A stretch of 64,000 nucleotides of DNA, taken from Psammoneis japonica. Its lineage: Eukaryota. This document shows positions 1-64,000 of this stretch, in pieces. Made by a program: the position numbers and the translations under genes. Position 1 is the stretch's first letter, and the number at the start of each line of letters is the position of its first letter. The stretch lies in assembly GCA_008632985.1 (NCBI GenBank), contig QPGO01000136.1, positions 124,001 to 188,000 of the forward strand, given 5' to 3'. A model generated the notes under the pieces. The model was not told where the DNA came from. It saw only the letters and a program-made list of their open reading frames with translations, and did not search any database.

Positions 1-39
1 TTCCTGATCTGCCCAGGACAACATGATGGTGCTGTTTGC

Positions 40-1227
40 ATGGGATCACTCTCCTTCACGAGGTTGCGCTTCTCCCTCAAGGACATTGCGTGGGCCGCAC
101 TGGATTTCGGCTGTGAAACAAACAATGAAAGCCAGCAGCACTTCCTCGATGGGCCCAAGGAAGTGCAAGCAAAAGAACTCGTCAATCTTGACTGCCATTT
201 GTGCATGTCAGGAGGATGCAGTGCTCTGTCCAATGCTGAATGGATGATCACCCACATTGCCGTCATGAGTGGATCGACTGAGTGTGATCTCATGGCAGCC
301 TCAGCTAATGTGAAGAATGTCAATTCGAACGAAGCAAAGAAAGTGTGCGCTGAGTGTGGAGGGCGAATGCGTCTGGCACTTGATCATTCAAATGATGAGG
401 CGGCAATGATTTCTTGGGCTGATGGCATTGTTGCGGATCTGTCAGAGAGTGCATGTGCTTTGGCAATGATGGAGTCAGAGTCTCGAACATCTTTTGACAG
501 CAAAGACAGATTGCGGACCATGTTCAGGAGAAGCAGTGGGCGACCTCTTCAACTCGTGGATTCACAGCATTTGCTTTCAAAGCTTCGAGACCGCTTGACT
601 TTTTGTGACTTGCAAAAAGCTTGTGGAGTTGCCGAGGCACTGGATTCTCGTACGATGATGGGAGTCCTTTTTGAGGAAATCATGCACAACTGGTTTCAAC
701 GAGTCAAGCCGACCCCGGCATCCAGGGTTTTGCATTCCCCTGGGGGGGAGACAGGAAAAGCTGGTGCCGCAGACCTGTCCAAAGAGCTGGCCTGCTGGAG
801 TCCAAGTGTGCCAAACTTTGCCAATGTTGGTGCTGCGTTTGTGGACAAAGCAACCGTTCTGCATTTTTTTTGTGCCCAGTGTGCCACAAGTGACTCTCAC
901 GAGTTCAACGCCTTGACGTTTGACACGGATTTCATCCTCGAACTGAAAAAGAGCTTCGTCAAAGGATTCCAAGAGATTGTGGTGTGTTTCACAGTTCCAT
1001 CTGGGGTGATCTTTGACGTTGAGGCACATGACGCTTTTGAGTGTGACAACGACTCAACAACCTGTCGGTTTGAGGTTGTTCATTTGAAATTCAGCAATGA
1101 CAACAAAATTGGTGCATTGGCCAGCGCCTTTCCCTTCTTGTCACAGGAAAAATTCTTGGGTTGCAGAGGTGCGCACGCTGCAGGCCGTGATTGTGAATGT
1201 GCCCACAGATCTGATTGCACCAAATGA
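40..1227 (+). pseudogene. Decayed Crinkler(CRN)-like protein, C-terminal part (restriction-endonuclease-like domain); 5' end probably outside the window
   Basis: 395-aa ORF with no Tyr and excess Cys/His. Motifs MGVLFEEIMHNWF and CWSPSVPNFANVGAAFV..LHFFCAQCATSDSHEFN resemble the YWxPxxxNFxxIDA...QxTxxxxH motif of CRN-type REase domains with Y->C changes. Lies in a TpA-depleted block. Confidence 0.45.
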
Positions 1228-1299
1228 ATGTGATGATGAAGAACAGATGGCAGCTGTCCGACGCACTGACAGAAAGGCGATGGAAGGATGCAGGCTGTG

Positions 1300-3250
1300 C
1301 TGGACTGGGGACTGAGTGAGACATGGGACTGTCTTCCAATGCCCTCCCTCGAGATGGAGCCAGTTGATTCACAATGATGTGAAAAAACTTGCAAGATCTT
1401 GCAAACCTTGGAAGAAAGTGCAATGGAGCACATTCCGTCAAGATTCTGAGCTCCTGCCACAAGAACATTGCCATCGTCAGACAAACTCAAGTGACCATCA
1501 CCAAGGTCACTGGAACTGCCTCGCCTGACAACATTCTGGCCATGCTGAACCCAGCTGCTTCCATCAAGTTCGCACACTCGGACAAATGCCTGAGTCTCAA
1601 CCGCCAGCATCTGATCCAATGGCTCCAACAGCTAAATGCAGACCTGTCAGCAGAAAGTTCTATGCTGGCACCATGCCAACTTTCGAAACTCTCTCTGTCC
1701 AGGTCTTGACCGCGCTGCTTCCAACTGTTGTTGTCAAAAGTCAAAAACTTTGACCCATCCAAAACCGTTGGCACCCCAAACGATTCCGACGGCGACTCTA
1801 CGTCCAGTGGAATCAAATGCAATGGATCGACATCAAGGGCAAACTCGCCCTCCAGGTCCTTACCAAGTTGGGTCCATTGGCTTCTAAAAGGGCAAATCCG
1901 AGCATGTCCGGCGTCCAACCTTCCCTGAGGATCGCCGAGGTGGGCAGTCATGGCCATGGCATGTCCGGTGCTAGACAAAGCCACGGCCCACCCAAATTCA
2001 TTGCCAGGTGCTGTGCCATTGACAGGCGAGCCCATGTTCTCCCACTCATCTTCTTCGGGCTCCTTGAGCTCGAAAACTGGGCTTGTCCAGTTTGCTGTGC
2101 AAAGTTCCTTGCACCGACGGCGACCCTGTTGCCATCACCACTCAGGGACATGTGGTGACCAAAGCCGGAGCCTTCATCTTCACGAATTGCCGGACCAAGT
2201 TAATCCCACTGGTCGCCATTCCGCTTGCATGCAATGACGGTTTGGCCTTGGTTTGCCCCCGTTGCAATTGTGCTGCCATCGTGGGATGCCTTGACACATG
2301 CCACAAGTCGACTTCCTTCATCAATGCCTTGGATTGTCTGCATGATGGCCACTTCCGCTGGACCAAGCGGCGTGGGTGTGGGAGATGGAGTTGGCATGTC
2401 GGTTTCTTTCACCGTGCCTTTCGGTGTGGGAGATGGTGTTGGCAAGACTGTGGGGGTTGGTGTTGGTGTGTCAGTTTCTTTCATCGTACCTTTCGGTGTG
2501 GGAGATGATGGTGTTGGTGAGACTGTGTCTTCCTCCAGTGTGATTGATGATGTTGGCGTGGCGGTTGCTTCAACCGTGAGAAAGACAGTGACAGCTGATC
2601 TGCAGATTGGGTGCCAATTGCTGCACCTGCCACTGCCCCAATGGCTGCAATCAGTGCAATGATTCCAGAAGTGACGAACCACCTGCGCCTCCACAATGGA
2701 GTCTTGGCCCTCTGGTCAGTGTTTTTTCTCTCATCTGGGAGTCTGCTCTCCCTGACCAAACCCTCTTCTGCTGTGTCATCTACAGCCTGTGCAGTGACAG
2801 CTCAATGAAGCACATCTTAGACTTCTTGCCCAATTTTGCAGTGAAGCTCTTGGCCAGTTTCATTCGCCAAATCCTCATGTGTGACCGCATGTGCGACTGC
2901 AGTCTGAGGACAATCAGAGTTGGTTGAAAGGTTGTCTCGAGAGGCATCACAGAGATTGGGGCCTGCAATGGCATGAGCACCTGCTTGCGCATTAAATGAT
3001 GCATTTGCTTGCTGCGTTCTTCCATCAACGGATGAGTTGTGCTGGCCACTGACTTGAGCGCCAACCACGGAACTCCGCGGCGCTGGCAGCACGGGCCTCA
3101 GCAGCAGAGTGAGCAATGACGCACTTAAAGAACTTTCATTTTGAGGACCACGTGAGCATGGTGTCAGTCTGCTGGCCTTCTTCTTCTCTGCTTCTTTCAA
3201 AGCTTCTGTGTCGGTCTTGTCTTGTTGGCTTGCTTGACAGCGTGTGCCAC
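1300..3250 (-). pseudogene. Decayed type II membrane protein with FG-GAP/integrin-alpha-like beta-propeller repeats and a Thr/Pro linker
   Basis: Pieces in several frames: N-terminal QAGAHAIAGP, TM helix WFVTSGIIALIAAIGAVAGAAIG (about 2610-2680), TPTPSPTP repeats (2370-2530), and repeats MSLSGDGNRVAVGA, GNEFGWAVALSSTG, WTQLGKDLEGE, WKQRGQDLDRE, LSLSDDGNVLVAGA. Multiple frameshifts, no Tyr. Confidence 0.65.
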
Positions 3251-4688
3251 TCTCACATTTGGCCATGGCACATCTCTCCCTCGAAGGAGGATGCATCATC
3301 ACATTTACCCACACAATGCAATCCCATGCCTCAGCAGTGTCGGAGTTTGTGCTTTTGTTCATGGTGACAACTTCAAAGCAAAGGGCATTGAAATTCTGAG
3401 CAGAGGTGTTCATGTGATCATGAAGCCTTGTGACACAGTTTTTCCCATTGCACTCATGACAAGAGAGAGACCTCCACCTTGCACCAGTGAGACACACAAA
3501 ATTTTTTCTCTTGCTGGGTCTGCCCCGTTTCTGCACACCAACAGCAGCATCAAGCTCAGTCCACTTGCAATGGCTTTGGCAAACAACTTCTTCAGTGCCT
3601 TTTCTGCCTGCTCTTGTGCAATGCTCTCAAGAGGGTTTTGTGTGTGAGGCCAAGACTTTGTTCCTCAAAGCCCTTTTTCTTTGCACCCAGGTAGAGATCT
3701 TCTCTCACTTGTCAGCCAATGCACTCATTGAAGGTGTTTCATGCCCATTCATTTGAGTTTGTGCAAGAACCTTTGTCAAGTTGTCTGCTGGTGCACGCGC
3801 ACTTCTTGCAGAGAAAAGAGAGCTCTTTTCCTCTTCTGCTGGGAGCCTTCAATTTGCTCTCTTGTCTTCTGAGCTGCTTCTTTGCTTTTCTTTTTTTGCT
3901 TGAAATTCTTTGGCTGCGCTGCTGCTGACTGCATCTGAGAATGCTGATGAAGCCAGCAATTTCTGCCACACTGAACGAGACACAAGAGACTGCCTCACAA
4001 CCTTCAAGAGAGTCTTTGCAACATTCATTGTGTTTTGGAAAGGAGGAGGAGCCTGCCCCATTTTTGCTGGAGAGGGTTTCCTCTTCTGCTTGCTCAAAAC
4101 ACTGCTCTCTTGCCACAGGCTTGATGGTCAACAAACATGACAAAAGGCTTGAGAGTGCAAACACCAAATGCCTTTTTTGTGCATGTGGGCTGCATCCATC
4201 CTCTGCTGGTGGACTGTGCAGCATCATGCTGCCATGCCAGCACACAGGTGCCGTGTCTGCACATGAAATTTGCTTTGGTGGGGTGCAAAGCATCAACCAG
4301 GAGGCGGGGGGGTTGTGGTCTTGGCCCCGCCTCTTCTGGCATTGCGCACACAGCAGCCAAGCTCTTTCTTGGCTGACTGGGCACACCACGCTTGGCCGGA
4401 GAGCCAATGCTTTCATCCAAAGAATCTTGATCTTGGAGTTCACGTTTGGCAGGTGTTTTGAGTTGAGGAAGCACTTTGCATCTTTTGAGCTGCACATGGT
4501 TCTTCAAGCTTGCCCCCCTCTTGTCTTGCCGTTGAACACAAAAGCGCGCATGAGCGGCGAGCAACAACAACTGCGTCGCGTGAAGCGCAAAAGCAGTGGA
4601 AGTGTCTTTGTTCAGAACCGCCACTCTTTGGCAGCAGCAGTGGCAGCAGCAGCAGCATGGCATTTGCGACTGCTCATGCTGTCCAGGT

Positions 4689-4867
4689 TGCAACGACAGC
4701 ACACCGTGGTCTGTCCATCGTCAGACCAGAGCCAGAAGGAAGTGACGTAGAGAGTCCAGGAGGCTGACACCATGCCTTGACACCTTTGAACCTGGTGTCA
4801 TGTCACGAGGCTCTCTGTCCACTCACAATTCGGCAACCATCCACATTGACAACATGCCCACGTTGTG
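4689..4867 (+). repeat. 5' LTR (mutated copy)
   Basis: tgcaacgacagc...cccacgttgtg. Aligns with 14258-14447 with 10 substitutions and 4 indels. Confidence 0.95.
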
Positions 4868-4882
4868 TGGAATCCCACCCGG
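4868..4882 (+). promoter_or_regulatory. Putative primer-binding site
   Basis: TGGAATCCCACCCGG directly follows the 5' LTR and starts with TGG (complement of tRNA CCA). Cognate tRNA not identified. Confidence 0.6.
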
Positions 4883-4920
4883 TGGCAGCTGTCGAATCTG
4901 TCAGCTCTGTCTGTTGAGTG

Positions 4921-7900
4921 ATGAGCATGGTGCATGGTTGTGGCGGCCGTGGAGCCGGCAGGGTGAACCGCCCGTCGGATTTGACTTTGGATTTAGCACA
5001 AGAGCATTGGAATGATTGCACTTTCCAGGTCCCAGCAAAGCCGGACAAGTTGTCCTCCTTGAGTGTTCAGTGCCGTGAATGTTGTTTCCAACAGACTCTT
5101 TCCGGCATCTTGAGCAATGCAACAGCCGGGTCTCAGACAAAGCTTGAGATGCTGTTGAGTCACTTCGACTGTGCACATCTTCCCCAAGAAGTGAACGGTG
5201 CGTTAGAGCGTTCACATGACAACACGGCAGGCGTTGACAAGCCTGTTGTTGCCATGGAGGCGCCGGCGGGTGCATTCACACACTCCGACCCGGCAATCCA
5301 GAACGATGTCGGTGAGCGAATCAACACACCGGTTGCGGGGGCAGTGAACATGGCAGCTGTGGTGCATCGTGCGTCATGCTGCTGCACCTTCAAGTTGACG
5401 GTTGACGCATGTGCGGCCGCGCAAGATTTGGATGCGGCCACTCTTGATGAGGTCGCGTTTCCGATCCAACAATTCAACGTGGCAGTCATGATCCTGCAGG
5501 TGGTGATTAACAACCCAGCAAACCCGGATGACAGCCGCAAGGTTCTCCCACCCGGGTTCACTGCCGATGTTGTTCTCAACCCGGTGCCATTCTTGACTGC
5601 ACTCAGGATGTGCCTCGGTGGTGCGGTTCCCACCCTGGGCCAATTAGGAAGTCCAAACAGTGCCTTGCCGGCGAGCTTGGACAGTTGTCATTTCAGGTGC
5701 AGTTTCATGTGCTGCTTCCATGAATGCCGCTTCCGGCTCACGCGGTTCTCACCACGGTCGGGATTTTTGGGGGACTTGGCACGAGACTCATCCTACACTG
5801 CTGCCGCCATTCAGAACCTGAAACAAGCCCAGTTTGATCCGGCCGCTGGAGGTCATGTGGAACTGTCGGCAGAGCAATGCTGCATCAAATCTGCCGATTT
5901 GGTCAGCCTGTGCGACCTTGCGGAACGTTGCCCCATCAATTTGGCTCAAGTTTTTTGGGCCAGCTTAAAAGCGGACATCCGCCAACAAGCCAATTCTCAA
6001 GAACCTCCCCATCATGTCCCTCCTGCTCCGGCCAATGAGACCAACACTCAAGCGGATGCACGCTTGCGAGCGGCATGCACGTCTGCGACCTCTTTCGTGC
6101 GGCAATTGCAACAAATCGAAAATCAAGCGCGTCGAGTCATGCGAGCACCTGGTCGAGGCCCCACGAGGGTGTTGGAAGCACTTCCCACAGATTCAGGTGT
6201 GCCAGAAGACACTGGCTTGCCTCTTCAGGTGCAGCAGGCAGACTGGATGCCGGGCGCGTGGGAATGTGTGGCACAGGACGAAAGCAATTCGTTCGTGCAG
6301 CCTTCGGCCCCCTCGTTCATGCTCGAAGACCCTTCCACTTGTCTCAGCGCGGCTGAAACGTCTCTCCAAAATGCCACTGGGACTGTTTGCCCTCCCATGG
6401 AATGTTGGGGATGTGCAGGTCATCCACGCAACCGCGCACGCAGGTTCGAGCACACATGGAGCAGTTGCCCCTGTCGCTCCAACCCTCAAGCCCAAGCTTT
6501 GGCAAAGAAAGCTTGCACGGCATTCATCGAGGCAAGGAAAAAGCGATTGACCCATGACAGTGGGACGGCGGCCCCACCAGCCTGGTCCAATCCTCATCGG
6601 GCTCCGGCACCTCCAAATCCCCCTGCAGCGGTCATGGTCCCCAGGCCGCCGGTTCCGGCATTTGCAGCGGTGCCGCAGAACCCTGGAGAAACGGCACCCC
6701 AAGAATCTAATTGGGAGGCGCAAGGCTTCCCCTCTGATCAAGCTGCGCAATTGGCATTGGCTGTCTCTTCTCCAGCCACAACAGCAGCAACCTGCAAGGC
6801 GTGTTTCCAGGCACTGTTGAGGCTGAAGCGCCAGAAGACTGCCCAGCATCCAGCCGAGATTGAAACCTTGACGCCAGAGGCCGATCAAGATGACCAGCCA
6901 CCTGTCTGCCACCCGTTCTTCTTCCAACCAAGGGTGTGTCAAACTCTTAAAGTGGCTGTTCGAGTGTCTGATGTCAAACTCAGCACAAGTCATGTCATGC
7001 CGCACACCAGTTTCCCCATCGGTGAAAAAGGGGAGGCGGCATTGACCGTTGTGGTGGATGCATGTGGCGGGCTCAACGCAGGTCGATTGGCTCATCATTG
7101 GAGCATCATGCAGGCCAACCCGCGGTTGATCGAACATTTCGCGTGGATCAAGGACATCCCCAGTTTCGACCCCTTCAGTGTCAGCGGGTTGGAAAAAGAC
7201 TCCACCACGGAGTTCACGGCGGTGACAGTGTGCAAGACGCCATGTCAGCTCAGTGGGCGACGGGTCACCATTTCGCTTGGGTTGGTGGAGACGGCGTCAG
7301 CGAATTCATTGCTGGATCCACCGTTCATCCGGGCGTCTAATTCGGCGCTGTTGTTTGACAGTGACAAACCAGAAATCACGCTGGTGCAAAAGCTTGGCAC
7401 GGCTCTTCAGCTTCTGTGCCAAGCACCATCATGCGCAGACAAAGTCCCGTCAAACCCAGAAGGCGTCCAGGCAACATGCAAGATGACGGCGGACGGCCTT
7501 CAAGCAGTCAATGAGGCAAGGCGCGTAGACTCGCCGGAAGCTCCCACAAGGGTGATTGCGACAAGACGACCGTCTCAACCAATGTCCTTCCGCAACCACT
7601 GCTTCCAGGCTTTGCAAAATGCCATTGATCGAGCAGCCGATGCGGCAGAGACCCTGGCGACTGTAAAGGTGTGCCGCGGCATGGCGGTGTCCTCCGACAT
7701 GACAGGTTTTTTCCAGTTGCCGCGGGATCCGGCGGACGACGAGTTAGATGCAGCACTCGATTCTTCACCATGTCGAGATGCGACCTTGTGGCCGGCATCT
7801 CCGCCTTTGCACTTTGAACCAGCTTGTCATGCGGCCTTTCAGGTGGGTGGCAGTTTAGTTCTGTTTCTCCCCTCCCAGCGCCCTGACCCTGGGCGACACG

Positions 7901-7992
7901 GCTTCTATCCCAACTTGTTAGAGCAACAATCAGGACAGTGTGAGCTCGACAGCCGCAAACGCACTCATGTCCAAGCACACCAGCAAGAATGA
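4921..7992 (+). pseudogene. Gypsy gag plus aspartic protease region (degenerate)
   Basis: About 1020-aa ORF with zinc-knuckle-like CWGCAGH...HTWSSCP and protease-like VVVDACGGLNAG. Only 2 Tyr. Ends at a TGA in the same frame as the following pol ORF (8017), so it was probably once a single polyprotein (CGA->TGA). Confidence 0.75.
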
Positions 7993-8016
7993 CAGCTGCT
8001 CTCCCTGGATCCACCG

Positions 8017-11000
8017 GTGCACCACCTGTCGTCGGCATGCGTGCAAGTGTTGCCGGCATTCCAAAAAGGCCTTTGGGGACAGGCGGAGCCGTGCGCATTT
8101 TTAGTCAACCTGCAATGCAGCGCCGACCAAAGCACAGTTGCTGCCACATGTGCCGCTGCTGCACATGCCACACATCTGGATTCTTCCGATGATTCATTGT
8201 CCACATTTAAAACTGCATCAACTGCATCCATCCATTCCTTTCCTGCCTCCTCCAACAGCAATCAACTGCCACCCAGGTCCATGCATCATGAACTGGTGGA
8301 ACCGGTGGTTCCAGTTCAACCTTCGCCCAATGCGCAATGCACAGTGCGGGCAGAAAAGAAAATCTGGAGACCACGTCTACCATCTCAGTGCGTCGACCCG
8401 GGAGACTGCCCGGATGTTCTGGATGGAATGGAGGTTGTCTTCAAGCAGCACGGGTGCTCTCTGTGCCGCGCCAAGGACCCTTTGCCCCCCAGAACGGATG
8501 TTGTTTTATTTGATCTGCAAAAACATCAGGCCAAACTCAACAAAAATGTCCAATGGCATGAATGCCCAGAAGAACACAAGCCTGAGGTGACGTCTGTCAT
8601 CAAGCAACATTGGGATTGTTTCTGCGAGGAAGGGCTGCGCAAGCATGTCCGCGGATTCTCATGCCATGTTGACACCGGTGCCATCGCCCCGGTGTGCTGC
8701 AAGCCGCCACGATGTGGCCCTCACGAAGCCCAAGTCATGAACAAGCTTGTCCAACATTTGGATGATGATGGACTTGCCAAGGTGGACGACGAAAGCCCTT
8801 GGGGTGCGCTTGTGGTGTTGGCTGCAAAGCCTCATCAAGAGCATGTCCCGTGGCATGAATGCATCTGGCAGTTGTGTGCATCACACCGGAGATTGAATCA
8901 AGTGACGCGGCTGTTCGCATTTCCGGTCCCACGATGCGACGATGCGCACAAGACATCCCTCCACATGCAAAGGTTTTTCTTGCCTTCGATCTTGATTGCG
9001 GGTGTTGGCAAGTCGTGTTGGATGAATTGTCAAGAGCCAAAACGGCTTTCTTTGCGCCCACAGGCAAACGATGTTGGACCGCACTCCCAATGGGGTTCAT
9101 CAATGCACATGCCATCTTTGTGGCCATGTCCTTGGAGCTGTGAAAGATGTGGAACAAAGAAATTGCCAAGCAACACCCTCAACTGCCAGCTCAAGCACAG
9201 GCAGGTGCAATCACAAAACATCGGAACCCAGACCAATGTGGAGCCAATGTCATTGTTGACGATGCATTGATTTGGGCAGTCCACCCCAAGGCCCTGTTGA
9301 CATGCTTTCGGGGGGTCTGTGAAGTCTTGATCTTCCATTGCGTCACTTTAAAACTCAAGAAATGCAAGTTTCTGTGCCCCAGGATTGAGTTCGTCAGCGT
9401 GGATGTCCATCCCCTTGGTGACTCTCCTGCCCTTTCCAAACAGGATGCGTTCCGCAACCTCCCCTGCCCGCGGTCTTGGAGTGATTTGCGCATTTTAATT
9501 GGAGTGCATGGCTTTCATCAAAGCTGGATTTACAACTTTGAAGCAAGGATGCTGCCATTCTGCAAGCTCCAGCTCGCGGCCCCCAAGCCAGGCTCGCTCT
9601 CGCTCCCCCAAGAACAGAGCCGCTTCAAGTCGTTGTGGTTGCCAGAACATCAAGCATTGTTCGAAACACTGCAAAAGGACATGGTGTCCGATCTCATGCT
9701 GGCATGCCCTGATCATGCACGTCGGTTCTACGTGAAAACTGACTGGTTGAAGGAGGCACTGGGCACAGTCCTGTGCCAGGCGGACGAGAAGGACGTGTTG
9801 GTGTTTGATGCGGAAATGGCAGAAATCGAAGGCGGCCCGTGTTTCTTCGACTTACATTGCAAAGGCATTCACCTCCACCCCATTCAGTTCCCATCACGCA
9901 CCACCACAGATTCGGAAAAGAAGTGTCACTCCTTTGTGGGTGAGATGTCCATCCCGCAATGGGTGTTTCCAAAATGGCAGAAATGTTTGGCAGGACGAGA
10001 GTTCACTTTGCTTGCAGATGTGAACAGCATGCGGGAGTTTGTGGATCATACAGCCAACCCACCCAATGGCCAAATGCAGCGATGGCTCCAAGAGTTGATG
10101 TCATGCTCCTTTGTGTGTGAACACAGGCTGAGTGAAATGGCAACAGAATGCAACATGCTCACGCAATGTGACACCGACACAGCGTCATGGCAAGAAAAGC
10201 TCCAGGACCCATCTCCAACTCCACAAAATGTCAGCAAGGTCACCGATGTCCAAAATGACCGGAAAGGGTCATCCACTGGGGCAGAAATGTGTCTCCCATC
10301 TGTCCACGTGATGGCGGCACCACCACCCACTTTTCGGACAGGACCGGTGATGCAGGTCAGACGCAAACCTTCTTGGCAATTTGCCTCCACTCTGGCACGG
10401 ATGGCAACTCCAACCCGTGCGGTGCTTTGTCTTGGACCGGTGTTGTTTCTGCTGCAAGAGGCATGTTCGCAGGCCGCAGCTCGGCCAGATGCACAACTGA
10501 CCATTGATCAAAGCCTCAATGCAAAAGCGCACCCGGGGTTGCAGCTCATCGATGGCCCACAGTTCTTTGATGCCGTGATTCATTCATCCACCCATTTCAA
10601 ATGCATTGATTCGTTCTTCGCCCTGTGCAGAATTTTGGACCCGCAGCCAACTGCGAAACTCAACAGCACGGCTCCACACGAATGGTGCGATGAAATGACA
10701 GGGCACGTAAAAGTCCTGCAGGCGAGATTGTTCCTAAGAGCGGTGGTGCTCTTTGTCCCGGCGGTGCTGCCGAATCTTGCAAAACAAATTCGCCAAAGCC
10801 TGCCCGTCAATGGCATTAATTGGGCGATCCGGTCCTTTTGTTGTGCCAACACTAAACATGGGGGCGCCATCAGACCGATCACACGGTCATTGTCATGGTG
10901 ACCTCGGCCACAATTGGGCAACTTCATCCAGGTGACAGCACCGAGGATCCAGCGCCAATTTGTCAATCCTCAAGCCCTCCCCAGCAGCGTGTTCTGTTGC

Positions 11001-13760
11001 TGTGGAACACGAATTCTCTGCCCGGGTGGGCCGATTCATCAAGTCTCATTCGGCAACTAGACCACTGGATGGACATCCGGCCTTTTCCTCGGCATTTCCA
11101 GCTCCAAGCACAGTGTGCCCATGAAAAGAAGAGCCTTTTTATCAAGCCCTGTTCGCAATGTGGGATGAACAAGAAGCGCAGCATGTCGCCCCGTCCAGGT
11201 TCATGAGCTCCTGCGGTTGCTGGGCTTCTCAGAAGAGTCGATTGGGCCATTGCTGCTTTTGCCGGAGCAAATTCTCTTGCAAGGATTGCAGAGCACACCG
11301 GCAATCGCAGCAATTGCCCATGTGGCAGTGGCATTGTTTCATGCGGAGGCACCGTCACAACACACAGTTCCGGTCGACCCGGTGCACCCCGACACCGCCC
11401 GGTCTCCCCCGCGGGTGCCCTCGTCAGCGGCCGTTCCGTTCGACACAGTGGCAACCTTGCCTCTCCCGTTGGACAAACAATGGCGAGAAGCAACTGCAGC
11501 CGACCATGATCTAGCAGCTCTCCTGAAGGCAGCAAGGTCCAAGACAACACTGTCCAAACACAACTTTTTAGACAAGGCACACCATGCGGCCTGCTCCAAT
11601 GACCAACTGGAGGCAGACCAAGGCTTGGCATGCTGCTTTGAGTGCTCCAGGTCAGCTTGGGCACGGCAGCTTAGAGCATGAGTGGTGCGGCCCTCCCTGC
11701 GATGAGTGATCATCGCAGCGTGCCATGTGCACCCTTTTGCCGGTCACAGTGGAATCACCAGGACGCTCTGCCGCTTGCAAACCCGATTCTGGTGGCAGGG
11801 TGTGTTGCGCGACTTACACGAAGGCACATTCGCTGTCATGTGATGAACCGTGGTCGGTGGTCTTCTTAGATTTTTGGTCTCCCGGCCAAATGCCATCAAC
11901 GACAGGAGATGTCAAAGTCCTGACATGCTTGGATGGTGTGGCAAGCTTTGCCCTCGCCAATTTTTTCCAAGAGATTATTTCGGCGGAAGCTGCAGCACAT
12001 GCAGTGGCAGCCAAGTTCTTTGGTGTTGCAGGGTTGCCACGCCTCATCACAGTGGATGCAGATTCGCTCTTCATGGGTGTGTTTGTCCAGCTCTTCGAGA
12101 TCATTCGGGCCCCAGTGTTGCCGGCATCTCGCGAAAATCACCGAGCGGCACGAAATGAGCGGTTCCACCGACATTCAAATGAGGTGGCATGCATCAACAC
12201 AGCAGACATGCCATCCATGATGTTGTGGAAGCAAGCTGCACATTTTGCCTTGCATGCCTGGAACGCCTCACCGATTGACACCACTGACCTGCCCAGATCA
12301 TCAGTGGCTGTGGGACGTGAATTCCCATTTCCTCTCAACACAACGGCGCGGCCGGTGCATGACTCGGCATCCATGCCAAACCAAGCATTGGATCATTTTG
12401 AATCGATGGCACCACTCCTCTTCAAACAGAGGACACTTCTCAACATTTTAAATGAAGAACGACGGGCGAGACACATCGAATTGTGCAATGAGGGCATCAA
12501 ACAGCGGAGCTTCGCCCCAGGGGACATTGTCATCATCCGGAAGCAAGTCAAATCGGATCGAGCACGTGGCATTTCGGCTGAGCTGCTGTTTCGAGCACGA
12601 GGCCCACACACAGAGACACAGAGGAGCAGGTCGTGGATGACCCGGATGGCGAATCTGACGACGAGCTTCCCAGCGACAATGAAACCACTCCCCCATTGCT
12701 CTCTCGTGCAGTGCACCCATCAACTGCTGGGTTCTTCCGCAAACTGCACAAGCTGATGGCCGATTTGATGACCAAGGTGTTCTTCGTAGCATGTCAACCT
12801 CAAGAAGCCACGCTGCCGGTCCTGCGGATCGCGCAGGTGTGTTGGCCAGAATCCAATCCGCACCACGCGACGAGTCATGGTGTGTGTGCCATTCGGTGGT
12901 GGTGCCAGCACTTCCAAGATGCACACACCAAAGCCATGGTGGACAGTCGATTCTGGCCGAATGCGGTCAAGCAACGGGCAGACGAACCGACCGCCAGAGC
13001 ATGTGCCGGTCGACGCGTTCCAACCCCAGGTGGGACTCCGTGTGACATTGGGCCCACAGAATTCTGCATGCGAGCTCCGCAGTGCAAGAATTTAATTGAT
13101 GGATGTGTTTGTCTTCAACATCAAATAAATGGCCAAGTTTGTGGTGCAATTGTGCCTCTTGCCACTCGACGTTTTTGCAAATTCGCCTGCCCCACGCGAT
13201 TCTTAAGACATTGTAGAATCGCGCTGTAACAAAAAATGTCAAAAGTTGTTGGACGGATTGCTCAACAAGTGCACCGTAAAATGACACAAAATGTCGAAAA
13301 AATCACGTAGAAATCTACGTGCGCGACATGCGACGAGATTCAAAAAACTGTCGATGTCACAGTTCAGCAGTGCGAGGTCCCACCCAGACCTGGAGCGCGT
13401 CGGTCAACCCCAAAAAGGTGCCACGTGTGATTGCTGATGACAGGTTGACCATCAAGTGGCCAACTGTCACCTTCCCAATTGCAGAGCATTTTGCAGTCGG
13501 CCCGTTCGACTTCTCCGTGGTCAGAGCAACTCACGGTGAAAACAACAAGTCGACCAAGGAACCACACCACATCGCGGAGCCGCGCTGGGCACAACCAGAG
13601 AACAAGGCTCCTCTGTTCAACCTCGACATCTTGGACACACATCGAGTGCCTTCAGACCAGCTCAATTCTCCAGTGCCACAATTTGTGTCAACTTGCCCCC
13701 AGTGCTCAAGACATTCGGTGCAGTCTGAGGCAATTCCATGTCATGCGTTGTCGAGCTGAC
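8017..13760 (+). pseudogene. Gypsy pol (RT, RNase H, extra domain, integrase, C-terminal domain), broken by frameshifts, stops and a MITE
   Basis: RT: SPWGALVVLAAKP, HRRLNQVT, FPVPRCDDA, AFDLDCGCWQV, LPMGFINA, VIVDDALIW. RNase H: RRFYVKTDW, HSFVGE, FTLLADVNS. Integrase: ACHVHPFAGHSG..RFWW, PWSVVFLDFWSPG, LPRLITVDADS, NERFHR. C-terminal: RFWP..VPVNPKKV..VGPFDF. Confidence 0.9.
13012..13401. mobile_element. 390-bp non-autonomous TIR element (MITE) nested in the pol C-terminal region
   Basis: Imperfect TIRs GACGCGTTCCA..GGTGGGAC..TGTGACAT and ATGTCACA..GTCCCACC..TGGAGCGCGTC. 4-bp TSD GGTC (13008-13011 and 13402-13405). Removing it restores the frame PEHVPVNPKKVPRVI. Confidence 0.8.
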
Positions 13761-14242
13761 CTGCATCTTTGTGTCACTTTCCCCACGCATGCATGGGCAA
13801 CTTGCACCCAGCACACAGGGAGCAACTGTCAGTGACAGGCCAATCCTGGCATGCTCGCTCCTCCGGGGTTGCTGTTTTGGGTGCGTCGAGGTCAAGACAT
13901 CGTGACGGCACGAACGGCTCAGCACGGATGCACCGGTTTGATTCCCCCGCCATTGCCGTACGAACTGCAAAGGCCCGAACGATGCAACAGAGGAAAGGAG
14001 CTTTGTCATGACCCTCGGATCGCACGTGGGCTCCCGGGTGAGTCCCGGGCCGCACCAGGTCGGACGAGGAGCGTGTTGGCCTCTGTGCGTTTGAAATCCA
14101 CTCCCAAAGATGAGTCAGTCGTGGGTCCAGTCGTGGGTGCAATTCCATGGAGGAGGACATCCCGGCGCCCATCGCCGCCCCTCTCATAACATCCATCGGA
14201 TATTCGTGCTTTTCTCGACCCCGAGGAGCAAGGCTGTCTTAT

Positions 14243-14257
14243 AAGAAAAAGGAGGGA
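14243..14257 (+). promoter_or_regulatory. Polypurine tract of the LTR element
   Basis: AAGAAAAAGGAGGGA immediately upstream of the 3' LTR start TGTAACG. Confidence 0.85.
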
Positions 14258-14447
14258 TGTAACGACAGCACACCGTGGTCTGTCCATCGTCAGACCGGAG
14301 CGAGACGGAAGTGACGTAGGGCCCTAGCTATAGAGTCCAGGAGGCTGACAACCGTGCCTTGACACCTTCGAACCTGCGGTGTCATGTCACGAGGCTATCC
14401 ACTCACAATTCGGCAACCATCCACATTGACAACATACCCACGTTATA
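14258..14447 (+). repeat. 3' LTR (largely unmutated copy)
   Basis: tgtaacgacagc...cccacgttata. Near-inverted termini TGTAACG/CGTTATA. Retains TpA and CpG. Confidence 0.95.
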
Positions 14448-14545
14448 AGGTTGCAGAGTAGTCTGAAGCAGGGATCTCAAGCCCTCAGAAACAACAGAGT
14501 GACAGATTGACTTTGGGGTCACACAAACCACTGTACTGTAGAACC

Positions 14546-16130
14546 ATGGCAGCTCCGAGATGTCGTCAAGAGGAAATGATGGAAGTGCAGCAGCTCCAAG
14601 AGCAAATGTTGCGGATGACTCTCGAGGAGGTGAATGAATACTATGAGGAGAATCTGCATACCCACGGGACAAACATTGAGCTCAACAAGGCTGATCCGCA
14701 AGGCGACGGCGATCAGTCTCGTGTCCAACCAGAACACGCTCAATTTTATAGAGAAATGTTTGCCACAGGAGGGGACATGAATCACACAGCTGTCCGAAAC
14801 TTTCAGCCATTGAGCCATTTTGCCCAATGCTGCATTTCAGGACAAGTGGAACAAGTGCGAGAAACCCTGGAAAGGAGAGCGGGCAAAGATCAAGACAAGA
14901 CACATGAACCTTCTCCAGAGTTAATTCGCTTGTTGGAGACCCGTGAAACAGCCATGAGGTTGTCTCCCTTGCTCATGATTGTTTCCATGGGCAAGAATTT
15001 GCAGGGGCTGAATGCCAGTAGTCAAGTCCAAGTGGCAGAGCTTCTTCTAGAATACGGAGCACGCCCCGATGCACGTGATGTGTGTGGGAAAACAGTCTGT
15101 CACTATGGAATGGGAGGCATGGCAACGAAAATGACCATGTCTGTGGGAAGCATGTGCATCGAGGCTCACAAGACCAGCCGTTTATTTGGGAAGAAAAGTC
15201 GAGCTACACGGTCTCAAAACGGCCTCCAAAAACGGAGCGCAAGGCTGGTGTAAGGGATACGTGACCAGAACCGGTCGCCGTGCTGTGTATCTTCTCGATT
15301 CTAATGAAACCGTGGGGATCAAACCCGAAAACATAGAGCTTGCGGAAGAAGAAGAAGAAGGCATTGTGGAACCACCAACAGTAGCATCTTCCAAGCTATG
15401 TGACATTCCCGATCGTCTAGGAGCCGTTTGCCTCTTAGAGGTGATTAAGGCCGATCGACGGGATGTGGCTAAGATTCTCTTGAAGCAGCACCATGCCGAT
15501 CTGGATGTGGCTGATTGCGATGGCATATCTCCGAGAAGCATGTCTCTTAACACTGGATTCTTGTCATCAGTTTCTGGCATGGTGAGCAGAGCAGCTGGGA
15601 AAGCTAGCAAGCAGAGTCGCCGTCGATGCGGCAACTGCGGGACAGCAGCTATGACTACCTGCAGTGGCTGCAATCAGGTTTGGTATTGTGGCAAAGCATG
15701 CCAATTGAATCATTGGAAGAAAGGAGGACACAAGCATGCGTGTAAAAAACTAGCCGCGCAATCGAACCAAGCCATCAAATTGGACAGGCCGCAAGATGAT
15801 GGTATGTTCATATCGACAATAAGTTTGATGGCAGGCGACCGATTGGAGGCTATTCCGCTGCAATATCGGAAACCTAGTGGTGTTGGTGTGGACGAGAAGT
15901 TCGACGTCAAAGTTCAGGCGGATGGTCCAATGACTCCATTGATGATTTACGACAAGTCTAGAGAATGCAACTTTATAGTGTCTCCGGCAACCAATGGATT
16001 TCAAGAACTCTTAGCAGCTGCTCAGGCAGAACCCGCCTGGCAGGGCCGAAAGACATTTGTTGCAGCTTCATTCGATGCGGATGGAAACTGCCATGTGTAC
16101 CCTGGAACAACGAGCATTCATAAATGGTAG
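14546..16130 (+). CDS. Ankyrin-repeat and MYND zinc-finger protein (frameshift near 15190)
   Basis: Ankyrin-like VAELLLEYGARPDARDVCGKTVCHY and VAKILLKQHHADLDVADCDG. MYND CGNCG...CSGCNQVWYCGKACQLNHWKKGGHKHAC. ORFs 14507-15253 and 15186-16130 overlap in different frames. Confidence 0.85.
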
Positions 16131-16544
16131 AACAATTCCTCAACAAGAATGAAGTTCACGTAGTACCATCATGGAAACTCTTTTGCAAGGAGCCAAAAAA
16201 GACACGTGTTATCCAACAGTAAAGGAGGCCAAATAGTGGCACTTGCTTAGTGGCTTCCGGCGCGATTCCATCGAAAACGAGAAACTCAGTAAAAGAATAA
16301 AACCATCGAACATGGAGGGTTTCTGTGCCTTCGTCAACGTGCCTCCTGCGGGTCTCTGTCTCTAGAGAGTTACTCGAATGTCAAATTGGATGCGGATACT
16401 CTTTTCTGTTCATAACTAAAATATTTAAACTAGAGGAAAGATGGTGCAGAACGCAACATACAGTGACCATTATTTTCTCAATCTCCGCCTTCCGCCTCGT
16501 TGGACCCAACAAGTAATAGTTTTCTGCCAAAACGCCGACTTCAG

Positions 16545-18691
16545 TCAAATGAAGATTACGTCGTCATCCAAACGTTGCGGCTCCTCTCCTGGATTTCCTT
16601 TCCCGGCCTGTGAGGGCAACTCAAGGGCGTTGATAGAGGATGGGTCGACCGGCGAGTAGTCAGGAGAACGCGTGTGGATGCACACCCGTTTAGCGTCCCC
16701 ATCTTGTTCTTCTACAGCAATGGAAGAGGCGGGACCTGAGATAGAACCTTGACCTGATGATTCGGATACACTGCTTGTAGACGAGTCGGAGGCATGGTCC
16801 GTTTCGAAGTATTTCCGCTTTTTCCCCGGAGTCGACGCCTTGCTCGGAGAACTGCTTTCGCGCTGTAAGAGTTTGGACGGAGCACGTCCAGAAGCTGCGG
16901 CGACAGTAATATGTGAAGTCGCAGACACTTCGATGTGTTTTTCATGACTGTTGTTCACACTGGTCGCTTGGAATTGAGTCTCACCACAATCAACGGAGGT
17001 TCTGGTAGGCACCCCTGCCGTTGGCGATGTTGCGTTGTTTCTGACAACGGTGACGTCGGTACCCACTTCCGTGCTCGGGGCCGTCTTGTCTACAGCAGAA
17101 GAGCGGGCTGCCGCCTCACAAACACCAGAGTTTTTGGTTGCTGTGACTGGTGGTGGTGGTCCGTTGTGTGTGGTAGAATTGACACTGGCCCCATTTACAG
17201 TAGTCACCGCCGCTTTTTCACGAAATTGAATAGTCAGTGGTAGCAGCACCTCTTCACTTCCTTTGTCGTAGAGCGTGTCACGCATGGTGCGGTCGGGTTT
17301 ATTAGTGTCAGAACTGCCGCAACACCGTTTCACAGGGTCAGCGGTATCTTGGACTGGATGAGATTCGACGTTGCGACGTTCTGTGTGTTTAGACGGAAAT
17401 TCAGCCTCGCCCCGGAATGTTTCATCCACGATTTCGTCGTTCAGCTCGATGGATTGTCTTGGATTGAGCCCTTCCTTAGTCACATCTTCCGTTGGCTCAT
17501 CGGGAGAGGAAGTGCCGGGTGCGCGGGATGAGATGTCGAAATCGCGTTGCATACGAGTCGTTTCAGAACTGCCGCAACATCGTTTGACAGGGTTAGTAGT
17601 ATCTTGCGCAGGATGAGATGATTCGACGGTGCAACGTTTTGTATGTTTAGACGGAACTTCAGCCTCCCCCCGGAATGCTTCATCCTCGATTTCGTCGTTG
17701 GGCTCGATGGATTCTCTTGGATTGAGCCCTTCAGTAGTCACATCTTCCGTTGGCTCATCGGGAGAGGAAGTGCCTGGTGCGCGGGATGAGTTGTCGAAAT
17801 CGTGTTGCATACGAGTAGCAGATACCGTAGCATCACTCGCCTGACGAACTGTGATCCTTTCATCCGGTTTCAACACAACTTGATTTTCTCCGACATTTTC
17901 ATCCTGGAAAGGGCGAAACGAGGCGAAGACCATCTGTAAAAGGAGAGATATGGCTTTGGCCATCAGCACACAACAGATGACAAACGAGCCCAACTCGAGG
18001 GCTAGACTTGAAGACTCGCTCAGCCAAGATACAATCTACCGGTATGAGTCAACAACAAAAGGCAACTGAGAAAGCGACGCAAAGAAATCCAGAGAATAAG
18101 AGACGGCATCATACTCACGCGTTGGATGCAATGGGCGAAGGGTAGAACAAACGTCATGACTAGACAGAACAAAAGACTTTGTTGGGGCGAAAAATACCAA
18201 AAGTTCATGAACTGAATAGTCAGGAGAAGAGACACGGTAGTTGGGTCTGTCGCGGTGGACAAAGGAAACGGCAAGAATGGAATGCTTGCTCCAAGCAAGA
18301 ACTGTATCTTAGTCAAGACACGGACCCAAACAGCGCGTTCCAAGAGCACCTTGAACATAGCCCCGGCAATCTTTCTGCCAGGGATCATGACATCAAGATA
18401 CTTGTAGAAAACGAAACCGAGCAACCCATAAATTGCTCCAATTGAGGCCACATGGACCGTTTGACGCAAATCATATGATTCGATCCATAGATTGACTTCC
18501 GAATCATATCCATGATCATTCCTGAGGCGACCATCGATGATCGAGATTCCAAGTGGAGAAATCTGAGACAGCACGTCCAAGAGAACGTATGTAACCACAC
18601 TTAACCCGACCAGTACCACAGCAGGGAACTTACTGTCGGGCTGGGTTTTCAGAAACGCGAACACCATGCTTGGTGGAGATCCGGAGTACAC
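16545..18691 (-). CDS. Mpv17/PMP22-like membrane domain followed by a long Ser/Thr-rich disordered tail; exon structure and start uncertain
   Basis: ORF 18020-18691 has YKYLDVMIPG...FKVLLERAVW and IQFMNFWYFS, typical of Mpv17/PMP22. Adjacent ORF 16545-17993 on the same strand is low complexity with an internal duplication. Confidence 0.55.
17304..17816 (-). repeat. In-frame tandem duplication of about 255-258 bp (two copies, about 86 aa each)
   Basis: TRMQHDFDNSSRAPGTSSPDEPTEDVT...PVKRCCGSSET versus TRMQRDFDISSRAPGTSSPDEPTEDVT...PVKRCCGSSDT. Confidence 0.9.
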
Positions 18692-19865
18692 TACGATGCC
18701 GGTAGGACGGTCTTTTGCTGAACCTCTCTCAATTTTTTTGTGCTCTCCTTTTCTGAAAAAGCGTACGATAGCTAGAGCATCCTGTCAAAAATTTTGGGAG
18801 GTAGACTTTCGTGACAATACATCCGTTGAGAGCTTCTCAACATTCAACGGAAGTCTAGAGAGCAAGCGAAAGATGCAAGAATATCTCGTGACTACGGATG
18901 CCAAAGATGATTCACATGTTTGCCGTAGCTCTCAATCAGTAGCTTCGTTTTACTGTACTTCAAGAAAAATGTTCCTCAGCTCACTCTGCAAACACGGAAA
19001 CAAGATAAGACTCGCTCATTTATGTCCTCTCAAAAATTTCAAGGACGACTTTCACAAGAAAGTTTCAGTTGAGAAGATTTGCCGCTTTCAACGGCAGTCT
19101 TACACATACAAGAATCGGGGCCTACACTTTCTCATGCTCCTTTTCGTTTTGTTCAGTCCATTATCAATAAGCGACCCGGTGACAATTCTTATTCTTTTGC
19201 CTGCGTTGAGGGTGTCTTCTGAGGCGAATAAGAGATGACGTGACCGCAGAACCTTCTTCAATCAGCGTGTGTGGTTTCGGCTCGAGCCTTCTTATGTTCG
19301 CTTTCCTTCCGAGCTCCGAGCTTCTGTTTTTCTCTTGCCCTTTGCGATATCGACAAGGTTGCTACCTAGCGTCATCCGCCACTCTTGAACCTAACCGGTT
19401 TCTCGACTCAGCGGCGAATGCACCATTGATGTGAGGATCCGCTCGTGTCGGTGACGAGCGGTCATGGGTCATGGTGTCGTCTTCCGGAAAACATAAAAAC
19501 ATAAATTTTGATCATTAATTAATATTCAGTGCTAAATATAATTTATGATCATAAATTTACGTCTTTATTTTTTCCGGAGCGAACGTCGGCGGAACTTCGA
19601 GTCGTGTGAAGATTTCGCCAGTCGTGTGAAGGTGGCGCCAAGCTTTTATCTGTTGAGTCGTGATCCATTACCACCTCGAGCTTTTCAGAACAGAAACGCA
19701 GAAAAAACTCGTGCGCGAAATTCTGAAAAATCTTTCTTCCGCGTTTTCGTTTTCGTTTTATTGCGTTGGCAGTTGTTGACGTGTTGTATGGCTTTTAGTT
19801 GCAGGTGTTGGTGCATTGTGCGTTCTAGTTCATAGTTGCTGAGAGTTGTCTCTGTTGCTATAAAG

Positions 19866-20491
19866 ATGTTCTGTCGATCAAGACTCGTTGCTGCTACGCT
19901 CACAAAACGTGTGATGCAGAGAGGATCCAGAATAAGCTCGCCGGTGAGAAGCAATCGGTGGTTCAGCTCATCGACTACTACTCCGGAATATCACATTGAA
20001 GTTTCCAACGCTGCTCGCCCTGGAGTCACTCAAATTGTTATAACTGGACCTGGTGTGTTGGGGCTCTTGGCGAGCATGTGCTGCTCGTTAGCAAACATGA
20101 ACGGGTCAATAAAAAGTTTGCACGCGGTGCGTCGGTCACGAAGGAAAATTCCTCTTTTTGTATGTATCGAAATATTCACGTAGTGATCTCTTTTATTTTG
20201 TGCTTATTTTTGTAGGTGGATTCCCGTGCTGAAGATGGGGTAGTCAACAATGCTACTTCGAAAAAAGACAAACCCATTCGAGATATTATAACGGTGGTGG
20301 ATTACGGAACGGGAAAGGCATTCAAAGATGAAGAGTTGCCTGCGGTCGCCGAGGCGGTGTTAAAGTCAACCAAGGCTCCGCTCCAGGTCGTGTCAATTGT
20401 GCAAGAGGAGCTTGGCAAACGAAATTTGGATGACGTTGATTGGAAAGGAAAAGCCACGGTGTTTGCGGAAAAGGACTTTGTTCGGTTGTAA
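19866..20491 (+). CDS. Small ACT-domain-like protein with a probable mitochondrial presequence; intron 20127-20215
   Basis: Arg/Ser-rich N-terminus MFCRSRLVAATLTKR. ACT-like TQIVITGPGVLGLLASMCCSLA..GSIKSLHA|VD..IRDIITVVD. Phase-0 GT..AG intron joins the two ORFs. Confidence 0.6.
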
Positions 20492-20798
20492 CGAGGGACG
20501 CACTTCTGTCGCACTTTTGTATCTGTTAAGTTTTGTATCTGTGGATTGGCAGTGGTACTGCAGTTTTGTTTTCTCTGTTTAGTAATTGACGTATTGATGG
20601 CGAGCTAAGCTAACTCGGTATCTTTACTACATTTTGTTGACCTACGAGTACGAAAGTTTATGTATTATTCAAGAATTGACACAGGGTACTACTGCTTATA
20701 GGTTGAAAAAGTATTTGGCTAAAAGTTGATGGAAATCAGAATTTTAAAATCGTTACACTAAAAGAACAAGAACCGAGGCTGCCGTCCGTATCAATACA

Positions 20799-23128
20799 CT
20801 ATCCCATCATGATGAGGGGAACCAGGGCAAGAAGGTACGCAAAGTACGCAATCTTGGTAATTGGTGCGGCAGACGGCTCAGGTGTTTCGGGGGCCTGGAC
20901 ATCTCCGCTGACGGAAACAACGTTGAATGAGTCGCTTGGCACTTCTGCCGTCTCCAAGGCCGTCACTCCTTCGGCTGCAGCCTCCTCTTGGATCGTCATG
21001 GTGAGCTTTCCGCTAGAAGTCGCGTCGCTGAGTGCCTCCGTGTACTCTCCGACAAACTCGTCAAGAACGTCCTCCTCAAAGCATGCGTTGTTGCTTTCGT
21101 AACATTCCATTGTCAGCGTCATAATGAATTCGACAACAAGAGCGTCGTCTTGGTCCAAGATTCGCAAGCGGCGCCTCACTTCGACTCCATTGATTGATGT
21201 GACATCCACTGTGGCGGTACCGTCAACATCGTCAACCAACTCTTCGAGACTGGTTTCAATCACCTCCACAATCTTGACAAGCTCCTCTTCGCTGGCTTGC
21301 AAAACCTCGTCAGCACCTACGCCTGCGTTCACCATGATTGTCGAAACAACCTCTGCCTCTACAATGGCTTGAACTTGAGAAAGCGTGGGACTAAGAGATA
21401 CCGACGGGGAGGGCGTTGGTGAATCAGTTGATGACGGAGTAGGGGGTGGACTGGGAGGAGGAGTCGGGCTCAGACTAGGGAATCCACTGGGAGGAGGAGT
21501 CGGAAGCAAGCTCGGAGAAGAACTGGGCGTCAAAGTTGGAACCGAGCTTGGAGTCGCGCTTGGTGCCACGCTGGGGGACGCGCTGGGGAGAGTTGGAGCC
21601 ATGCTGGGGGGTACACTGGGAAGGGAACTCGGACTCTCGCTGGGAACGGTACTGGGCACAGTACTCGGGACCACACTCGGACCCATGCTCTCACTTGGCG
21701 CGACACTGGGCATCGTACTTGGAAGTGCACTCGGAAATGAACTCGCACTAGGTGCGGCACTCGGAGCACTACTTGGTACAGCACTTGGAACGAGACTTCC
21801 ACTAGGCTCGACACTGGGCGCCACACTTGGGACAGAACTCGGAAAAGGCTCAGTCGGGAGAGGCTTGGTTGTCCACTTGGAGATGCACTGGGGAACGGTG
21901 TTGGATGCGAACTCGGAGATGCGGATGGCTCGAAAGTTGGTTCCAAACTCGGAGATGGGGACGGAGCAGGAGTGGGCTCGAGGAAGCAAATTGGGAGAAG
22001 ACACTCCCTGCCTCTGTTTGTGCTCAGCTTCTCCATGACGCTGCAGAGATCTTCAAGCAACTCCATCTTCTTCTCTTCATCGATCTCGGGGTTGAAGTCG
22101 TAGGACATCGAATAATCAAAGTCATACGACATTTCGTAGTCAAAACTCATCTCCTTCTCCATTGGCGAAGACCAGTAGTCGTCATCGTCATCGTGAAGAT
22201 TCGGTGGAGGCGAGTCGTCATTCGGAGGTCCCGCGATGCATACCTCAAACGCCTTAGGTGCCAGTTTAGTAGGACAAACTTGCTCAATCTCGTCGTAGCC
22301 GGGAGGGAAGCACGTGTCTACGGCTTGCCCCGTGACGGGCTCCAATTCAAAGACCTGTGGTGGAGCATTCATGACGTACCCAAGCATGCAGGTCAAAAGT
22401 CCGTCTTCGATGATCTGCTCGAAGTTGAGCAGGTTCAAGTCTTTTAAATCGTCGAAGAATGGATAGGGAAGCTCAACCATGGCGCAAGTCTCAATCCAAC
22501 TCGACTCAACCTCAAGGAAGCCGTAGTCTCCACAGAACTTCTCCAAGCACTCGCCGCTCTGTAGAATCTTCCAGAAACTCTGGAACGCTTCCTGAAAGTC
22601 CGTACCGCCAATAGCCTCGCCGTTGCTGATGCAAATGTCACGAGCGCTCTCAAGCTCCTCGAAGAGATCTCCTGGCGTCAGGTCGTCCGGGATATCACAC
22701 CAGAACGAATGATGGCTCCAAACATTCGGTTCAAGGAAGGTACGAACCACACACGAGTCAAGATTGAGTTCCGTATTGGCACAGTCGGAGAGAAACCCAA
22801 CAATGACTTCTTGAGGGAAATCATCAACGTTGTGAAAGTCACCCAACACCGATCCACCGTCATGCATATCATCACGTGGCGATGGATAGGGAGCTGGAGC
22901 CTCGGTAAAAGGAGACGAAAAGGGCGGACCCGACTGGTAGTACGGCAAATGAATCGTCGGTGAAGCGGTCGGCGTATCGTTGCTGTCGACGTTGTAAACC
23001 AACATTCTCCGGGCTTCTCCCACGCGGGGAGTCACCAGGACTCCAAGGAGAGTCAACAGCTTGGACGGATGTCTGCGTTTGAAAATAGCACGACAGCAAA
23101 GGTTTGATGTGAGAATGCGATACGACAT
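20799..23128 (-). CDS. Secreted or cell-surface protein with a Cys-rich N-terminal domain, PSxxPS repeats and a hydrophobic (GPI-like) C-terminus; frameshift near 21850-21900
   Basis: N-terminal hydrophobic stretch LLTLLGVLV, APSxxPS repeats 21390-21960, RRRLR motif, tail AYFAYLLALVPLIMMG. Confidence 0.7.
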
Positions 23129-23951
23129 ATCAAATCCGACGATATCAACGAGTGATAGTCATGCTCCGCATCACCGGCCGGCGATTCGACTACTACGTCA
23201 ATGGAGAGATATTCATTACATCATCGAGAAGAACGATATCACTGAAACGCAAAAATCAAACAAAGAGCAACGGCTATACGAACACAGGTCTCAATAGTTC
23301 CGTCCCGGCAAAAACCGATCGGAACAAACGCTCCAACTCCGACGACGCGAAAAAAAACGAGACACAGGAACGGCAACGATGAGCCACTTACATCATGGCA
23401 AAGAAAGGTCTTGGTATCAACAGAATCGTTACTCGACGTTTGGGACGGTATCGATTTTTGTGCTCTCTGTGTTGTGTGGGTCCCCGACCGAATCGGCCGT
23501 CGCTGAAAAAAAGCGCTGGAGCAATTTCAAACTTTGTGTAGAATTGGTACTGATTTCTACAGAGGCCCGTTACCAAATCGTTTCTCGTTTGAAACGCACA
23601 GCTTGATGACGCAAGCAAGCGCGCCTCAGTTCCAAACAAGTTTTTCAAAATGCGGTCAAACACACAACTTACTCAGAGCAAACATGCTATTTTCTACTAA
23701 AGCAATGAAGTGTATCTACCAACGCGTCACAATTCCACGAGATACGGTGACGTCAAAAATAGTGCTCGGGAACGCATCATAGAAAAAGCTTTTCCCGCCC
23801 TTTTTCATCTCGAAAGCATTCGTTCCTAAAAGCAAAAAATGAGAAAGCAACTAAGAGGAATGACTTGTGGCATCGGCTTTACAACGACTCGTAACTTTCA
23901 GCAGTATGACTTACCATCCACAAGTCCGTCGACCGACGCAGGTATATTGCT

Positions 23952-24950
23952 TTACTCTGCTGCCTTCTCCAAGGCAACAAGGTAAAACTCATCATCGTCA
24001 CCATCCAGTTCCGTGTCGTATCCTTCCGAAAGCATATCCGACTTGGTTCTGACTTGCAATTGTAACCACTCGGCCATGGATTGCAAACTCACATTGTTTG
24101 GCATGTTTCGTACCGCCACGGACGGGTTGCTTCGACATTCGTCCTTGACAAACTTTGCACCATTGACGTGGCACAAGACAATGCGTCCCGATGGCCTCAA
24201 GAGAGCAGCCGCCTCGGACAGTACTTGACGAGTGTCTCGAAAGAATTGGAGCGAACCATTCATGAGAATCACATCATACTTGGTGTCACGAGGGACACTC
24301 TCTGGAAAGGACCCAACCCAAAAGTTGTATTGAGGCCATTGCTGCTTTCCCAAGTCAATCATTTCGGAAGAAAGGTCCAAACCGCTGTACGCTACTGTCT
24401 TTGGAAGATACGGCACAATGGCACCGTCTCCGCAGCCGACATCCAACATGTCTAGTGTTGTTTCTCCTGCTGCTCTATTACTAGAACCACCACAACACGC
24501 CGTGACAATGTGTCCGAGTCGTCGTTTCACATACGGTTCCACCTTGCCCTTGGTTCGTGCATAGTCTTGAGGCAAAAACATGGCAACCGTATCCCACGTT
24601 GCCGCTACACGAGCCTCATGCATTTCCTCTTTGGACATCATGAGCGACGAAGAATCATTGTCGTTCATGATTTTTTCCATTTGTAATTGAAAGTACTCAT
24701 TGCTGGCGGCATCCACATTATTGCTATTCTTTTTCAATAACTTCTTGGCCTTGTTGGAAAGCTTGACGACTACTCCCGCATCCTTTTTCGATTTCTTGGA
24801 GGACGCCGCACCAAAGCCCTTGGAGGCGAAACGTGCTACTAGTGGGGAGCTACCGTACCGTTGAATCAATTGCACAGCTGGAACAAAAGCTGTCGTACCC
24901 ATCAAGAGTGACAGAAGCAGATGGAACACAAGTTTTAATGCAGACCTCAT
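23952..24950 (-). CDS. Class I SAM-dependent methyltransferase, probably plastid-targeted
   Basis: MLDVGCGDG motif I, YSGLDLSSEMI, LLRPSGRIV. Signal peptide ending TTA-FVPA. Confidence 0.85.
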   Translation of the reverse strand: MRSALKLVFHLLLSLLMGTTAFVPAVQLIQRYGSSPLVARFASKGFGAASSKKSKKDAGVVVKLSNKAKKLLKKNSNNVDAASNEYFQLQMEKIMNDNDSSSLMMSKEEMHEARVAATWDTVAMFLPQDYARTKGKVEPYVKRRLGHIVTACCGGSSNRAAGETTLDMLDVGCGDGAIVPYLPKTVAYSGLDLSSEMIDLGKQQWPQYNFWVGSFPESVPRDTKYDVILMNGSLQFFRDTRQVLSEAAALLRPSGRIVLCHVNGAKFVKDECRSNPSVAVRNMPNNVSLQSMAEWLQLQVRTKSDMLSEGYDTELDGDDDEFYLVALEKAAE

Positions 24951-25428
24951 CTTACTGTCTAAATTTCTGGGAAGTCTCACTTTATTACCGTAAAGATAGC
25001 ACCTTCAGACCTTACTTCTGCTGCCTGTGTGTTATGAGGGTTGTTATGGCTTCCCCCGCAGTTCCTTTTTCTCCCCTTGTAAAGCAGAACTCGAACAATT
25101 ATGAAGATACAAGAACAAACCCTAGAGAGAGAGGGCTAGGCTATGGTTGTCGATGGACGTGTCGTCGGCTGTTTACGGCCTCTTGCACTCTTGCAGTCAA
25201 TGGCACGTCATTGTGATGTGCGTGCGGATATGCCGCCATCACACATCACACTGTCTTGCATGCTGGTACAAAATCACGTGGATTTCTACGAGCTGGCTGA
25301 CGTTTCAACGATCGAAGCACGGACGCACCCTTAGAGCACAACACTCCATGCACCATAGGCTCGCGATCTTTCGGTTTCTCTCATTTTCAACTTTAGCAAA
25401 ATCGCCGACCAACAACAAAACAGAGGCC

Positions 25429-26264
25429 ATGGCGCCTTTCCAACTCCTTTTGCTTATTCTAGCTTCATCAATAACATCATCATTATGCTTTTCATCTAAT
25501 GGACGAATCCGCACTGTCAAGTCTACTGGCACTTCTTGTTCACCGAGTAGTAGCAGCACATGTGGTGTGTTGTTCATGTCATCTCGTCTTGTACCACCTC
25601 CGGTTCAAGACGCACAACGATTGACACTCCGTTGGAAACTTGTAGCAAAGCAAGCAGCCGCCGCTTGTACTGCAGCCTTTCAAAACAACAATATTCGAAG
25701 AGTCAGTGTTGACATTCCACAAATTAGCAGTGTCGATCGTTCCACCACGGCACGGAAATTTGAAGACGACAATAACTTTTTATTGCAAATGATTTCAAAC
25801 ATGGGTGGACGGAATCCCGAGCCCATTGGAAAGGAAATTAAAATCATGATGGGTGGATTTGAACGTGGTGGGGATTATCTATCCGAGGAAGGCTTGTATG
25901 GGTACCGTTGGAAGGCTATTAATGCAGACACTATTTTGGCCATTGGCAATGCCGAAATTGACAGCAGCGCCTTGAAGAATTGAAAACGCTCGATGATGGA
26001 TCCTGCAAGGTCATTTTGTTCAATGTGAATTTGGATCGATTGTCGTTTTTCGACAAGATTGGTTTGCCGTCCTTGGATGACGTTGAAACAGCCTATGTAT
26101 TACGAAGATGTGGTCCTGGATTTCTTTCCAGAGAATACCCGCAAGATTATGGCTTGTGGAAGTTTGACGGTGGCAGCAAAAAGGGACAACCCATTCTAGT
26201 GGACAGTCAGTCAGCTCCATACAAGGCTCAACAAGCAGAGACAATTATCCGAAATAGTACATAA
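25429..26264 (+). CDS. DUF1995 (LPA3-like) plastid protein; frameshift near 25980
   Basis: Signal peptide MAPFQLLLLILASSITSSLC-F. RRVSVDIP, KVILFNVNLD, ETAYVLR, GFLSREYPQDYGLW. Confidence 0.6.
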
Positions 26265-26396
26265 GGCAGCGAGCAAGTTATAAAACCATCTCGCTAGACA
26301 GTTGTCGTAGTTGTACCAGAGCTACCAAGTCACAAGAAAAGCGCAAACACACCGATACAGCGTTCCTCGATCTATTCCTGCCCATTTCTCTCTTTT

Positions 26397-27361
26397 CTAA
26401 CAGCAATTCTTTAAAATGGGTTCTCGTTTGGACGCATTCAAATCAATCCCTTGCTTATCGGAATTGTTACCTCCACCCCGCGCATCCCGTTGTCGAATCA
26501 ATTCTCCCGCAACCGTCAAAAAGGCTTCTTCGACATTTTTGGCCGACTTGGCGGACGTTTCCAAAAAGGCAATGCCCAACTCATCGGCAAACTCCTTGGC
26601 TTGTTGGGTCGTGACCACGGCGGTGCGGTCCGACTTGTTGCCCACCAGCAGCTTGACCGTGCCCTCGGCGGCATACCGATTCACCTCTTTGAGCCAATCA
26701 TTGACGTGATCAAAGGATTCTGTCGATGTCACGTCGTATACCATGATTATACCATCGGCGCCGCGATAATATGCCGATGTGATTGTGCGGAAGCGTTCCT
26801 GAAAAAGTACAAAAAACGGAGGGAGTTTAGCATACGAGACACGATTCAGTGGGCGATGATTCAATCGGCAGAGACAAGACAGAAACAAGATCGAACATAT
26901 ATAGTGAGACTGATAAGCTTTCAACGTCGTTTTACGCATACCGACACTCTAGCAAACAACAACAAAGTGATTCGTACCTGACCGGCCGTATCCCAAATTT
27001 GCAGCTTGACTGTTTTCTTATCAATTTTTACGGTGCGAAAACGAAAGTCGACGCCAATGGTAGAAATGTATGACTCCGTAAAGGCGTCGTCCTTACAGTT
27101 TCGAGGCAGAATTTTATAGAAACAATTTGTTAGTTGAGAGGAGTATTGGGGAAAACAGCTAAGAATGTAAAGGTTGGAAGCAAGAAGCACGAGTGCCGAC
27201 AAATGACGCACAACAAAACATCATATTGGATGTTCGCTGACGCCGTAACTTACCGCAAATCTCAGCAGTAAACATGATTTACCGACGCCACTATCACCAA
27301 TCAGTACTAGTTTGAAGAGATAGTCATAGTCTCTTGACTTGTTCGAGCCCTTGGGCGCCAT
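26397..27361 (-). CDS. RAB1: Rab1/Ypt1 small GTPase; exons 27361-27254, 27091-26978, 26798-26397
   Basis: [65 protein letters not shown]-terminal CC. Canonical GT-AG introns keep the frame. Confidence 0.97.
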
Positions 27362-28458
27362 TGTTGCAACTTTTTGTTGTTGTTGTGCGTTTTTGGCTGA
27401 GGTCTTGTAACAGTTAATGATTGTATTCAGTTCATAGATCATATACAATTTAGCTGTATACATAGTCACACATTTTGGTATTATTATTGGTTCAAAAAAG
27501 GTCAATGGTATATTCAGCGACGTATTACGTTTTACATCTTCAACGGTCAGCAGGCAACGACCGTACCTTGACAGACCGTGATTGATTCCCGCGTCATTTC
27601 CAGCTTCCAGTCCCGCTCTTCACGATATTTCTTCTCTCAACCCAAAAAGCAAGTTGCGAGAGATTCCTGAAAGTGTATACTAGTAGTAGCAAGCACCGTT
27701 GTAGGTATCTGTCCTGATCATCCGTCACCTATTTTCACATGTATGAAGAAGTGACATGGGGAATCTCCTCCTTCTCTTCCAAGGAGTTCACACGCTGTTG
27801 GCACCTCATTTTTTCACTCGTCCTCGCCGAATCTTCTGCCGCGGACCGATTATTCAGGCATCAATGAGAACGTCTTTCTACTTTCAGCATCCATCCCATT
27901 ATATCCTGCGGCTGACGTTGCATGCACGCACCTTGTGGTGTGCGTGTCGGTACGAGCAAAAGGCTGGAAGGTCGTGCCTCTGGCCGTGACTGCTCGTCTC
28001 TTTGCTGCAGGAAGCCGTTCACTCTCTAGAGCACCATCGGGGAGAGTCATTGTCTCTTGTTGAATCCAAACAGATGATCATGCGTCAATGACACGAGGTT
28101 CGACCGCACTCATGCCTCTTGGGTTTCTCAAGTTCCGTCGACGCCAATTACTGTCAAGAAGTGTCAGGTTCTTTCAACTACTGCTTGATTGCCAAACCTG
28201 TCGTTATCGTCCGAACAATTCGTTTGCGTGCTTGCTATTTTTAATTAATCTTTGCGTTTGGCGCGCAAATAGAATCTCTCTACACGAGCCATGGAGTTCG
28301 TGGTACAACTACCGTAGAAATCAACGACCCGGTACAAAATACGTACAATCCCATGTGGAGAGATCTTTCGTGAATGGCGCGCACGAAAAAGTGCTTTTCC
28401 ATTCTCTCACAATCCGCAAAAGAAACACACACACAACACAAAGCCCATCATTTTTCAC

Positions 28459-29269
28459 CATGACTTCCATTGCCGCCACCGAGAACGTCCCCGTCCAGGT
28501 CGCTCCCTCAAGAAGGAAACCGTCGCTGTGACGGAGGACAAGGCTGAAGATACAACCAAGACGTCGGATCTAGAGTTGTCGTCCGAAAAGAAGCAGACCG
28601 ACGCCGTTGTTGCCGACAAGGCCAAGAACATGGCGGTCGATACGGCCGCAGAGCCTGTCAAAGACAAGACTAATGACTCGTCGTCCACCAAGAAGCGTGG
28701 TTCTCCCACGCCTACACCGGAAGAGCATCCCGAGGCGAAAAAGGTCCACGTCGAATCGGCCGCCGTAGAAACGAGTACCAAGACTACGGAAAAGCCCGCC
28801 ACGGAACCTTCCGTGGAAAAACAAGTCGTCCGCCAAGAAGGACGCCGACGACGCTCCCGCAATGGAAACCGAGATGATGGAAGTACTCAACGAAGATGCT
28901 ATTTTGGATGAGCTTAGCGAGCTCGATTTGCAGCTTGCCGAGGCGAACTACACCCTTTCCACAGCGTTGGACGCCAACAAGAACCTCACGGAGGTCATCA
29001 AGGATCTTGTGGAACGCAACGAAGATGCTCTTTTGGATGAGCTTGCCATGCTCGATTTTCAGCTTGCCGAGGCGAACTACAACCTTTCCAAGGCGTTAGA
29101 AGCCAACAGGAACCTTACGCAGGTCTTCAAGAATCTTGTGGAAAACAACGAGAATCGTCTTGATGAAGTCTCCAACGCGACTCTCGCAAAGAATATGGAA
29201 CAGTTGACGGATTCTCTAAAAAAGATGGCCTGTGTTCTCCAGCCCGCGGAAGCCCCCAAGGCCGAGTAG
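28459..29269 (+). CDS. Hypothetical charged/coiled-coil protein with a 43-aa tandem repeat; apparent frameshifts
   Basis: ORFs 28528-28911 and 28862-29269. Repeat NEDAILDELSELDLQLAEANYTLS... versus NEDALLDELAMLDFQLAEANYNLS.... Confidence 0.5.
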
Positions 29270-29987
29270 ACGTCTCTCACGGTCGCACATCGAAACGTCG
29301 ATACGGTTGGCATTCTAGAAACGTTTTCCATCGCATATATGTATCAAACAATATCACCAACAGCGTCTGCGTTGCTCGGCCGGACGTACCCTCTCCATCA
29401 TCGTTGAATGCTGTATACCGTAGCGATTACCTGTCTAGCAATTGCGTTTTCGAGTGAATAATAATATTGTAGCGTTGCTGTTGTTGTTGGGTCGTCACCA
29501 GAGTCGCCGTCATACCTCGTATCGGTTGATTTATTGTCCGACTCGTTCTCGCGCACTGTTCCATCCAAATCAAAGAACAACACGCACTTTTTTGTTCATC
29601 GTGGCACGGTCCCCCACAGCTGCACCACGCGTGCGTAGTTCTTCTTGAATGGTACTTAGTCCGATGCGATAGCTGGACTACTCGATGTTGATTCTTCAAC
29701 TGCATTACGGGTGTTCGTACGGTAACTCTACAGGAGCACAATGCCTTATCTTCGAGAAGATACGATACCAATGCGGAGGAATCAAGGGGTGATCACGAGC
29801 ATCTCACAGCAGCTGTATCGTTTCGGGAGCGAAGGCTCTCTTCACCCTACTTCATCTCTCCAACCTCCACAGCTAACCAACACAAGGCGTTAGTGCCTTG
29901 AGAGCTTGTTCTGGATCCCTACTAAAGCATGGAGTACCGTATGTCGGTATCTGCCCGAATTGGTTTTCACAGCTTGTAAGTCGTCCA

Positions 29988-31660
29988 TCATGCTGCAGGT
30001 TGTTCGTCCTTTCGTTCACCATTCGTCCTCATTGAATCTTCGGCCGCGTCCTCCCACCGCCTCGAACAACAGTTGCCGCTTTTCTTTTCAAAAAGCACTG
30101 GAACTTTCCATCGTGACCTTGCAAAGCGTTCCTCATTCAACACATCGATATCAAACTCTTGCATGGACTCCTGATTGTATTCCAAACGTCGCACATACTT
30201 GAGCTGCGTGTGGTGTTGCCGTGACGTTTTCATGGCACGACAACAACAAATGGCGGCCTGTGAAAAAAAAAAAGAATGAGATCACGCCACAGCATATATG
30301 TTCGAATCAACAACATACAAAAGACTTACAGTCGGAACGGCGATTAACGAGCATGCTGTAAAGCAAAACATGGCGGCAATTCCCAGACAAACCACGGCAA
30401 TCCAAAATTGAGAAATATTCATCAAATCACAAAGCAAGATACCGCAATACGTTTGCATTTTCATTGGATACGAAATGTTATATCCCTTTCCTTTTAGCGT
30501 GACTCGGAGGCCCACATGTCGGTACCGTCGATTTTGACAACACATTGCCCAACAAGGAACAAACGCGTCTTGGGGTGATAGCGTGACGGCGTCGCGGTCG
30601 TTGGCCACCTGGACGCAGCGAAGCTTTTGTTGTTTTTCCAACTCTTCAAAGCAATGGAGAAAGGCAATGTTTCCAACCTACGATAACAAGAGTGGTTAGC
30701 ACATAAATGCAAAAAGACAACATGACATGCCACGAGGTTGGCAACAACATACGTACCTTTGGAGCTCCTGATGTTATACAAGTGACGGGCTTTGGAAGTT
30801 CGTCACTGGCACCCGCTGAAAAGGCCAGCAAGGTTGCAAGAGCCCCACCAAGACTATGACCCGTAATGTATACTTTATAGTCGGGCCGATCCTTGAGTAG
30901 CTCCTTTACTTGCGACAATATGATTTGGTATTTCATCTGGCCCTCTGGTAAGTTTTTCGTTTCGTTTCTGGCGTCCCTCGATAATCTTGGAACATAGAGA
31001 ACCTTTGACAGTTTTTCTTCATTGTACAGGTATTCCCGAAATCCAAGATGCACTCCAACTGTATCGGGCAAGCCATCCACCTTGACGGGATTTGGAATAC
31101 TCCCCATGATGGCTTTTACGTCTTGTCGAAAATCTTTGTTCGTGACGGATCCGCGAAACGCAATGTTGATTTCTTTGTGCACGTGGTTCAAAGCAATGGC
31201 ATAGACACACTCTTCTTCTTCATGCTCGTCTTGAAAATGAACCACAAGAACTTGTCGAAACGCACTCTTTTTCGTGGCATCGTCCAATTCATATCTCTGC
31301 AACGACAGAGCGTCCTTGTACATTTGTGCACGCTCTTTATCCTTGAGACGTTCTCGTGTCAGCAGTTCCATATTTTCGTCATAGACCGTCAAAATGTCCT
31401 CTAGTGTTGCTGGTAAATCTACAATTCGTTCAATACGTTCCGAATCTCCTTGTAACAATCCTTGCTTGGCCATGGCTCGAAGATCGGGCAAACAAAACAT
31501 GAGAAAGGCACTCAAGAGCTTGGCGTGTACTTCATCGTAGAGATTGTCGTGTTGAAGCGCTAGTTCCACGTCTGATTTTTTTGCAAAATCCTCTCTTGCC
31601 TTTTCATCCTTGGACGTGTCGCAGAGTCAGCGCTCTGCTTGTCGCTCTTCTCACTCATTG
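29988..31660 (-). CDS. Class 3 lipase with introns (about 30755-30680 and 30328-30262); start uncertain
   Basis: IAFRGS, VHLGF, YITGHSLGGALA, GAPKVGN, VANDRDAVT, YRHVG, and a C-terminal catalytic-His region QHHTQLKYVRRL. Confidence 0.88.
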
Positions 31661-32148
31661 TTGTGAAAGACGCTGCCGTTCGCCATTTTGATTGATTTCT
31701 TACTCCTGACCGTATCCTCCATCATGAAATCAGCGATAACACTACACTATACTACTTTCTGATTTCGGCGTCCGTCCTATCTAAGCTTCCGGCTGACGGA
31801 AAGACTGTAGGTATCTCACGGAAACGAAACCCGGACATGACGTCTACGTACTTTTCTACGACGGGTCTGGTATCTTTGATGACAAATCTCGGCGTTCGGT
31901 TTTTCATCATCACTTGCTGGGGGTAGGTATCTTTCCGATGTACGTAAGTTTTGTACTGGAGTCTACGTTGAGGTTGAGGGCAATAGCAACAAAGTTGCAC
32001 GCCACATTTTCAACCCGCCACGTCTTTCATCCGCCAACAAGGTGTGCGAACCTGGCGTAATGTGTTGTATCCTTCGATCAAAACACGTGGTTCAGGATAA
32101 TCTTTCGTTCAGATTTGCCACTTGCATTAACCATAAAAAACTGTCATC

Positions 32149-33612
32149 ATGGGAAAGGGAGGAGAGAGTGCCGTCTTGGCTGCTCGCAGCAGCAGCAACA
32201 ATGCTGAGTTGACCAAGACCACAACAAAATACACGTGGGCCGAGGTTCAAAAGCACCGAACTCCCGAGGATGCTTGGGTCGTTTACATGAACAAGGTGTA
32301 CGATGTGTCCAACTGGTACGATCATCCCGGTGGCGCTGTGATTTTCACACACGCCGGTGACGACATGACGGATATCTTTGCCGCCTTTCACGCTCCCGGC
32401 TCTCAAACCATGATGAAAAAGTTTTACATTGGGGATTTGATCCCCGAATCCATGGAGCACAAGGATGAAAAGCAACTCAACTTTGAAAAGGGATACCGTG
32501 ATTTGAGATCCAAGCTCGTCATGATGGGCATGTTCAAGTCCAACAAGCTCTTTTACGTGTACAAGTGTCTCTCCAACCAAGCCATGTGGGCCACGGCGCT
32601 CGCCATGGTTTACTTTTCCGACAATTTCTACGTGCACATGGCGTCCGCTCTCTTGTTGGGACTCTTTTTCCAACAGTGCGGATGGCTCGCACACGACTTT
32701 TTGCACCACCAAGTCTTTCGTCAACGCAAGTACGGAGACTTGCTCGGTATCTACTGGGGTAACCTCATGCAGGGATACTCGGTCCAGTGGTGGAAGAACA
32801 AGCACAATGGTCACCACGCGGTCCCCAACCTGCACAACTCGACCGCCCTGGCACAAGACGGTGATCCCGACATTGACACCATGCCACTCTTGGCTTGGTC
32901 TCTCAAGCAAGCTCAGTCCTACCGAGAGCTCCAGTCGGACGGCAAGGACTCGGCCTTTGTCAAGTTTATGATCAAGCGTCAGGCATACTTTTACTTTCCC
33001 ATTCTCCTCTTGGCTCGCCTTTCGTGGTTGAACGAATCCTTCAAAATGGCATTTGGCCTTGGTGCGGCTTCGAAGAATGCCAAGTTGGAACGCGAACAAA
33101 AGGGACTCCAATACCCCTGGTTGGAGAAGCTCGGCATTGTCCTTCACTACGCTTGGATGGTTGCCGTATCGACTGGATTCGGTCGCTTCTCTGCCGCCTA
33201 CTCTATTTTCTACTTTTTGGTTGCCACCTGTTCGTGTGGCTTTGTCTTGGCCATTGTCTTTGGTCTCGGACACAATGGCATGGCCACGTACGACGCGGAT
33301 GCCAGACCGGACTTTTGGAAGCTTCAAGTCACCACCACCCGCAACATTTCCGGTGGACACGGATTCCCCCAAGCCTTTGTGGATTGGTTCTGTGGTGGAC
33401 TCCAATACCAAGTGGACCACCACTTGTTCCCCACGATTCCAAGGCACAATTTGAGAAAGACACATGCTCTCGTCGAGTCCTTTTGCAAGGAACATGATGT
33501 TCACTACCACGAGGCTGATTTGGTTGTTGGTACCATCGAGGTCTTGAAGCACCTTTCCAAGGTTGCCGATGAGTTTGTGTTGGACTTTGTCTTGGATGGA
33601 CCCACAATGTAA
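32149..33612 (+). CDS. Front-end delta-6 fatty acid desaturase (cytochrome b5 fusion)
   Basis: HPGG heme motif, His boxes HDFLHH, HNGHH and QVDHHLFP. Intact 487-aa ORF. Confidence 0.95.
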   Translation: MGKGGESAVLAARSSSNNAELTKTTTKYTWAEVQKHRTPEDAWVVYMNKVYDVSNWYDHPGGAVIFTHAGDDMTDIFAAFHAPGSQTMMKKFYIGDLIPESMEHKDEKQLNFEKGYRDLRSKLVMMGMFKSNKLFYVYKCLSNQAMWATALAMVYFSDNFYVHMASALLLGLFFQQCGWLAHDFLHHQVFRQRKYGDLLGIYWGNLMQGYSVQWWKNKHNGHHAVPNLHNSTALAQDGDPDIDTMPLLAWSLKQAQSYRELQSDGKDSAFVKFMIKRQAYFYFPILLLARLSWLNESFKMAFGLGAASKNAKLEREQKGLQYPWLEKLGIVLHYAWMVAVSTGFGRFSAAYSIFYFLVATCSCGFVLAIVFGLGHNGMATYDADARPDFWKLQVTTTRNISGGHGFPQAFVDWFCGGLQYQVDHHLFPTIPRHNLRKTHALVESFCKEHDVHYHEADLVVGTIEVLKHLSKVADEFVLDFVLDGPTM

Positions 33613-33751
33613 CTGAAAATATAGAATTATGCATTATTTTGTAAATCATTGCACACGTGATCATAACTACAGTAATGATTTAGTGTTCTAGATATTGTGT
33701 CTATGGCAGCACTCGCATCACAGCGTCAACCTCGGACGGTAGAAGCATTCT

Positions 33752-35005
33752 CTATAGGTTCAAAACCAGGCCATCGTGGGCCAATTGTACGCTGACACCG
33801 TCCATCTTGGCCAGATTCTTGTTCATCTTGTCGTGAGGCAAAAACGAATCACAGCTCATCCCCACCAGATAGGTTTGTTTTCGCGGTTGAATGGTGTTTG
33901 CCAGTTCAATGGCCTGCTTCATGCTGAAATGCACGCGTGTTCCTTGTGTTCCAGCAAGCAGTCCACCACCAAAATGTCGGTCGGGGGTAATTTGGTTTGA
34001 ATGTACTCGAGTGTTTCCGGTATCATGCGTGAAATATCCGACAAGTAAACAACATTGGTGCGGTCTCCCTGTACATTTGTCACGGTAAAGGCGTATCCCA
34101 AGCAAATCAAATCGTCCCCGTGCCAGACAGGGAGCGGTATCATTTCCAATCCAGCAACGTCAAAGGGTACGTAGGGTTCAATGATGTGCACATCAAAGGC
34201 AGATACGTCTCGTTTGACGACTGGCTTTTTCTTTATGGGTGGTGGCGTTGGTTTCGGAAAGAGCCACGGGAATTGGTTAGACACGTCCTGGAACGTTAGC
34301 TGAGAAAGATAGACTGGCGTGGCGACTCGTTTGATTTCAATTTCCTTCTTTCCATGCAGTCCACTGTGTTTTCGGGTTTTGATACCTACAATGGATTGAA
34401 AGCCTCGAATGTCGTCCAATCCAGCAACCGCGTCCTGTGTTGTAGACGGGATGAGCAGTATAGCATGGCTTAGAGAGAACCTGCAGTCGTTGACATTACA
34501 GTATTTAACAAATCAAACGCTCCAAGTACTTACCATGTGTTGATGGGTCAACACAATTCCGTCCAGACTGGATATACCGTGAGTTGGAAACCATCGCAGT
34601 GCTCCTTCGCGAAAGGTCTTTCCAACATCAATCACGATATTCTTGCATTCACCATTGACGTAATGAGAAATGAGCAAGGACGGATTGTTTCTGTAATCCT
34701 TGTTTTGTTTTGGATCACCTTCAATCGCCAGATTGCTAACGTGACAAAAGGGTGTCCAGTGTTCTCGTGCCTCATCCAATGCACGATTCGCTTTTGCTTC
34801 TTGATGAAACAACAAACTGCAAATGGGTCTCGGGCATCCGGTCGAAGAGCCGGTTCCCAGAAACAGTAGCTTTGGTTGTTTCTGACCAGAAGCGTCATAA
34901 GCACTGGACTGTTCACAGTCAGATCGCGACAACCCTGTAAAAGAGCCACTCAGCATAGCAGTAGCTGCAGCAGCAGCAACATGCCGCTGAATCACACGGT
35001 TCATG
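33752..35005 (-). CDS. PhnP-like metallo-beta-lactamase-fold hydrolase; intron about 34533-34437, frameshift near 33920
   Basis: LLFLGTGSSTGCP, RNNPSLLI, IVIDVGKTFRE, LTHQHM|DAVAGLDDIR, LPVWHG, YLSDIS, LAHDGL. Confidence 0.9.
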
Positions 35006-35739
35006 GCAGAAAAATATGCGAAATTTGTGTGACGAGCAATGCGTAGGAGCAATCAATCTTCAGCTAGCTAGATTAGTGTAGCTCGTAGAAGTAGCTAAAC
35101 GCACGATTGGAGCACTTCTCGGAGGATCAGGGGTCAGGGGTTGATGCGTTGCTTTTATCATCGTCCTTCGTCGCTCGCCGCTCATGTCTCGTGTCTCGTC
35201 GGAGGCCGTTGCGCGTGTTGCGCGCGGTCAGCGGCGGTTGGAGTGGGCAACGCAGAGGCCACACGCGAAAGAGAAACAACATGTCAGAGTTGTGTGGCCG
35301 GAGGTGTGTTCCCAAGCATTTTTCAAACTGGCTCTAAGAGGGCCCAACTAGCTACAGTAGAAGTAGCACGGCAAGTGGATTTTGATTAACAGCGTTTGAA
35401 ACACAGTTTCTGGATGCATGCAGACAGTGCAGAGAGGGCCAGCTCTGAAGGTGCGAGATGATGGCGCGCACCAACACTGCTGCAATGTTTCTTTTGGCAT
35501 GTGCCCTTGGCACAGAGCAAGATGGCACCCCCAAGGGAAGCAAGCCAGTGAAACAATTTGAGTGCTGTTGTGTTGTTCTGGCTGAGGCAACAAAAAGCTT
35601 CAAAGAGACTCACTCAATCAGCCAGAAACAACAACCGCGTCCCCCAAATCTTGTGCTCTCACACACCGCACAGTTCTGGAATGAACAGCTTTCTCTTTCT
35701 GGGCACACAAAACTCATTTGAGTTGGTCTTGCAGAGCAG

Positions 35740-36200
35740 TTGCCTCCATTTTGTGAGCAGTGCCAAAAGTTGTCATGATGGACCCATGTGTGGCCGATGT
35801 TTTTCCAGCAAAAAAAATGATTTCCTGCTGTCCCAGCAGCCAATCTTTGTGGGCAGGGCCAAAATGTCTTTCCCCCCAGCCAGTGCTTCAAAAGGAGTGG
35901 GACATGCAGGCAAACATGAGGTGCTGCCATCTGGAAAAATCAAATGCTTCTTTGAAGGTTCTGGCATGTTTTCTCCAAACCTGATTGCTTTTTAATTTCT
36001 TCAGTGTGGTGGTCACCTCCCTCACCCAAGAGAAAAGAGCAAACTTGCCCCCACCTCCAATCCAGAGATCATTGAAAACATGGCCCACTTGCTGGATCTC
36101 ATCTTTCCCCCACAAGGCTGCCAGCTTGTCATGGTCACTTTGTTGAAATGAGCTTTGTCCCAGCACAATGTGCGCCCATTCACAACACCAAAGCCAGCTG
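35740..36200 (-). pseudogene. Decayed partial paralog of the neighbouring flavin amine oxidase gene (C-terminal part)
   Basis: Aligns with about 39730-40250, e.g. tttgtcccagcacaatgtgcgcccattcacaacaccaaagcc versus tttgtcccagtagaatatgcacttgttcagaacgccaaagcc. The translation keeps AGFGVVN and FNDLWIGGGGKFALFSWV. Confidence 0.85.
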
Positions 36201-39200
36201 TGTTGAGCCACAGCAATCAACAGCACATTGCATCTTGTGAGCTGACACATGGGAGAATCAACATGTGAGAGTGTGATGGGCCAATTGTTGACTTTTTTGG
36301 CTGAAAAGCAATGGGCAAACAATTGAGTGTTTCAGCTGTTTTTCTGCAATCAAATGATTTCACAAAGCACAGCAAGGCATGGTGGGTGGAACAACACTTC
36401 TCTGCAGATTCCCTTTTCCATCATTGCAAGGCCACTTTTGCAGGATTGGGAGGAAGCACACTCCAAGCAGTGCATCTTCCCTGCTTGGCAGTGATTTGTT
36501 GGTGCCGTGATGCTGAACTAAAAAGCACTGGTCCATCCCAGACATTCGAGCTGCAGAAGTGTTTGGGAGAGCGCAAATCCACCAGTGATGTGGTGTCAAA
36601 GTCTTTGCAAGCCATTCTTTTGTTGGGCAGTGCCAGCCAATGCAACTGGCACATTGCTGTTGCAGGGTTGAATCAACAGTGCAGTCATCTTGACATCATG
36701 GAAAACAAGAGTGTGGCTTGAACAGAGTGATGCAAGAGAAGAAAGCTGCTTTCTAAAGCTGCAGCACATTGATCACATTGTTGTGATCTCAAGACAACAG
36801 GTGGATTTGTTGTGAATGTCTTGGTGCTTGCCAGAGAGATGTCAACAAATGAAAAGATTTCATTGAAGCTGCACAATGTCAGCCAACAAGCACTGTCATG
36901 ATGGAGATGCAAAATTGCTGACAAAATTTGCCAATGCACTTGTGGCTGTGTGGTGCATCAGAGTGCGCATTCCAGTGATCGAGACCTGCTTTCTCCTGGT
37001 GATTTTTTCCCAATCATTGTGTGAACAATTGACCTGTGAAACCTTGCCAGTTGTGCACCTGGCAACAATTTTTCAAATGTCAATGACAAAAATCTTTTTC
37101 CTGTGAAGCCCCGCTGTTCACTGTCAGAAGAAAACATTTCGCTGTGAAACAGCAACACACGGTTTCCCTGTGAGAACGCCTCCTGTGCCCTCTTTTCCTG
37201 CAGAACTTGACAATTGGCAGTGAATGGATTTTTCCTGTGTTTGGCAGAGATTCCAGGAGTTGAGTGCAATTTACACAGCGCATTTGACTCAATGTTTGTC
37301 AATGAACAAACAATTTCAGCTGTGCTGGGTCATGAAGTTTGTCAAGGAACACTGCTGCACTGCTTTGCTGCTGGCATTTCTTCCACCCACTGTGCCATGC
37401 TTTGGACCATTGCCAGATCTGCATTGCTTCTTGATCATCCTCATCCTTGTGCCCATCACTGTCTTCTTTTTCCTCTTCTTTGTCGTTGTTCTGCCACTCC
37501 ATTTTCTCTTCCTCGTCTTCCTTGTCATTGCTGGAAAGTTCTGTTGTTGCTTGTGTTCTTGTTCCTGATTCTGATGGTTCACTCACACTCTTCTCACAGA
37601 TTCCCTTGGCATTGTCTTCTGTCAACACAACTGCAGTGAACAAGCATTGTGTCAGCCGTGCCACAATCAACACCTTCTTGTTGTTGCTTCCTGCAGCGTT
37701 CACCTCTCAATGCATTCTTCCATGTTGTCTGGGCAACGGTGTGTTCCTCTTCATGTTGATGCATTGAAGATGCACGTTTTTGCCCAGGCTTTCGACAATT
37801 CTGCCCTCACCCACAAATGCGAGTCAAGTGCCTTCAGGCAGGTGGTGCCCTTTCTGCTGTGCTCTTGTTGGGCACATGTTTTCACTGCAAAAATGCTGAC
37901 ATCTCTGGCACCCTGCTTGCCACAGTGTGTTGTGCATGGGCAGCAGGTGACATGGCACTTTGGCATGCCCACATTGACCCCAAACACCATCTGTCTCTTG
38001 GGCTGCTGGCAATTTAATGAGATGCTGCACTGCCTTGTTGGTCTTCAGGAAGAGCCAGACATGCGACACTTTGCACACAACATGCTTCCTCACAGCAACT
38101 TTTGGCTCAACTCTGATGTCTTGTTTGCTCCATCTAACCCTGAGGTTGACTGGCTCATCCTTGCCACAGCTCCCCAGCCCCCTCTCCATTCCCAATGTTG
38201 TCAAGAGCTTTTGTGCACTGTGCACATGAGTGGCATGGCAGCCATGTCACACCACCTTGGGAATGGGAGAGATGGTTGGCACTGACACTGCAGTGAACCT
38301 CCACCACTCCAAATGTCAGTCTGCTTTTCTTGCTGCTGCTGCACCAGAGGATTGCTGCAAGAGGATGAACGTGCAAAGTGCTGATGGCACAGCCACTGGC
38401 ATCACATGAAGATGACAAGGGAGATTTCTCATGACCCATTGTGTGTGAGCCATCTTTCCCCCAAATCAAATGTGAGTGCACCCACTGAGAACAAGTGGCT
38501 GTTTTGTGTTTCATCAGCTGCTTTTGTTTGTCATCATGATGAAAAGTCAGTGGCAAGCCTGAGAGACAGCCTGATGACTCCCACCTCTCATCCTGCCCCA
38601 ACTGGCCATGCTGCGCCAGCTTGGGAGTGGCAGATGGTCAGCACCAGTGCTGGCAAACCTCTCCCAGCCCAGTTGTTGCCCTCCTGCTGCTGCGTCAGAT
38701 CACTGCAAAAGGATGAATGGGAATCAAAATGATGGCAGTCTCATCAGGCAAATGTCACACTCCAGATTCAGGCCAGAGGCAAATTCTTCTGCCTGAAAGA
38801 GAGAATGAGAACAAGGCTCATTTTCAGCTCTCTTTTTGCACCATTGTTGCCCTTTCTGCCACCAGTGCTGGGATTTGCCAGCACTCCCTTTGTGCAAATT
38901 GGAGCTGAGAACAGAAAACAAAAAATCTGGCTTCACCACAAGCCAGGCAGGAGCACGTGTGCACAGTCAAAATTCTGCATGGTGGCTGTGTGAGAGAAAG
39001 ATTGTTGGCAACACAACCTCTGCTTGGTCAGTGTGTGAAAAACTTGTTCCTCTCTCCCCAACATGTTTTTCTCTGCACATGCACAGAGAGCACCTGTTTG
39101 CATGTTCTTGCAACAAGTGAGAAAAAAGATTTTTTTAACAAAAGTCTCTTGTGGAAGAAAAAAGCTTGCAACACAACAACAGCCACCATGGTGATGAGTT

Positions 39201-39368
39201 CTTAAGTTTGCACAAGTTTGTTCAGTGCGTGTGTTTGTGTGTTGCACTTCTCCCCCAAATGATGCTCAATTGTTGCTGAGTTCGCAGGTGCCCCCGCTTG
39301 GTGCACAGTGCTCTCATTCCCTGCCTGGCAGGGGCTGCACTGCATCAAGAAGAGAGCTGAAAAGACAG

Positions 39369-39369
<1 letters not shown>

Positions 39370-39417
<48 letters not shown>
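39370..39417. repeat. (TG)24 microsatellite
   Basis: Perfect TG run. Confidence 0.95.
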
Positions 39418-39418
<1 letters not shown>

Positions 39419-39685
39419 AATGCAGGCACCACAGATCACATTGGAACATGTTCTGGTGAAACACTTGCTGAGGGGGGCGAGCAGAGTCAGTCACTGTCAG
39501 TTGTGTGCTCCTTGGAGCAAAGGGGGAAATGGCACTAGTGGGTTGTGTCAGCCATTTGAGGTGTTCTGTTACATTTAGGCTTTAGCACTTTTCACGATGC
39601 AATGAGGCGATTGGATAAGAAGGCAGGCAAGACATCCATGTGAGATTTAGGAGACATCTCTCTCCTGCCGCATTTGCTTTGGCCT

Positions 39686-41377
39686 CTAGTGAACATCTGC
39701 CTTCGCAAGACTTTTTTTAATCCTCCATGCAGCCTTGACACCAGTCTTATGTGCTCCAAATGTTGTTCCATAATCATTCTTGTTGGACGCTTCCCCAGCC
39801 CAAAACAAACGCTTTCCCACAGTCCTAGCCAAGTCTTCACGGGAAGGGTCAACGGCTTTCCTTCCACCGACGCTGATAAAGGAGTAGGATCCTCGGGCAA
39901 ACTCATCGTGCCCCATCTAGAAATCAAGTACTTTGAAGGGTTTGGCACATTTTCTCCAAACATGGCGCGAAGATTTCCCAGAACTTGCTTCACAATTTCT
40001 CTATCTGATTGATTTTCAATTTCTTCGGCGTGGTCACCTCCCACCCAAGATGAAAGAACAAACTCGCCGCCGTTGCCAATCCCTAGATCATTGAAAAATG
40101 TGGTCCACTTGCCAGATGTAGCATCTTGATCTGTAACCACGTCATGACATCTTTCCCACGAGGCCACCAACTCATCATGGTCGCTTCAGTAAATTGAGTT
40201 TTGTCCCAGTAGAATATGCACTTGTTCAGAACGCCAAAGCCAACTGAATCGATTGCGTGCTGCTTCCATTCTGGTAGAGTTGGTACAAACTCAATAGATC
40301 TGGCTTTAAGAACCCCCAAGGGCACCGTTACGAGGACTTTCTCAGCTAGCTTAGTATGCTTCGTGTTATCTGTCGCGTCAACATAGGTTACCCTTGCAGG
40401 CTTATCGTCGTGGTATTCAATCTTTGTGACGATATGTTCCAACCGAATCTTGTCCTTGAGTGGACCAGCCAAATGTGCCAGAGCCTTGTCGAACCCACCT
40501 CCTTTTACTGGGGTGTAATATATGGCACCGCAAAAGACACAGTCATCAGCTTTGTTGCCAGCGTAGCGGGCAGAAAGCTCGTCAAACGAAGCCGCGTACT
40601 CCACTCGAAATTGCGCATCAACCATCGTCTGCACGAATTGCCGAGACTTCGAGTTGTTAGCATAGTTATGTGCCTTGAAGAAGTCATTAACTATTGTTTG
40701 AAACGGATAGTCTTGCTCTTCTGAATCACTGTGTATTTTTCATACTGCTCATCGGCAAATTTGACAAATTCGTCCCACCACACTTTGTCAATCAATCGCT
40801 TGCGCTCTTCACCCTTGATTTCTCCTGATACCTGCTTGTCAGATGCTCCCTGAAAGTATCCAGACTGGTACAATCCAAAAGTCTTGTACAGATCGTACTT
40901 GACTTCTCCAAACGGGATGTCATTCTCCTCCAGAATTTCATGAACAAACGTTTCTCATACGTAAAGGCGCTGCCCATTTCCACAGCAAGGTCCTCGGTGA
41001 ATGGGTACACAGTCCTGCTCCGGCCACCGACATAGTCTCGAGCTTCGAGAATCTCAATGTTCTCACGCCTTCTTCCGCCAACGTTGTAGCAGCCCCAAGT
41101 CCCGACCAGCCGCTTCCAACGATGAGAACATCGTAGACATGAGAATGCGCTCTGGCTTTTGTGTCGTCGCAGTGTCATGAGAAGATGCGACGGGATCATA
41201 TCTGACAGTTAGAGCCTCTTCCATCGAAGCACGTAAAGCGCCTTTTTCCTCCGTCCTGAATAAAGAGCATGGTAGAAAAGCGACGCAACACAAAATGTGA
41301 AGCAAGAGTAAAACTACGATGCCCCTTCTTTGGCAAACACTGGAAAGGGAATGCTTTTTCTTTCTCCGAATTTTCAT
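39686..41377 (-). CDS. Flavin-containing amine oxidase (polyamine oxidase/LSD-like family) with an N-terminal anchor; several frameshifts (possibly a pseudogene)
   Basis: ILEARDYVGGRSRT, EMGSAF, GGFDKALAHLA, VLVTVPLGVLK, FVPTLPEWKQHAI, GFGVLNK, SRWG, FARGSYSF, LFWAGEA, YGTTFGAHKTG. Confidence 0.85.
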
Positions 41378-43562
41378 TGTCAGCAGGTGAAGAGAAGAGC
41401 TACTTCTGTCGTCTGCTCGCGTTATTGAGTGACTTCTCACGGCTCATCTATCTGGCCTCTGACCTCTCCTGGCCGCCATTTTTTTTGTAGCGTAAAGAAG
41501 GAAAATCTTCCCACGTTTGAAATTTGGAATTTGACATACAGCTATGTTTACATTAATGACAGAATATTGACATTATTTATATAAATTTATATACTCGTAC
41601 ATGTGAGAATCAAAAATTGGCATGATCGAAAAATTCGGCGCCAACGCGCGTACTGTACGGTAGGTAATACTTCTACCGGTAGCCGCACACGGTACGGTGC
41701 TGTAGCCTCTGGCAGCTACTGCCGTACTCTCTCTAGCTAGCTAGCTCTACTCTAGAGTCCATGTGGAGCGCATTGGGGCCATCCACCGGCGCGTTGTGCT
41801 CTGATCATCGATTTTGATGCTCTCCTCAGGGATGGCCTAAATCAAGAAAACATCTGGTGCAGAATGACAAGTGGGAGCAAGACCCAAAGGGGCTGCCCCA
41901 CAGTTGTCGTGTGTGCTCCTCTCTCACCAAAAGAGAGCCCTCCTCCGCACAAGCTCGCTCTGCTGCCACTCTTTGCACACAGAGCTGGCACAAATTTGAG
42001 CATCATGTCTTTTCAGTTTTCAGCCAACAACCGGCATTTTGAACTTTGTTCAAAGTCAAAGATGCGTGCATCATGTCTTGCAGCATTTGTGCAGAGAACA
42101 AAAAAATCAAAATGACGAACAGCTGGCCAGCGCCAGGAGAGCAGGAGCAAGAGAGCTTTTTTGTGGGCACCAACTTTTTGCATGGCCAATGCCCCCTCCC
42201 AGCAGCTCCAAGTGCTGGGACCTTGTGCTGCTGGAGACTGCAGTGTTGATGTCTTTTTACACACACGTGCACATTTCCACACAACCTTGCATTTTGTGTC
42301 ATTTTGCAGTGCAGTTGTTGGGCGTGATCCGTTCAACAGCTTGCCGCATTTCTGTTTTTTTTTTTCATGCTAAAAAAGCAATTCTTGATGTCCACAGAGT
42401 GCTTTTGCAGAGTGCTGCACTGGCACAGGTGGATTTTTAAAAATTCTGAGCATGAAGAGGAGGTGCACAGCTGCACTGCAAACTTGGTTGCTCATTTGGG
42501 TGTTGAAGACAAACATGCACCAACTGCCTGGCATGCAAGTTGCAGAGCTTCTTTGCAAGATTCTCTGCTGGTCCAATTCACATGGAGCCCTTCCCATGGC
42601 TGGAGCACATCTGATGCAAGCCAGCTCCTTGCTCTGTCACTCAAAACAATTTGAGAGTAAAAAACAGCCAGACTGTGAGCGGGGTTGAAGGCTCTGACAG
42701 AAACCAGCACAAGGTCAAGAACAAAGAAGGCTAGAAACAAGAGCAAGGGTGAGAACAAGAGCATCAGTTGTGAGGAAGACTGCACATTCCTTTTTTTGTT
42801 GTTCATGTGGCAGTTTTCATCATGTCAGCAAAAGTGGCAAATGTAAAACCAGCTTGTTCTGACAAATGAGGGTTGATCAAATGGCGCAATCTGGGGGTGC
42901 AGTGCTGCTCCGGGGGGGGGGAGCTGGCGATTTTAAAAAGCCAGATCCAACAAACACACTGTGCCCTGTCTTTGCTCCAACAAAGCAAGTGACAAAATGC
43001 ACTTGATGAGAAAATCACTTTGGTGCAGCAGAAAAGCATCTCACCCAGCAAAATTTTCTCAGAGCAGCTCTCTGAGCATCACTTGTCAATGAAGCGAGGA
43101 TGTTTTTGAACACAACCAGTGCCAGCACACAAGAACAATGCCACAAGACAAGAAAAAAAGCAAAATGTGACCAAGGGTTTGGCTCTGTTTGATCTGACAT
43201 GATGGCTTCAGCGGACAAGCTCAAGGGCAGTTTTGCTTGAATTGGCAACATTTCTGTTGGCAGAAATGGAGCCACATGATGACCAATCCTTTGCCTGTGT
43301 TTGCACCAGACAAATTGAAAGTGGAGAGAGTGGATGCGCAATGTCTCATGGGCATTCATGTCTTGTAGAAAGGGACCAGTGCTCGGCAATGGTGGGGTCA
43401 TGTACACTTAATAACAAGGTTTTTGTCGAGACTTCCACTTGCTCTACTTCCAGTCCAGCGAAAGTATAACGTGATAGGTTTATGGTATAAAGAGGTGTCC
43501 TACTGGAATAAACAGAGAATTACCAGTTCAAAGAATTGTGGCACGAGAGGGCAAATCGCTGT

Positions 43563-45142
43563 CTATGTCTCTTCACTCGCTCGGAGAAGCATCTGTTTCT
43601 TCACGGGGTATCGATCACTTTCAATCAGCGTCATTCGGTGACAGTGTTGTTCTTGCTCGGGGTTGACACAAGGCATGTTGACATAACGTGGTGTCTGAAT
43701 AGGAGCGCTTGGAGAAGACCGACTCTTGACAAGAGATCTTGCCGACTTTTTGATGGCCTTGACGGCACTGTTCCTAATCTTGCTCTTCTCGTTCGTCTCT
43801 TCTTGCAAATGAAGCTCTGAATGCGACCAATATCGGGACAGACAGTCCCCGTCACCTCCTGTTTCATCAAAGGGCTCGTCCAACAAGGCAAGAGCGACGG
43901 CCTGCATGCATTCCGAAATGACGCGCAGATTGTATCCACCCTCTAGAGCCACAACGACTGGAACGTCAGTCCCCGCCTCATCCATGACACTCTCCATCAT
44001 GGCATGGTACATGTGCGGGGACAAGCCACAGTCACCCAACAAATCACCCTTGGCTGCATCAAGACCACAGGCTATAATGATGAGATCAGGCTCAAAGGAG
44101 GACAGCACGGGCAAGACGAGCTCCTTGAAGGCGCCGCGTATTCGGCATTGCCCATGCCATGTCGTTCCCAGGCAATGTTGAGGTTGGTACCCACGCCAAG
44201 AGCTTGGCCGGTTTCATAGTAATGTCCAGTGCCAGGGTAAAAGGTGCCACCCTTGTGGTCGTGGCGGTGGATCGAAAGGTAAAATATGTTGGGATTATCC
44301 GCGGTAAGGTCTTGAATGCCATTTCCGTGCTGCAACAGCGTAGTGCGTAGGACGATAAGAGAGCTAGTGTGAGTTTTGCCTTACAACGTGGAAGAGCCAT
44401 AATGGCAACAAAATCAAACTGCTACTAGCTAGACCAAAGCAAAAGCATACACGTCGACTCACGTGAATATCCCAATCCAAGATAAAGACGCGTTTGGCTC
44501 GTCCCGTGTGGATTGCGTGTTTGGCTGCAATCGCAATGTTGTTGAAGTAGCAAAAGCCTGAAAAAACAAACGAAATGGAGGAATGAGAACTCAAACGACG
44601 AAAACAAGAAGTCCAGACTGTGTGTCAAACACGACACGTTCTTACCCATCGGACTATCTTTCAGCGCGTGATGTCCCGGTGGTCGGACAATTGCAATGGC
44701 TCGAGTAGCTCCTCCTCCGTTGGTTACAGCATCCACACACTGCACAACACCTCCACGCAAGACAAGCCGCCAAAAAGGTGTCTCGAGCAAAGTACAAGTC
44801 GTTCTCGACTTCCAAATCTCGTAGCTGCTGATCATTCAACCAACTCGTGGCTCGCATCCTCTGATAGTGATCACTGGAATGAGCCAGACAAATTGTATTC
44901 TTACACGCGGGTATGCATGGTAAATGCACAAAGCGTTGTTGACGCAAGAGATACTCCAATCTGTAGAGAGCATTGTAAATGGCAAAAATACGAGCGGGTC
45001 GTTCCGCCACAAAATCGTCGGGGTGTAATTGCATATGCTCCGTGTCTTGTTCATACAAACGTTCCAACTGGAGAGCAGGACTACCCACCGGAGCATGAAG
45101 AGCCATGCGCTCATCAAAGGCAACATAGACGGGTGAAGACAT
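43563..45142 (-). CDS. Class II histone deacetylase; introns and apparent frameshifts
   Basis: ERPARI, VRPPGHHA, GFCYFNNIAIAA, ILDWDIH|HGNGIQ, YLSIHR, FYPGTG, ACGLDAAKGDLLG, ALEGGYNL. Confidence 0.92.
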
Positions 45143-45674
45143 TTTATTGTTGTTGTTGTCAATTATCAAAAACTATGAGAAATAGAGGAAAAACTGCGAC
45201 ATCACGGCTAGCCAATTCGTGAATGGCCTGATGGGCTTCGCGTTTCTCCGCATGGAACTCGCTGGAAGGCTGTTCAATGCGAACCATGTATCGTAGAGTC
45301 ATCCTATGCAGACCCGTCGCTCATTACACGACCATAGTGCAGTTCATAGACTGGATTCATCAGTAATGTGCTTTGGTTTTGCTATTGGTGGCGAAGAACA
45401 GCAACGGAGCGGTGACATGCTCATCATCATGGTTGTTCGGTTCTGCCGCGCGATCTTTGCGCTCTGGGCTTGTGTGCTGGACAAAAGACATGCGCGCGCG
45501 CGCACTCGCGAGAAATGAGCTGATGAAGCACAAAAGACTGTTCGCAATAAATTTCGAAATTAAATATTATTTATGCAAGGCTGATTATAATTCATTGAGC
45601 ACGTCGGAGGGAATTGTCGCGTCGATGACGCGATGGCAAACACGAACCCAAACACAAAAAAATCTCGTGTCACC

Positions 45675-46457
45675 ATGTCGTCGTCCGATGACAAGCTTCT
45701 TCCCTCTCTGTCACCATCTGTGGAAGATGATATTGTAATTGGTACATCGAAAATATTGCAATCGCCTCATGTATCTGAAGGACCAGGCAGAGTAGCGAAT
45801 GCTCCCGTTCCCAGTGTTTATTGCGATGAGTAAGTGCTATTCATGTTGAATTTTGCTGCAAAACGTGTGGAGTATGTACAAATAATTCATCATGAAATTC
45901 CCAGACTATGTTGCGAATAACGTTTCCGTGTGATGCTTACACTATTGTCTTGTTGATTTTACAGTCGCGGTGAGATTCATCGATTGCGTGTAGGTGGCAA
46001 ACGCCTCAATTTGCTCTTTTCGAAAAAAGACACGATGCGATCCGGCTACCTCCACCCCAACAACTTTCACGATTTTGTCGTCAGTGGCAAGGTAGAAGTA
46101 TGGACCCTGACGACCGACAATACGCAAAAGGACATTCACGGTCCCGGCGATCACGTTTGTATCCGACCCTTTACGCCACACATTTTGCACTTTTTGGAAG
46201 ACACCGTCTTGATGGAGTGGTGGGAACCGGGTCCCTTTCAATGTTGGTATTATCATCCGTATAGACGCATTGTGGATGTGCAAAACTCTCTCGTGTCGAG
46301 CACGACGGGTATTTTTCAGAAACTCGTCCCTCAAGATGATTCCGTGGTGGGAGCGTCCAGCCGGGCGGCTTCCATGCTGCGAGGATTCTTTTGGCTGTCC
46401 ACGGGTCTTGTTTGTGGGATTGCGCTTGGTACAAAAATGAGCAGCAAACGTCGATGA
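45675..46457 (+). CDS. Cupin-fold protein with a C-terminal TM helix; intron about 45830-45964
   Basis: RSGYLH...FVVSGKVEV...GPGDHVCIRPFTPHILHFLEDT. Hydrophobic GFFWLSTGLVCGIALG. Confidence 0.65.
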
Positions 46458-46965
46458 TTGCACTATGAAAAGCAAGAATCAGGATTTTGAAGTTTCAACA
46501 AATGGGATAAGCCATTTCTTTTTGACCCACTGTTCCAAGCCATATCGTGGGATTTTGTTTCTGTTGCAGCATAAAGCCATTTAATATCTTAGCACAAGTT
46601 TCTGCTCTTAATGAAATGTGAATGTAATCTCTTATGCGCTTTTGTGGCTTTTGTCTTGGACTTTAGCGTCGCGATAGATGCCTAGAGACTAGAGTAGAGA
46701 GTAGAGACATAGTAGCGAGCTCACCGCCAATGTCAGAATTTTGCCGTCACGCGAAGTCTTCGGTTCCTCGGTTTTTCGAAAATCTGAAATCACAACCCGG
46801 ATGTGCAGTACTGAACCTCCGTACAACTCTACGGCCCGATTGATTTATCATTTTTTGTTTTTCAGCGTCGCAGCCATCGCAACGTTCGCTGCAAGCACCG
46901 CAAGTTAAGCTCACTCTGTTGTTGATTTGACGCTTCTCATTCGTATCGTTGACCGGAGGCTCGCC

Positions 46966-49467
46966 ATGGCTGATTCAAAGAAGCGATTCAGTATCAAGGT
47001 GCGAGAAAACGTTGTAGTGACTGCGCTGATTTTCTGGATTGCCTCCAGTACTGATTCGTGTAGAAATCTACACGAGAAGCCTTATCTCTCTGCAAATCGG
47101 AACAGCTTATGGAGTTTAGATTGATCTCGTTGTCGATACAAATGCTCTTGGGTTAGAATATCCTTGCTTACTCACTACTTTATGCTTTCTCTCAATACAT
47201 ATAGCCTTTCAAGCCTCATGTGCCGATGGATCGCGTGGTAGCGTTGGAGACGTGGGAAGACTTGGCGAATGCGATTGATGAGATTTACAGCCGAAACGCG
47301 TCTCAGCTTTCCTACGAGGAGCTCTACCGTAATTCGTACAAGCTAGTTCTCCACAAGCACGGGACATTGCTCTATGATGGCGTGTCGGAAAAGATATCCT
47401 TGCATTTGCTAGAGACGGTGAAACGATTGGCGGAAGTTCCTGATTCTTCGCTGCTGGAAGAAATGGCATCGACCTGGTCCGAGCATCTCATCACAATGAC
47501 AATGGTGCGGGATATCCTCATGTATCTGGATCGCAACTACGTTCCGCAGGAAAGACGTCGTCCTGTCTATGAATTGGGCATGCATCTCTTTCGCTTGACA
47601 GTCTGGGATCACCCTCGTGTGCAGACACGTGTTTCAGAATTGCTTCTCAGCGCGATTGCGTCGGAACGTTCCGGGCAGCTCATGGATGACCGGACCCTTC
47701 TCAAATCCAATATCAGTATGCTTTTGGAAATGGGACAAGCAGACTCGTCTGATATTTACGAAAAGGATTTTGAAAGCCTCTTTTTGGGAACCACGCAAGA
47801 GTTTTATCGATTGGAATCGCTCTCGTATCTCTCGTGCAACACGGCCACGGACTATGTCGACAAGGCCCGGCGCCGTATCGAAGAAGAAAAGGATCGCAGT
47901 TCCACACTCAGTCTCCCAGTTCAACTGAATCTCAGGTGACAAGCATTGTCGAGACGGAACTCATTGAACGTCATGCGCGGACATGGTCGATATGGAGAAT
48001 TCTGGCTTTTGCGCTTTACTCAAGGAGGAAGACAAGCTTATGGAGATGCAAGCCATGTATGATTTGTTTGCTCGTGTCCCTGCGTCTGTCGACTATTTGA
48101 GAGACGCGCTTGCGGATCGCATCAAGGCGGATGGACGCGGTCTCATTGCGGACCAAGAACGTGGAGGGGATCCTCCGGCTTTTGTCCGGGGTGTCTTGGC
48201 CATGAGGGAGCGGTACGACAAGGTGGTTGCCACGTCGTTTCGGGGTGAAAAGCGTGCGCTCAAGCGTATGCGTGAATCGTTTGAAGACTTTTTGAATGCC
48301 GATGCCAGGGCGGCTTCGTGTTTGGCTGTCTATGTGGATGAACAATTGCGAGTTGGACTGCGCGGCGCGACGGAAACACAGGTGACGCAGGAATTGCAAA
48401 AGGTGATTGTAGTGTTTCGGTACTTGGCCGATAAGGATGTTTTTGAAGCGTTTTACAAGCAGCATCTTGCAAAGCGTTTGTTGGGAGGACGGAGTTGCAG
48501 CGAGGAGTCGGAACGAGCCATGGTTAGCCAGCTCAAGGCGGAATGTGGGTACCAGTTTACGAGTAAACTGGAGGGAATGTTCAATGATATGAGAATCTCC
48601 AGAGATTTGAGAGAGCAGTACAAGAACTACAAGCGAAATGAACTAGATGGTGAAACGAAAAGGAAGCTTTTGGATCTAGAGGCTGACGTGTTGACGAATG
48701 GGTACTGGCCTTCGCAAAACGTGCCTGCCTGCACTTTGCCGAAGATTGCCCAAGATGCGATTGATGTTTATTCAAAATTCTACCTGGAGCGACATACGGG
48801 GCGGAAGTTGTCGTGGCAGACGTCGGCGGGGGGCGCAGAGATTCGGGCGACCTTTGGCACTGGTCCCAACAGGTTTCGTCGACATGACCTCAGTGTGTCG
48901 ACTTACCAAATGTGCATTTTGATGCTCTTCAACAACGCTGAGACTCTCACGTTGGGTCAGATTCGGACTCAAACTCAGATTCCAGATTCGGAACTCAGGC
49001 GACACTTGATATCACTCTGCACTCCCAAACACCGTATCCTACGAAAGGGCAGCAAGGGGCGTACCATTACTTCAGACGACGACACGTTTACCTTTAACGC
49101 GGAATACACGAGCAAACTCAAGCGCGTGAGAATTCCAATGGTGAAAGAGTCCATGGTTACACGCGGAGGCGGCGACGGGGGCGCTGGTGTCGCAGCCGGG
49201 GCTCCCGCTGAAGGAGCAGCCATGGCGGCGATACCGGCTCCTGTGGAAGAAGACCGTCGCCACTTGGTGGAAGCGGCTGTTGTGCGCATTATGAAGGCGC
49301 GTAAGGGCTTGCACCACAATGATTTGATTGCTGAAGTGACCAAGCAGCTTAGCATTCGCTTTGTGCCTTCTCCTCAATTCATCAAGAAGCGAATCGAGAG
49401 TTTGATTGATCGCGAGTATCTAGAACGAGCGCAAGACGATCGGAGAGTGTACATGTATGTAGCGTGA
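46966..49467 (+). CDS. CUL3: Cullin-3; intron 46999-47204, frameshifts about 47920-47985
   Basis: LSYEELYRNSYKLVLHKHG, VRDILMYLDR, DKDVFEAFYKQHLAKRLL, ECGYQFTSKLEGMFNDM, neddylation motif AAVVRIMKARK, IKKRIESLIDREYLER. Confidence 0.95.
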
Positions 49468-50048
49468 CTTATTTTAGTAATGCAGTTGTTCCTCTATTTG
49501 TCAAAGGAGTACCAGCGAGGCCGTTGCAGAAGATGCGATGGAACTCGCTATTGGCATGGGCATGAAACCGATCCCGTCGTCAATGACAAGCTCGCCAGAC
49601 TGTCGCTCCAATGAATTGGTCGTCGTCATGCTGCAGAATCCTGTGCAGTCAACGTAATTTCGTTGCTTGCTGAGACGTGTCTCCAGTCCGCTCTGTTTTA
49701 TCTCTGCAAATTGTGAGTAGGCGGGAATGATATCTCCCGCGTTAGTTCATCCTGTCATCATCCTCGCTGATCTTCCCAGGGATCTTCCTTGATAGTTGAA
49801 GACCATCTGGCATACTGTAGTCTCACTTACCAAATCATTGCACATCTCTGACCTGCATTCTTTTCAAGCGCTTGGCGACAAAAAGGAATTTCCTCGAAAG
49901 AGAAAAGTTTGCATAGGTTCTCTACATTAGTCACACCGTTCCCGTGATTCTGCAAAAGACGATGGATCATTGCCTTTTTAAACCTAGAAATCTTCTACAA
50001 AGTTAATGTCATTCAAAAACTGGTTCATGTCGTCATATAGACCAATAT

Positions 50049-50684
50049 TTATCTGTTGTGGTCCATTTCGTCGCACACGGCTGTGAGGCATACTATCAAG
50101 CAGGGATCTATTCCAGGGCTTATTGTGACAAGATAGGAGTTCAGATTCCCTTCCCAATCTCCACCTTGGATGAATGCAGCAGTTTGTCCCTGATATTTCA
50201 CGACTCGTTTCTTTGACCGCAAAGATCCAACTCTCGAAATCGTCATCGACGCGTGTTTTTCGTTGTCGAATGAGACTTTCTGGGTACTAGAGAAGGGGAA
50301 TCGTCCCACCATGCAGTGCATGTATAGGTCATATTCCTTATAAATATCTTTTGATGAAGCCTGACCGGGGCATAGCGGCTTTGGGGAATATATCTTGATT
50401 GTTTGTCCAATGAACTCGCGCTTTCGCACACAGACTGCAATGGGATTTCCATCCCCATCCAATAGAGCCATTTGATTATGACAAGCTGATGCTTTTTCTT
50501 CGACATTTAGGTCTTCATCCCCGATTCTTTTGTCGTGGACGTTCGTTGCAAATAGCTTCTCCCGCACTATGAAGGTCATCTTTTCGTTCGAAGGACCAGC
50601 AGCTCCCAAAGATGGCATTGACTTGTCCATTTTGACGGGCACGTCAAAGGTATTGCCTACTGGAACAGATCCTGCACATCCCAT
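50049..50684 (-). CDS. LURP-one/Tubby C-terminal-like (scramblase-fold) protein, probably N-acylated
   Basis: MGCAGS acylation motif, FIVREKLF, LLDGDGNPIAV, NSYLVTISPGIDPCLIVCLTAVCDE. Confidence 0.7.
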   Translation of the reverse strand: MGCAGSVPVGNTFDVPVKMDKSMPSLGAAGPSNEKMTFIVREKLFATNVHDKRIGDEDLNVEEKASACHNQMALLDGDGNPIAVCVRKREFIGQTIKIYSPKPLCPGQASSKDIYKEYDLYMHCMVGRFPFSSTQKVSFDNEKHASMTISRVGSLRSKKRVVKYQGQTAAFIQGGDWEGNLNSYLVTISPGIDPCLIVCLTAVCDEMDHNR

Positions 50685-51169
50685 GTTGTAAATATTTGCC
50701 TTGACTCTGTGTTTATCCCTGCTTCTCGACAGTGTTCTTTGTTCGGCTCATTGGATGCGCCGTTGAGTGTGGAGAAGGATCGGTCGTGTCTCTCGTCGTC
50801 GTTGCATGGAGGTTTCAGGGTCGCGCGTGAGGTCGCGGTTGAGCCTGCCACACGACTGAAACTAGTCTGTCAGTACGTTCTGGAGACTCAATTCTGCTTC
50901 GTACTCTACTCTAGGAATACTCCGCCCTAGAGCCCTAGAGAGAGAGCAGAGAGTTACCTCTGCCTAAGCTCTCTTCTTCCTCCTCACAAGCCAGAAGCAA
51001 CTTAAAACTTGGCTCTATTTGCTGTGTCTGTGGCACTTGCCATTCAAGTCTCCCTTCTTTGTCCCTTGGCTTGGATTGCCCAAAGTTGAAAATCTGTGGG
51101 GTGTGGACACCACGGAGATTCCCTCACGGAAGATGAGGCAGTTCAGATTTTTGATGCACAGGGTACATG

Positions 51170-51458
51170 CGCTACAAACAAGATTTTGTGTTAGTAGGAC
51201 ATCTTTTTTCTACCGTACATTGTTCACTACTACTTCTAGTTTCAAAACATGAATTCCTTGTACTTGTCAACCTCGGCTGTCCCTCCAAAGCAAACACCCA
51301 GTCTTTGATGAATGTTTACTTGCGCTGCAAACAAGATTTTGTGTTGATAGGACAATTTTCTTCTACTGTACATTATTTGTTCACCAGTTTCAAAACATGA
51401 ATTCCTTGTACTTGTCAACCTCGGCTGTTCCTCCAAAGCAAACACCCAATCTTTGATC
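51170..51458. repeat. Tandem duplication (about 150-bp period) of the SBPase 3' coding end, stop and 3' flank
   Basis: 51170-51310 versus 51322-51458. Both encode QRLGVCFGGTAEVDKYKEFMF* on the minus strand. Confidence 0.9.
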
Positions 51459-52382
51459 CGTGTGTTCAATGACAATATCAAGGACACTCTTGTCCTCGTC
51501 TTCATGAATGGCAGCTCCACCGGCGCACTCGACAATAAGAGCCAAAGGAGCACATTCGTACAACAGTCTCAGTTTCGCCTTGGCCGTCGGTGAACTAACA
51601 TTTGTAAAAACTCCCTTGGACTTGGCCAAAATGTGGTATACGTCTGGAACCATTCCACCCGAGTAACGGAGCTGATACCGTTCCCGCAGCCAATACTGCA
51701 AGAGATTGTCATATTCGGGGTGGTCGGTTGTGGCTCGGAGGTTGCCCGGGGCAAAGATCTTGCCCTTTGGTTCAATGTGGATCTTGTCGCGTGAAACCTC
51801 CCACGTTGTACGATCCTTGACAAGCGTCACTTCCAGGACTTGGCTAGATTCAGCCAGAGCAATGCACAACAATGTACGCGGGCCGTACAAACTAACAGCT
51901 GCCGCAACCTGCTCTCGTCCGGTCCGTCCCACAAGCTTGTTGCCGGGCCAAATACCAAAAATGCTGCCAACCGATAGATTTGCATCAATAATACTGCTTC
52001 CATCCAAAGGATCACATCCTAGAGAATACGGGCCGTCTCCCACGGAGGTTTCTTGCGGCGTCTCTTCGCTAGCCACAGTGCTAAACATTCCCGACTCACG
52101 CACCGCCTCAAAGACGTCTCCGTCACATTGAATATCCAAATGTAGCTGTTCGTCTCCCGAGAGATTCTGAGAACCCGCATATGTGTGTTCGACATAGTTG
52201 GTAAGATGCATGGCAATGTGAGCCGTTGCTTCGCCGAGGGCCACAATGGCCGAAATCAAATTCTCATTGTCAACCTTGTAGTCAGAACGAAGGATCTCGG
52301 AAAGCGTTTCCTTTCGTGTAATGGGACATCCAACCACAGCTTTGTGAAGGTTTTCCTCTGTCTCGACCTCAACTGGAGTCAT
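51390..52382 (-). CDS. Sedoheptulose-1,7-bisphosphatase (FBPase family)
   Basis: SGDEQLHLD, VASEE, DPLDGSSIIDAN, GIWPG, YGPRT, FAPGNLRAT, LRYSGGMVPDV, KLRLLYECAPLA are SBPase-type motifs. Confidence 0.88.
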   Translation of the reverse strand: MTPVEVETEENLHKAVVGCPITRKETLSEILRSDYKVDNENLISAIVALGEATAHIAMHLTNYVEHTYAGSQNLSGDEQLHLDIQCDGDVFEAVRESGMFSTVASEETPQETSVGDGPYSLGCDPLDGSSIIDANLSVGSIFGIWPGNKLVGRTGREQVAAAVSLYGPRTLLCIALAESSQVLEVTLVKDRTTWEVSRDKIHIEPKGKIFAPGNLRATTDHPEYDNLLQYWLRERYQLRYSGGMVPDVYHILAKSKGVFTNVSSPTAKAKLRLLYECAPLALIVECAGGAAIHEDEDKSVLDIVIEHTDQRLGVCFGGTAEVDKYKEFMF

Positions 52383-52728
52383 GGTGGTATGTAGGAACGC
52401 GGTGCTAATAAGAGTGATTGTGCAACGAACAACGTCGGCAGTCGATGAATGGAGAGTGGTCATCGTTTCGTGATGGTCGTGCGATGATGAGCGATGACGT
52501 TGGCTTTTTATTGCGGTTTTCGCGCGCAGATTTTTTGCGCGACAGCCCACTGCAGATCAACCGCCCAAAGGCGATTTGCTGGATCGACGATCTTTGACGT
52601 TGATAATGGATGATGGTTGATGAGTGTCCAGGAGCATCTTTGAACACATTGTCATTCTCTTTTGGAGACATTGTAACGTGCATACGAGAGGCAAGATCTA
52701 GAAAAGAAGAAAAAGGAACAGAGAGAAA

Positions 52729-53843
52729 ATGTTGTGGACAACTCGTTTCACGTCTCGCTTTCCAACAATTTCCGTCCCCATCATGGGTGCACCCATGGCG
52801 GGTGTTTCCGGTGGTGAATTGGCGGCTGAAACATGCCGAGCGGGTGCCATGGGATTTGTTGCTGGAGGACATTTGGATAACATGGAACAACTGGAAAAAG
52901 AAATTCGACTTTATCGAGAGCGCACTATAACAACAAGGACTTTTTGGCGATTGGAATCATTAGCCATTCCTCCATGCGAAACGGAAATTCGGAACGAATC
53001 GAGCACGTGCTAAAAGAGTACAAACCTTCGGTTGTGCAATTTTTCGCTCCAGCCGTAATGAAGTTGAATTGCAGTGATGCAGCGATTGCAAACAATATTG
53101 ATCTAGCTCACAAGTATGGGTGTCACGTCATGGCACAAGTGGGAACGGTAGCGGAAGCACAAGACGCAATTGAGGCAGGTGCCGATACTTTGATTGCTCA
53201 GGGTGGTGAAGCTGGAGGACATGGATTGAGACCGGATCTGAGCAATGGCACGTTTGCTCTTTGCGCAAGAATTGTGTCCGTGACAAAGGCGGCGTTTTCG
53301 AACAATAATGCAGACAAGCGACCCTTGGTGCTTGCCGCTGGAGGCATCGTTGATGGACGTGGTCTGGCTGCGGCCTTGGCGCTGGGTTGTGATGGAGTAG
53401 TCTTGGGGACTCGCCTGTGGGCAAGTCAAGAAGCCTTGGGACATGACGAATTCAAAGAGAGATTGGCGTCGCCCAACGCCGAACCGGATCAAGTGATTCG
53501 TACCACGGTGTTTGATCAAATTGCAAACAAGGTATCCAAAGATCCATGGCCGGTACCGTATGACTCTACGGGTAACTTGAAAAACAAAACAACAGACGAG
53601 TGGCATGGGAATGAAAAAGAGCTTGAAGCGAAACTGTCACAGGATCTCAAGATGTCGGCGGACTACAAATCGGCCGTTGCAAAAGGAGATCCCCACGTTG
53701 TTGCAGTTTATTCGGGTGAAGGCGTGGGTGAAATTCATAGCATAGATCCGGCATACGACATTATCCGTCGCACCAGCGAGGAGGCAATGACTATTGTTCA
53801 AAACATTTCGTCGTTCGTTGTGAATGACGCCGCCACTAGATAG
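52729..53843 (+). CDS. Nitronate monooxygenase (2-nitropropane dioxygenase family); frameshift near 52940
   Basis: PIMGAPMAGVSGGELAA, QVGTVAEA, IAQGGEAGGHG, LAAGGIVDGRGLAAALALGCDGVVLGTR, YSGEGVG. Confidence 0.9.
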
Positions 53844-54085
53844 CTGCTTGTATTGATTGCTAACATACTTTAAGTACAATCCCTGTTTATTAGAGAGCAT
53901 ACTATATCACACATCTGCCGTACCTATGATCAGAAGGAACATTACTACGAGCGCTAATGAAAAATCAACTCTCAACTCTTTTTGTAATGTTCCGCCACCC
54001 AGCCACACGACGGGCACACCATAAGGCTCCAAGCAAAATGTACAACAGGTCTCGTCCGCCAATAATAGGTTCTCTGCCACAGATT

Positions 54086-54430
54086 CTATGTACAAAAGTA
54101 GAGGGCACAGGTGCCAGAGCAGCATCTACCATACCGACAGGTGCCGTCCATGCCAGCTGTGCCGTGGCAACTGCATTGGCTGCCGGCGGGTTGGCACGAT
54201 TCTGGTGCATCTCGAGGGGGGTCTGAATTCGTGCCACCATTCTTGTTCAACCCAAGGACAAGGCCAACGACCAGGCCAGCAACGACAAGCGCTGTGACTC
54301 CAAAGATGACAAGAAGTTTCTTCTTGGTGAGGCACCCGGGCTTAGATTCGCAGGCATCGTTGTCTCTACCTTCATGGCCCATCGGGACTGATGCCACTGC
54401 GCATTCGTCTGTGTTCTTCTTTTTCGTCAT
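54086..54430 (-). CDS. Small single-pass membrane protein with a Cys-rich extracellular tail
   Basis: KKKLLVIFGVTALVVAGLVVGLVLGL TM helix followed by CQPAGSQCSCHG..CRYGRCCSGTCALYFC. Confidence 0.55.
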   Translation of the reverse strand: MTKKKNTDECAVASVPMGHEGRDNDACESKPGCLTKKKLLVIFGVTALVVAGLVVGLVLGLNKNGGTNSDPPRDAPESCQPAGSQCSCHGTAGMDGTCRYGRCCSGTCALYFCT

Positions 54431-54724
54431 GATGATGTTCGATTCAATTTGGGAAAACTGTGAGCATTGTAAGAGGTGAGCTCTATGTACAATAGAGAGA
54501 GAGAGCGTGATGGCCGAATCACTCTCGAGGCACGGACCGAATCGTCGATCTTCGTGTGCGAAATCTATGGCTGATCTGTGCTTGGTTTGAGTCACGCATG
54601 TTTTTTGTTCATCCGCGACTGACGTCAAGAATCACACGCGACTTAGAGCAGAATCATCGACACAATTCTGGCAGCATCAAAACTGTTGTTCGAAGATAGA
54701 GTCTTGGCCATGCTGCGATCCTCC

Positions 54725-54860
54725 ATCTGAAAGAAACATTGATGCAAGTGCTGGTGAACAATCAACTCTCAACTCTTTTGGTCTGCTCCACCACCCAGCC
54801 ACACACCGGGTGGACCATGAGGGTCGAAACAAAATGTGCAACATGACTGGTCCAGCCAAA
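54725..54860 (-). pseudogene. Decayed paralogous copy of the about 53930-54060 segment
   Basis: gaaacattgatgcaagtgctggtgaacaatcaactctcaactctttt...ccatgaggg...aaaatgtgcaaca versus gaacattactacgagcgctaatgaaaaatcaactctcaactctttt...ccataaggc...aaaatgtacaaca. Confidence 0.8.
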
Positions 54861-57200
54861 AAGGAGCATTGTTGCAAGAGCAGGAGCACCTCTTTGGACA
54901 CCAACAGCGGTTCTCAACCATGCCCTGCATGCATTGCCAAATGCTCTCACTCAATCATTCAAAGACATGCTGGCAATGAGCTGGGCTCACAAGCTCTCTG
55001 TGTCATTCATTTCAAGGCACCCCCTCTCACTCATGATGCTCTTTCTCTTCATCAGGCAAGAGGACATGAATCCCCGAAACCTGCACAAGGGAAACAAAGA
55101 TTGTGAAGCAAAGAGCTCAAGTTGATGACCAATCATGACTCAAACACACATGTGTTGGCACCACCTTTGCACAACTGCTGACACTTTCACATGACTCGAA
55201 GGTCTGATGCAAGACGACACTGCATGACCACAACAGCACCGCCACCGCTTGTCCATCAACCAAGGGTGTCATTGCTGCACATGCGACAGGTTCAGGAGTG
55301 GCCGATTTGATGCTCAGCTGACTTGATGGTGTCGCAAAAGACAAAAAAAAACAGAAGCTCAGAAGAACAATGAACATGAAGGCTCGAGCCTTGAGCCAAA
55401 GCCACACACATTCACACACTGATTTAAGAAGGTTCTGTGGTCATGTCATCTCTCATGCTTTGCCGCAGAGGACACTCTCAATGCAGGCAAGAGAACAAGA
55501 ATTGTCGCTGAATTGCTTGCTGGTGATGGACTTGCATTGCAAATGCACCCAATTGCAACAGTTTGATGTCTGATGGTCAAACAATTTTAGATTTTGCAGT
55601 CTTGCATGGCCAAACTTCAACTTGCACATGTGCCTGCACAAAAAGACAGCGAAGTCAAATTTTGAAGCTTGTGAGGTGAAACGTGAAACCCGCTCTTCTT
55701 TCCTCCACCCAATCTCTCTGCAGCCAACAACTCCAGCAGATTGTGATGACAAGCAAGTTGCACATGGCTGCACAGAGGCATGCACCATTGTGCTCATTGC
55801 AGTGTACCCTGCAGCAGGGCACCCAGTGGGGAAGGCTTGACCCATCAGCTGGAGCAGCGCCACAAACTTGCACTGGAGTGGTGCCCAACAAATTTGGCCA
55901 ATGAGGAGGGCAATCTCATGCAGGATTTTGCACACAATGGTTGCAGCAGCAGATGTGCACAAAGGGTGTGCCCCCATGTCTCAACTCAGTGATCCTGCTG
56001 CTTGTGAAAGGATTGCACAGATGCGCTGCCAAAGCCAGCACCAAAGAAGCTCAGCCACCCTGCGCCAAAGCATCTCCTGAAACACACTCTGAAAGATTTT
56101 TTCCCTTCACACACTTGTGCAGCATGTTGCAAATCAATGAGTGCTGCACTTTTGGGCAACTTTGGTTGGCACCAAAGTTTTTGCAATCTTGGTCAACGAC
56201 TCTGCCACGGAAGGTTTTTTTCATGCTGCTGCACCCTTGCCCCTTGTGAGGGCCAGCCAGCACAAGAATTGTGTTGTCCTCAAATCTCCTGAGCCTTTTG
56301 CTTTTAAAACAAGTCAAGAAGAAGAAACTGCAAAGGAGAAGAAGCCAAGACTGACATTTCTGTGCCAACAGATCGGCCCCTGTCATTGACATGAAGCAAC
56401 TGGTGTGCAAGTGCACATCATCAAATCCTTGCCCAAAGCTGCCATCTCTTGAGACAAGTGCTGCAGTGCAGTGCCAAGGTCTTTGCTGAAGCTGAGGTCA
56501 GCAGAGCAGGGCTGCAACAGACAAGCATCACAAAAAAGAGCCACAAGAAGCCAGGCCAGCAGCCATCATCTTGGTGGGTGGTGGCTCCCTTGCTGCTGCT
56601 GCTGCCTTCCTTTGCAACAACAATGTGGTGAACAGAAATGGCCGTCCCATGATTGATTCTCATGCTGCTGCCTCTTGGACAGAGGCGGCTGTGGCAATGG
56701 TGGCAATGTGCTCTCTCTCTCGAGTCTTGAGGAGCAAGAGGAGAACAAACAGCGCGCGACAAGAACACAGGGCAACAGCAGCCATGATGGTGGCTGGCAC
56801 GTGTGGCAGATGCCAAGATGGGTGTCTCTGGGTCAATTGTTGGTTGGGATTTCAATTCCAAGCCAACGAAATGCTGCACAATGTAAAGGGATCCCATCCT
56901 GCTGGATCCCAGCACCTGTGCCCGCTTCGCGCCTGCGACTGTATCTATCTCTACCGGTGCCTACCCATCTATCTATCTGCGATGAACTTGGTACCAGGCC
57001 CAGGCACCCATGTCGGATAACACTATTTAACGGCTTTGTGTAGAATTCTACTAAATCATTCGTACATACGTGGCGAATAAAAAATATTCGATTTCGATCT
57101 TCTTTGGAGGAGAAAATCTTTCTCACTTTTTCGTTCGTTTTCCTTCCGACACGTGACATAAAATTCTCCGATGCGGCTTTGCAAACTGGTGCCATTGACG

Positions 57201-58707
57201 ATGACACGATTAATCCCGTTGCTCTTTCTTTTGTTTGGAGACGTTGCGTCGTTTCTTCCAAGCGCAAGGCCAATCACGGCGTTGAAACGAAACAATGTGC
57301 CGCGAACCTTGCACACCATGGTGTCGTATGATAATAGTGGAGGCAGCAGCAACGGATTCTCCTCCTTGTCGGTCAGCGAACTCAAGAGACTCCTTAGCGA
57401 CCGTGGTGTTGATTTTAGGGATTGTCTTGAGAAGAGAGACTTGATTGAACGTTTGGAAAGCTCCAGAAAGGTGCCGTCGAAGGGGTCTGCTGGAGTCGCA
57501 CCGACGGCTTTGACGGACGATGAAAACCGTCTCATCAATACCTTTACCCGTGTTGCACCCAGTGTGGCGTTTATCCAAACCTCGTACATGACAAAGCAGC
57601 AAAGCGGATTCTCTCTTCGTGGTACGGAGGTTCCAGCTGGTGCGGGCAGTGGATTCCTTTGGGATGACCGAGGGCACGTCGTTACCAACTATCATGTCGT
57701 TGCGTCTGGTGGCGGTGGTTCCGTTCCAAAGCGAGTCAAAGTCAAGTGCCAAGGAATGACGGAAGCGTGCGACGCCGAAGTTGTGGGCGTCGAGCCTGAA
57801 AAGGATATTGCTGTACTCAAGATCCCCACCAACAATTTGCCTTCTCCAATTGATGTCGGGACGTCAAACGATTTGCAGGTTGGCCAGAGTGTGATTGCCA
57901 TTGGAAATCCTTATGGACTTGACAACACGCTTACTACCGGCGTCGTTTCTGCACTGGGCAGAGATGTAGATGGAATTGGTGGCAGACCCATCAAGGGTTG
58001 CATTCAGACGGACGCGTCGATCAACCCGTAAGAACGCATGCATTTCAGTTATGTTCCTTTTCTAATAATTTACACACAACTAACACTTGTACACTCTCTT
58101 TCTTAGCGGTAACTCTGGCGGACCGCTCTTGGACTCTCGCGGTCGATTGATTGGTGTCAATACCGCCATCTTCTCTCCCGGAGCAGCTCGTGGATTGGGT
58201 GGTAACATTGGGATTGGCTTTGCGATCCCTGTCGATACCGTACGGCGAGTCGTGAACCAGATTATTCGTTACGGAAGCGTTGTACGTCCTACTCTGGGCA
58301 TTCAGGTTGCTGACGATCGCATTGTGCGGTCCATGGAGAGCCAGCTTGGTAGAAAGCTAGAGGGTGTCTTTGTTGCAGAGGTCATTCCCGGTTCGCCTGC
58401 CGCAACTGCAGGACTGCAGGCTGCATCGCTTCGCAGTGACGGATCTGTCGTCTTGGGTGATTTGATTACAAACGTCAACGGCCAACCCGTCCGTCAGGCA
58501 GAAGATTTGCTTTCGGCGATTGAAGAACTTCGTGATGGCGATGTCGTGACGCTCCGTATCTTGCGAGGCTGCGATTCGAGGCGTCCTGTCGAGTTAAAGG
58601 TCCGCCTCACCACTCGCAGCAAACTCAACAAGCAAACCTCGGCTCGCTCTTCTCGTTCAAACAGTCGCGTGAGTGCCAACAGCGAAGAGTTTACGCCGTG
58701 GCAGTAA
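57201..58707 (+). CDS. Deg1-like (DegP/HtrA) serine protease with PDZ domain, plastid-targeted; intron 58028-58106
   Basis: Signal peptide ending DVAS-FLP. GAGSGFLWD..HVVTNYHVV, DIAVLK, IQTDASINP|GNSGGPLLD, PDZ region GDLITNVNG. Confidence 0.95.
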
Positions 58708-58808
58708 GTGATGGTGTGGTTGGAATTGACAACTCAAGCTTCACAGTGGTAGAGCATAGGTAGGGAAAACCCAAAACAATAGGATAGACAACACATGAGC
58801 TTGTTCTA

Positions 58809-60937
58809 TCATTCCAATCCATCCAATAGAGTTCCAAAACTGCTCTTTTTGAGATTCTTCACTCGCGCTTGTCGATCCCGTTCATACCATTCATCCTTGT
58901 CCAAGAAACGACTGTAAGATCCCTCGTCTTGGGTGACATCAGCACGCAAATCTCCATACAATTCCGCTTCACTCTCCCACCAATCAGCCACGTCCTCTTG
59001 GCCCACATTTCGTGCCTGCTCTGCCTTTTCCTTGGCAACTTGCCGTGGACTCCTTGATTGCAACAATTCCTCGACTGCCTCTTGGTCACCACGTCGTTTG
59101 GCATTACGAATCTTGTATTGACGACGAACCGATTCATCCACCAGAGGCAAGAGCATGGCGTCGAGCGGATTGGGTTTGCCCTGTAATTGTGCTTGTTGAA
59201 GGACACGTGGCCGTGGCAATTTGGATCCATCAAAGTTACTCATGGACAAGAGTACCTTGGCCTTGTCCTCGTTCTTGAGTGCATCGTATTCGGCCAAGGA
59301 TTGAATGGGATTGTCCGTGGGAAACATGGAGAAGGAGGAGGATCTTGACGACGACGACTCGTCATCATTGCGCGGCTCAAACAAAGAATCGTAGAGAGAT
59401 GCCGTGGTTCTCGGAATACTCAGTGGTGACACATTGTCTGAGCTACTGGAACTGTTTTGACCCTCTACAACAAATGTAATATCGTCGTCGAGTGTTTCCC
59501 ACAAAGGAATGGCTTCTCGGACATCTCTTGACTCCTCTTTCGAAATGACGGGCGCTCCCAACAAGCTGGATCGTTCCCAAATTTGCGACTCCACACGAAT
59601 GGGTACATTGTACGCCAGCGCCACTCCCACCGCCTCGTCGGCATCACATTCCACCACCATGGTGGCTCCTCCGGTTCCTCCCTCATTGCCGTAATCTTGG
59701 TTGGGATTCGAAACGGTCACTTGTTCGCCCAAAATAGTGGTGGTTTCTGTGGCGGTCTGTCGTTGCAATACCAACGCTCCACCCAAGGCGAGCGTCCCAC
59801 GCAAGAGACTGGTGTTTTCCAACACGACCCCAATCACGTCCGCATTCAATTGATTACCGATAATTTCTTTAGTAAATCGTAGGGACTCGAGTACGGCAAG
59901 ACACTGTCGTCGACATCTTGTTTGGAATCCAACATGGGTGCATAGCCCATGGCTCCACGGTAGGGAGCGGCATTCTTGCCAAAGTCTGTGGTTTGATTGG
60001 CAATCCTGTCCAAGAGTTGCATGTAAAAGGCAGACGAATCATCATCCTTCTTGTCGGATGCTGACATTTGTTTCAGGGACTCTTGTGCTTGATGGATTTG
60101 CTCTTGAATGGCATCCTTGGTTTCTATCAATTCGTCGATAGACTCTTCGCTCTCACTATTTGTCCGCGCAATGGCTAGCTGATAGTCACACTCGGCCAAT
60201 TCCATTTGATATTCCTTGAGCTGCAATTCCAAAATGCGTTGCGCCAGAGATACGGCCGTCTCATCGTCTTCTTCTTTTGTGATATCTGGTTGCAAGGCAT
60301 ATTTGAGTCGCAATGCCAAATTACCCAATCCGACACTGCGTCCCTGCCAATCTTTTCCTAAAAAGCGATTGTAGGCATCCCGCTTACCCAAGTGTTGTTT
60401 TTGAGAAATGGGATTGCCAGCAGCATCACGGTTGCGTTTTTGGGGATCGACACTCCACGCACTCCATGGTAATTCATCAAACAAACCTCCATCACGATTG
60501 ACCAACAGGGTGTTGAGTCCCAAACAAACAGATTTGGAAATTGGCATGTTCCTGTATGCAAACGATACGAGCTTGAGCTGGCGATTGGCAAACGTCGTGG
60601 AGAGCGGTACCCAAAGAGCAGATGTTGGAGTAGACAATGGTTCAGGATTGGTGGACAGCACTAGACACTGCGAACGTGTTGTATTGCTACCGGCACTGCC
60701 ACGTCCCACCAGGTACGTTTTGAGGAGAGTAGTGGAAGAAGCATCGGGACAAACAAGAGCCTCAACAAGCGCGTCTTGTTTTGCTTGTTCCAGAACATCA
60801 ATGTTGTCATTGCTGCTCTTGAGAAGAAGCGTAGTGGCTGGGCGAGAATACGAATGAAGAATAGGGGTAAAGGCGTGTACAACACATGCCAAGAAGGCGG
60901 CTACAATAACCAAGCCGCGTCGGCATGAATTCATCAT
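58809..60937 (-). CDS. Plastid-targeted hypothetical protein with coiled-coil and a DUF151 (bifunctional nuclease)-like segment; frameshift near 59850
   Basis: Signal peptide ending VHA-FTP. ECDADEAVGVALAYNVPIRV resembles the DUF151 D(A)RPSDAIALA..PI motif. ORFs 59846-60991 and 58809-59849 abut. Confidence 0.6.
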
Positions 60938-61234
60938 CGTGCTCGTTTCTTTTTTTGTGAGAAAGAAGAAATAAGCAAAGGCCTTTGTCACAATGACGTC
61001 AGCAGCCTTTTGGGAACGGCGTACAGACGATCAATTTCGGACGACGTCATCTATTCAAAAGTCCTATTGCCCATGAGAACAGCAGACTTAACTTCCAGCA
61101 GTTTATGACGTGGCCGGCTGTTTAAAATTCCGATTTGGTATTGTCCTACGTAATTCTACGTAGAGAGACGTTATTCTTTTGGTCACACAGAATTCGGTTT
61201 GTCACTTTTTGAACACATCACAACAACAACAGCA

Positions 61235-62716
61235 ATGATGCCGATCAACATGCCGTTGTTGTTCATACTCCTTACTGCTAGTGTGCTTTGCTGTACCAAT
61301 GGATTTTCTATATCAATGCCATCACATCCAACAAGCACAACAACAATACGAGGAACAACATTGCTGCAAGCTCTTCCATCCTCCAACAAGGGTCCATCGG
61401 ACCGTTCCAAATCGGTATTTTTATCCGCAACTACGACCCTAACCAACATTCGTCCAGAAACGTCGTCGTCGCCAAGCACGTTTTCAGAAGAACTCAATTC
61501 CATCGAGTCCATTATAGAGGCGGCATTGTTGGTAACGGGCAGCACGGTCGGAGCCTCGTGTTTGGTGTTGCCCGATACCGTGGCGGGACCCGGCATGTTG
61601 GCTTGTCTGCCAATGTTTGGCGTCGCCTATGCCTTTAATTTGATTTCGGGACTCGTCTTGGCCGAGGTGGCCATACAACAATACGAATCGAATGGATCAC
61701 AAGTGCCATCGTCCTTTGCCGAATTTGGTAGTGAAACGCTGGGTCCCGAAACGGGACGAGCCATTTCGGCCTTGTCCGTCTTGGTGAATACCTGTGTCGT
61801 GTCGTTTGATCTCGTACGAGCCGGGACTGTTTTGGGAAATGAATTACTGCCTTTGGGTGACACTGCCATTTCCCATGAAACCATGTCTGTCTTGTTTGCA
61901 ACCGTCATTGCCGGTTTGGTAGCGACACGTTCCTCCAAGGAACTCTCGTCCATTGCCAGCATGGCTGTTTTGTTGTTGTTTGCATCCTTTGCCGCCTTGC
62001 TCTTGCCCGGCATGGCACATGTGGTGCAACATCATGCCGTCATGAGCACGTTGCTGACACCGGGAACTAGTACTACAAACAACATGCAAGCGTGTCTCCA
62101 CGCCTTTCCTATATTGTTATTGACGTGTGTCTATCAAAACATTGTTCCGTCCGTGACGAAAATATTAAATTATCAACGAACTCAAGTCACGGCGGCACTA
62201 ACGTTGGGATCGCTCTTGCCATTGATCATGTATATTGCATGGAGTTGGACCGTGTTGGGAGGTGGAATGGACACTTCCAGTTTGGTGGGTGGACCACTGC
62301 TGCAAGTCTTTAGCATTGCCGCCGTCACCGGATCGGCGTTGGGATGTACAATGTCGATTGCCGAAGAAGTCGATACGGTTATTCTCGAGTCCAAACAAGA
62401 GACAATACTACAAGACGTCAACAAGAAGGGTTTCAATTTGTCGTCCGTGCTCCTTTCGGTTTCGGTTCCACTCGCTGCGGGTTTGCTCTTTGCGGGTGGC
62501 AAGGACTTTGATGCGGCACTCAGTGTGGCGGGGACCTATGGCGATCCACTGCTGTATGGTGTCATTCCGGCATGCATGGCGTATACCCAACGACAAGCGT
62601 CTGGGGAAAACAAGAATAGTTTGGTGCCATCGTCGCTGCTGAATGTATTGGGAGTGGGATCCATGCTGTTTTTGGGACAAGAGTTGGTTGAGGATGTTTC
62701 AAGCGTACTTTCATAG
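61235..62716 (+). CDS. Aromatic amino acid permease (TyrP/Mtr family), probably plastid-targeted
   Basis: ALLVTGSTVGASCLVLP, SGLVLAEV, YQNIVPSV, LGSLLPLIMYIAW, many TM helices. Signal peptide ending TNG-FSI. Confidence 0.85.
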   Translation: MMPINMPLLFILLTASVLCCTNGFSISMPSHPTSTTTIRGTTLLQALPSSNKGPSDRSKSVFLSATTTLTNIRPETSSSPSTFSEELNSIESIIEAALLVTGSTVGASCLVLPDTVAGPGMLACLPMFGVAYAFNLISGLVLAEVAIQQYESNGSQVPSSFAEFGSETLGPETGRAISALSVLVNTCVVSFDLVRAGTVLGNELLPLGDTAISHETMSVLFATVIAGLVATRSSKELSSIASMAVLLLFASFAALLLPGMAHVVQHHAVMSTLLTPGTSTTNNMQACLHAFPILLLTCVYQNIVPSVTKILNYQRTQVTAALTLGSLLPLIMYIAWSWTVLGGGMDTSSLVGGPLLQVFSIAAVTGSALGCTMSIAEEVDTVILESKQETILQDVNKKGFNLSSVLLSVSVPLAAGLLFAGGKDFDAALSVAGTYGDPLLYGVIPACMAYTQRQASGENKNSLVPSSLLNVLGVGSMLFLGQELVEDVSSVLS

Positions 62717-62940
62717 ATGCAGCAAAGCTAGCTAGAGCACAATTTTGATTTACACAGCAGCTGCTCTTTCTTTGACTCTAGATCAAGCACATCAGTCGGT
62801 TTTTGGGACAAGAATTGGTCGAAGACGTTTCAAGCGCACTTTCATAGATATGGTACTATCGAAAAGCTAGCTAGAGCTCATTTTGACTATGCAACAACTG
62901 CTCCCTCCTTTACTCTCTGGACACTAGGACCTAGATCAAA
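62669..62940. repeat. Tandem duplication (about 130-bp period) of the permease 3' coding end, stop and 3' flank
   Basis: tttttgggacaagagttggttgaggatgtttcaagcgtactttcatagat versus tttttgggacaagaattggtcgaagacgtttcaagcgcactttcatagat. Confidence 0.88.
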
Positions 62941-63277
62941 TAATAAGACGTGCAACAGGCGCTTAAAATAGCACATGATGCGCGCGCGTGCGCTTAAATA
63001 CTCTCTACCGTATCCGTCACTACAAAACTTGAAATTTTCAGAACTTCCTCCAATTGGTGGATCGCCTCGCTCTTCTACATGTACCGTAGGGCCTTATTTG
63101 GTGTTTCTTCGGTCGTCTCTACAGGTACATGAGACGTACCGTACTATCGGGTTGAAGCTGCACTAAGACAGAACGTTCAGATTATCAATCACGCTTTTGA
63201 GCTGGCATAAGGTATCATCGTCATTGGCTCAACGACGTCTCCTTGACCCTCGTTGCGTTGTTGGTGTGGTCATCAGG

Positions 63278-64000
63278 ATGTGGGGCCCCGCTGTTGCTAC
63301 TGCTCCTCGAGCCGCAACAAGAGCAATGAGCCGCCGCATTTTAGTCGGCAGCAGTCCTCATCATCCTGGCGCCCTCCATCAACTTATTGCTCTTCCCACA
63401 GCGGAATCGACGTCGAGGAAGATCGCCACGGCCACGCATCCGTGCAGGGGAAAATACGGCAGAAGCGCTTCCCGAGACGAACGCAACCGGACTCGAGAGA
63501 GTAAAGAGTAAGAAACATGGCGTTTGATACTGGAGACAACAAAAGATTCAGGACTTGCGGCAGCAGTTGTCGCCGTCGGCGGAAGAAAAAGATCTTGCAT
63601 CACAACCCACCCAAAAAGCAAGGGTGACCGCGAAAATTCCCTTCATCAGACCAGATCGTCTCCTCTCGAAAGAAGAATTCGGCCAACATATGGGCAACCT
63701 CTATGACGAACTGAACCATCATTTGACAGAGCTTCACCCGACCGACCAGCAGTGGCTGCAGCAAGATCTCGTGGCGATTGCAGTCGGCGGGCTTGCCTTG
63801 ACGGAGTTGATGCAGATAATTAAGACCGATGTACTACCACAGATTAAAGGCAACAAGAAAGATCACGATTCCGTGAACAGATTGGTAGAATGGTATAAAA
63901 GGACGAGCATTGAGCAATACATGGAGCATCTTGGTGAACTTGAGGCGCTGAGTACCGAAACGAAAGGCATCCTTGGTGCTGCGCTGCAGGTTCCCAAGGA
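63278..64000 (+). CDS. Hypothetical protein, 5' part, running off the window end
   Basis: Possible start MWGPAVATAPRAATRAMSRR. A stop-free frame from about 63530 to the end (..LSKEEFGQHMGNLYDELNHHL..KGILGAALQVPK). The junction is unclear. Confidence 0.4.

Follow-up and report, generated by a model that had tools for sequence, protein, structure and literature searches.

The window, i.e. the 64-kb stretch of DNA from a raphid pennate diatom analysed here, contains four blocks in which the dinucleotide TpA is nearly absent. We consider it probable (roughly 0.8) that these blocks represent intergenic stretches of silent, foreign or repeat DNA, which were attacked after their arrival at the present sites by a TpA-directed A:T-to-G:C mutator, with a slower decay of CpG alongside. 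Such a mutator would convert the A:T pair of 5'-TA-3' to G:C on either strand, yielding TG or CA, at a rate far above background, and would continue until nearly all TA had gone.

Composition of the TpA-depleted blocks

The four blocks (Table 1) had been picked out by eye as nearly devoid of TpA and rich in TG and CA, and 1-kb windows, dinucleotide counts, and observed/expected (o/e) ratios all confirm this. TpA o/e per 1-kb window is 0.02-0.16 in the blocks and 0.38-0.73 elsewhere. Refined o/e values in the blocks are 0.03-0.10 for TA, 0.15-0.74 for CG, and 1.5-1.97 for TG/CA, compared with 0.55 for TA and 1.01 for CG in normal sequence. The TA counts made by eye also proved exact, with 16 in 1-4688 and 15 in 4918-7992. 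Raw TA counts around the other blocks are 16 in 35351-39600 (with 38 CG), 10 in 41751-43400, and 18 in 54101-56950; the segment beside B4 (54100-54700) is partially depleted. No coding remnant was recognised in B2. The genes between the four blocks have normal composition, and the change between normal and TA-poor sequence takes place within about 50-90 bp. The domains end a few hundred bases from the adjoining genes, and one end is located inside an LTR element; these sharp ends suggest that the target is a chromatin or insertion domain rather than sequence homology.

Table 1. Positions and properties of the TpA-depleted blocks and the elements associated with them
Feature	Position	Strand	Remarks
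TA-poor block 1	1-14200		TA 66, CG 673, TG 1358, CA 1410
B1a	1..4685	none	Runs off window start; TA o/e 0.06, CG o/e 0.47
P-loop protein gene remnant, hypermutated	1..1224	+	59% identical to P0277
5' LTR of Gypsy, mutated state	4689..4866	+	TGTAAC>TGCAAC, CTATCC>CTGTCC, ATAC>ATGC; CpG>CpA/TpG
gag-like open frame, 1024 aa	4918..7992	+	2 Tyr, 44 Cys, 29 His
Protease, reverse transcriptase, RNase H remnants	7993..10901	+	Pfam RT_RNaseH hits; frameshift near 9000-9140
Integrase-like remnant	11710..12756	+	D..D..E-like stretches by eye; 0.29% Tyr
MITE-like insertion	13011..13402	none	392 bp, 26-nt terminal inverted repeats, very high copy; younger, in block 1
Polypurine tract	14243..14257	+	Immediately 5' of 3' LTR
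3' LTR of Gypsy, unmutated state	14258..14446	+	TA and CG retained
B2	35390..39570	none	TA o/e 0.03, CG o/e 0.15, TG/CA 1.84-1.88
Mutated duplicate of amine-oxidase gene part	35796..36206	+	Source 39786-40252, intact neighbour gene
B3	41760..43365	none	TA o/e 0.07, CG o/e 0.25
Second MITE-like copy, heavily mutated	42262..42611	-	In B3; many transitions relative to 13011-13402
B4	54700..56880	none	TA o/e 0.03, CG o/e 0.24
B4 mutated duplicates	within 54700..56880		Copies of 19154-19716 and 53930-54047

Over the blocks, the deficits of TA (721) and CG (549) sum to 1270, compared with a TG+CA surplus of 1314, and the sums for individual blocks agree within about 25% (e.g. 330 and 413 in B1b). 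The TG/CA enrichment, which the preliminary description had derived from TpA, is thus explained by it for the share of 721, while about 43% of the gain (549/1270) represents a parallel loss of CpG. Among A:T-containing steps, TpA alone is targeted: AA (o/e 1.19-1.31, 1.17 outside) and TT (1.16-1.42) are undepleted, and AT drops only slightly, with 0.74-0.84 in four blocks and 1.04 in the Gypsy element versus 0.93 outside. The gains of TG and CA are about equal (789 and 928, respectively, on the Gypsy sense strand).

Conversion to TpG or CpA is the usual fate of a methylated cytosine in CpG, and both the low CG o/e of the blocks and the change of Arg codons to Cys, His, Gln, or Trp resemble the products of 5-methylcytosine deamination. 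TpA is, however, beyond the reach of that process, and the CpG decay in the same domains accompanies the TpA loss without explaining it. Methylation of transposons has been described in diatoms (PMC9998398).

Gypsy element and its LTR pair

Most of block 1 downstream of B1a is a Gypsy element bounded by AGGT at both ends. The TA-poor state stops near its 3' end, at about 14190-14240, and the two LTRs differ by 12 substitutions in 200 aligned columns, 10 of which lie at TA or CG and 2 elsewhere. Five of six TA have been lost from the 5' LTR relative to the 3' LTR, and the rate of TA loss in the pair was, by our estimate, of the order of 100-fold that of change at other sites. The mutation of the 5' LTR but not of the 3' LTR, with few other changes, indicates that TA loss postdates insertion and took place in situ. 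The element has lost about 80% of its TpA (o/e 0.10 versus 0.55), but its CpG o/e remains at 0.74. The gag-like frame, whose two Tyr had been noted earlier and were counted again here, is still open because TA>TG/CA cannot turn a sense codon into a stop. A Pfam search gave no hit for the integrase-like remnant.

The element is single-copy by word depth in contigs from a public run, X1 (54.5, compared with 57-60 in the flanks), and no second copy of its interior was found by depth at 85% likeness, with one stray joint listed at 8659. In a metagenome scan, 51 of 51 relatives of the element had normal TpA (o/e 0.48-0.93), the peptide pattern of the scan requiring Tyr or Phe and being blind to similarly mutated copies.

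Lost tyrosines and arginines in coding remnants

Comparison of the reverse transcriptase/RNase H remnant with 31 homologues shows that none of five conserved Tyr is kept (they now read C, H, H, C, and C), whereas Phe is kept at 10/10 and Asp at 7/8 positions. Conserved Arg is kept at 5/11 positions, the others now being C, C, C, H, Q, and Q. In the P-loop remnant, Tyr accounts for 0% of residues versus 2.2-3.4% in 7 homologues. None of its nine conserved Tyr is kept (7 Cys and 2 His), in contrast to Leu (25/29) and Gly (14/15); only 8/16 Arg remain. Altogether, these two unrelated remnants have kept 0 of 14 conserved Tyr, at least 12 of which are now Cys or His. The four peptides in which Cys or His had been read for Tyr (PPRCGPHE, HRRLNQVT, DCGCWQV, and KCHSFVGE) were all found, and the relatives contain PRYG, SYRRLNQVT, DCGYWQV, and HSYVGE.

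Gene duplicates and MITE-like copies

The direction of change was read from five paralogue pairs inside the window. TA>TG/CA was observed 28 times versus 2 in reverse, and CG>TG/CA 49 times versus 6. Of 42 aligned TA, 1 is kept, 28 are now TG/CA, and 13 have changed otherwise; these 13 count against the mutator reading, as do 107 other transitions and 97 other transversions in the diverged pairs, which are ~62% identical and whose alignment is partly noise. The amine-oxidase duplicate in B2 is 95% like its source in purine/pyrimidine code over 36104-36206; the intact gene retains TA, and the duplicate does not. Since this gene was spared while its duplicate was mutated, and since the Gypsy element is single-copy, homology between copies is apparently not the trigger.

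The 501-nt stretch 12950-13450 around the younger MITE-like insertion contains 35 CG and 8 TA, all 8 TA being located at 13093-13316 within the element. These numbers suggest that mutation there has not been fast and continuous, or that the insertion is very recent. The 481-nt stretch 42200-42680 around the second copy contains 4 CG and 4 TA. X1 contigs of this high-copy element vary at 13 listed positions; TA<->TG/CA accounts for 8 of these, 7 of which lie in TAY context, and CG<->TG/CA for 3.

The presence of the Gypsy element, a MITE-like element, and duplicated gene fragments in the blocks agrees with the earlier proposal that the process is aimed at transposon- and duplicate-rich DNA. That an A:T-to-G:C process acts at TpA on both strands is likewise borne out by the paralogue pairs (28 versus 2), the lost Tyr (0/14), the nearly equal TG and CA gains, and the 51 normal relatives.

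Neighbour-base rule and possible chemistry

The TA sites surviving in the blocks (n=87) comprise 50 YTAR, 32 mixed, and 5 RTAY, and those in normal DNA 223, 770, and 492, respectively (chi-square p=2.8e-24). Relative to normal density, 1.8% of TAT, 6.6% of TAC, 13% of TAG, and 28% of TAA survive. The survivals of the three classes (0.41, 0.076, and 0.019) match those of independent hits on two strands (0.64 squared, 0.64 x 0.138, and 0.138 squared). The strength of the mutator would be set by the base 3' of A, TAT and TAC being nearly erased and TAG and TAA surviving in part.

In chemical terms, adenine beside a 5' T in DNA may be deaminated to hypoxanthine, which would be copied as G. Our leading guess, a conjecture on this chemistry, is that the enzyme could be a DNA adenine deaminase; no deaminase gene is present within the 64-kb window. 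The proposal of an A->G process stands as regards the transition at TpA, but A>G and T>C are equivalent in sequence, from which the enzyme cannot be named.

Comparison with known systems

Like fungal RIP, the proposed mutator would be host-driven, load transposons with transitions, imprint a strong dinucleotide signature on them, and ruin their coding capacity. The direction is opposite to RIP, as had been claimed: RIP converts CpA to TpA and so raises TpA, while the blocks have lost TpA and are rich in CpA. Moreover, RIP requires duplication and strikes each of the copies; in the window, a Gypsy element present once was hit, and neither the 3' LTR nor the source of a duplicated gene fragment was touched.

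The polynucleotide adenine deaminases (TadA/ADAT2 and ADAR), like the adenine base editors used in the laboratory, share the A>G outcome and favour a target A preceded by T/U, but the order of 3' neighbours in the window (T>C>G>A) departs from that of ADAR. To our knowledge, no natural polynucleotide adenine deaminase rewrites chromosomal domains.

A TpA-erasing A:T-to-G:C footprint has been reported once before, in an unrelated alga: TpA>TpG/CpA hypermutation was found in viruses integrated in Bigelowiella natans (Mettrop et al., bioRxiv 10.64898/2026.01.13.699255, 2026). According to this preprint, the rate is about 6e-7 per site per generation and exceeds background by orders of magnitude in mutation-accumulation lines; activity is episodic, being confined to some lineages or times; RT and DDE domains are over-represented in TpA-poor clusters; and an ADAT2-like candidate is proposed, with ADAT2 DNA editing cited. 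Neither diatoms nor CpG is mentioned there. The earlier remark that no description of such a process in diatoms was known needs the qualification that hypermutation of this kind has been measured in B. natans.

Both cases involve TpA>TpG/CpA on both strands in discrete regions of foreign DNA, action on single-copy DNA, and TpA-poor, CpA+TpG-rich clusters with RT and DDE domains. Of the features of the B. natans type, transitions, TpA alone among A:T steps, discrete foreign or mobile regions, and single-copy action were found in the window, whose blocks would pass the cut-offs used there (Rho TpA <=0.43, Rho CpA+TpG >=1.52). The host of the other case is a rhizarian and that of the present one a stramenopile; the targets are giant-virus and virophage inserts in the former and an LTR retrotransposon, a MITE-like element, and duplicated gene fragments in the latter. 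TpA o/e is 0.45 in the virus region of B. natans but 0.03-0.10, near saturation, in the window, where a 3'-neighbour rule (TAY hot, TAR cold), accompanying CpG decay, and sharp domain ends adjoining genes are also distinctive. The rate was measured in B. natans, and the diatom case is known from its footprint alone. On these comparisons, the diatom would appear to be a new host for a just-described process, far more saturated and with a 3'-neighbour rule.

A further possibility, which we put forward tentatively and with the odds somewhat against it, is that diatoms and chlorarachniophytes share a chromatin-guided DNA adenine-deamination defence, ancient or repeatedly acquired, that works through silenced foreign DNA to saturation, targeting 5'-T-A-Y-3' in either strand, and stops sharply at active gene promoters. 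If so, the promoter-bounded stop would allow one LTR of an element to be spared, and the enzyme would amount to an adenine base editor of natural origin acting on chromosomal DNA.

Alternative explanations

Among the alternatives, all of which we regard as improbable, the one that fares best is that thymine is the target, i.e. that a TET/JBP-type or other enzyme modifies T at TpA in silent chromatin and the base is mispaired or misrepaired to C. T>C is inseparable from A>G in sequence, and 5-hydroxymethyluracil of dinoflagellates occurs preferentially at TpA; this base, however, forms a pair with A and has only a weak mutagenic effect, and the literature joining it to TpA and transposable elements was, among the matches listed, unrelated elm-tree work.

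Slightly less probable is patch resynthesis at the T:G mismatches left by 5-methylcytosine deamination, with a polymerase-eta-like enzyme miscopying A:T, as in phase 2 of antibody hypermutation. The identical domains of TpA and CpG loss are in its favour, and polymerase eta prefers WA motifs, including TA. Against this, AA is also WA and is undepleted, the extent of TpA loss is not in proportion to that of CpG (as in the Gypsy element, in which CpG was lost far less than TpA), and transitions dominate, 28 of 41 lost TA being now TG/CA (A>T and A>C not separated).

It is very improbable that the blocks are a base-calling or assembly artefact, the true DNA being TA, perhaps with a modified base, for which a long-read caller wrote G or C in unpolished repeats. 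The blocks are repeat-like, the kind of DNA hardest to polish, and the 22 listed differences between X1 and the assembly are concentrated in the block. The X1 contigs, however, whose library type is not on record and which may derive from the assembly's own source data, have the TA-poor sequence as well, at a word depth of about 55x, which argues against an artefact: depth over block 1 is 54-66, equal to that of the flanks, and differences from the window number 0 over 1-2050 and 19 over 8224 letters of 4826-13048. Exact 31-letter words at such depth would misfit noisy nanopore reads, and a single X1 contig (13398-14290) crosses the transition from TA-poor to normal sequence. TA is restored by none of the listed differences.

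The same comparison bears on the mutator reading. No simple TA<->TG/CA change is present among the 22 listed differences in block 1 (145 further ones lie beyond these), which counts against it; the mutator process may be episodic or exhausted. CpG<->TpG/CpA transitions account for 18 of the 22, which points to continuing CpG decay in block 1.

As improbable as the artefact is ADAR-like editing of retrotransposon RNA that was fixed in a new DNA copy by reverse transcription. The main block is a retrotransposon, and ADAR prefers a 5' U before the edited A and favours G as the 3' neighbour. The former preference is also given in the B. natans preprint (10.64898/2026.01.13.699255). The 3'-neighbour ranking in the window is nevertheless opposite to that of ADAR, TG and CA rose about equally on the sense strand with Tyr changed to both Cys and His, the 3' LTR was spared while the 5' LTR was mutated, and the P-loop remnant, the gene-fragment duplicate, and the MITE-like copy are affected although they are not retroelements.

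Least probable of all is a native composition, i.e. that the elements have been poor in UpA and CpG from the start, like many RNA viruses and retroelements, and owe nothing to mutation: joint suppression of CpG and UpA with an excess of UpG and CpA is a known pattern in RNA viruses, but this reading conflicts with the complete loss of the conserved Tyr, the LTRs of one element differing at TA and CG sites, the same pattern on both strands and in non-coding DNA, the host gene that has TA while its block duplicate does not, and the normal TpA of all 51 relatives.

TpA-poor blocks and their borders

Across the whole window, TpA has an observed/expected ratio (o/e) of 0.40 with a bimodal distribution, i.e. 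0.02-0.16 in the 1-kb windows of four blocks versus 0.38-0.73 elsewhere. In normal sequence (40.7 kb), the ratios of TA, CG, TG, and CA are 0.55, 1.01, 1.15, and 1.21, respectively, whereas in the blocks they are 0.03-0.10 for TA, 0.15-0.74 for CG, and 1.5-1.97 for TG/CA. The deficits of TA (721) and CG (549) together approximate the surplus of TG plus CA (1314), and this balance is also close block by block, with the part of block 1 occupied by a Gypsy LTR retrotransposon being furthest off (330 versus 413). Both the near-absence of TpA and the enrichment of TG/CA noticed in the preliminary description are thus borne out. Its counts are exact (16 TA in 1-4688, 15 TA in the gag frame, and 2 Tyr among the 1024 residues of that frame), and the four peptide motifs in which it read a loss of Tyr are all found in the sequence.

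The block ends are sharp. At the left border of block 2, TA occurs each 5-30 bases until 35387 and next at 35993; at block 3, TA is dense up to 41753 and scarce until 43366. The domains stop 200-400 bp short of adjoining genes, and one stops inside an element; because of these end points, a chromatin domain fits better than mutation before integration. Block 2 also includes a short-period low-complexity repeat (39348-39456). Normal gene regions contain, or lie close to, short tandem duplications (120-257 bp, 77-89% identity) at 17305-17816, 28885-29151, 51164-51457, and 62668-62916.

Blocks and features identified in the window (block coordinates from the finer scan)
Feature	Position	Remarks
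Block 1	1-14200	TA count 66
Block 2	35351-39600	TA count 16
Block 3	41751-43400	TA count 10
Block 4	about 54100-56950	TA count 18
P-loop protein gene, 3' part	1-1224	59% identical to database protein P0277
Gypsy 5' LTR	4689-4866	
Gypsy gag-like frame	4918-7992	
Gypsy protease, RT, and RNase H remnants	7993-10901	RNase H alone passes Pfam
Gypsy integrase-like frame	11710-12756	
MITE-like element	13011-13402	392 bp; 26-nt terminal inverted repeats
Gypsy polypurine tract	14243-14257	
Gypsy 3' LTR	14258-14446	
Mutated duplicate of part of amine-oxidase gene	35796-36206	block 2; intact original next door, 39786-40252
Heavily mutated copy of MITE-like element	42262-42611	minus strand; block 3
Mutated duplicates of 19154-19716 and 53930-54047		block 4
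Ordinary genes between blocks		MYND finger, methyltransferase, lipase, desaturase, cullin, FBPase, nitronate monooxygenase, amine oxidase, histone deacetylase, protease, permease

Contents of the blocks

The source organism is a raphid pennate diatom. Among the ordinary genes, that for the delta-6-type desaturase encodes a product sharing 80 and 77% identity with proteins of Fistulifera solaris and Phaeodactylum, respectively. The family represented by the P-loop remnant at the start of block 1 comprises proteins of ~500 aa with unknown function. AGGT adjoins each end of the Gypsy element. Relatives of the MITE-like element are abundant in the public sequencing run X1 (summed word depth near 1e5, compared with ~55 for single-copy sequence; 3438 contigs), and an Rfam search with this element gave no match. 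A Pfam search of 75 frames from the blocks and their flanks (E<=0.1) revealed no transposon domains in 1-4685 of block 1 or in blocks 2, 3, and 4. No unmutated progenitor of the pol remnant with >50% identity was found in 5.8 billion proteins or in 50%-identity representatives.

The Gypsy element (9515 nt) contains 20 TAA, 17 TAG, and 154 TGA. Conversion of TA to TG or CA eliminates TAA and TAG and never turns a sense codon into a stop, and dead elements therefore retain very long open frames (1024 aa in this case). The open 1024-codon frame thus indicates that the element has undergone few other changes, and is no sign of its being alive. Gene callers may report such frames as genes, and homology searches overlook the mutated elements, RNase H being all that Pfam found here.

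Mutation in place

The two LTRs of one element are identical at the time of insertion. Those of the Gypsy element now differ by 12 substitutions in 200 aligned columns: five TA to TG/CA, three CG to TG/CA, two other losses of CG, and two elsewhere. All derived states lie in the 5' LTR, and TA and CG are retained in the 3' LTR and the ~50 bases preceding it. In the five within-window paralogue pairs (the LTR pair included), 28 changes from TA to TG/CA were counted versus 2 in the reverse direction, and 49 from CG to TG/CA versus 6, with the three oldest pairs being ~62% identical and carrying many other changes, so that their alignment is partly noise. Only 1 of the 42 aligned TA in these pairs is kept; 18 became TG, 10 became CA, and 13 became something else.

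The encoded proteins were affected correspondingly. When RT/RNase H was aligned with 31 homologues from a representative search, none of five conserved Tyr was kept (now C, H, H, C, and C) and 5 of 11 Arg were kept (the six others read C, C, C, H, Q, and Q), with Phe (10/10), Asp (7/8), and Trp (4/5) largely preserved; a second alignment with 10 homologues gave 1 of 7 for Tyr. In the P-loop remnant, all nine conserved Tyr are lost (seven to Cys and two to His) and 8 of 16 Arg are kept, compared with 25 of 29 Leu and 14 of 15 Gly.

These losses of Tyr speak against native composition or selection as the source of the TpA deficit, as does the composition of relatives. TpA o/e is 0.48-0.93 at all 51 metagenomic loci that encode pol-remnant relatives (lowest 1-kb window, 0.25), as obtained with a peptide pattern that needed Tyr or Phe and could not detect mutated copies. 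The Gypsy family is therefore not natively TpA-free, and the TpA loss is a mutation that occurred in place.

Comparison with public sequencing runs

An artefact of reading could also produce TA-poor sequence, but run X1, from the same organism (library type not on record), reproduces it. Among sampled words of 34500-44000, 89% are present in X1. In the comparison of 1-20000, X1 contigs over the TA-poor block have a mean word depth of 54-66, compared with 57-60 for unique flanks. They show no differences from the window over 1-2050 and 19 over 8224 letters of 4826-13048, and one contig runs through the transition near 14190-14240 (13398-14290). We infer from the exact 31-letter words at this depth that X1 consists of accurate polymerase-based reads and not of noisy nanopore reads; X1 is possibly the assembly's own data. 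Of the 22 listed differences between X1 and the assembly in block 1, 18 are transitions between CpG and TpG/CpA, two form an adjacent TG/CA pair, and two are transversions touching CpG. TA is restored at none of these 22, with 145 further differences lying outside the listing. The TpA depletion is very unlikely to be a reading artefact.

The adjacent pair lies at 6869-6870, reading TG in the assembly and CA in the X1 contig, as would be expected if an ancestral TA or CG had mutated on one strand in one allele and on the other strand in the second. At 2000-4100, a second X1 contig of similar depth departs from the window by several small gaps and ~100-nt skips (75-186), and may be a divergent allele, or that part of block 1 may be present twice. 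Contigs of another run, X2 (kind not on record), cover 14461-20000 in pieces and almost none of 1-14400; RNA data sets were absent from the listed runs that contain the sequence. The first starts at 14461, immediately past the 3' LTR; if X2 is transcript-derived, the spared 3' LTR may lie at a promoter.

Strand, sequence context, and copy number

Both strands are affected, with 1358 TG and 1410 CA in block 1. A strand-run test of TG versus CA in 500-bp windows detected no clustering (variance 1.59 in block 1, 0.03-0.76 in blocks 2-4, and 1.55 in normal DNA). A mild opposite skew was observed between the first 4.5 kb (1-4500; TG 500, CA 412) and the Gypsy element (5001-14000; TG 789, CA 928), which could be inherited from the original sequence or stem from a slight strand bias; the conserved Tyr of the P-loop remnant changed to Cys more often than to His.

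Survival of TA depends on the neighbouring bases. The 87 surviving TA include 50 YTAR and 5 RTAY, whereas normal DNA contains 223 YTAR, 770 mixed, and 492 RTAY sites (chi-square p=2.8e-24). Relative to normal density, 1.8% of TAT, 6.6% of TAC, 13% of TAG, and 28% of TAA survive. The class survivals (0.41, 0.076, and 0.019) match independent hits on each strand, with a loss of ~86% at TAY and ~36% at TAR. The same context recurs in the high-copy MITE-like element: among its 13 listed variable places in X1, eight are TA versus TG/CA (seven of these in TAY context) and three are CG versus TG/CA.

TpA loss is distinct from CpG decay: the Gypsy element retains a CpG o/e of 0.74 at a TpA o/e of 0.10 (~1/5 of that in normal sequence, 0.55); blocks 2-4 have low values for both dinucleotides. 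Homology is not the trigger, because sequencing depth indicates one copy of the Gypsy element and the sequences from which the fragments were duplicated are unmutated. Nor does the process seem to run continuously at a high rate, as the MITE-like insertion in block 1, unless very recent, retains 8 TA, with 35 CG in the surrounding 501 nt; at five listed positions this insertion already differs from most of the family, and four of these are CG/TA to TG/CA.

Candidate mechanisms

The window thus records an apparently fast, context-dependent A:T to G:C change at TpA that took place after insertion, on both strands and within limited domains, with CpG decay alongside. We explain it primarily by a TpA-directed A:T to G:C mutator acting on inserted transposon and duplicate DNA, to which we assign a probability of roughly 0.8. 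The preliminary description had proposed such a process, and the change at TpA, its occurrence on both strands, and its location in transposon and duplicate DNA all stand; the parallel loss of CpG was missing from that account, and its A-to-G chemistry is one that we infer.

The observed outcome is exactly what would result if adenines preceded by a 5' T were deaminated to hypoxanthine, and tRNA adenine deaminases act on a U-A step. An adenine deaminase is a tentative candidate, somewhat short of an even chance; should it prove to act on DNA here, the enzyme would do in nature what adenine base editors do in the laboratory. Modification of the thymine at TpA is a rival to this chemistry. Error-prone repair coupled to the deamination of methylcytosine is another, against which stands the lack of depletion of AA. 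RNA editing preceding reverse transcription is disfavoured by the strand symmetry, the asymmetry of the LTRs, the ranking of 3' neighbours, and the involvement of DNA other than retroelements. GC-biased gene conversion would strike every A:T pair and not TA alone, and confinement to domains is not expected of UV photoproducts at TA; both were rejected.

Comparison with other systems

Fungal RIP is homology-dependent, unlike the process in the window, and runs in the direction opposite to the TpA loss, as had been noted at the outset. A literature search covering diatoms and other organisms found this signature of TpA loss in a single preprint, on Bigelowiella natans (Mettrop et al. 2026, bioRxiv 10.64898/2026.01.13.699255). 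No description from diatoms was found, in keeping with the preliminary description, but the signature itself is not new.

According to the accessible part of that preprint, 230 of 231 mutations in mutation-accumulation lines were A>G or T>C; these were all at TpA (~6e-7 per site per generation), arose in some lines only, and affected one integrated giant-virus and one virophage region (10.64898/2026.01.13.699255). The same text describes TpA-poor, CpA+TpG-rich clusters enriched in RT and DDE domains, proposes an ADAT2-like enzyme, and makes no mention of diatoms or CpG (10.64898/2026.01.13.699255). In Phaeodactylum, the accessible text on mutation accumulation reports CG, CC, and TG as mutable steps with a GC>AT bias and leaves TpA hypermutation unmentioned (PMC6604790), and that of a paper on diatom DNA methyltransferases mentions RIP for fungi only (PMC9998398).

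The window is a stramenopile case of a process described once before, recently. Beyond what is described for B. natans, TpA loss here is nearly saturated, strikes transposons and duplicates, follows the TAY rule, proceeds separately from CpG decay, and stops sharply next to genes. With a rhizarian alga as the first host and a diatom as the second, TpA-erasing hypermutation is suggested to be widespread among major marine phytoplankton, and its targets to include transposons besides viral inserts. The 3'-neighbour rule, the independence from CpG decay and copy number, and the sharp ends next to genes offer handles on the mechanism.

In public data, a 231-aa RNase H-like fragment (P0264) has no Tyr, 6.9% Cys, and 4.8% His, and its three conserved Tyr columns read H, C, and F; it may derive from a further TpA-hypermutated retroelement elsewhere, and serves as a lead.

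Follow-up and report, generated by a model that had tools for sequence, protein, structure and literature searches.

The bias of mutation from G:C to A:T is near-universal. So far a single account exists of a process that runs the other way at TpA steps, a 2026 preprint on one chlorarachniophyte, Bigelowiella natans (Mettrop et al., bioRxiv 10.64898/2026.01.13.699255). It describes a mutation-accumulation experiment in which two integrated viral regions gained 231 mutations; 230 of these were A to G or T to C, and those 230 lay on TpA. Hypermutation ran at about 1000 times background, and the hypermutable regions showed almost no G:C to A:T change. It also describes 124 TpA-poor, CA/TG-rich clusters in the genome and an enrichment of reverse transcriptase and DDE domains among TpA-depleted coding sequences (bioRxiv 10.64898/2026.01.13.699255).

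Other systems share single features with such a process. Fungal RIP makes TpA from CpA, requires duplicated sequence and mutates both copies (PMC2621366, available portion). The editing of LTR retrotransposons and retroviruses by APOBEC enzymes is deaminase-driven hypermutation used as host defence (PMC4866542, available portion); it acts on minus-strand cDNA prior to integration, turning C to U and giving strand-specific plus-strand G to A that is alike in the two LTRs. ADAR and ADAT enzymes cause a net A to G with T or U favoured 5' of the target, which makes them candidate chemistry, and amphioxus ADAT2 is described as acting on DNA (PMC10354150, available portion). In diatoms, a mutation-accumulation study found that CG mutates more readily than any other dinucleotide, and it cites a figure of about 6% for the methylated share of the genome; the portion of its text at hand reports no TpA effect and does not contain the word "transposable" (PMC6604790). 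We found no report in the literature of a TpA-erasing signature in diatoms.

The window, the 64,000-nucleotide stretch analysed here, contains an element that by its sequence features is a dead Ty3/gypsy-type LTR retrotransposon of 9.76 kb (Table 1). It lies in nuclear DNA of a diatom-like alga, the host genes having a diatom-like look. Its two LTRs are flanked on both sides by AGGT, and an independent repeat search recovered them as direct repeats at 4686-4864 and 14255-14444; blastn aligned them at 85.6% over 194 columns including gaps. LTRs as a rule run 5'-TG...CA-3'. Both copies here begin with TG, and the 5' copy ends in TG and the 3' copy in TA, neither being the canonical CA. Pfam matches to RNase H and tblastn of homologues onto 8383-12609 gave the pol order reverse transcriptase, RNase H, integrase. 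The pol region is frame-shifted near 8952-9003 (homologue P0001 matches 8383-9003 and 8952-11834 by tblastn) and near 11827-11834, and has an in-frame stop. Pfam gave no match to the decayed reverse transcriptase and integrase of the element, domains that lie at residues 160-326 (RVT_1) and 1140-1198 (Integrase_H2C2) of P0001, and in the reverse transcriptase the motif DAGYWQ now reads DCGCWQ and VSYRRLNQ reads ASHRRLNQ.

Table 1. Coordinates of features in the window (o/e, observed/expected).
Feature	Position	Strand	Remarks
TpA desert 1	1..14186	.	Covers left flank, 5' LTR and retrotransposon interior; extends past the window's left end
Left target-site duplication AGGT	4685..4688	+	Same 4 bases recur at 14448-14451
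5' LTR, converted copy	4689..4867	+	179 bp, TGCAAC...GTTGTG
Candidate primer-binding site	4868..4885	+	TGG directly 3' of the 5' LTR; by position only
Reverse-transcriptase region	8383..9400	+	tblastn of homologue P0001; 3' limit approximate
RNase H domain of pol	9636..10100	+	Pfam RT_RNaseH_2 1.3e-14, RT_RNaseH 2e-11
Integrase, zinc-binding part and core	11690..12609	+	P0001 residues 1208-1468 onto 11827-12609, 49% identity (tblastn); 5' limit approximate
Nested MITE-like insert, very high-copy family	13027..13387	.	TIRs GGTGGGAC... / ...GTCCCACC; CCAG flanks
C-terminal part of pol, past MITE-like insert	13400..13684	+	P0001 residues 1748-1839, E = 7.8e-9 (tblastn)
Spared patch	14187..14447	.	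261 bp: 71 bp including the polypurine tract, and the whole 3' LTR
Polypurine tract AAGAAAAAGGAGGGA	14243-14257		Clear; directly before the 3' LTR
3' LTR, unconverted copy	14258..14447	+	190 bp, TGTAAC...GTTATA
Right target-site duplication AGGT	14448..14451	+
TpA desert 2	35388..39535	.	0-2 TpA per full 500-bp bin; CpG o/e 0.04-0.24
Decayed amine-oxidase gene copy (part), inside desert 2	35785..36208	-	tblastn E = 1.3e-12 and 1.8e-6
Intact neighbouring amine-oxidase gene	39595-40739	-	Pfam Amino_oxidase match
TpA desert 3	41839..43365	.
TpA desert 4	54698..56883	.	Converted copies of 19155-19392 (reverse strand) and 53934-54065

Pairwise alignment of the LTRs yielded 10 substitutions and 4 indels (12, 1, 2 and 4 bp). 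The sequence-only reading had announced in its title that all 10 substitutions fall on TpA or CpG, and the alignment gave the same result: each lies on a TpA or CpG of the 3' LTR, and the roughly 142 remaining aligned positions carry no substitution (95% upper bound 2.1%). The four indels went unmentioned in that title. Five of the six alignable TpA sites of the 3' LTR are altered in the 5' LTR (TGTAA to TGCAA, CTAT to CTGT, CATAC to CATGC, and two sites in TTATA to TTGTG), and CGTAG is retained. Among the CpG sites, 5 of 12 alignable ones are substituted, one more is deleted in the 2-bp gap and 7 of 13 are retained; three of the changes are transitions (CCGG to CCAG, CCGTG to CCATG, TTCGA to TTTGA) and two are transversions (GCGAG to GCCAG, GACGG to GAAGG). 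The 3' LTR holds 9 TpA (o/e 0.93) and 13 CpG (o/e 0.95), and the 5' LTR 1 TpA (o/e 0.11) and 7 CpG (o/e 0.54). The chance that all 10 substitutions would land within the 36 of 178 positions belonging to TpA or CpG is 1.1e-7, and that at least 5 of 10 would land on the 12 TpA positions is 2.6e-4. The derived states lie 10 of 10 on one LTR, an outcome with probability 0.002 if either LTR were equally likely to change.

The pair had also been read as giving the direction of change, but a comparison of two sequences is symmetric and cannot polarise a change. The 3' LTR could instead have acquired TpA by RIP-like C-to-T change at CpA/TpG, the 5' copy being ancestral at the five sites. Besides the symmetry, this reading can point to the TpA o/e of the 3' LTR (0.93), which exceeds the background of about 0.5-0.6, and to a public run (X1, the only run found to contain the locus; contigs built from 31-letter words, depth about 54, up to 315 kb), in which, among the differences listed, LTR-like contigs show none from the 5' copy at 4856, 4865 or 4867, and no A at any of these three positions. 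Two to three of these short contigs are unlike both LTRs at 4852 and 4866, and they may carry 5'-type alleles through parallel conversion or otherwise. A family consensus is an unsafe test of direction, as other copies would be converted in parallel. The comparison with other genomic copies that the earlier reading had proposed as a check found none at a likeness of at least 80% over 5835-12807 in this run, so that the element is single-copy there by that measure, which speaks against a RIP-like origin. An unconverted outgroup for the five LTR TpA sites was not found, and two metagenome pattern scans returned nothing. All 13 CpG of the 3' LTR are free of C-to-T change, and the contiguous interior has lost TpA, as its conserved tyrosine codons record. 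With these observations against it, we regard a RIP-like gain as highly improbable.

Direction was read from the coding region, onto which tblastn placed 33 long homologues; Pfam found RVT_1, RNase H and Integrase_H2C2 in 6 of 6 homologues scanned. None of eight conserved pol Tyr codons is kept, four now being TGY and four CAY, and control residues are largely intact (Phe 23/27, Trp 13/14, His 10/11, Asp 24/28). Of 30 conserved Arg positions, 16 are still CGN, 4 are AGR, 7 are now Gln, Cys or His and 3 are other. Decay of Tyr codons (8/8) therefore exceeds that of CGN Arg codons (7/23, now CAN or TGN; Fisher p = 0.0008). An independent MAFFT alignment of 22 homologues showed Tyr to Cys or His in 4 of 5 conserved columns, and Tyr makes up 0.3% of a 585-aa ORF of the element versus a median of 2.76% among 150 homologues. 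From the Tyr and Arg codons it follows that TpA was lost, that the loss came after the element was last functional, and that it was faster than the loss of CpG. A TpA-poor composition that was selected or foreign from the outset would fit the fact that TpA is under-represented in most genomes, with a background here of about 0.5-0.6, but it would not destroy invariant tyrosines of catalytic domains in an element that is also frame-shifted and interrupted by a stop; the LTRs of a single insertion differ, and a host-gene copy is converted when its parent gene is not. Its probability is negligible.

The loss is regional. Four TpA deserts with abrupt edges occur in the window, with TpA o/e of 0.03-0.1 and CA/TG of 1.5-1.8, and CpG has decayed strongly there as well (o/e 0.04-0.8). 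Fungal RIP would leave the opposite, TpA up and CpA/TpG down. Outside the element, TpA o/e is about 0.47 over the whole window and mostly 0.4-0.8 in normal bins. Most 500-bp bins of desert 1 hold 0-6 TpA, and the bin 13001-13500, which includes the MITE-like insert, has 8; background bins hold 8-35. CA and TG reach o/e 1.57-1.63 and 1.52-1.62 in this desert. TpA o/e is 0.06 in the left flank (CpG o/e 0.47), 0.10 over 4868-13026 and 0.03 over 13388-14186. Stop triplets in desert 1 number 85 TAA+TAG versus 572 TGA, and in the background 1116 versus 1386. Deserts 2-4 contain no recognisable retroelement domain, and none of their 60 ORFs matches Pfam (0/22 in desert 2). The TpA sites that survive show a tetranucleotide bias, with TTAA spared.

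Converted and unconverted copies also occur as pairs within the window. Across four such pairs, the 27 TpA of the unconverted copy correspond to 14 TG, 6 CA, 1 TA and 6 other dinucleotides, and 10 of its 47 CpG persist in the converted copy, where 29 others read CA or TG. One aligned DNA pair is a fragment of an amine-oxidase gene, in which both aligned Tyr are replaced (KYLI to KHLI, IFYWDK to TLCWDK), and its unconverted parent. The conversion has regional limits with sharp edges, acts on both strands, and acts on a host-derived fragment as well as on a transposon. Editing before integration, by ADAR-like A-to-I change on the element RNA or by error-prone reverse transcription, has in its favour that ADAR-type enzymes prefer U 5' of the edited A, as the accessible preprint text notes (bioRxiv 10.64898/2026.01.13.699255). 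It predicts, however, the same changes in both LTRs, and the LTRs differ; products come from both strands (4 TGY and 4 CAY in the Tyr codons, 14 TG and 6 CA in the pairs); the left flank, the three other deserts and the host gene fragment share the signature; and one edge falls inside the element, near 14186. The changes are therefore not sense-only, alike between LTRs or limited to the unit, as in ADAR hyperediting, and we consider an origin before integration exceedingly improbable. The three conclusions of the sequence-only reading (loss rather than gain of TpA, timing after integration, and a pace of TpA conversion that on average exceeds CpG decay) survive on evidence other than the two LTRs, which alone do not polarise. 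Direction comes from the Tyr and Arg codons set against protein outgroups, from the in-window pairs, and from the regional desert, inside which the 5' LTR lies and the 3' LTR does not.

The sequence-only reading had not given the cause of the asymmetry of the pair: the 3' LTR sits in a 261-bp spared patch, and all 10 LTR changes are for that reason on the 5' copy. The patch holds 13 TpA versus 9.4 expected at background frequency. To its right, 14448-15000 is again low in TpA (o/e 0.26; 9 versus 19.9 expected, p = 0.005) and has a CpG o/e of 0.50. After the conversion, a younger copy that had escaped it could have replaced the patch through ectopic gene conversion or recombination, in which case the LTR pair would compare two copies and not one copy before and after. 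Its small size, its end exactly at the element end and the converted-looking DNA on both sides (TpA o/e 0.03 and 0.26) are what such an event would leave. No donor is visible, however; depth in the public run is 70.6 over 14276-14642 versus a baseline of 54-57. At about 142 ordinary sites the LTRs are identical, and both AGGT flanks are still in place. The patch is explained equally well as the footprint of a promoter or bound factor belonging to the gene that begins near 14500, which has zf-MYND and weak ankyrin matches. We consider overwriting unlikely, and favour a patch that was spared.

The public-run contigs match both LTR states over the listed pieces 4000-4721, 4826-13048, 14267-14427 and 14406-15000, which skip 4722-4825. 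The run is possibly the sample of the window's own assembly and hence may lack independence. One contig of 8224 bases spans 4826-13048 with 19 differences, and 16 of the 18 differences listed are at CpG, with none at the 39 remaining interior TpA; this contrast (16/452 CpG versus 0/39 TpA) is not significant by itself (p = 0.63). The deserts might also be a base-calling artefact, if a long-read platform misreads bases that are modified in silenced DNA, for example at TpA and CpG; they coincide with CpG loss, as expected of modified chromatin, and the platforms of the assembly and of the run are not on record. Yet the contigs show the desert too, differing from the window 19 times over 8.2 kb, which would presumably take accurate reads, the CpG differences between window and contig run in both directions, like alleles, and conversions are a mixture of TG and CA across sites with fixed states. 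We therefore think an artefact very unlikely.

The MITE-like insert bears on the pace of change. The alignment of pol homologues halts at 12609 and picks up at 13400, across the insert, whose summed contig depth in the run is 9e4-1.6e5 versus 54.5 nearby. It has kept 8 TpA (o/e 0.31) with a CpG o/e of 1.10, and among the matches listed it differs from the family majority at five CpG and one TpA. That TpA conversion is faster than CpG decay holds as an average since insertion and is not clock-like.

Conversion of TpA and decay of CpG across the region after insertion, with the 3' LTR spared, is the best explanation and in our judgement a likely one. The 5' LTR, together with the interior as far as about 14186, would have undergone two region-confined processes. 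One is a fast conversion of A:T to G:C, restricted to TpA steps and giving TpG or CpA according to the strand hit; the other is a slower, ordinary decay of CpG to TpG/CpA, as for cytosine-methylated transposons. The last 261 bp having been spared, the 3' LTR would preserve the state at insertion, and the 5' LTR would show the outcome. Inosine pairs like G. Enzymatic adenine deamination in DNA at 5'-TA-3' is the leading idea for the chemistry, following what was proposed for B. natans, and a thymine modification that mispairs with G may be an alternative. Targeting was probably toward silenced, methylated chromatin, with an active or protein-bound state probably keeping the activity out of the 3' LTR patch, and the activity was probably episodic, not steady-rate.

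Set beside the accessible account of B. natans, the locus shows the same conversion of TpA to TpG or CpA by strand, in bounded regions and at a rate far above background. The A:T to G:C change falls on TpA (Tyr codons 8/8, pairs 20/27, LTR 5/6), and the fast regions are bounded (four deserts; LTR TpA 5/6 versus 0 of about 142). In both, what lasts is TpA-poor, CA/TG-rich clusters with mostly unannotatable genes, the targets are single-copy, and activity is seemingly intermittent. The host here, however, is diatom-like (a stramenopile) and not a chlorarachniophyte; the targets are an LTR retrotransposon, unannotatable islands and a host gene fragment, in place of giant-virus and virophage inserts; depletion is near saturation (o/e 0.03-0.1 versus 0.45 in the B. 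natans giant-virus region); and the process is inferred from standing sequence, whereas mutations were seen de novo in B. natans. TTAA sparing has no mention in the available B. natans text. G:C to A:T change is not nearly absent here (7 of 23 CGN Arg codons lost), and the strong CpG decay, absent from the B. natans regions as described, means that the two cases may not share a cause. Deamination of 5-methylcytosine accounts for the CpG class (three LTR transitions, CGN Arg 7/23, 16 of 18 contig differences listed) but cannot yield A:T to G:C at TpA. The pattern resembles RIP in being defence-like and regional, with dinucleotide-specific transitions that inactivate mobile DNA, but TpA is removed, the element is single-copy in the public run, and one member of each pair is changed. 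In contrast to APOBEC editing, the change is A:T to G:C, post-integration and on both strands, and ADAR or ADAT editing of RNA fails to explain the LTR asymmetry or the both-strand products.

For annotation, LTR-divergence dating would make elements of this kind look far older than they are, long spurious ORFs arise on both strands as TAA and TAG stops are lost, and domain models fail on the decayed proteins, as when Pfam missed the reverse transcriptase and integrase. The LTR pair offers a clean calibration within one element, with 0 of about 142 ordinary sites changed versus 5 of 6 TpA, and the spared patch, the sharp edges and the surviving TTAA are handles toward the targeting signal and the enzyme. 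Regional A:T to G:C change at one dinucleotide, perhaps at 100-1000 times background, opposes the near-universal mutation bias. A saturated footprint in a diatom-like genome suggests that the process reaches beyond one alga, and its targets extend beyond integrated viruses to ordinary retrotransposons and a duplicated host gene fragment. We see an even prospect of a DNA-editing defence, guided by chromatin, in diatoms and perhaps across the stramenopile-alveolate-rhizarian assemblage, one that erases TpA from silenced DNA while ordinary sites diverge by less than about 2%. Such a defence would be distinct from the decay of methylated cytosine yet overlaid on it, would have a tetranucleotide preference in which ATAT-type sites are erased and TTAA spared, would act in bursts and be excludable from a patch of about 260 bp, and would be the mirror image of fungal RIP.

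Dinucleotide composition shows that the odd feature of this locus is a region and not the element itself. Over the LTR retrotransposon at 4689-14447, the observed/expected ratio (o/e) is 0.13 for TpA, 1.55 for CpA and 1.51 for TpG, and outside the element TpA o/e is 0.06 across the 4.7 kb on its left side and 0.47 on its right. Counts in 500-bp bins delimit four TpA-poor, CA/TG-rich deserts (see table), with 0-6 TpA in most desert bins vs 8-35 elsewhere in the window, and CpG o/e within the deserts is also low (0.04-0.9). On both strands of 1-14186, TAA and TAG stops together number 85 against 572 TGA (background, 1116 against 1386). Because TAA and TAG have been lost and TGA is left as almost the sole stop, long spurious ORFs arise on both desert strands: 38 desert ORFs of at least 100 amino acids lie in 11 kb, and their Tyr codons are almost absent. 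Pfam returned no families for 60 ORFs taken from deserts 2-4 and from the flank left of the element. In DNA of normal composition, self-blast found short tandem duplications at 17305-17816, 28885-29151, 51164-51457 and 62668-62916, each of two units of about 110-257 bp with 77-89% identity.

Features of the window discussed in the text
Feature	Position	Description	Basis
Desert 1	1 to about 14186	abrupt edge	500-bp bins
Desert 2	35388-39535	abrupt edges	500-bp bins
Desert 3	41839-43365	abrupt edges	500-bp bins
Desert 4	54698-56883	abrupt edges	500-bp bins
AGGT	4685-4688 and 14448-14451	outer side of each LTR	
5' LTR	4689-4867	179 bp, TGCAAC...GTTGTG	sequence reading and pairwise alignment
TGG		immediately 3' of the 5' LTR	
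Purine tract		AAGAAAAAGGAGGGA, immediately 5' of the 3' LTR	
3' LTR	14258-14447	190 bp, TGTAAC...GTTATA	sequence reading and pairwise alignment
Insert in pol gap	13027-13387	361 bp, inverted ends, CCAG flanks	
Partial amine-oxidase gene copy	35785-36208	decayed, in desert 2, same strand as parent gene	tblastn

The two LTRs were recovered by a repeat finder as three collinear blocks (4686-4864 vs 14255-14444), and self-blast gave 85.6% identity over 194 columns counting gaps. The sequence-only reading had tallied changes at 5 of the 6 alignable TpA sites of the 3' copy, each reading TpG or CpA in its 5' counterpart, and among 13 CpG had counted 3 changed to CA/TG, 2 transverted, 1 in a gap and 7 kept; pairwise alignment reproduced both tallies exactly and, as that reading had also stated, contained no substitution at any other dinucleotide. 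It had omitted four indels, of 12, 1, 2 and 4 bp. The observation on the LTR pair is thus confirmed, and chance is a very poor explanation of where the substitutions lie: all 10 would land within TpA or CpG (36 of 178 positions) with probability 1.1e-7, and at least 5 within TpA (12 positions) with probability 2.6e-4. Canonical LTRs terminate in CA at the 3' end; those of this element end in TA or TG. One contig of the public sequencing run X1 carries an extra TAGGGCCC at 14316 in the 3' LTR, adjoining the 12-bp segment missing from the 5' LTR, and small duplications seem to be favoured at this spot.

All ten changes lie on one LTR because desert 1 holds the 5' LTR (TpA o/e 0.11, CpG o/e 0.54) and not the 3' LTR (0.93 and 0.95); were either LTR equally likely to change, the probability of this distribution would be 0.002. 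The spared stretch, 261 bp at 14187-14447, is a patch and not merely the exterior of the desert, since converted-looking DNA lies on both sides of it. In the 553 bp to its right (14448-15000), CpG o/e is 0.50 and TpA o/e is 0.26, with 9 TpA vs 19.9 expected (p = 0.005). The 261 bp of the patch may have been shielded, for instance if the gene beginning near 14500 has its start region there, or an unconverted copy may have replaced their sequence. The patch and its right flank (14187-15000) overlap the beginning of a gene that carries a zf-MYND domain and a weak ankyrin match.

Pfam recognised RNase H alone in the element (9636-10100), and a search of nine element ORFs at E up to 10 added nothing except one weak DUF match. 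A search without profiles against 1.84 billion representatives returned 4047 relatives of the 585-aa ORF at E <= 1e-3, 46 of which reached 1e-30, and all six of the long relatives that were scanned contain RVT_1, RT_RNaseH and Integrase_H2C2 in that order. The best relative maps by tblastn to 8383-9003, 8952-11834, 11827-12609 and 13400-13684, which implies two frame shifts and a gap. The domain order and this disrupted map show it to be a dead LTR retrotransposon of Ty3/gypsy type, 9.76 kb long. The gap in pol holds a MITE-like insert from a very large family, which comprises thousands of related contigs in run X1, with a summed contig depth of 9e4-1.6e5 for insert-matching contigs vs 54.5 around the insert. 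Rfam gave no matches over the whole window, and a tandem-repeat finder detected nothing of relevance near the insert. Tyr makes up a median of 2.76% of the residues in the 150 best relatives of the pol fragment. One of them, a public representative of 231 aa (P0142), has no Tyr, 4.8% His and 6.9% Cys, and may be another hypermutated copy, from a public assembly.

Two sequences cannot polarise a change, and we therefore sought its direction in protein outgroups, which cover the element interior, contiguous with the 5' LTR in the same desert. A codon counted as conserved if 8 or more of the 33 long homologues aligned there and 60% or more of them agreed. None of the 8 conserved Tyr codons was kept, 4 being now TGY Cys and 4 CAY His, vs 23 of 27 Phe, 13 of 14 Trp, 10 of 11 His and 24 of 28 Asp. 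Conserved Arg codons (n = 30) are still CGN in 16 cases, AGR in 4, Gln, Cys or His in 7 (CGN to CAN/TGN) and other in 3. The reverse transcriptase motif, DAGYWQ in the best relative, reads DCGCWQ in the element, and VSYRRLNQ reads ASHRRLNQ; in a separate MAFFT alignment of 22 relatives, Cys or His occupies 4 of 5 conserved Tyr columns. Loss was complete at Tyr codons (8/8) vs 7/23 at CGN Arg (Fisher p = 0.0008). From these counts it follows that TpA was lost, that it was lost after the last selection on the pol protein, and that the loss was more complete than that of CpG. The sequence-only reading had concluded that TpA was lost and not gained, that the change came after integration and that TpA conversion outpaces CpG decay; it was right on all three, yet for reasons outside the LTR pair.

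Pairs of converted and unconverted copies within the window, namely three desert stretches against copies in normal DNA plus the LTR pair, agree with TpA loss in the desert copy. The 27 TpA of the normal copies appear in the desert copies as 14 TG, 6 CA, 1 TA and 6 other, and of 47 CpG, 10 are kept and 29 are CA/TG. One pair consists of the amine-oxidase fragment in desert 2 and its parent gene about 4 kb away (39595-40739), which is intact by Pfam and unconverted; both Tyr of the aligned parts have become His and Cys in the fragment (tblastn). This pair is polarised by function, the normal copy being part of an intact gene. Because the fragment is converted, the process is not limited to retroelements, and its conversion likewise excludes RNA editing fixed by reverse transcription. 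For the five LTR TpA sites themselves, no unconverted outgroup was found. Two pattern scans of metagenome contigs with the conserved LTR cores, degenerate at CpG, gave no matches, and contigs of runs X1-X3 at 80% likeness yielded no second copy over 5835-12807. At least 2-3 short LTR-like X1 contigs near 4852-4866 have G at 4852 and C at 4866 and, among the matches listed, do not differ from the window at 4856, 4865 or 4867; such copies would be uninformative if converted in parallel.

Run X1, which may be the very sample assembled into the window and whose platform is not on record, contains 91% of the element's sampled words. One X1 contig of 8224 bases spans 4826-13048 with 19 differences and 3 gaps, and others covering 4000-4721, 13398-14290, 14267-14427 and 14406-15000 show 0-3 differences. 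From X1 contigs of up to 315 kb, 31-letter words and a depth of about 54, we infer that the reads are accurate. Among the 18 differences listed over 4826-13048, 16 fall at CpG of either version, in both directions, the remaining 2 form one TG/CA swap (6869-6870), and none falls at an ordinary site. This pattern resembles CpG decay between alleles of a methylated element and not miscalls, and it fits an element that is heavily CpG-mutable and present as two alleles.

Surviving TpA were counted in 1-14186, 35501-39500, 42001-43000 and 54501-56500 (n = 79) and compared with 1479 background TpA. TTAA accounts for 19 of the desert survivors vs 45 of the background and CTAA/TTAG for 24 vs 94; ATAN/NTAT accounts for 8 vs 694 (p < 1e-9 for each). 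ATAT-type sites seem to be the preferred targets and TTAA seems to be spared, with a bias in regeneration as an alternative source of the skew. Counts for a strand bias in the product (TG vs CA) were small and of mixed orientation, and no claim is drawn from them. The process is not clock-like, because the nested insert keeps 8 TpA and the X1 contig matches the window at all 39 TpA remaining in the interior. Relative to its family majority in depth, among the matches listed, the insert has lost 5 CpG and 1 TpA (13193) and has one transversion. This tempo fits bursts, as in Bigelowiella natans, or the exhaustion of susceptible sites.

The change postdates insertion, is confined to a sharp-edged region, acts on both strands and turns A:T into G:C specifically at TpA. 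Its mean rate since the element inserted far exceeds that of ordinary substitution, with 5 of 6 TpA changed in the LTR pair vs none of about 142 ordinary sites (upper bound 2.1%), and it also exceeds that of CpG decay. The chemistry is probably enzymatic, and adenine deamination at 5'-TA-3' would be its simplest reading; alternatively, a thymine modification could mispair with G and be repaired toward C:G. Targeting probably operates through the silenced, cytosine-methylated state that would also drive CpG decay.

A similar footprint is described in a preprint on B. natans mutation-accumulation lines (bioRxiv 10.64898/2026.01.13.699255). Two integrated viral regions received 231 of the 302 nuclear mutations in those lines, and 230 of the 231 changed A to G, or T to C, on TpA, giving TpG/CpA. 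The rate there was about 6e-7 per site per generation, ~1000x that of the rest of the genome, and hypermutation occurred in some lines only. The B. natans genome has 124 TpA-poor, CA/TG-rich clusters, with 81% of their proteins unannotated, and its TpA-depleted coding sequences are enriched in reverse-transcriptase and DDE domains; an ADAT2-like enzyme deaminating DNA adenine is the authors' unproven proposal (bioRxiv 10.64898/2026.01.13.699255). The window carries the same footprint at saturation, whereas in B. natans the mutations were caught as they arose. Because CpG decay accompanies TpA loss in the window and not in B. natans, the mechanism may not be a shared one. In Phaeodactylum mutation accumulation, CG is the most mutable dinucleotide and the bias is G:C to A:T, with no TpA effect in the portion of the report available (PMC6604790). 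Among the papers listed by literature searches, titles and abstracts contained no report of this TpA-loss signature in diatoms, and the B. natans preprint was the sole relevant work.

Genes are densely packed and have few interruptions in the normal parts of the window, and encode a cullin, a cytochrome-b5 front-end desaturase, a fructose bisphosphatase, a class 3 lipase and others. Diatoms (Nitzschia, Seminavis, Pseudo-nitzschia and Fragilaria) supply all the best named relatives of the cullin, at 73-75% identity, with unnamed ones up to 78%. From these relatives the host is judged to be a diatom, probably a pennate one, and not Bigelowiella. The window is a second example, in another lineage and on other targets, of a type of hypermutation known so far from one preprint. 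Handles for finding the enzyme are offered by the patch that was spared, the sharp desert edges, the surviving TTAA sites and the nested insert.

What the first reader, a model, noticed from the sequence alone, without database searches (positions are those of the whole stretch)
4921..7992. Sequence context of the mutator: the target is TAY (RTA on the other strand) and survivors are YTAR
Seen: of about 15 TpA left in gag, 11 are TTAG, TTAA or CTAA. In 35370-39540 nearly all of about 10 survivors are TTAA, CTAA or CTAG. YTAR is the only context with a TAY on neither strand, and all five LTR changes fit TAY->TGY or RTA->RCA. Established: bacterial TadA deaminates the A in U-A-C-G of tRNA, TadA-derived base editors favour T-A contexts, and polymerase eta makes A->G at WA during non-canonical mismatch repair. 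Inference: two candidate mechanisms are a DNA-acting TadA/ADAT-like adenine deaminase, or error-prone patch repair triggered by T:G mismatches in CpG-methylated DNA. The 3'-pyrimidine preference and the survival of poly-A runs lean towards a deaminase-like specificity.
Basis: partly seen in the sequence, partly recalled or inferred. Interest (0 to 1): 0.8.

Follow-up and report, generated by a model that had tools for sequence, protein, structure and literature searches.

The report
TpA-erasing mutator in diatom repeats
Silent stretches of this diatom genome, including a retrotransposon and a dead gene copy, have had nearly every TA step rewritten to TG or CA, with TTAA spared, which looks like a second case of a DNA-editing genome defence so far reported only in one unrelated alga.

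Summary
The window is nuclear DNA of a raphid pennate diatom. Four sharp-edged blocks (1-14200, 35400-39450, 41800-43400, 54700-56800) keep 87 TpA in 22 kb, against 1527 in the other 42 kb.

- **Survivors:** 49 of 87 are YTAR, against 15% outside the blocks and 17% in 48 unmutated relatives of the element (p about 1e-16).
- **Direction of change:** comparison with paralogues and with homologous proteins shows real DNA-level TA->TG/CA change. 28 of 34 aligned TA sites are now TG or CA. Of 27 conserved Tyr codons, 19 are now Cys or His.
- **Flank rule:** it is graded, not Y against R. Loss follows the flank in the order T > C > G >> A. CTAG is not protected.
- **Strand rule:** polarised events do not support the reading that TAY gives TGY and RTA gives RCA.
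- **Rival mechanisms:** AA->AG is not raised, so polymerase eta is disfavoured. An adenine deaminase cannot be told apart from thymine oxidation.

The closest known case is TpA hypermutation of integrated viruses in Bigelowiella natans (2026 preprint). My literature searches found no report for diatoms.

The parts
1..4685 (.). Left part of block B1. Low-copy DNA of unknown kind, TpA-depleted and partly CpG-depleted.
   Evidence: TA is kept at 0.094 and CG at 0.518 of outside density. None of 22 ORFs gave a Pfam family above noise. Contig depth is 66-142 against about 57 in unique DNA.
4689..4870 (+). 5' LTR of a Ty3/gypsy-type element, mutated.
   Evidence: It aligns to 14258-14450 at 84.5% over 200 columns. 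5 of the 6 TA in the 3' copy are TG (4) or CA (1) here.
4918..7992 (+). ORF1 (gag-like, 1024 codons); this is the finding's span.
   Evidence: It is homologous to ORF1 of relatives (L001 residues 34-854 on 5005-7473, 26% identity). It has 15 TA and 0.2% Tyr. Stops by frame are 1, 33 and 31.
8320..10871 (+). Reverse transcriptase and RNase H, with a frameshift near 8940.
   Evidence: tblastn of homologues covers it in two frames. Pfam finds RT_RNaseH in 9147-10901. Conserved Tyr is replaced by Cys or His.
11172..12609 (+). Integrase region, no longer recognised by Pfam.
   Evidence: It aligns to L005 pol residues 1133-1629, which carry Integrase_H2C2 and rve. The window's own ORFs there give no Pfam family.
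13050..13400 (.). Very high-copy short repeat inserted in the element. It still holds TA.
   Evidence: Summed contig depth is about 1e5, with 58 to 104 contigs counted at the variant places listed there. It holds 8 TA, of which 5 are RTAR.
14258..14450 (+). 3' LTR, not mutated. It lies just outside the block edge, is preceded by a polypurine tract and is followed by a gene.
   Evidence: It lies in the 200-base bins from 14200 and from 14400, which hold 9 and 6 TA. The flank AAGAAAAAGGAGGGA stands before TGTAAC. A zf-MYND gene lies at 15135-16130.
35400..39450 (.). Block B2, stripped of both TpA and CpG.
   Evidence: TA is kept at 0.054 and CG at 0.142. The edges are sharp at 200-base resolution.
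35785..36207 (-). Pseudogene fragment of the neighbouring amine-oxidase gene, inside B2.
   Evidence: tblastn of the gene's ORFs gives 42-46% identity. The DNA alignment 35500-36206 against 39504-40252 shows TA->TG 9 and TA->CA 2.
39595..40739 (-). Intact amine-oxidase gene (its ORFs continue to about 41740), with ordinary composition, lying between B2 and B3.
   Evidence: Pfam Amino_oxidase, E = 5e-20 and 4.5e-12. It has 42-46 TA per kb.
41800..43400 (.). Block B3.
   Evidence: TA is kept at 0.155 and CG at 0.212. Edges are shown.
54700..56800 (.). Block B4. It holds mutated copies of 19155-19483 (at 55211-55532, reversed) and of 53934-54065 (at 54731-54862).
   Evidence: TA is kept at 0.052 and CG at 0.242.

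Best explanation
A DNA-level process confined to particular regions converts the T:A pairs of TpA steps to C:G, so TA becomes TG or CA. It acts in silent, CpG-methylated-looking stretches of this diatom genome. These include a Ty3/gypsy retrotransposon, a dead copy of a host gene and further unidentified DNA. Neighbouring genes are untouched, with edges sharper than 200 bases.

Shown:
- The direction and dinucleotide specificity of the change.
- That it happened after integration.
- That products appear on both strands.
- That it runs well ahead of CpG decay.
- That each flank adds its own share to the loss rate. For the base 3' of the A (equivalently the complement 5' of the T), the order is T > C > G >> A. 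RTAY therefore goes first and TTAA is almost immune.
- That the change cannot create stop codons. Reading frames stay open while Tyr codons turn into Cys or His codons.

Inferred: this is enzymatic base editing aimed at silenced chromatin. The chemistry I favour, at about 0.4, is deamination of adenine to hypoxanthine in DNA by a polynucleotide deaminase that needs a 5' T. Hypoxanthine is then copied as G. Which of the two base pairs mutates is not predicted by the flanks in my polarised data.
For: Composition: TpA o/e is 0.02-0.16 in every 1-kb window of the blocks against 0.38-0.73 elsewhere. TG and CA rise to 1.3-2.0. Pooled o/e inside is TG 1.66 and CA 1.65.

Direction, from paralogues: 34 TA in unmutated copies align to TG 22, CA 6, other 5 and TA 1 in the block copies. 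That is 97% changed, against 75% for CG and 24-49% for the other 14 dinucleotides.

Direction, from proteins:
- Of 27 columns where 48 relatives conserve Tyr, the element keeps 1. It has Cys 10, His 9, Trp 1, Phe 3, Ala 2 and Arg 1. Phe, Trp and Cys are kept at 69-71%.
- Of 150 replacements explained by exactly one transition, 27 of 46 A>G have a 5' T and 19 of 25 T>C have a 3' A. Per site this is 12-20 times the other contexts.

After integration: the 5' LTR has lost 5 of the 6 TA kept by the 3' LTR.

Not only transposons: B2 holds a fragment of the adjacent amine-oxidase gene.

Faster than CpG decay: in the gypsy element TA is kept at 0.152 and CG at 0.951 of outside density.

Flank rule: the additive half-site fit gives X2 of 10.0-14.7 on 12 df and a likelihood-ratio statistic of 119-126 against a flat model. 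It beats a multiplicative model by 3.7-5.1 log-likelihood units.

Precedent: mutation-accumulation lines of Bigelowiella natans gave 230 of 231 mutations as A>G or T>C in two integrated viral regions, all at TpA (bioRxiv 10.64898/2026.01.13.699255; Results and Discussion read).
Against: - No enzyme, modified base or de novo event was observed. Everything is inferred from one 64-kb window.
- The reference for 'starting' TpA counts is a proxy (outside DNA or relatives at 40-59% identity).
- Flank context cannot tell a change starting at A from one starting at the paired T.
- The additive fit suggests one flank governs one base pair. Yet pooled polarised events show no link between flank class and product (YTAY TG 10: CA 4, RTAR TG 12: CA 6). 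Composition-based product splits point the other way (Y_Y 0.85-0.94 TG, R_R 0.24-0.62) but do not balance against the losses, so I do not trust them.
- Natural ADAT substrates, as I recall them, never have U after the edited A. Here TAT is the best target.
- None of 74 related metagenome loci shows a 1-kb window with TpA o/e below 0.25.
Confidence: 0.6

Rival explanations
1. Thymine, not adenine, is the modified base. A TET/JBP-type dioxygenase marks T in TpA of silenced DNA as 5hmU, oxidised further to 5fU. This occasionally pairs with G, giving T->C.
For: It gives the same base-pair change and the same flank data, read on the partner strand (5' A > G > C >> T). In dinoflagellates a TET/JBP homologue makes 5hmU, the mark is enriched in repeats and silences transposons, and older work found T replaced preferentially in TA and TC (PMC11572971, passages read).
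Against: The mutagenicity of 5hmU or 5fU toward T->C is recalled, not tested here. No TC depletion is seen inside the blocks beyond a ratio of 0.87. No such enzyme or base is known to me in diatoms.
Confidence: 0.2
2. Error-prone patch repair (non-canonical mismatch repair with polymerase eta) is triggered by T:G mismatches from deaminated 5mC in methylated DNA.
For: The blocks look CpG-methylated. CpG o/e is 0.52 inside against 1.01 outside. In the 18 of 19 listed differences between the window and the same sample's contig over 4826-13048, every site involves a CpG in one version.
Against: Polymerase eta's WA rule (recalled) predicts AA->AG too. AA o/e is not lowered (1.24 against 1.16), and inferred A>G events are 5 at AA against 27 at TA, on about 2.5 times more AA sites. 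In the gypsy element TpA is 85% gone while CpG is at 95% of outside density, so the supposed trigger is far rarer than its effect.
Confidence: 0.07
3. The retrotransposon's RNA was hyper-edited (A-to-I) before reverse transcription, so the copy arrived already mutated.
For: The sense strand of the element shows somewhat more TG than CA products: 27 against 19 codon-based events and 4 against 1 in the LTR.
Against: The two LTRs, identical at integration, differ at TA sites. CA products are abundant. A host pseudogene fragment and DNA with no recognisable transposon protein are mutated in the same way. The block edge falls inside the element, before its 3' LTR.
Confidence: 0.03
4. No mutator is involved. 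These sequences are TpA-poor by selection or by origin, for example avoidance of a TA-cutting nuclease or foreign codon usage.
For: TpA is under-represented genome-wide (o/e 0.55 outside the blocks).
Against: - 48 relatives of the element have TpA o/e 0.48-0.92.
- Conserved Tyr is replaced in a frameshifted pol.
- One copy of each paralogue pair is depleted and the other is not.
- Outside the blocks YTAR is the rarest class (15%), the opposite of what is left inside.
Confidence: 0.03

Closest known systems
TpA hypermutation of integrated viral DNA in Bigelowiella natans (Mettrop et al., bioRxiv 10.64898/2026.01.13.699255)
   Same: A:T->G:C at TpA giving TpG/CpA. It is confined to discrete regions of invading DNA next to ordinary genes. 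The genome shows clusters of TpA-poor, CpA+TpG-rich 1-kb windows enriched in reverse-transcriptase and DDE domains. It is interpreted there as a genome defence.
   Different: - That case is a rhizarian alga; this is a diatom (stramenopile).
- There the rate was measured directly and the regions are far from saturated (TpA rho 0.45). Here the blocks are near saturation (o/e 0.02-0.16) and nothing was measured over time.
- The main text there gives no flank context beyond TpA (0 occurrences of 'context', 'flanking' or 'trinucleotide').
- Here a host pseudogene fragment is also hit.
Repeat-induced point mutation (RIP) of fungi
   Same: A permanent transition-type scrambling of transposons at one dinucleotide, with sharp regional limits.
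   Different: - The direction is the mirror image. RIP makes TpA from CpA/TpG, while this process destroys TpA and makes CpA/TpG.
- RIP creates stop codons and this process cannot.
- RIP hits both copies of a duplication. Here one copy of each pair is hit, and the element is single-copy at 80% likeness by contig depth.
Deamination decay of methylated CpG
   Same: It has the same products (TpG/CpA) and operates in the same blocks.
   Different: It acts on C in CpG, not on TpA, and is much slower here. It is a second process in the same DNA, not the explanation.
5hmU marking of transposons by TET/JBP enzymes in dinoflagellates (PMC11572971)
   Same: A base modification aimed at repeats in a related (SAR) lineage, with an old report of preference for T in TA.
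   Different: It is an epigenetic mark with no reported mutational footprint. It is not known in diatoms. The link to T->C is my inference.
TadA/ADAT tRNA adenosine deaminases and TadA-derived adenine base editors
   Same: They deaminate an A preceded by U/T. The bacterial TadA site is U-A-C-G (recalled).
   Different: They act on tRNA, or on DNA only after engineering. Eukaryotic ADAT sites, as I recall them, have G, A or C after the A and never U, while TAT is the best target here and TAA the worst.

Membership tests
TpA-targeted regional hypermutation (Bigelowiella natans type) | Changes are A:T->G:C transitions. | tested here: met
   28 of 34 aligned TA are TG or CA in the block copy. 19 of 27 conserved Tyr are now Cys or His.
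TpA-targeted regional hypermutation (Bigelowiella natans type) | The changes fall on TpA and not on other A or T. | tested here: met
   46 of 71 inferred A>G or T>C events are at TA, the rarest dinucleotide. Per site this is 0.062-0.087 against 0.003-0.013 elsewhere. It is not exclusive, as expected for an old element that also carries ordinary mutations.
TpA-targeted regional hypermutation (Bigelowiella natans type) | Runs of at least three 1-kb windows with TpA rho <= 0.43 and CpA+TpG rho >= 1.52 (the preprint's cluster rule). | tested here: met
   In windows 1-13000 and 36001-39000, TA o/e is 0.02-0.16 and the mean of the TG and CA o/e is 1.42-1.92, at or above 1.52 in most of them.
TpA-targeted regional hypermutation (Bigelowiella natans type) | The targets are invading or mobile DNA next to normally evolving genes. 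| tested here: met
   A gypsy element lies beside zf-MYND, desaturase, cullin and FBPase genes of ordinary composition. In addition, a host pseudogene fragment is hit.
TpA-targeted regional hypermutation (Bigelowiella natans type) | A de novo rate about 1000 times background, measured in mutation-accumulation lines. | not testable with these tools
   Only contigs of one sample were available. Differences there are of CpG type, and no TA<->TG difference stands alone.
Fungal RIP | C:G->T:A at CpA, raising TpA. | tested here: not met
   The direction is the opposite.
Fungal RIP | Both copies of a duplicated sequence are mutated. | tested here: not met
   In all 4 pairs, one inside a block and one outside, only the block copy has lost TA.
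ADAR-type RNA hyper-editing fixed by reverse transcription | One-stranded A>G acquired before integration. | tested here: not met
   TG o/e is 1.66 and CA o/e 1.65 inside. The LTRs differ at TA sites.
Polymerase eta WA->WG mutagenesis | AA is mutated as well as TA. | tested here: not met
   AA o/e is 1.24 inside against 1.16 outside. There are 5 AA events against 27 TA events.
TadA/ADAT-like DNA adenine deaminase | A CDA-fold polynucleotide deaminase that acts on these regions. | not testable with these tools
   No genome is held for the window. No deaminase domain was found among the 105 ORFs scanned.
TadA/ADAT-like DNA adenine deaminase | A 5' T and a 3' context like U-A-C-G. | tested here: inconclusive
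   The 5' T requirement fits. The 3' order T > C > G >> A includes C but puts T first, and it could equally describe the partner T.
Ty3/gypsy LTR retrotransposon (the carrier of the finding's span) | Two LTRs, a polypurine tract, and the order ORF1 - RT - RNase H - integrase. | tested here: met
   LTR pair; PPT; RT/RNase H; integrase region by homology to relatives with Integrase_H2C2 and rve.

The most novel reading that the evidence does not exclude
Diatoms and chlorarachniophytes share an old, chromatin-guided DNA base-editing defence that is the mirror image of fungal RIP. An enzyme reads T-A followed by anything but A and rewrites the pair to C:G in silenced DNA. This destroys Tyr codons and regulatory TA-rich motifs but never makes stop codons. 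The flank rule found here (T > C > G >> A, TTAA immune) would then be the enzyme's fingerprint. It should reappear in the 231 de novo Bigelowiella mutations.
Probability: 0.3. Interest if true: 0.85.

Novelty: new member of a known kind. Interest (0 to 1): 0.66.

Why it matters
Directed hypermutation as a genome defence was textbook only for fungi (RIP) and for animal APOBEC/ADAR systems. A TpA-specific form was reported in 2026 for one rhizarian alga.

Finding the same footprint at saturation in a diatom would place it in a second major lineage of an ecologically dominant group. It would also show that it acts on retrotransposons and dead host genes, not only on integrated viruses.

The flank hierarchy gives a concrete biochemical fingerprint for testing candidate enzymes. 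It also gives a simple genome-scan statistic, the YTAR share of surviving TpA.

There is a practical warning too. Such blocks carry long open frames with no Tyr, which gene finders and domain models misread.

Tried and rejected
- **Whole genome:** none is held. There is therefore no proteome search for deaminases, TET/JBP enzymes or Y-family polymerases, and no genome-wide tetramer count.
- **Earlier notes of this scan:** nothing on this genome or this topic.
- **Sequencing runs:** 3 rows from one sample and study; no RNA holder listed.
- **Laying contigs on 1-20000:** this gave allelic or assembly differences of CpG type only. 207 further difference rows were not shown to me.
- **Related loci:** 74 from metagenomes, none TpA-depleted. 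The search patterns included a Tyr, which disfavours mutated copies. The scan of viral contigs gave no relative among 135 pattern matches.
- **Pfam on 84 ORFs of the blocks and flanks:** only the amine-oxidase gene and weak chance-level rows. tblastn of 197 ORFs of relatives found nothing in the window outside the gypsy element.
- **Terminal repeats at the edges of B1a and B2-B4:** none convincing.
- **Product split by flank from composition:** rejected as a test. The excess of TG+CA does not balance the TA+CG losses, so the baselines are off.
- **Strict TAY/RTA rule:** tested on polarised events and not upheld.
- **The long ORF1 as a sign of selection:** rejected. TA->TG/CA cannot create an in-frame stop (TAA->TGA is stop to stop), so an open frame stays open.
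- **Atlas look-up of ORF 1-1224:** this pointed to RHSP/Crinkler-like clusters (score 0.97). It is an untested lead only.
- **Literature:** four full-text searches for a diatom report and the P. tricornutum mutation-accumulation paper (PMC6604790, passages) gave none.
Full report
**What the window is.** A delta-6-type front-end desaturase gene (32137-33612) is 80% identical to that of Fistulifera solaris and 77% to that of Phaeodactylum tricornutum. Cullin, FBPase, lipase and permease genes lie in long uninterrupted frames. This is nuclear DNA of a raphid pennate diatom. No whole genome is held for it.

**The blocks.** Per-kilobase dinucleotide counts show four stretches where TpA almost vanishes (o/e 0.02-0.16) and TpG and CpA rise to 1.3-2.0. 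They are 1-14200, 35400-39450, 41800-43400 and 54700-56800. The rest of the window has TpA o/e 0.38-0.73 and CpG near 1.
- At 200-base resolution the edges are abrupt.
- Pooled, TA o/e is 0.07 inside and 0.55 outside, and CG is 0.52 against 1.01. TG is 1.66 and CA 1.65 inside. The other 12 dinucleotides change by at most 20%.

**What the blocks contain.**
- 4689-14450 is a Ty3/gypsy-type element. It has two LTRs of about 190 bases (84.5% alike) and a polypurine tract before the 3' LTR.
- It carries ORF1 (the finding's 'gag'), RT and RNase H with a frameshift near 8940, and an integrase region.
- Contig depth of the same sample (about 54.5, the same as unique DNA) shows the element is single-copy at 80% likeness.
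- Block 35400-39450 holds, at 35785-36207 on the minus strand, a fragment of the amine-oxidase gene. The intact copy lies next door at 39595-40739 and has normal composition.
- Block 54700-56800 holds mutated copies of 19155-19483 and of 53934-54065.
- The remaining block DNA gave no domain hits.

**Is it mutation, and in which direction?**
- In the four pairs with one copy outside and one inside a block, 34 TA of the outside copy align without gaps. The block copy has TG 22, CA 6, other 5 and TA 1. CG is changed in 75% of cases and the other dinucleotides in 24-49%.
- Against 48 unmutated relatives fetched from metagenomes (40-59% protein identity, TpA o/e 0.48-0.92) there are 1071 columns with a conserved residue. 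Of the 27 conserved Tyr, 1 is kept and the rest are Cys 10, His 9, Trp 1, Phe 3, Ala 2 and Arg 1. Phe, Trp and Cys are kept at 69-71%. A first pass with 6 homologues gave 1 kept of 11.
- 150 replacements are explained by exactly one transition. A>G has 46 events (5' neighbour T 27, G 9, A 5, C 5) and T>C has 25 (3' neighbour A 19). G>A has 45, of which 28 are in CpG. C>T has 34, of which 15 are in CpG.
- Scaled to the dinucleotide make-up of the relatives, TA is hit 12-20 times more per site than any other A or T context.
- The 5' LTR has lost 5 of the 6 TA that the 3' LTR keeps. The change therefore came after integration and at the DNA level.

**The claim under test: context.**
- 4921-7992 has 15 TpA, of which 11 are TTAG, TTAA or CTAA.
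- 35370-39540 has 10 TpA, of which 9 are YTAR.
- Over all blocks, 49 of 87 survivors are YTAR. Outside the figure is 234 of 1527. In the unmutated relatives it is 1728 of 10,066 (Fisher p = 3.4e-17 and 2.9e-16). The refutation condition, that starting composition explains the excess, is therefore not met.
- Newly created TpA cannot explain it either, because only 22.6% of TG+CA in the blocks have Y..R flanks.
- Leaving out a young high-copy insert (13050-13400) gives 47 of 79.

**The rule is graded.**
- Survival is TTAA 0.86, CTAA 0.56 and TTAG 0.39. CTAG is only 0.088, the mixed classes 0.07-0.09 and RTAY 0.019.
- I fitted a model in which each flank adds its own rate, r(base 3' of the A) + r(complement of the base 5' of the T). 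It fits all 16 tetramers: X2 is 10.0 or 14.7 on 12 df, depending on the reference.
- The fitted rates are T 2.7-3.0, C 1.5-1.6, G 0.9-1.0 and A 0.02-0.08. The model beats a flat model by 2dlnL = 119-126 and a multiplicative model by 3.7-5.1 log units.

Polarised events do not bear this out.
- In the pairs, 15 changes fit the rule and 12 do not; 10 of those 12 are TAR->TGR. Another 4 are other changes and 1 is kept.
- Pooled with codon-based events, YTAY gives TG 10: CA 4 and RTAR gives TG 12: CA 6 (Fisher p = 1.0).
- Tyr codons are the only class in which both products are detectable. With a 5' pyrimidine they give CA 3: TG 1, and with a 5' purine TG 10: CA 6.
Their gains and losses do not balance, so I set them aside.
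- The flanks clearly set how fast a site is lost. Which base pair changes remains open.

- AA->AG is not raised. AA o/e is 1.24 inside against 1.16 outside, and A/T runs are equally frequent.
- There are 5 AA events against 27 TA events.
- TpA loss also runs far ahead of CpG loss. In the gypsy element TA is kept at 0.152 and CG at 0.951, while in the older blocks both are low.
- Together these disfavour patch repair triggered by CpG deamination.
- The blocks do look methylated. The 18 listed of 19 differences between the window and the same sample's contig over 4826-13048, and 3 of 3 over 2763-4721, all involve a CpG in one version. The unmutated 14406-20000 shows 2 differences.

**A consequence.** TA->TG/CA cannot create an in-frame stop. 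ORF1 therefore has 1 stop in its frame against 33 and 31 in the other two frames. Block ORFs are long, with 0-0.3% Tyr and 3-6% each of Cys and His. Pfam no longer recognises the RT core or the integrase, although it does in relatives.

**Comparison with what is known.**
- A 2026 preprint on Bigelowiella natans reports 230 of 231 de novo mutations in two integrated viral regions as A>G or T>C, all at TpA. It also reports 124 TpA-poor clusters genome-wide and proposes an ADAT2-like DNA deaminase. Its text gives no flank context and does not mention diatoms.
- Four full-text searches and the P. tricornutum mutation-accumulation paper gave no diatom report.
- Among 154 homologues of the RT/RNase H, median Tyr is 2.8%. 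Three are below 1%. Two of these, from metagenome sources, show RFCLKTDW or RFHLKTDW where the others have RFYLKTDW. Similarly mutated copies therefore probably exist elsewhere.
- A thymine-oxidation route is a serious rival, because TET/JBP-made 5hmU marks and silences repeats in dinoflagellates.

**Verdict.**
- The phenomenon is a new member of a recently described kind, with a new and quantitative flank rule.

Noticed in passing
window 13050-13400: A short repeat of very high copy number lies inside the gypsy element. Summed contig depth is about 1e5, against about 55 for unique DNA, with 58 to 104 contigs counted at the variant places listed there. It still holds 8 TpA, including GTAG and GTAA, so it probably inserted after most of the hypermutation. 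A 51-base piece recurs at 42290-42342.
   Followed up: partly
window 39595-41740 (minus strand), between blocks 35400-39450 and 41800-43400: An intact amine-oxidase gene of ordinary composition sits between two hypermutated blocks. The block edges lie within about 150 bases of its coding ends, and a dead fragment of the gene lies in the left block. Targeting therefore follows something like chromatin or expression state rather than sequence identity.
   Followed up: partly
window 2763-13048: The listed differences between the window and the same sample's short contigs in the block (21 of the 22 reported) all involve a CpG in one version. One adjacent double change TG<->CA points to an ancestral CG. 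Either the alleles differ by methyl-CpG decay, or the assembly miscalls methylated CpG.
   Followed up: partly
proteins P0266 and P0191 (metagenome sources): Two environmental homologues of the RT/RNase H have 0% and 0.4% Tyr, and Cys or His at conserved Tyr positions. They look like hypermutated copies from other assemblies. Their DNA could not be fetched.
   Followed up: partly
window 14258-14450: The 3' LTR escaped the mutator although the 5' LTR did not. It directly adjoins the start region of the next gene (ORFs 14462-16130, zf-MYND).
   Followed up: no
window 1-1224 (+): A 408-codon open frame runs off the window's start inside the depleted block. A language-model look-up places it nearest RHSP/Crinkler-like eukaryotic clusters (score 0.97). 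Pfam finds no support.
   Followed up: no
window 17305-17816, 28885-29151, 51164-51457: Tandem duplications of about 257, 129 and 150 bases (84-89% alike) lie in ordinary-composition DNA.
   Followed up: no
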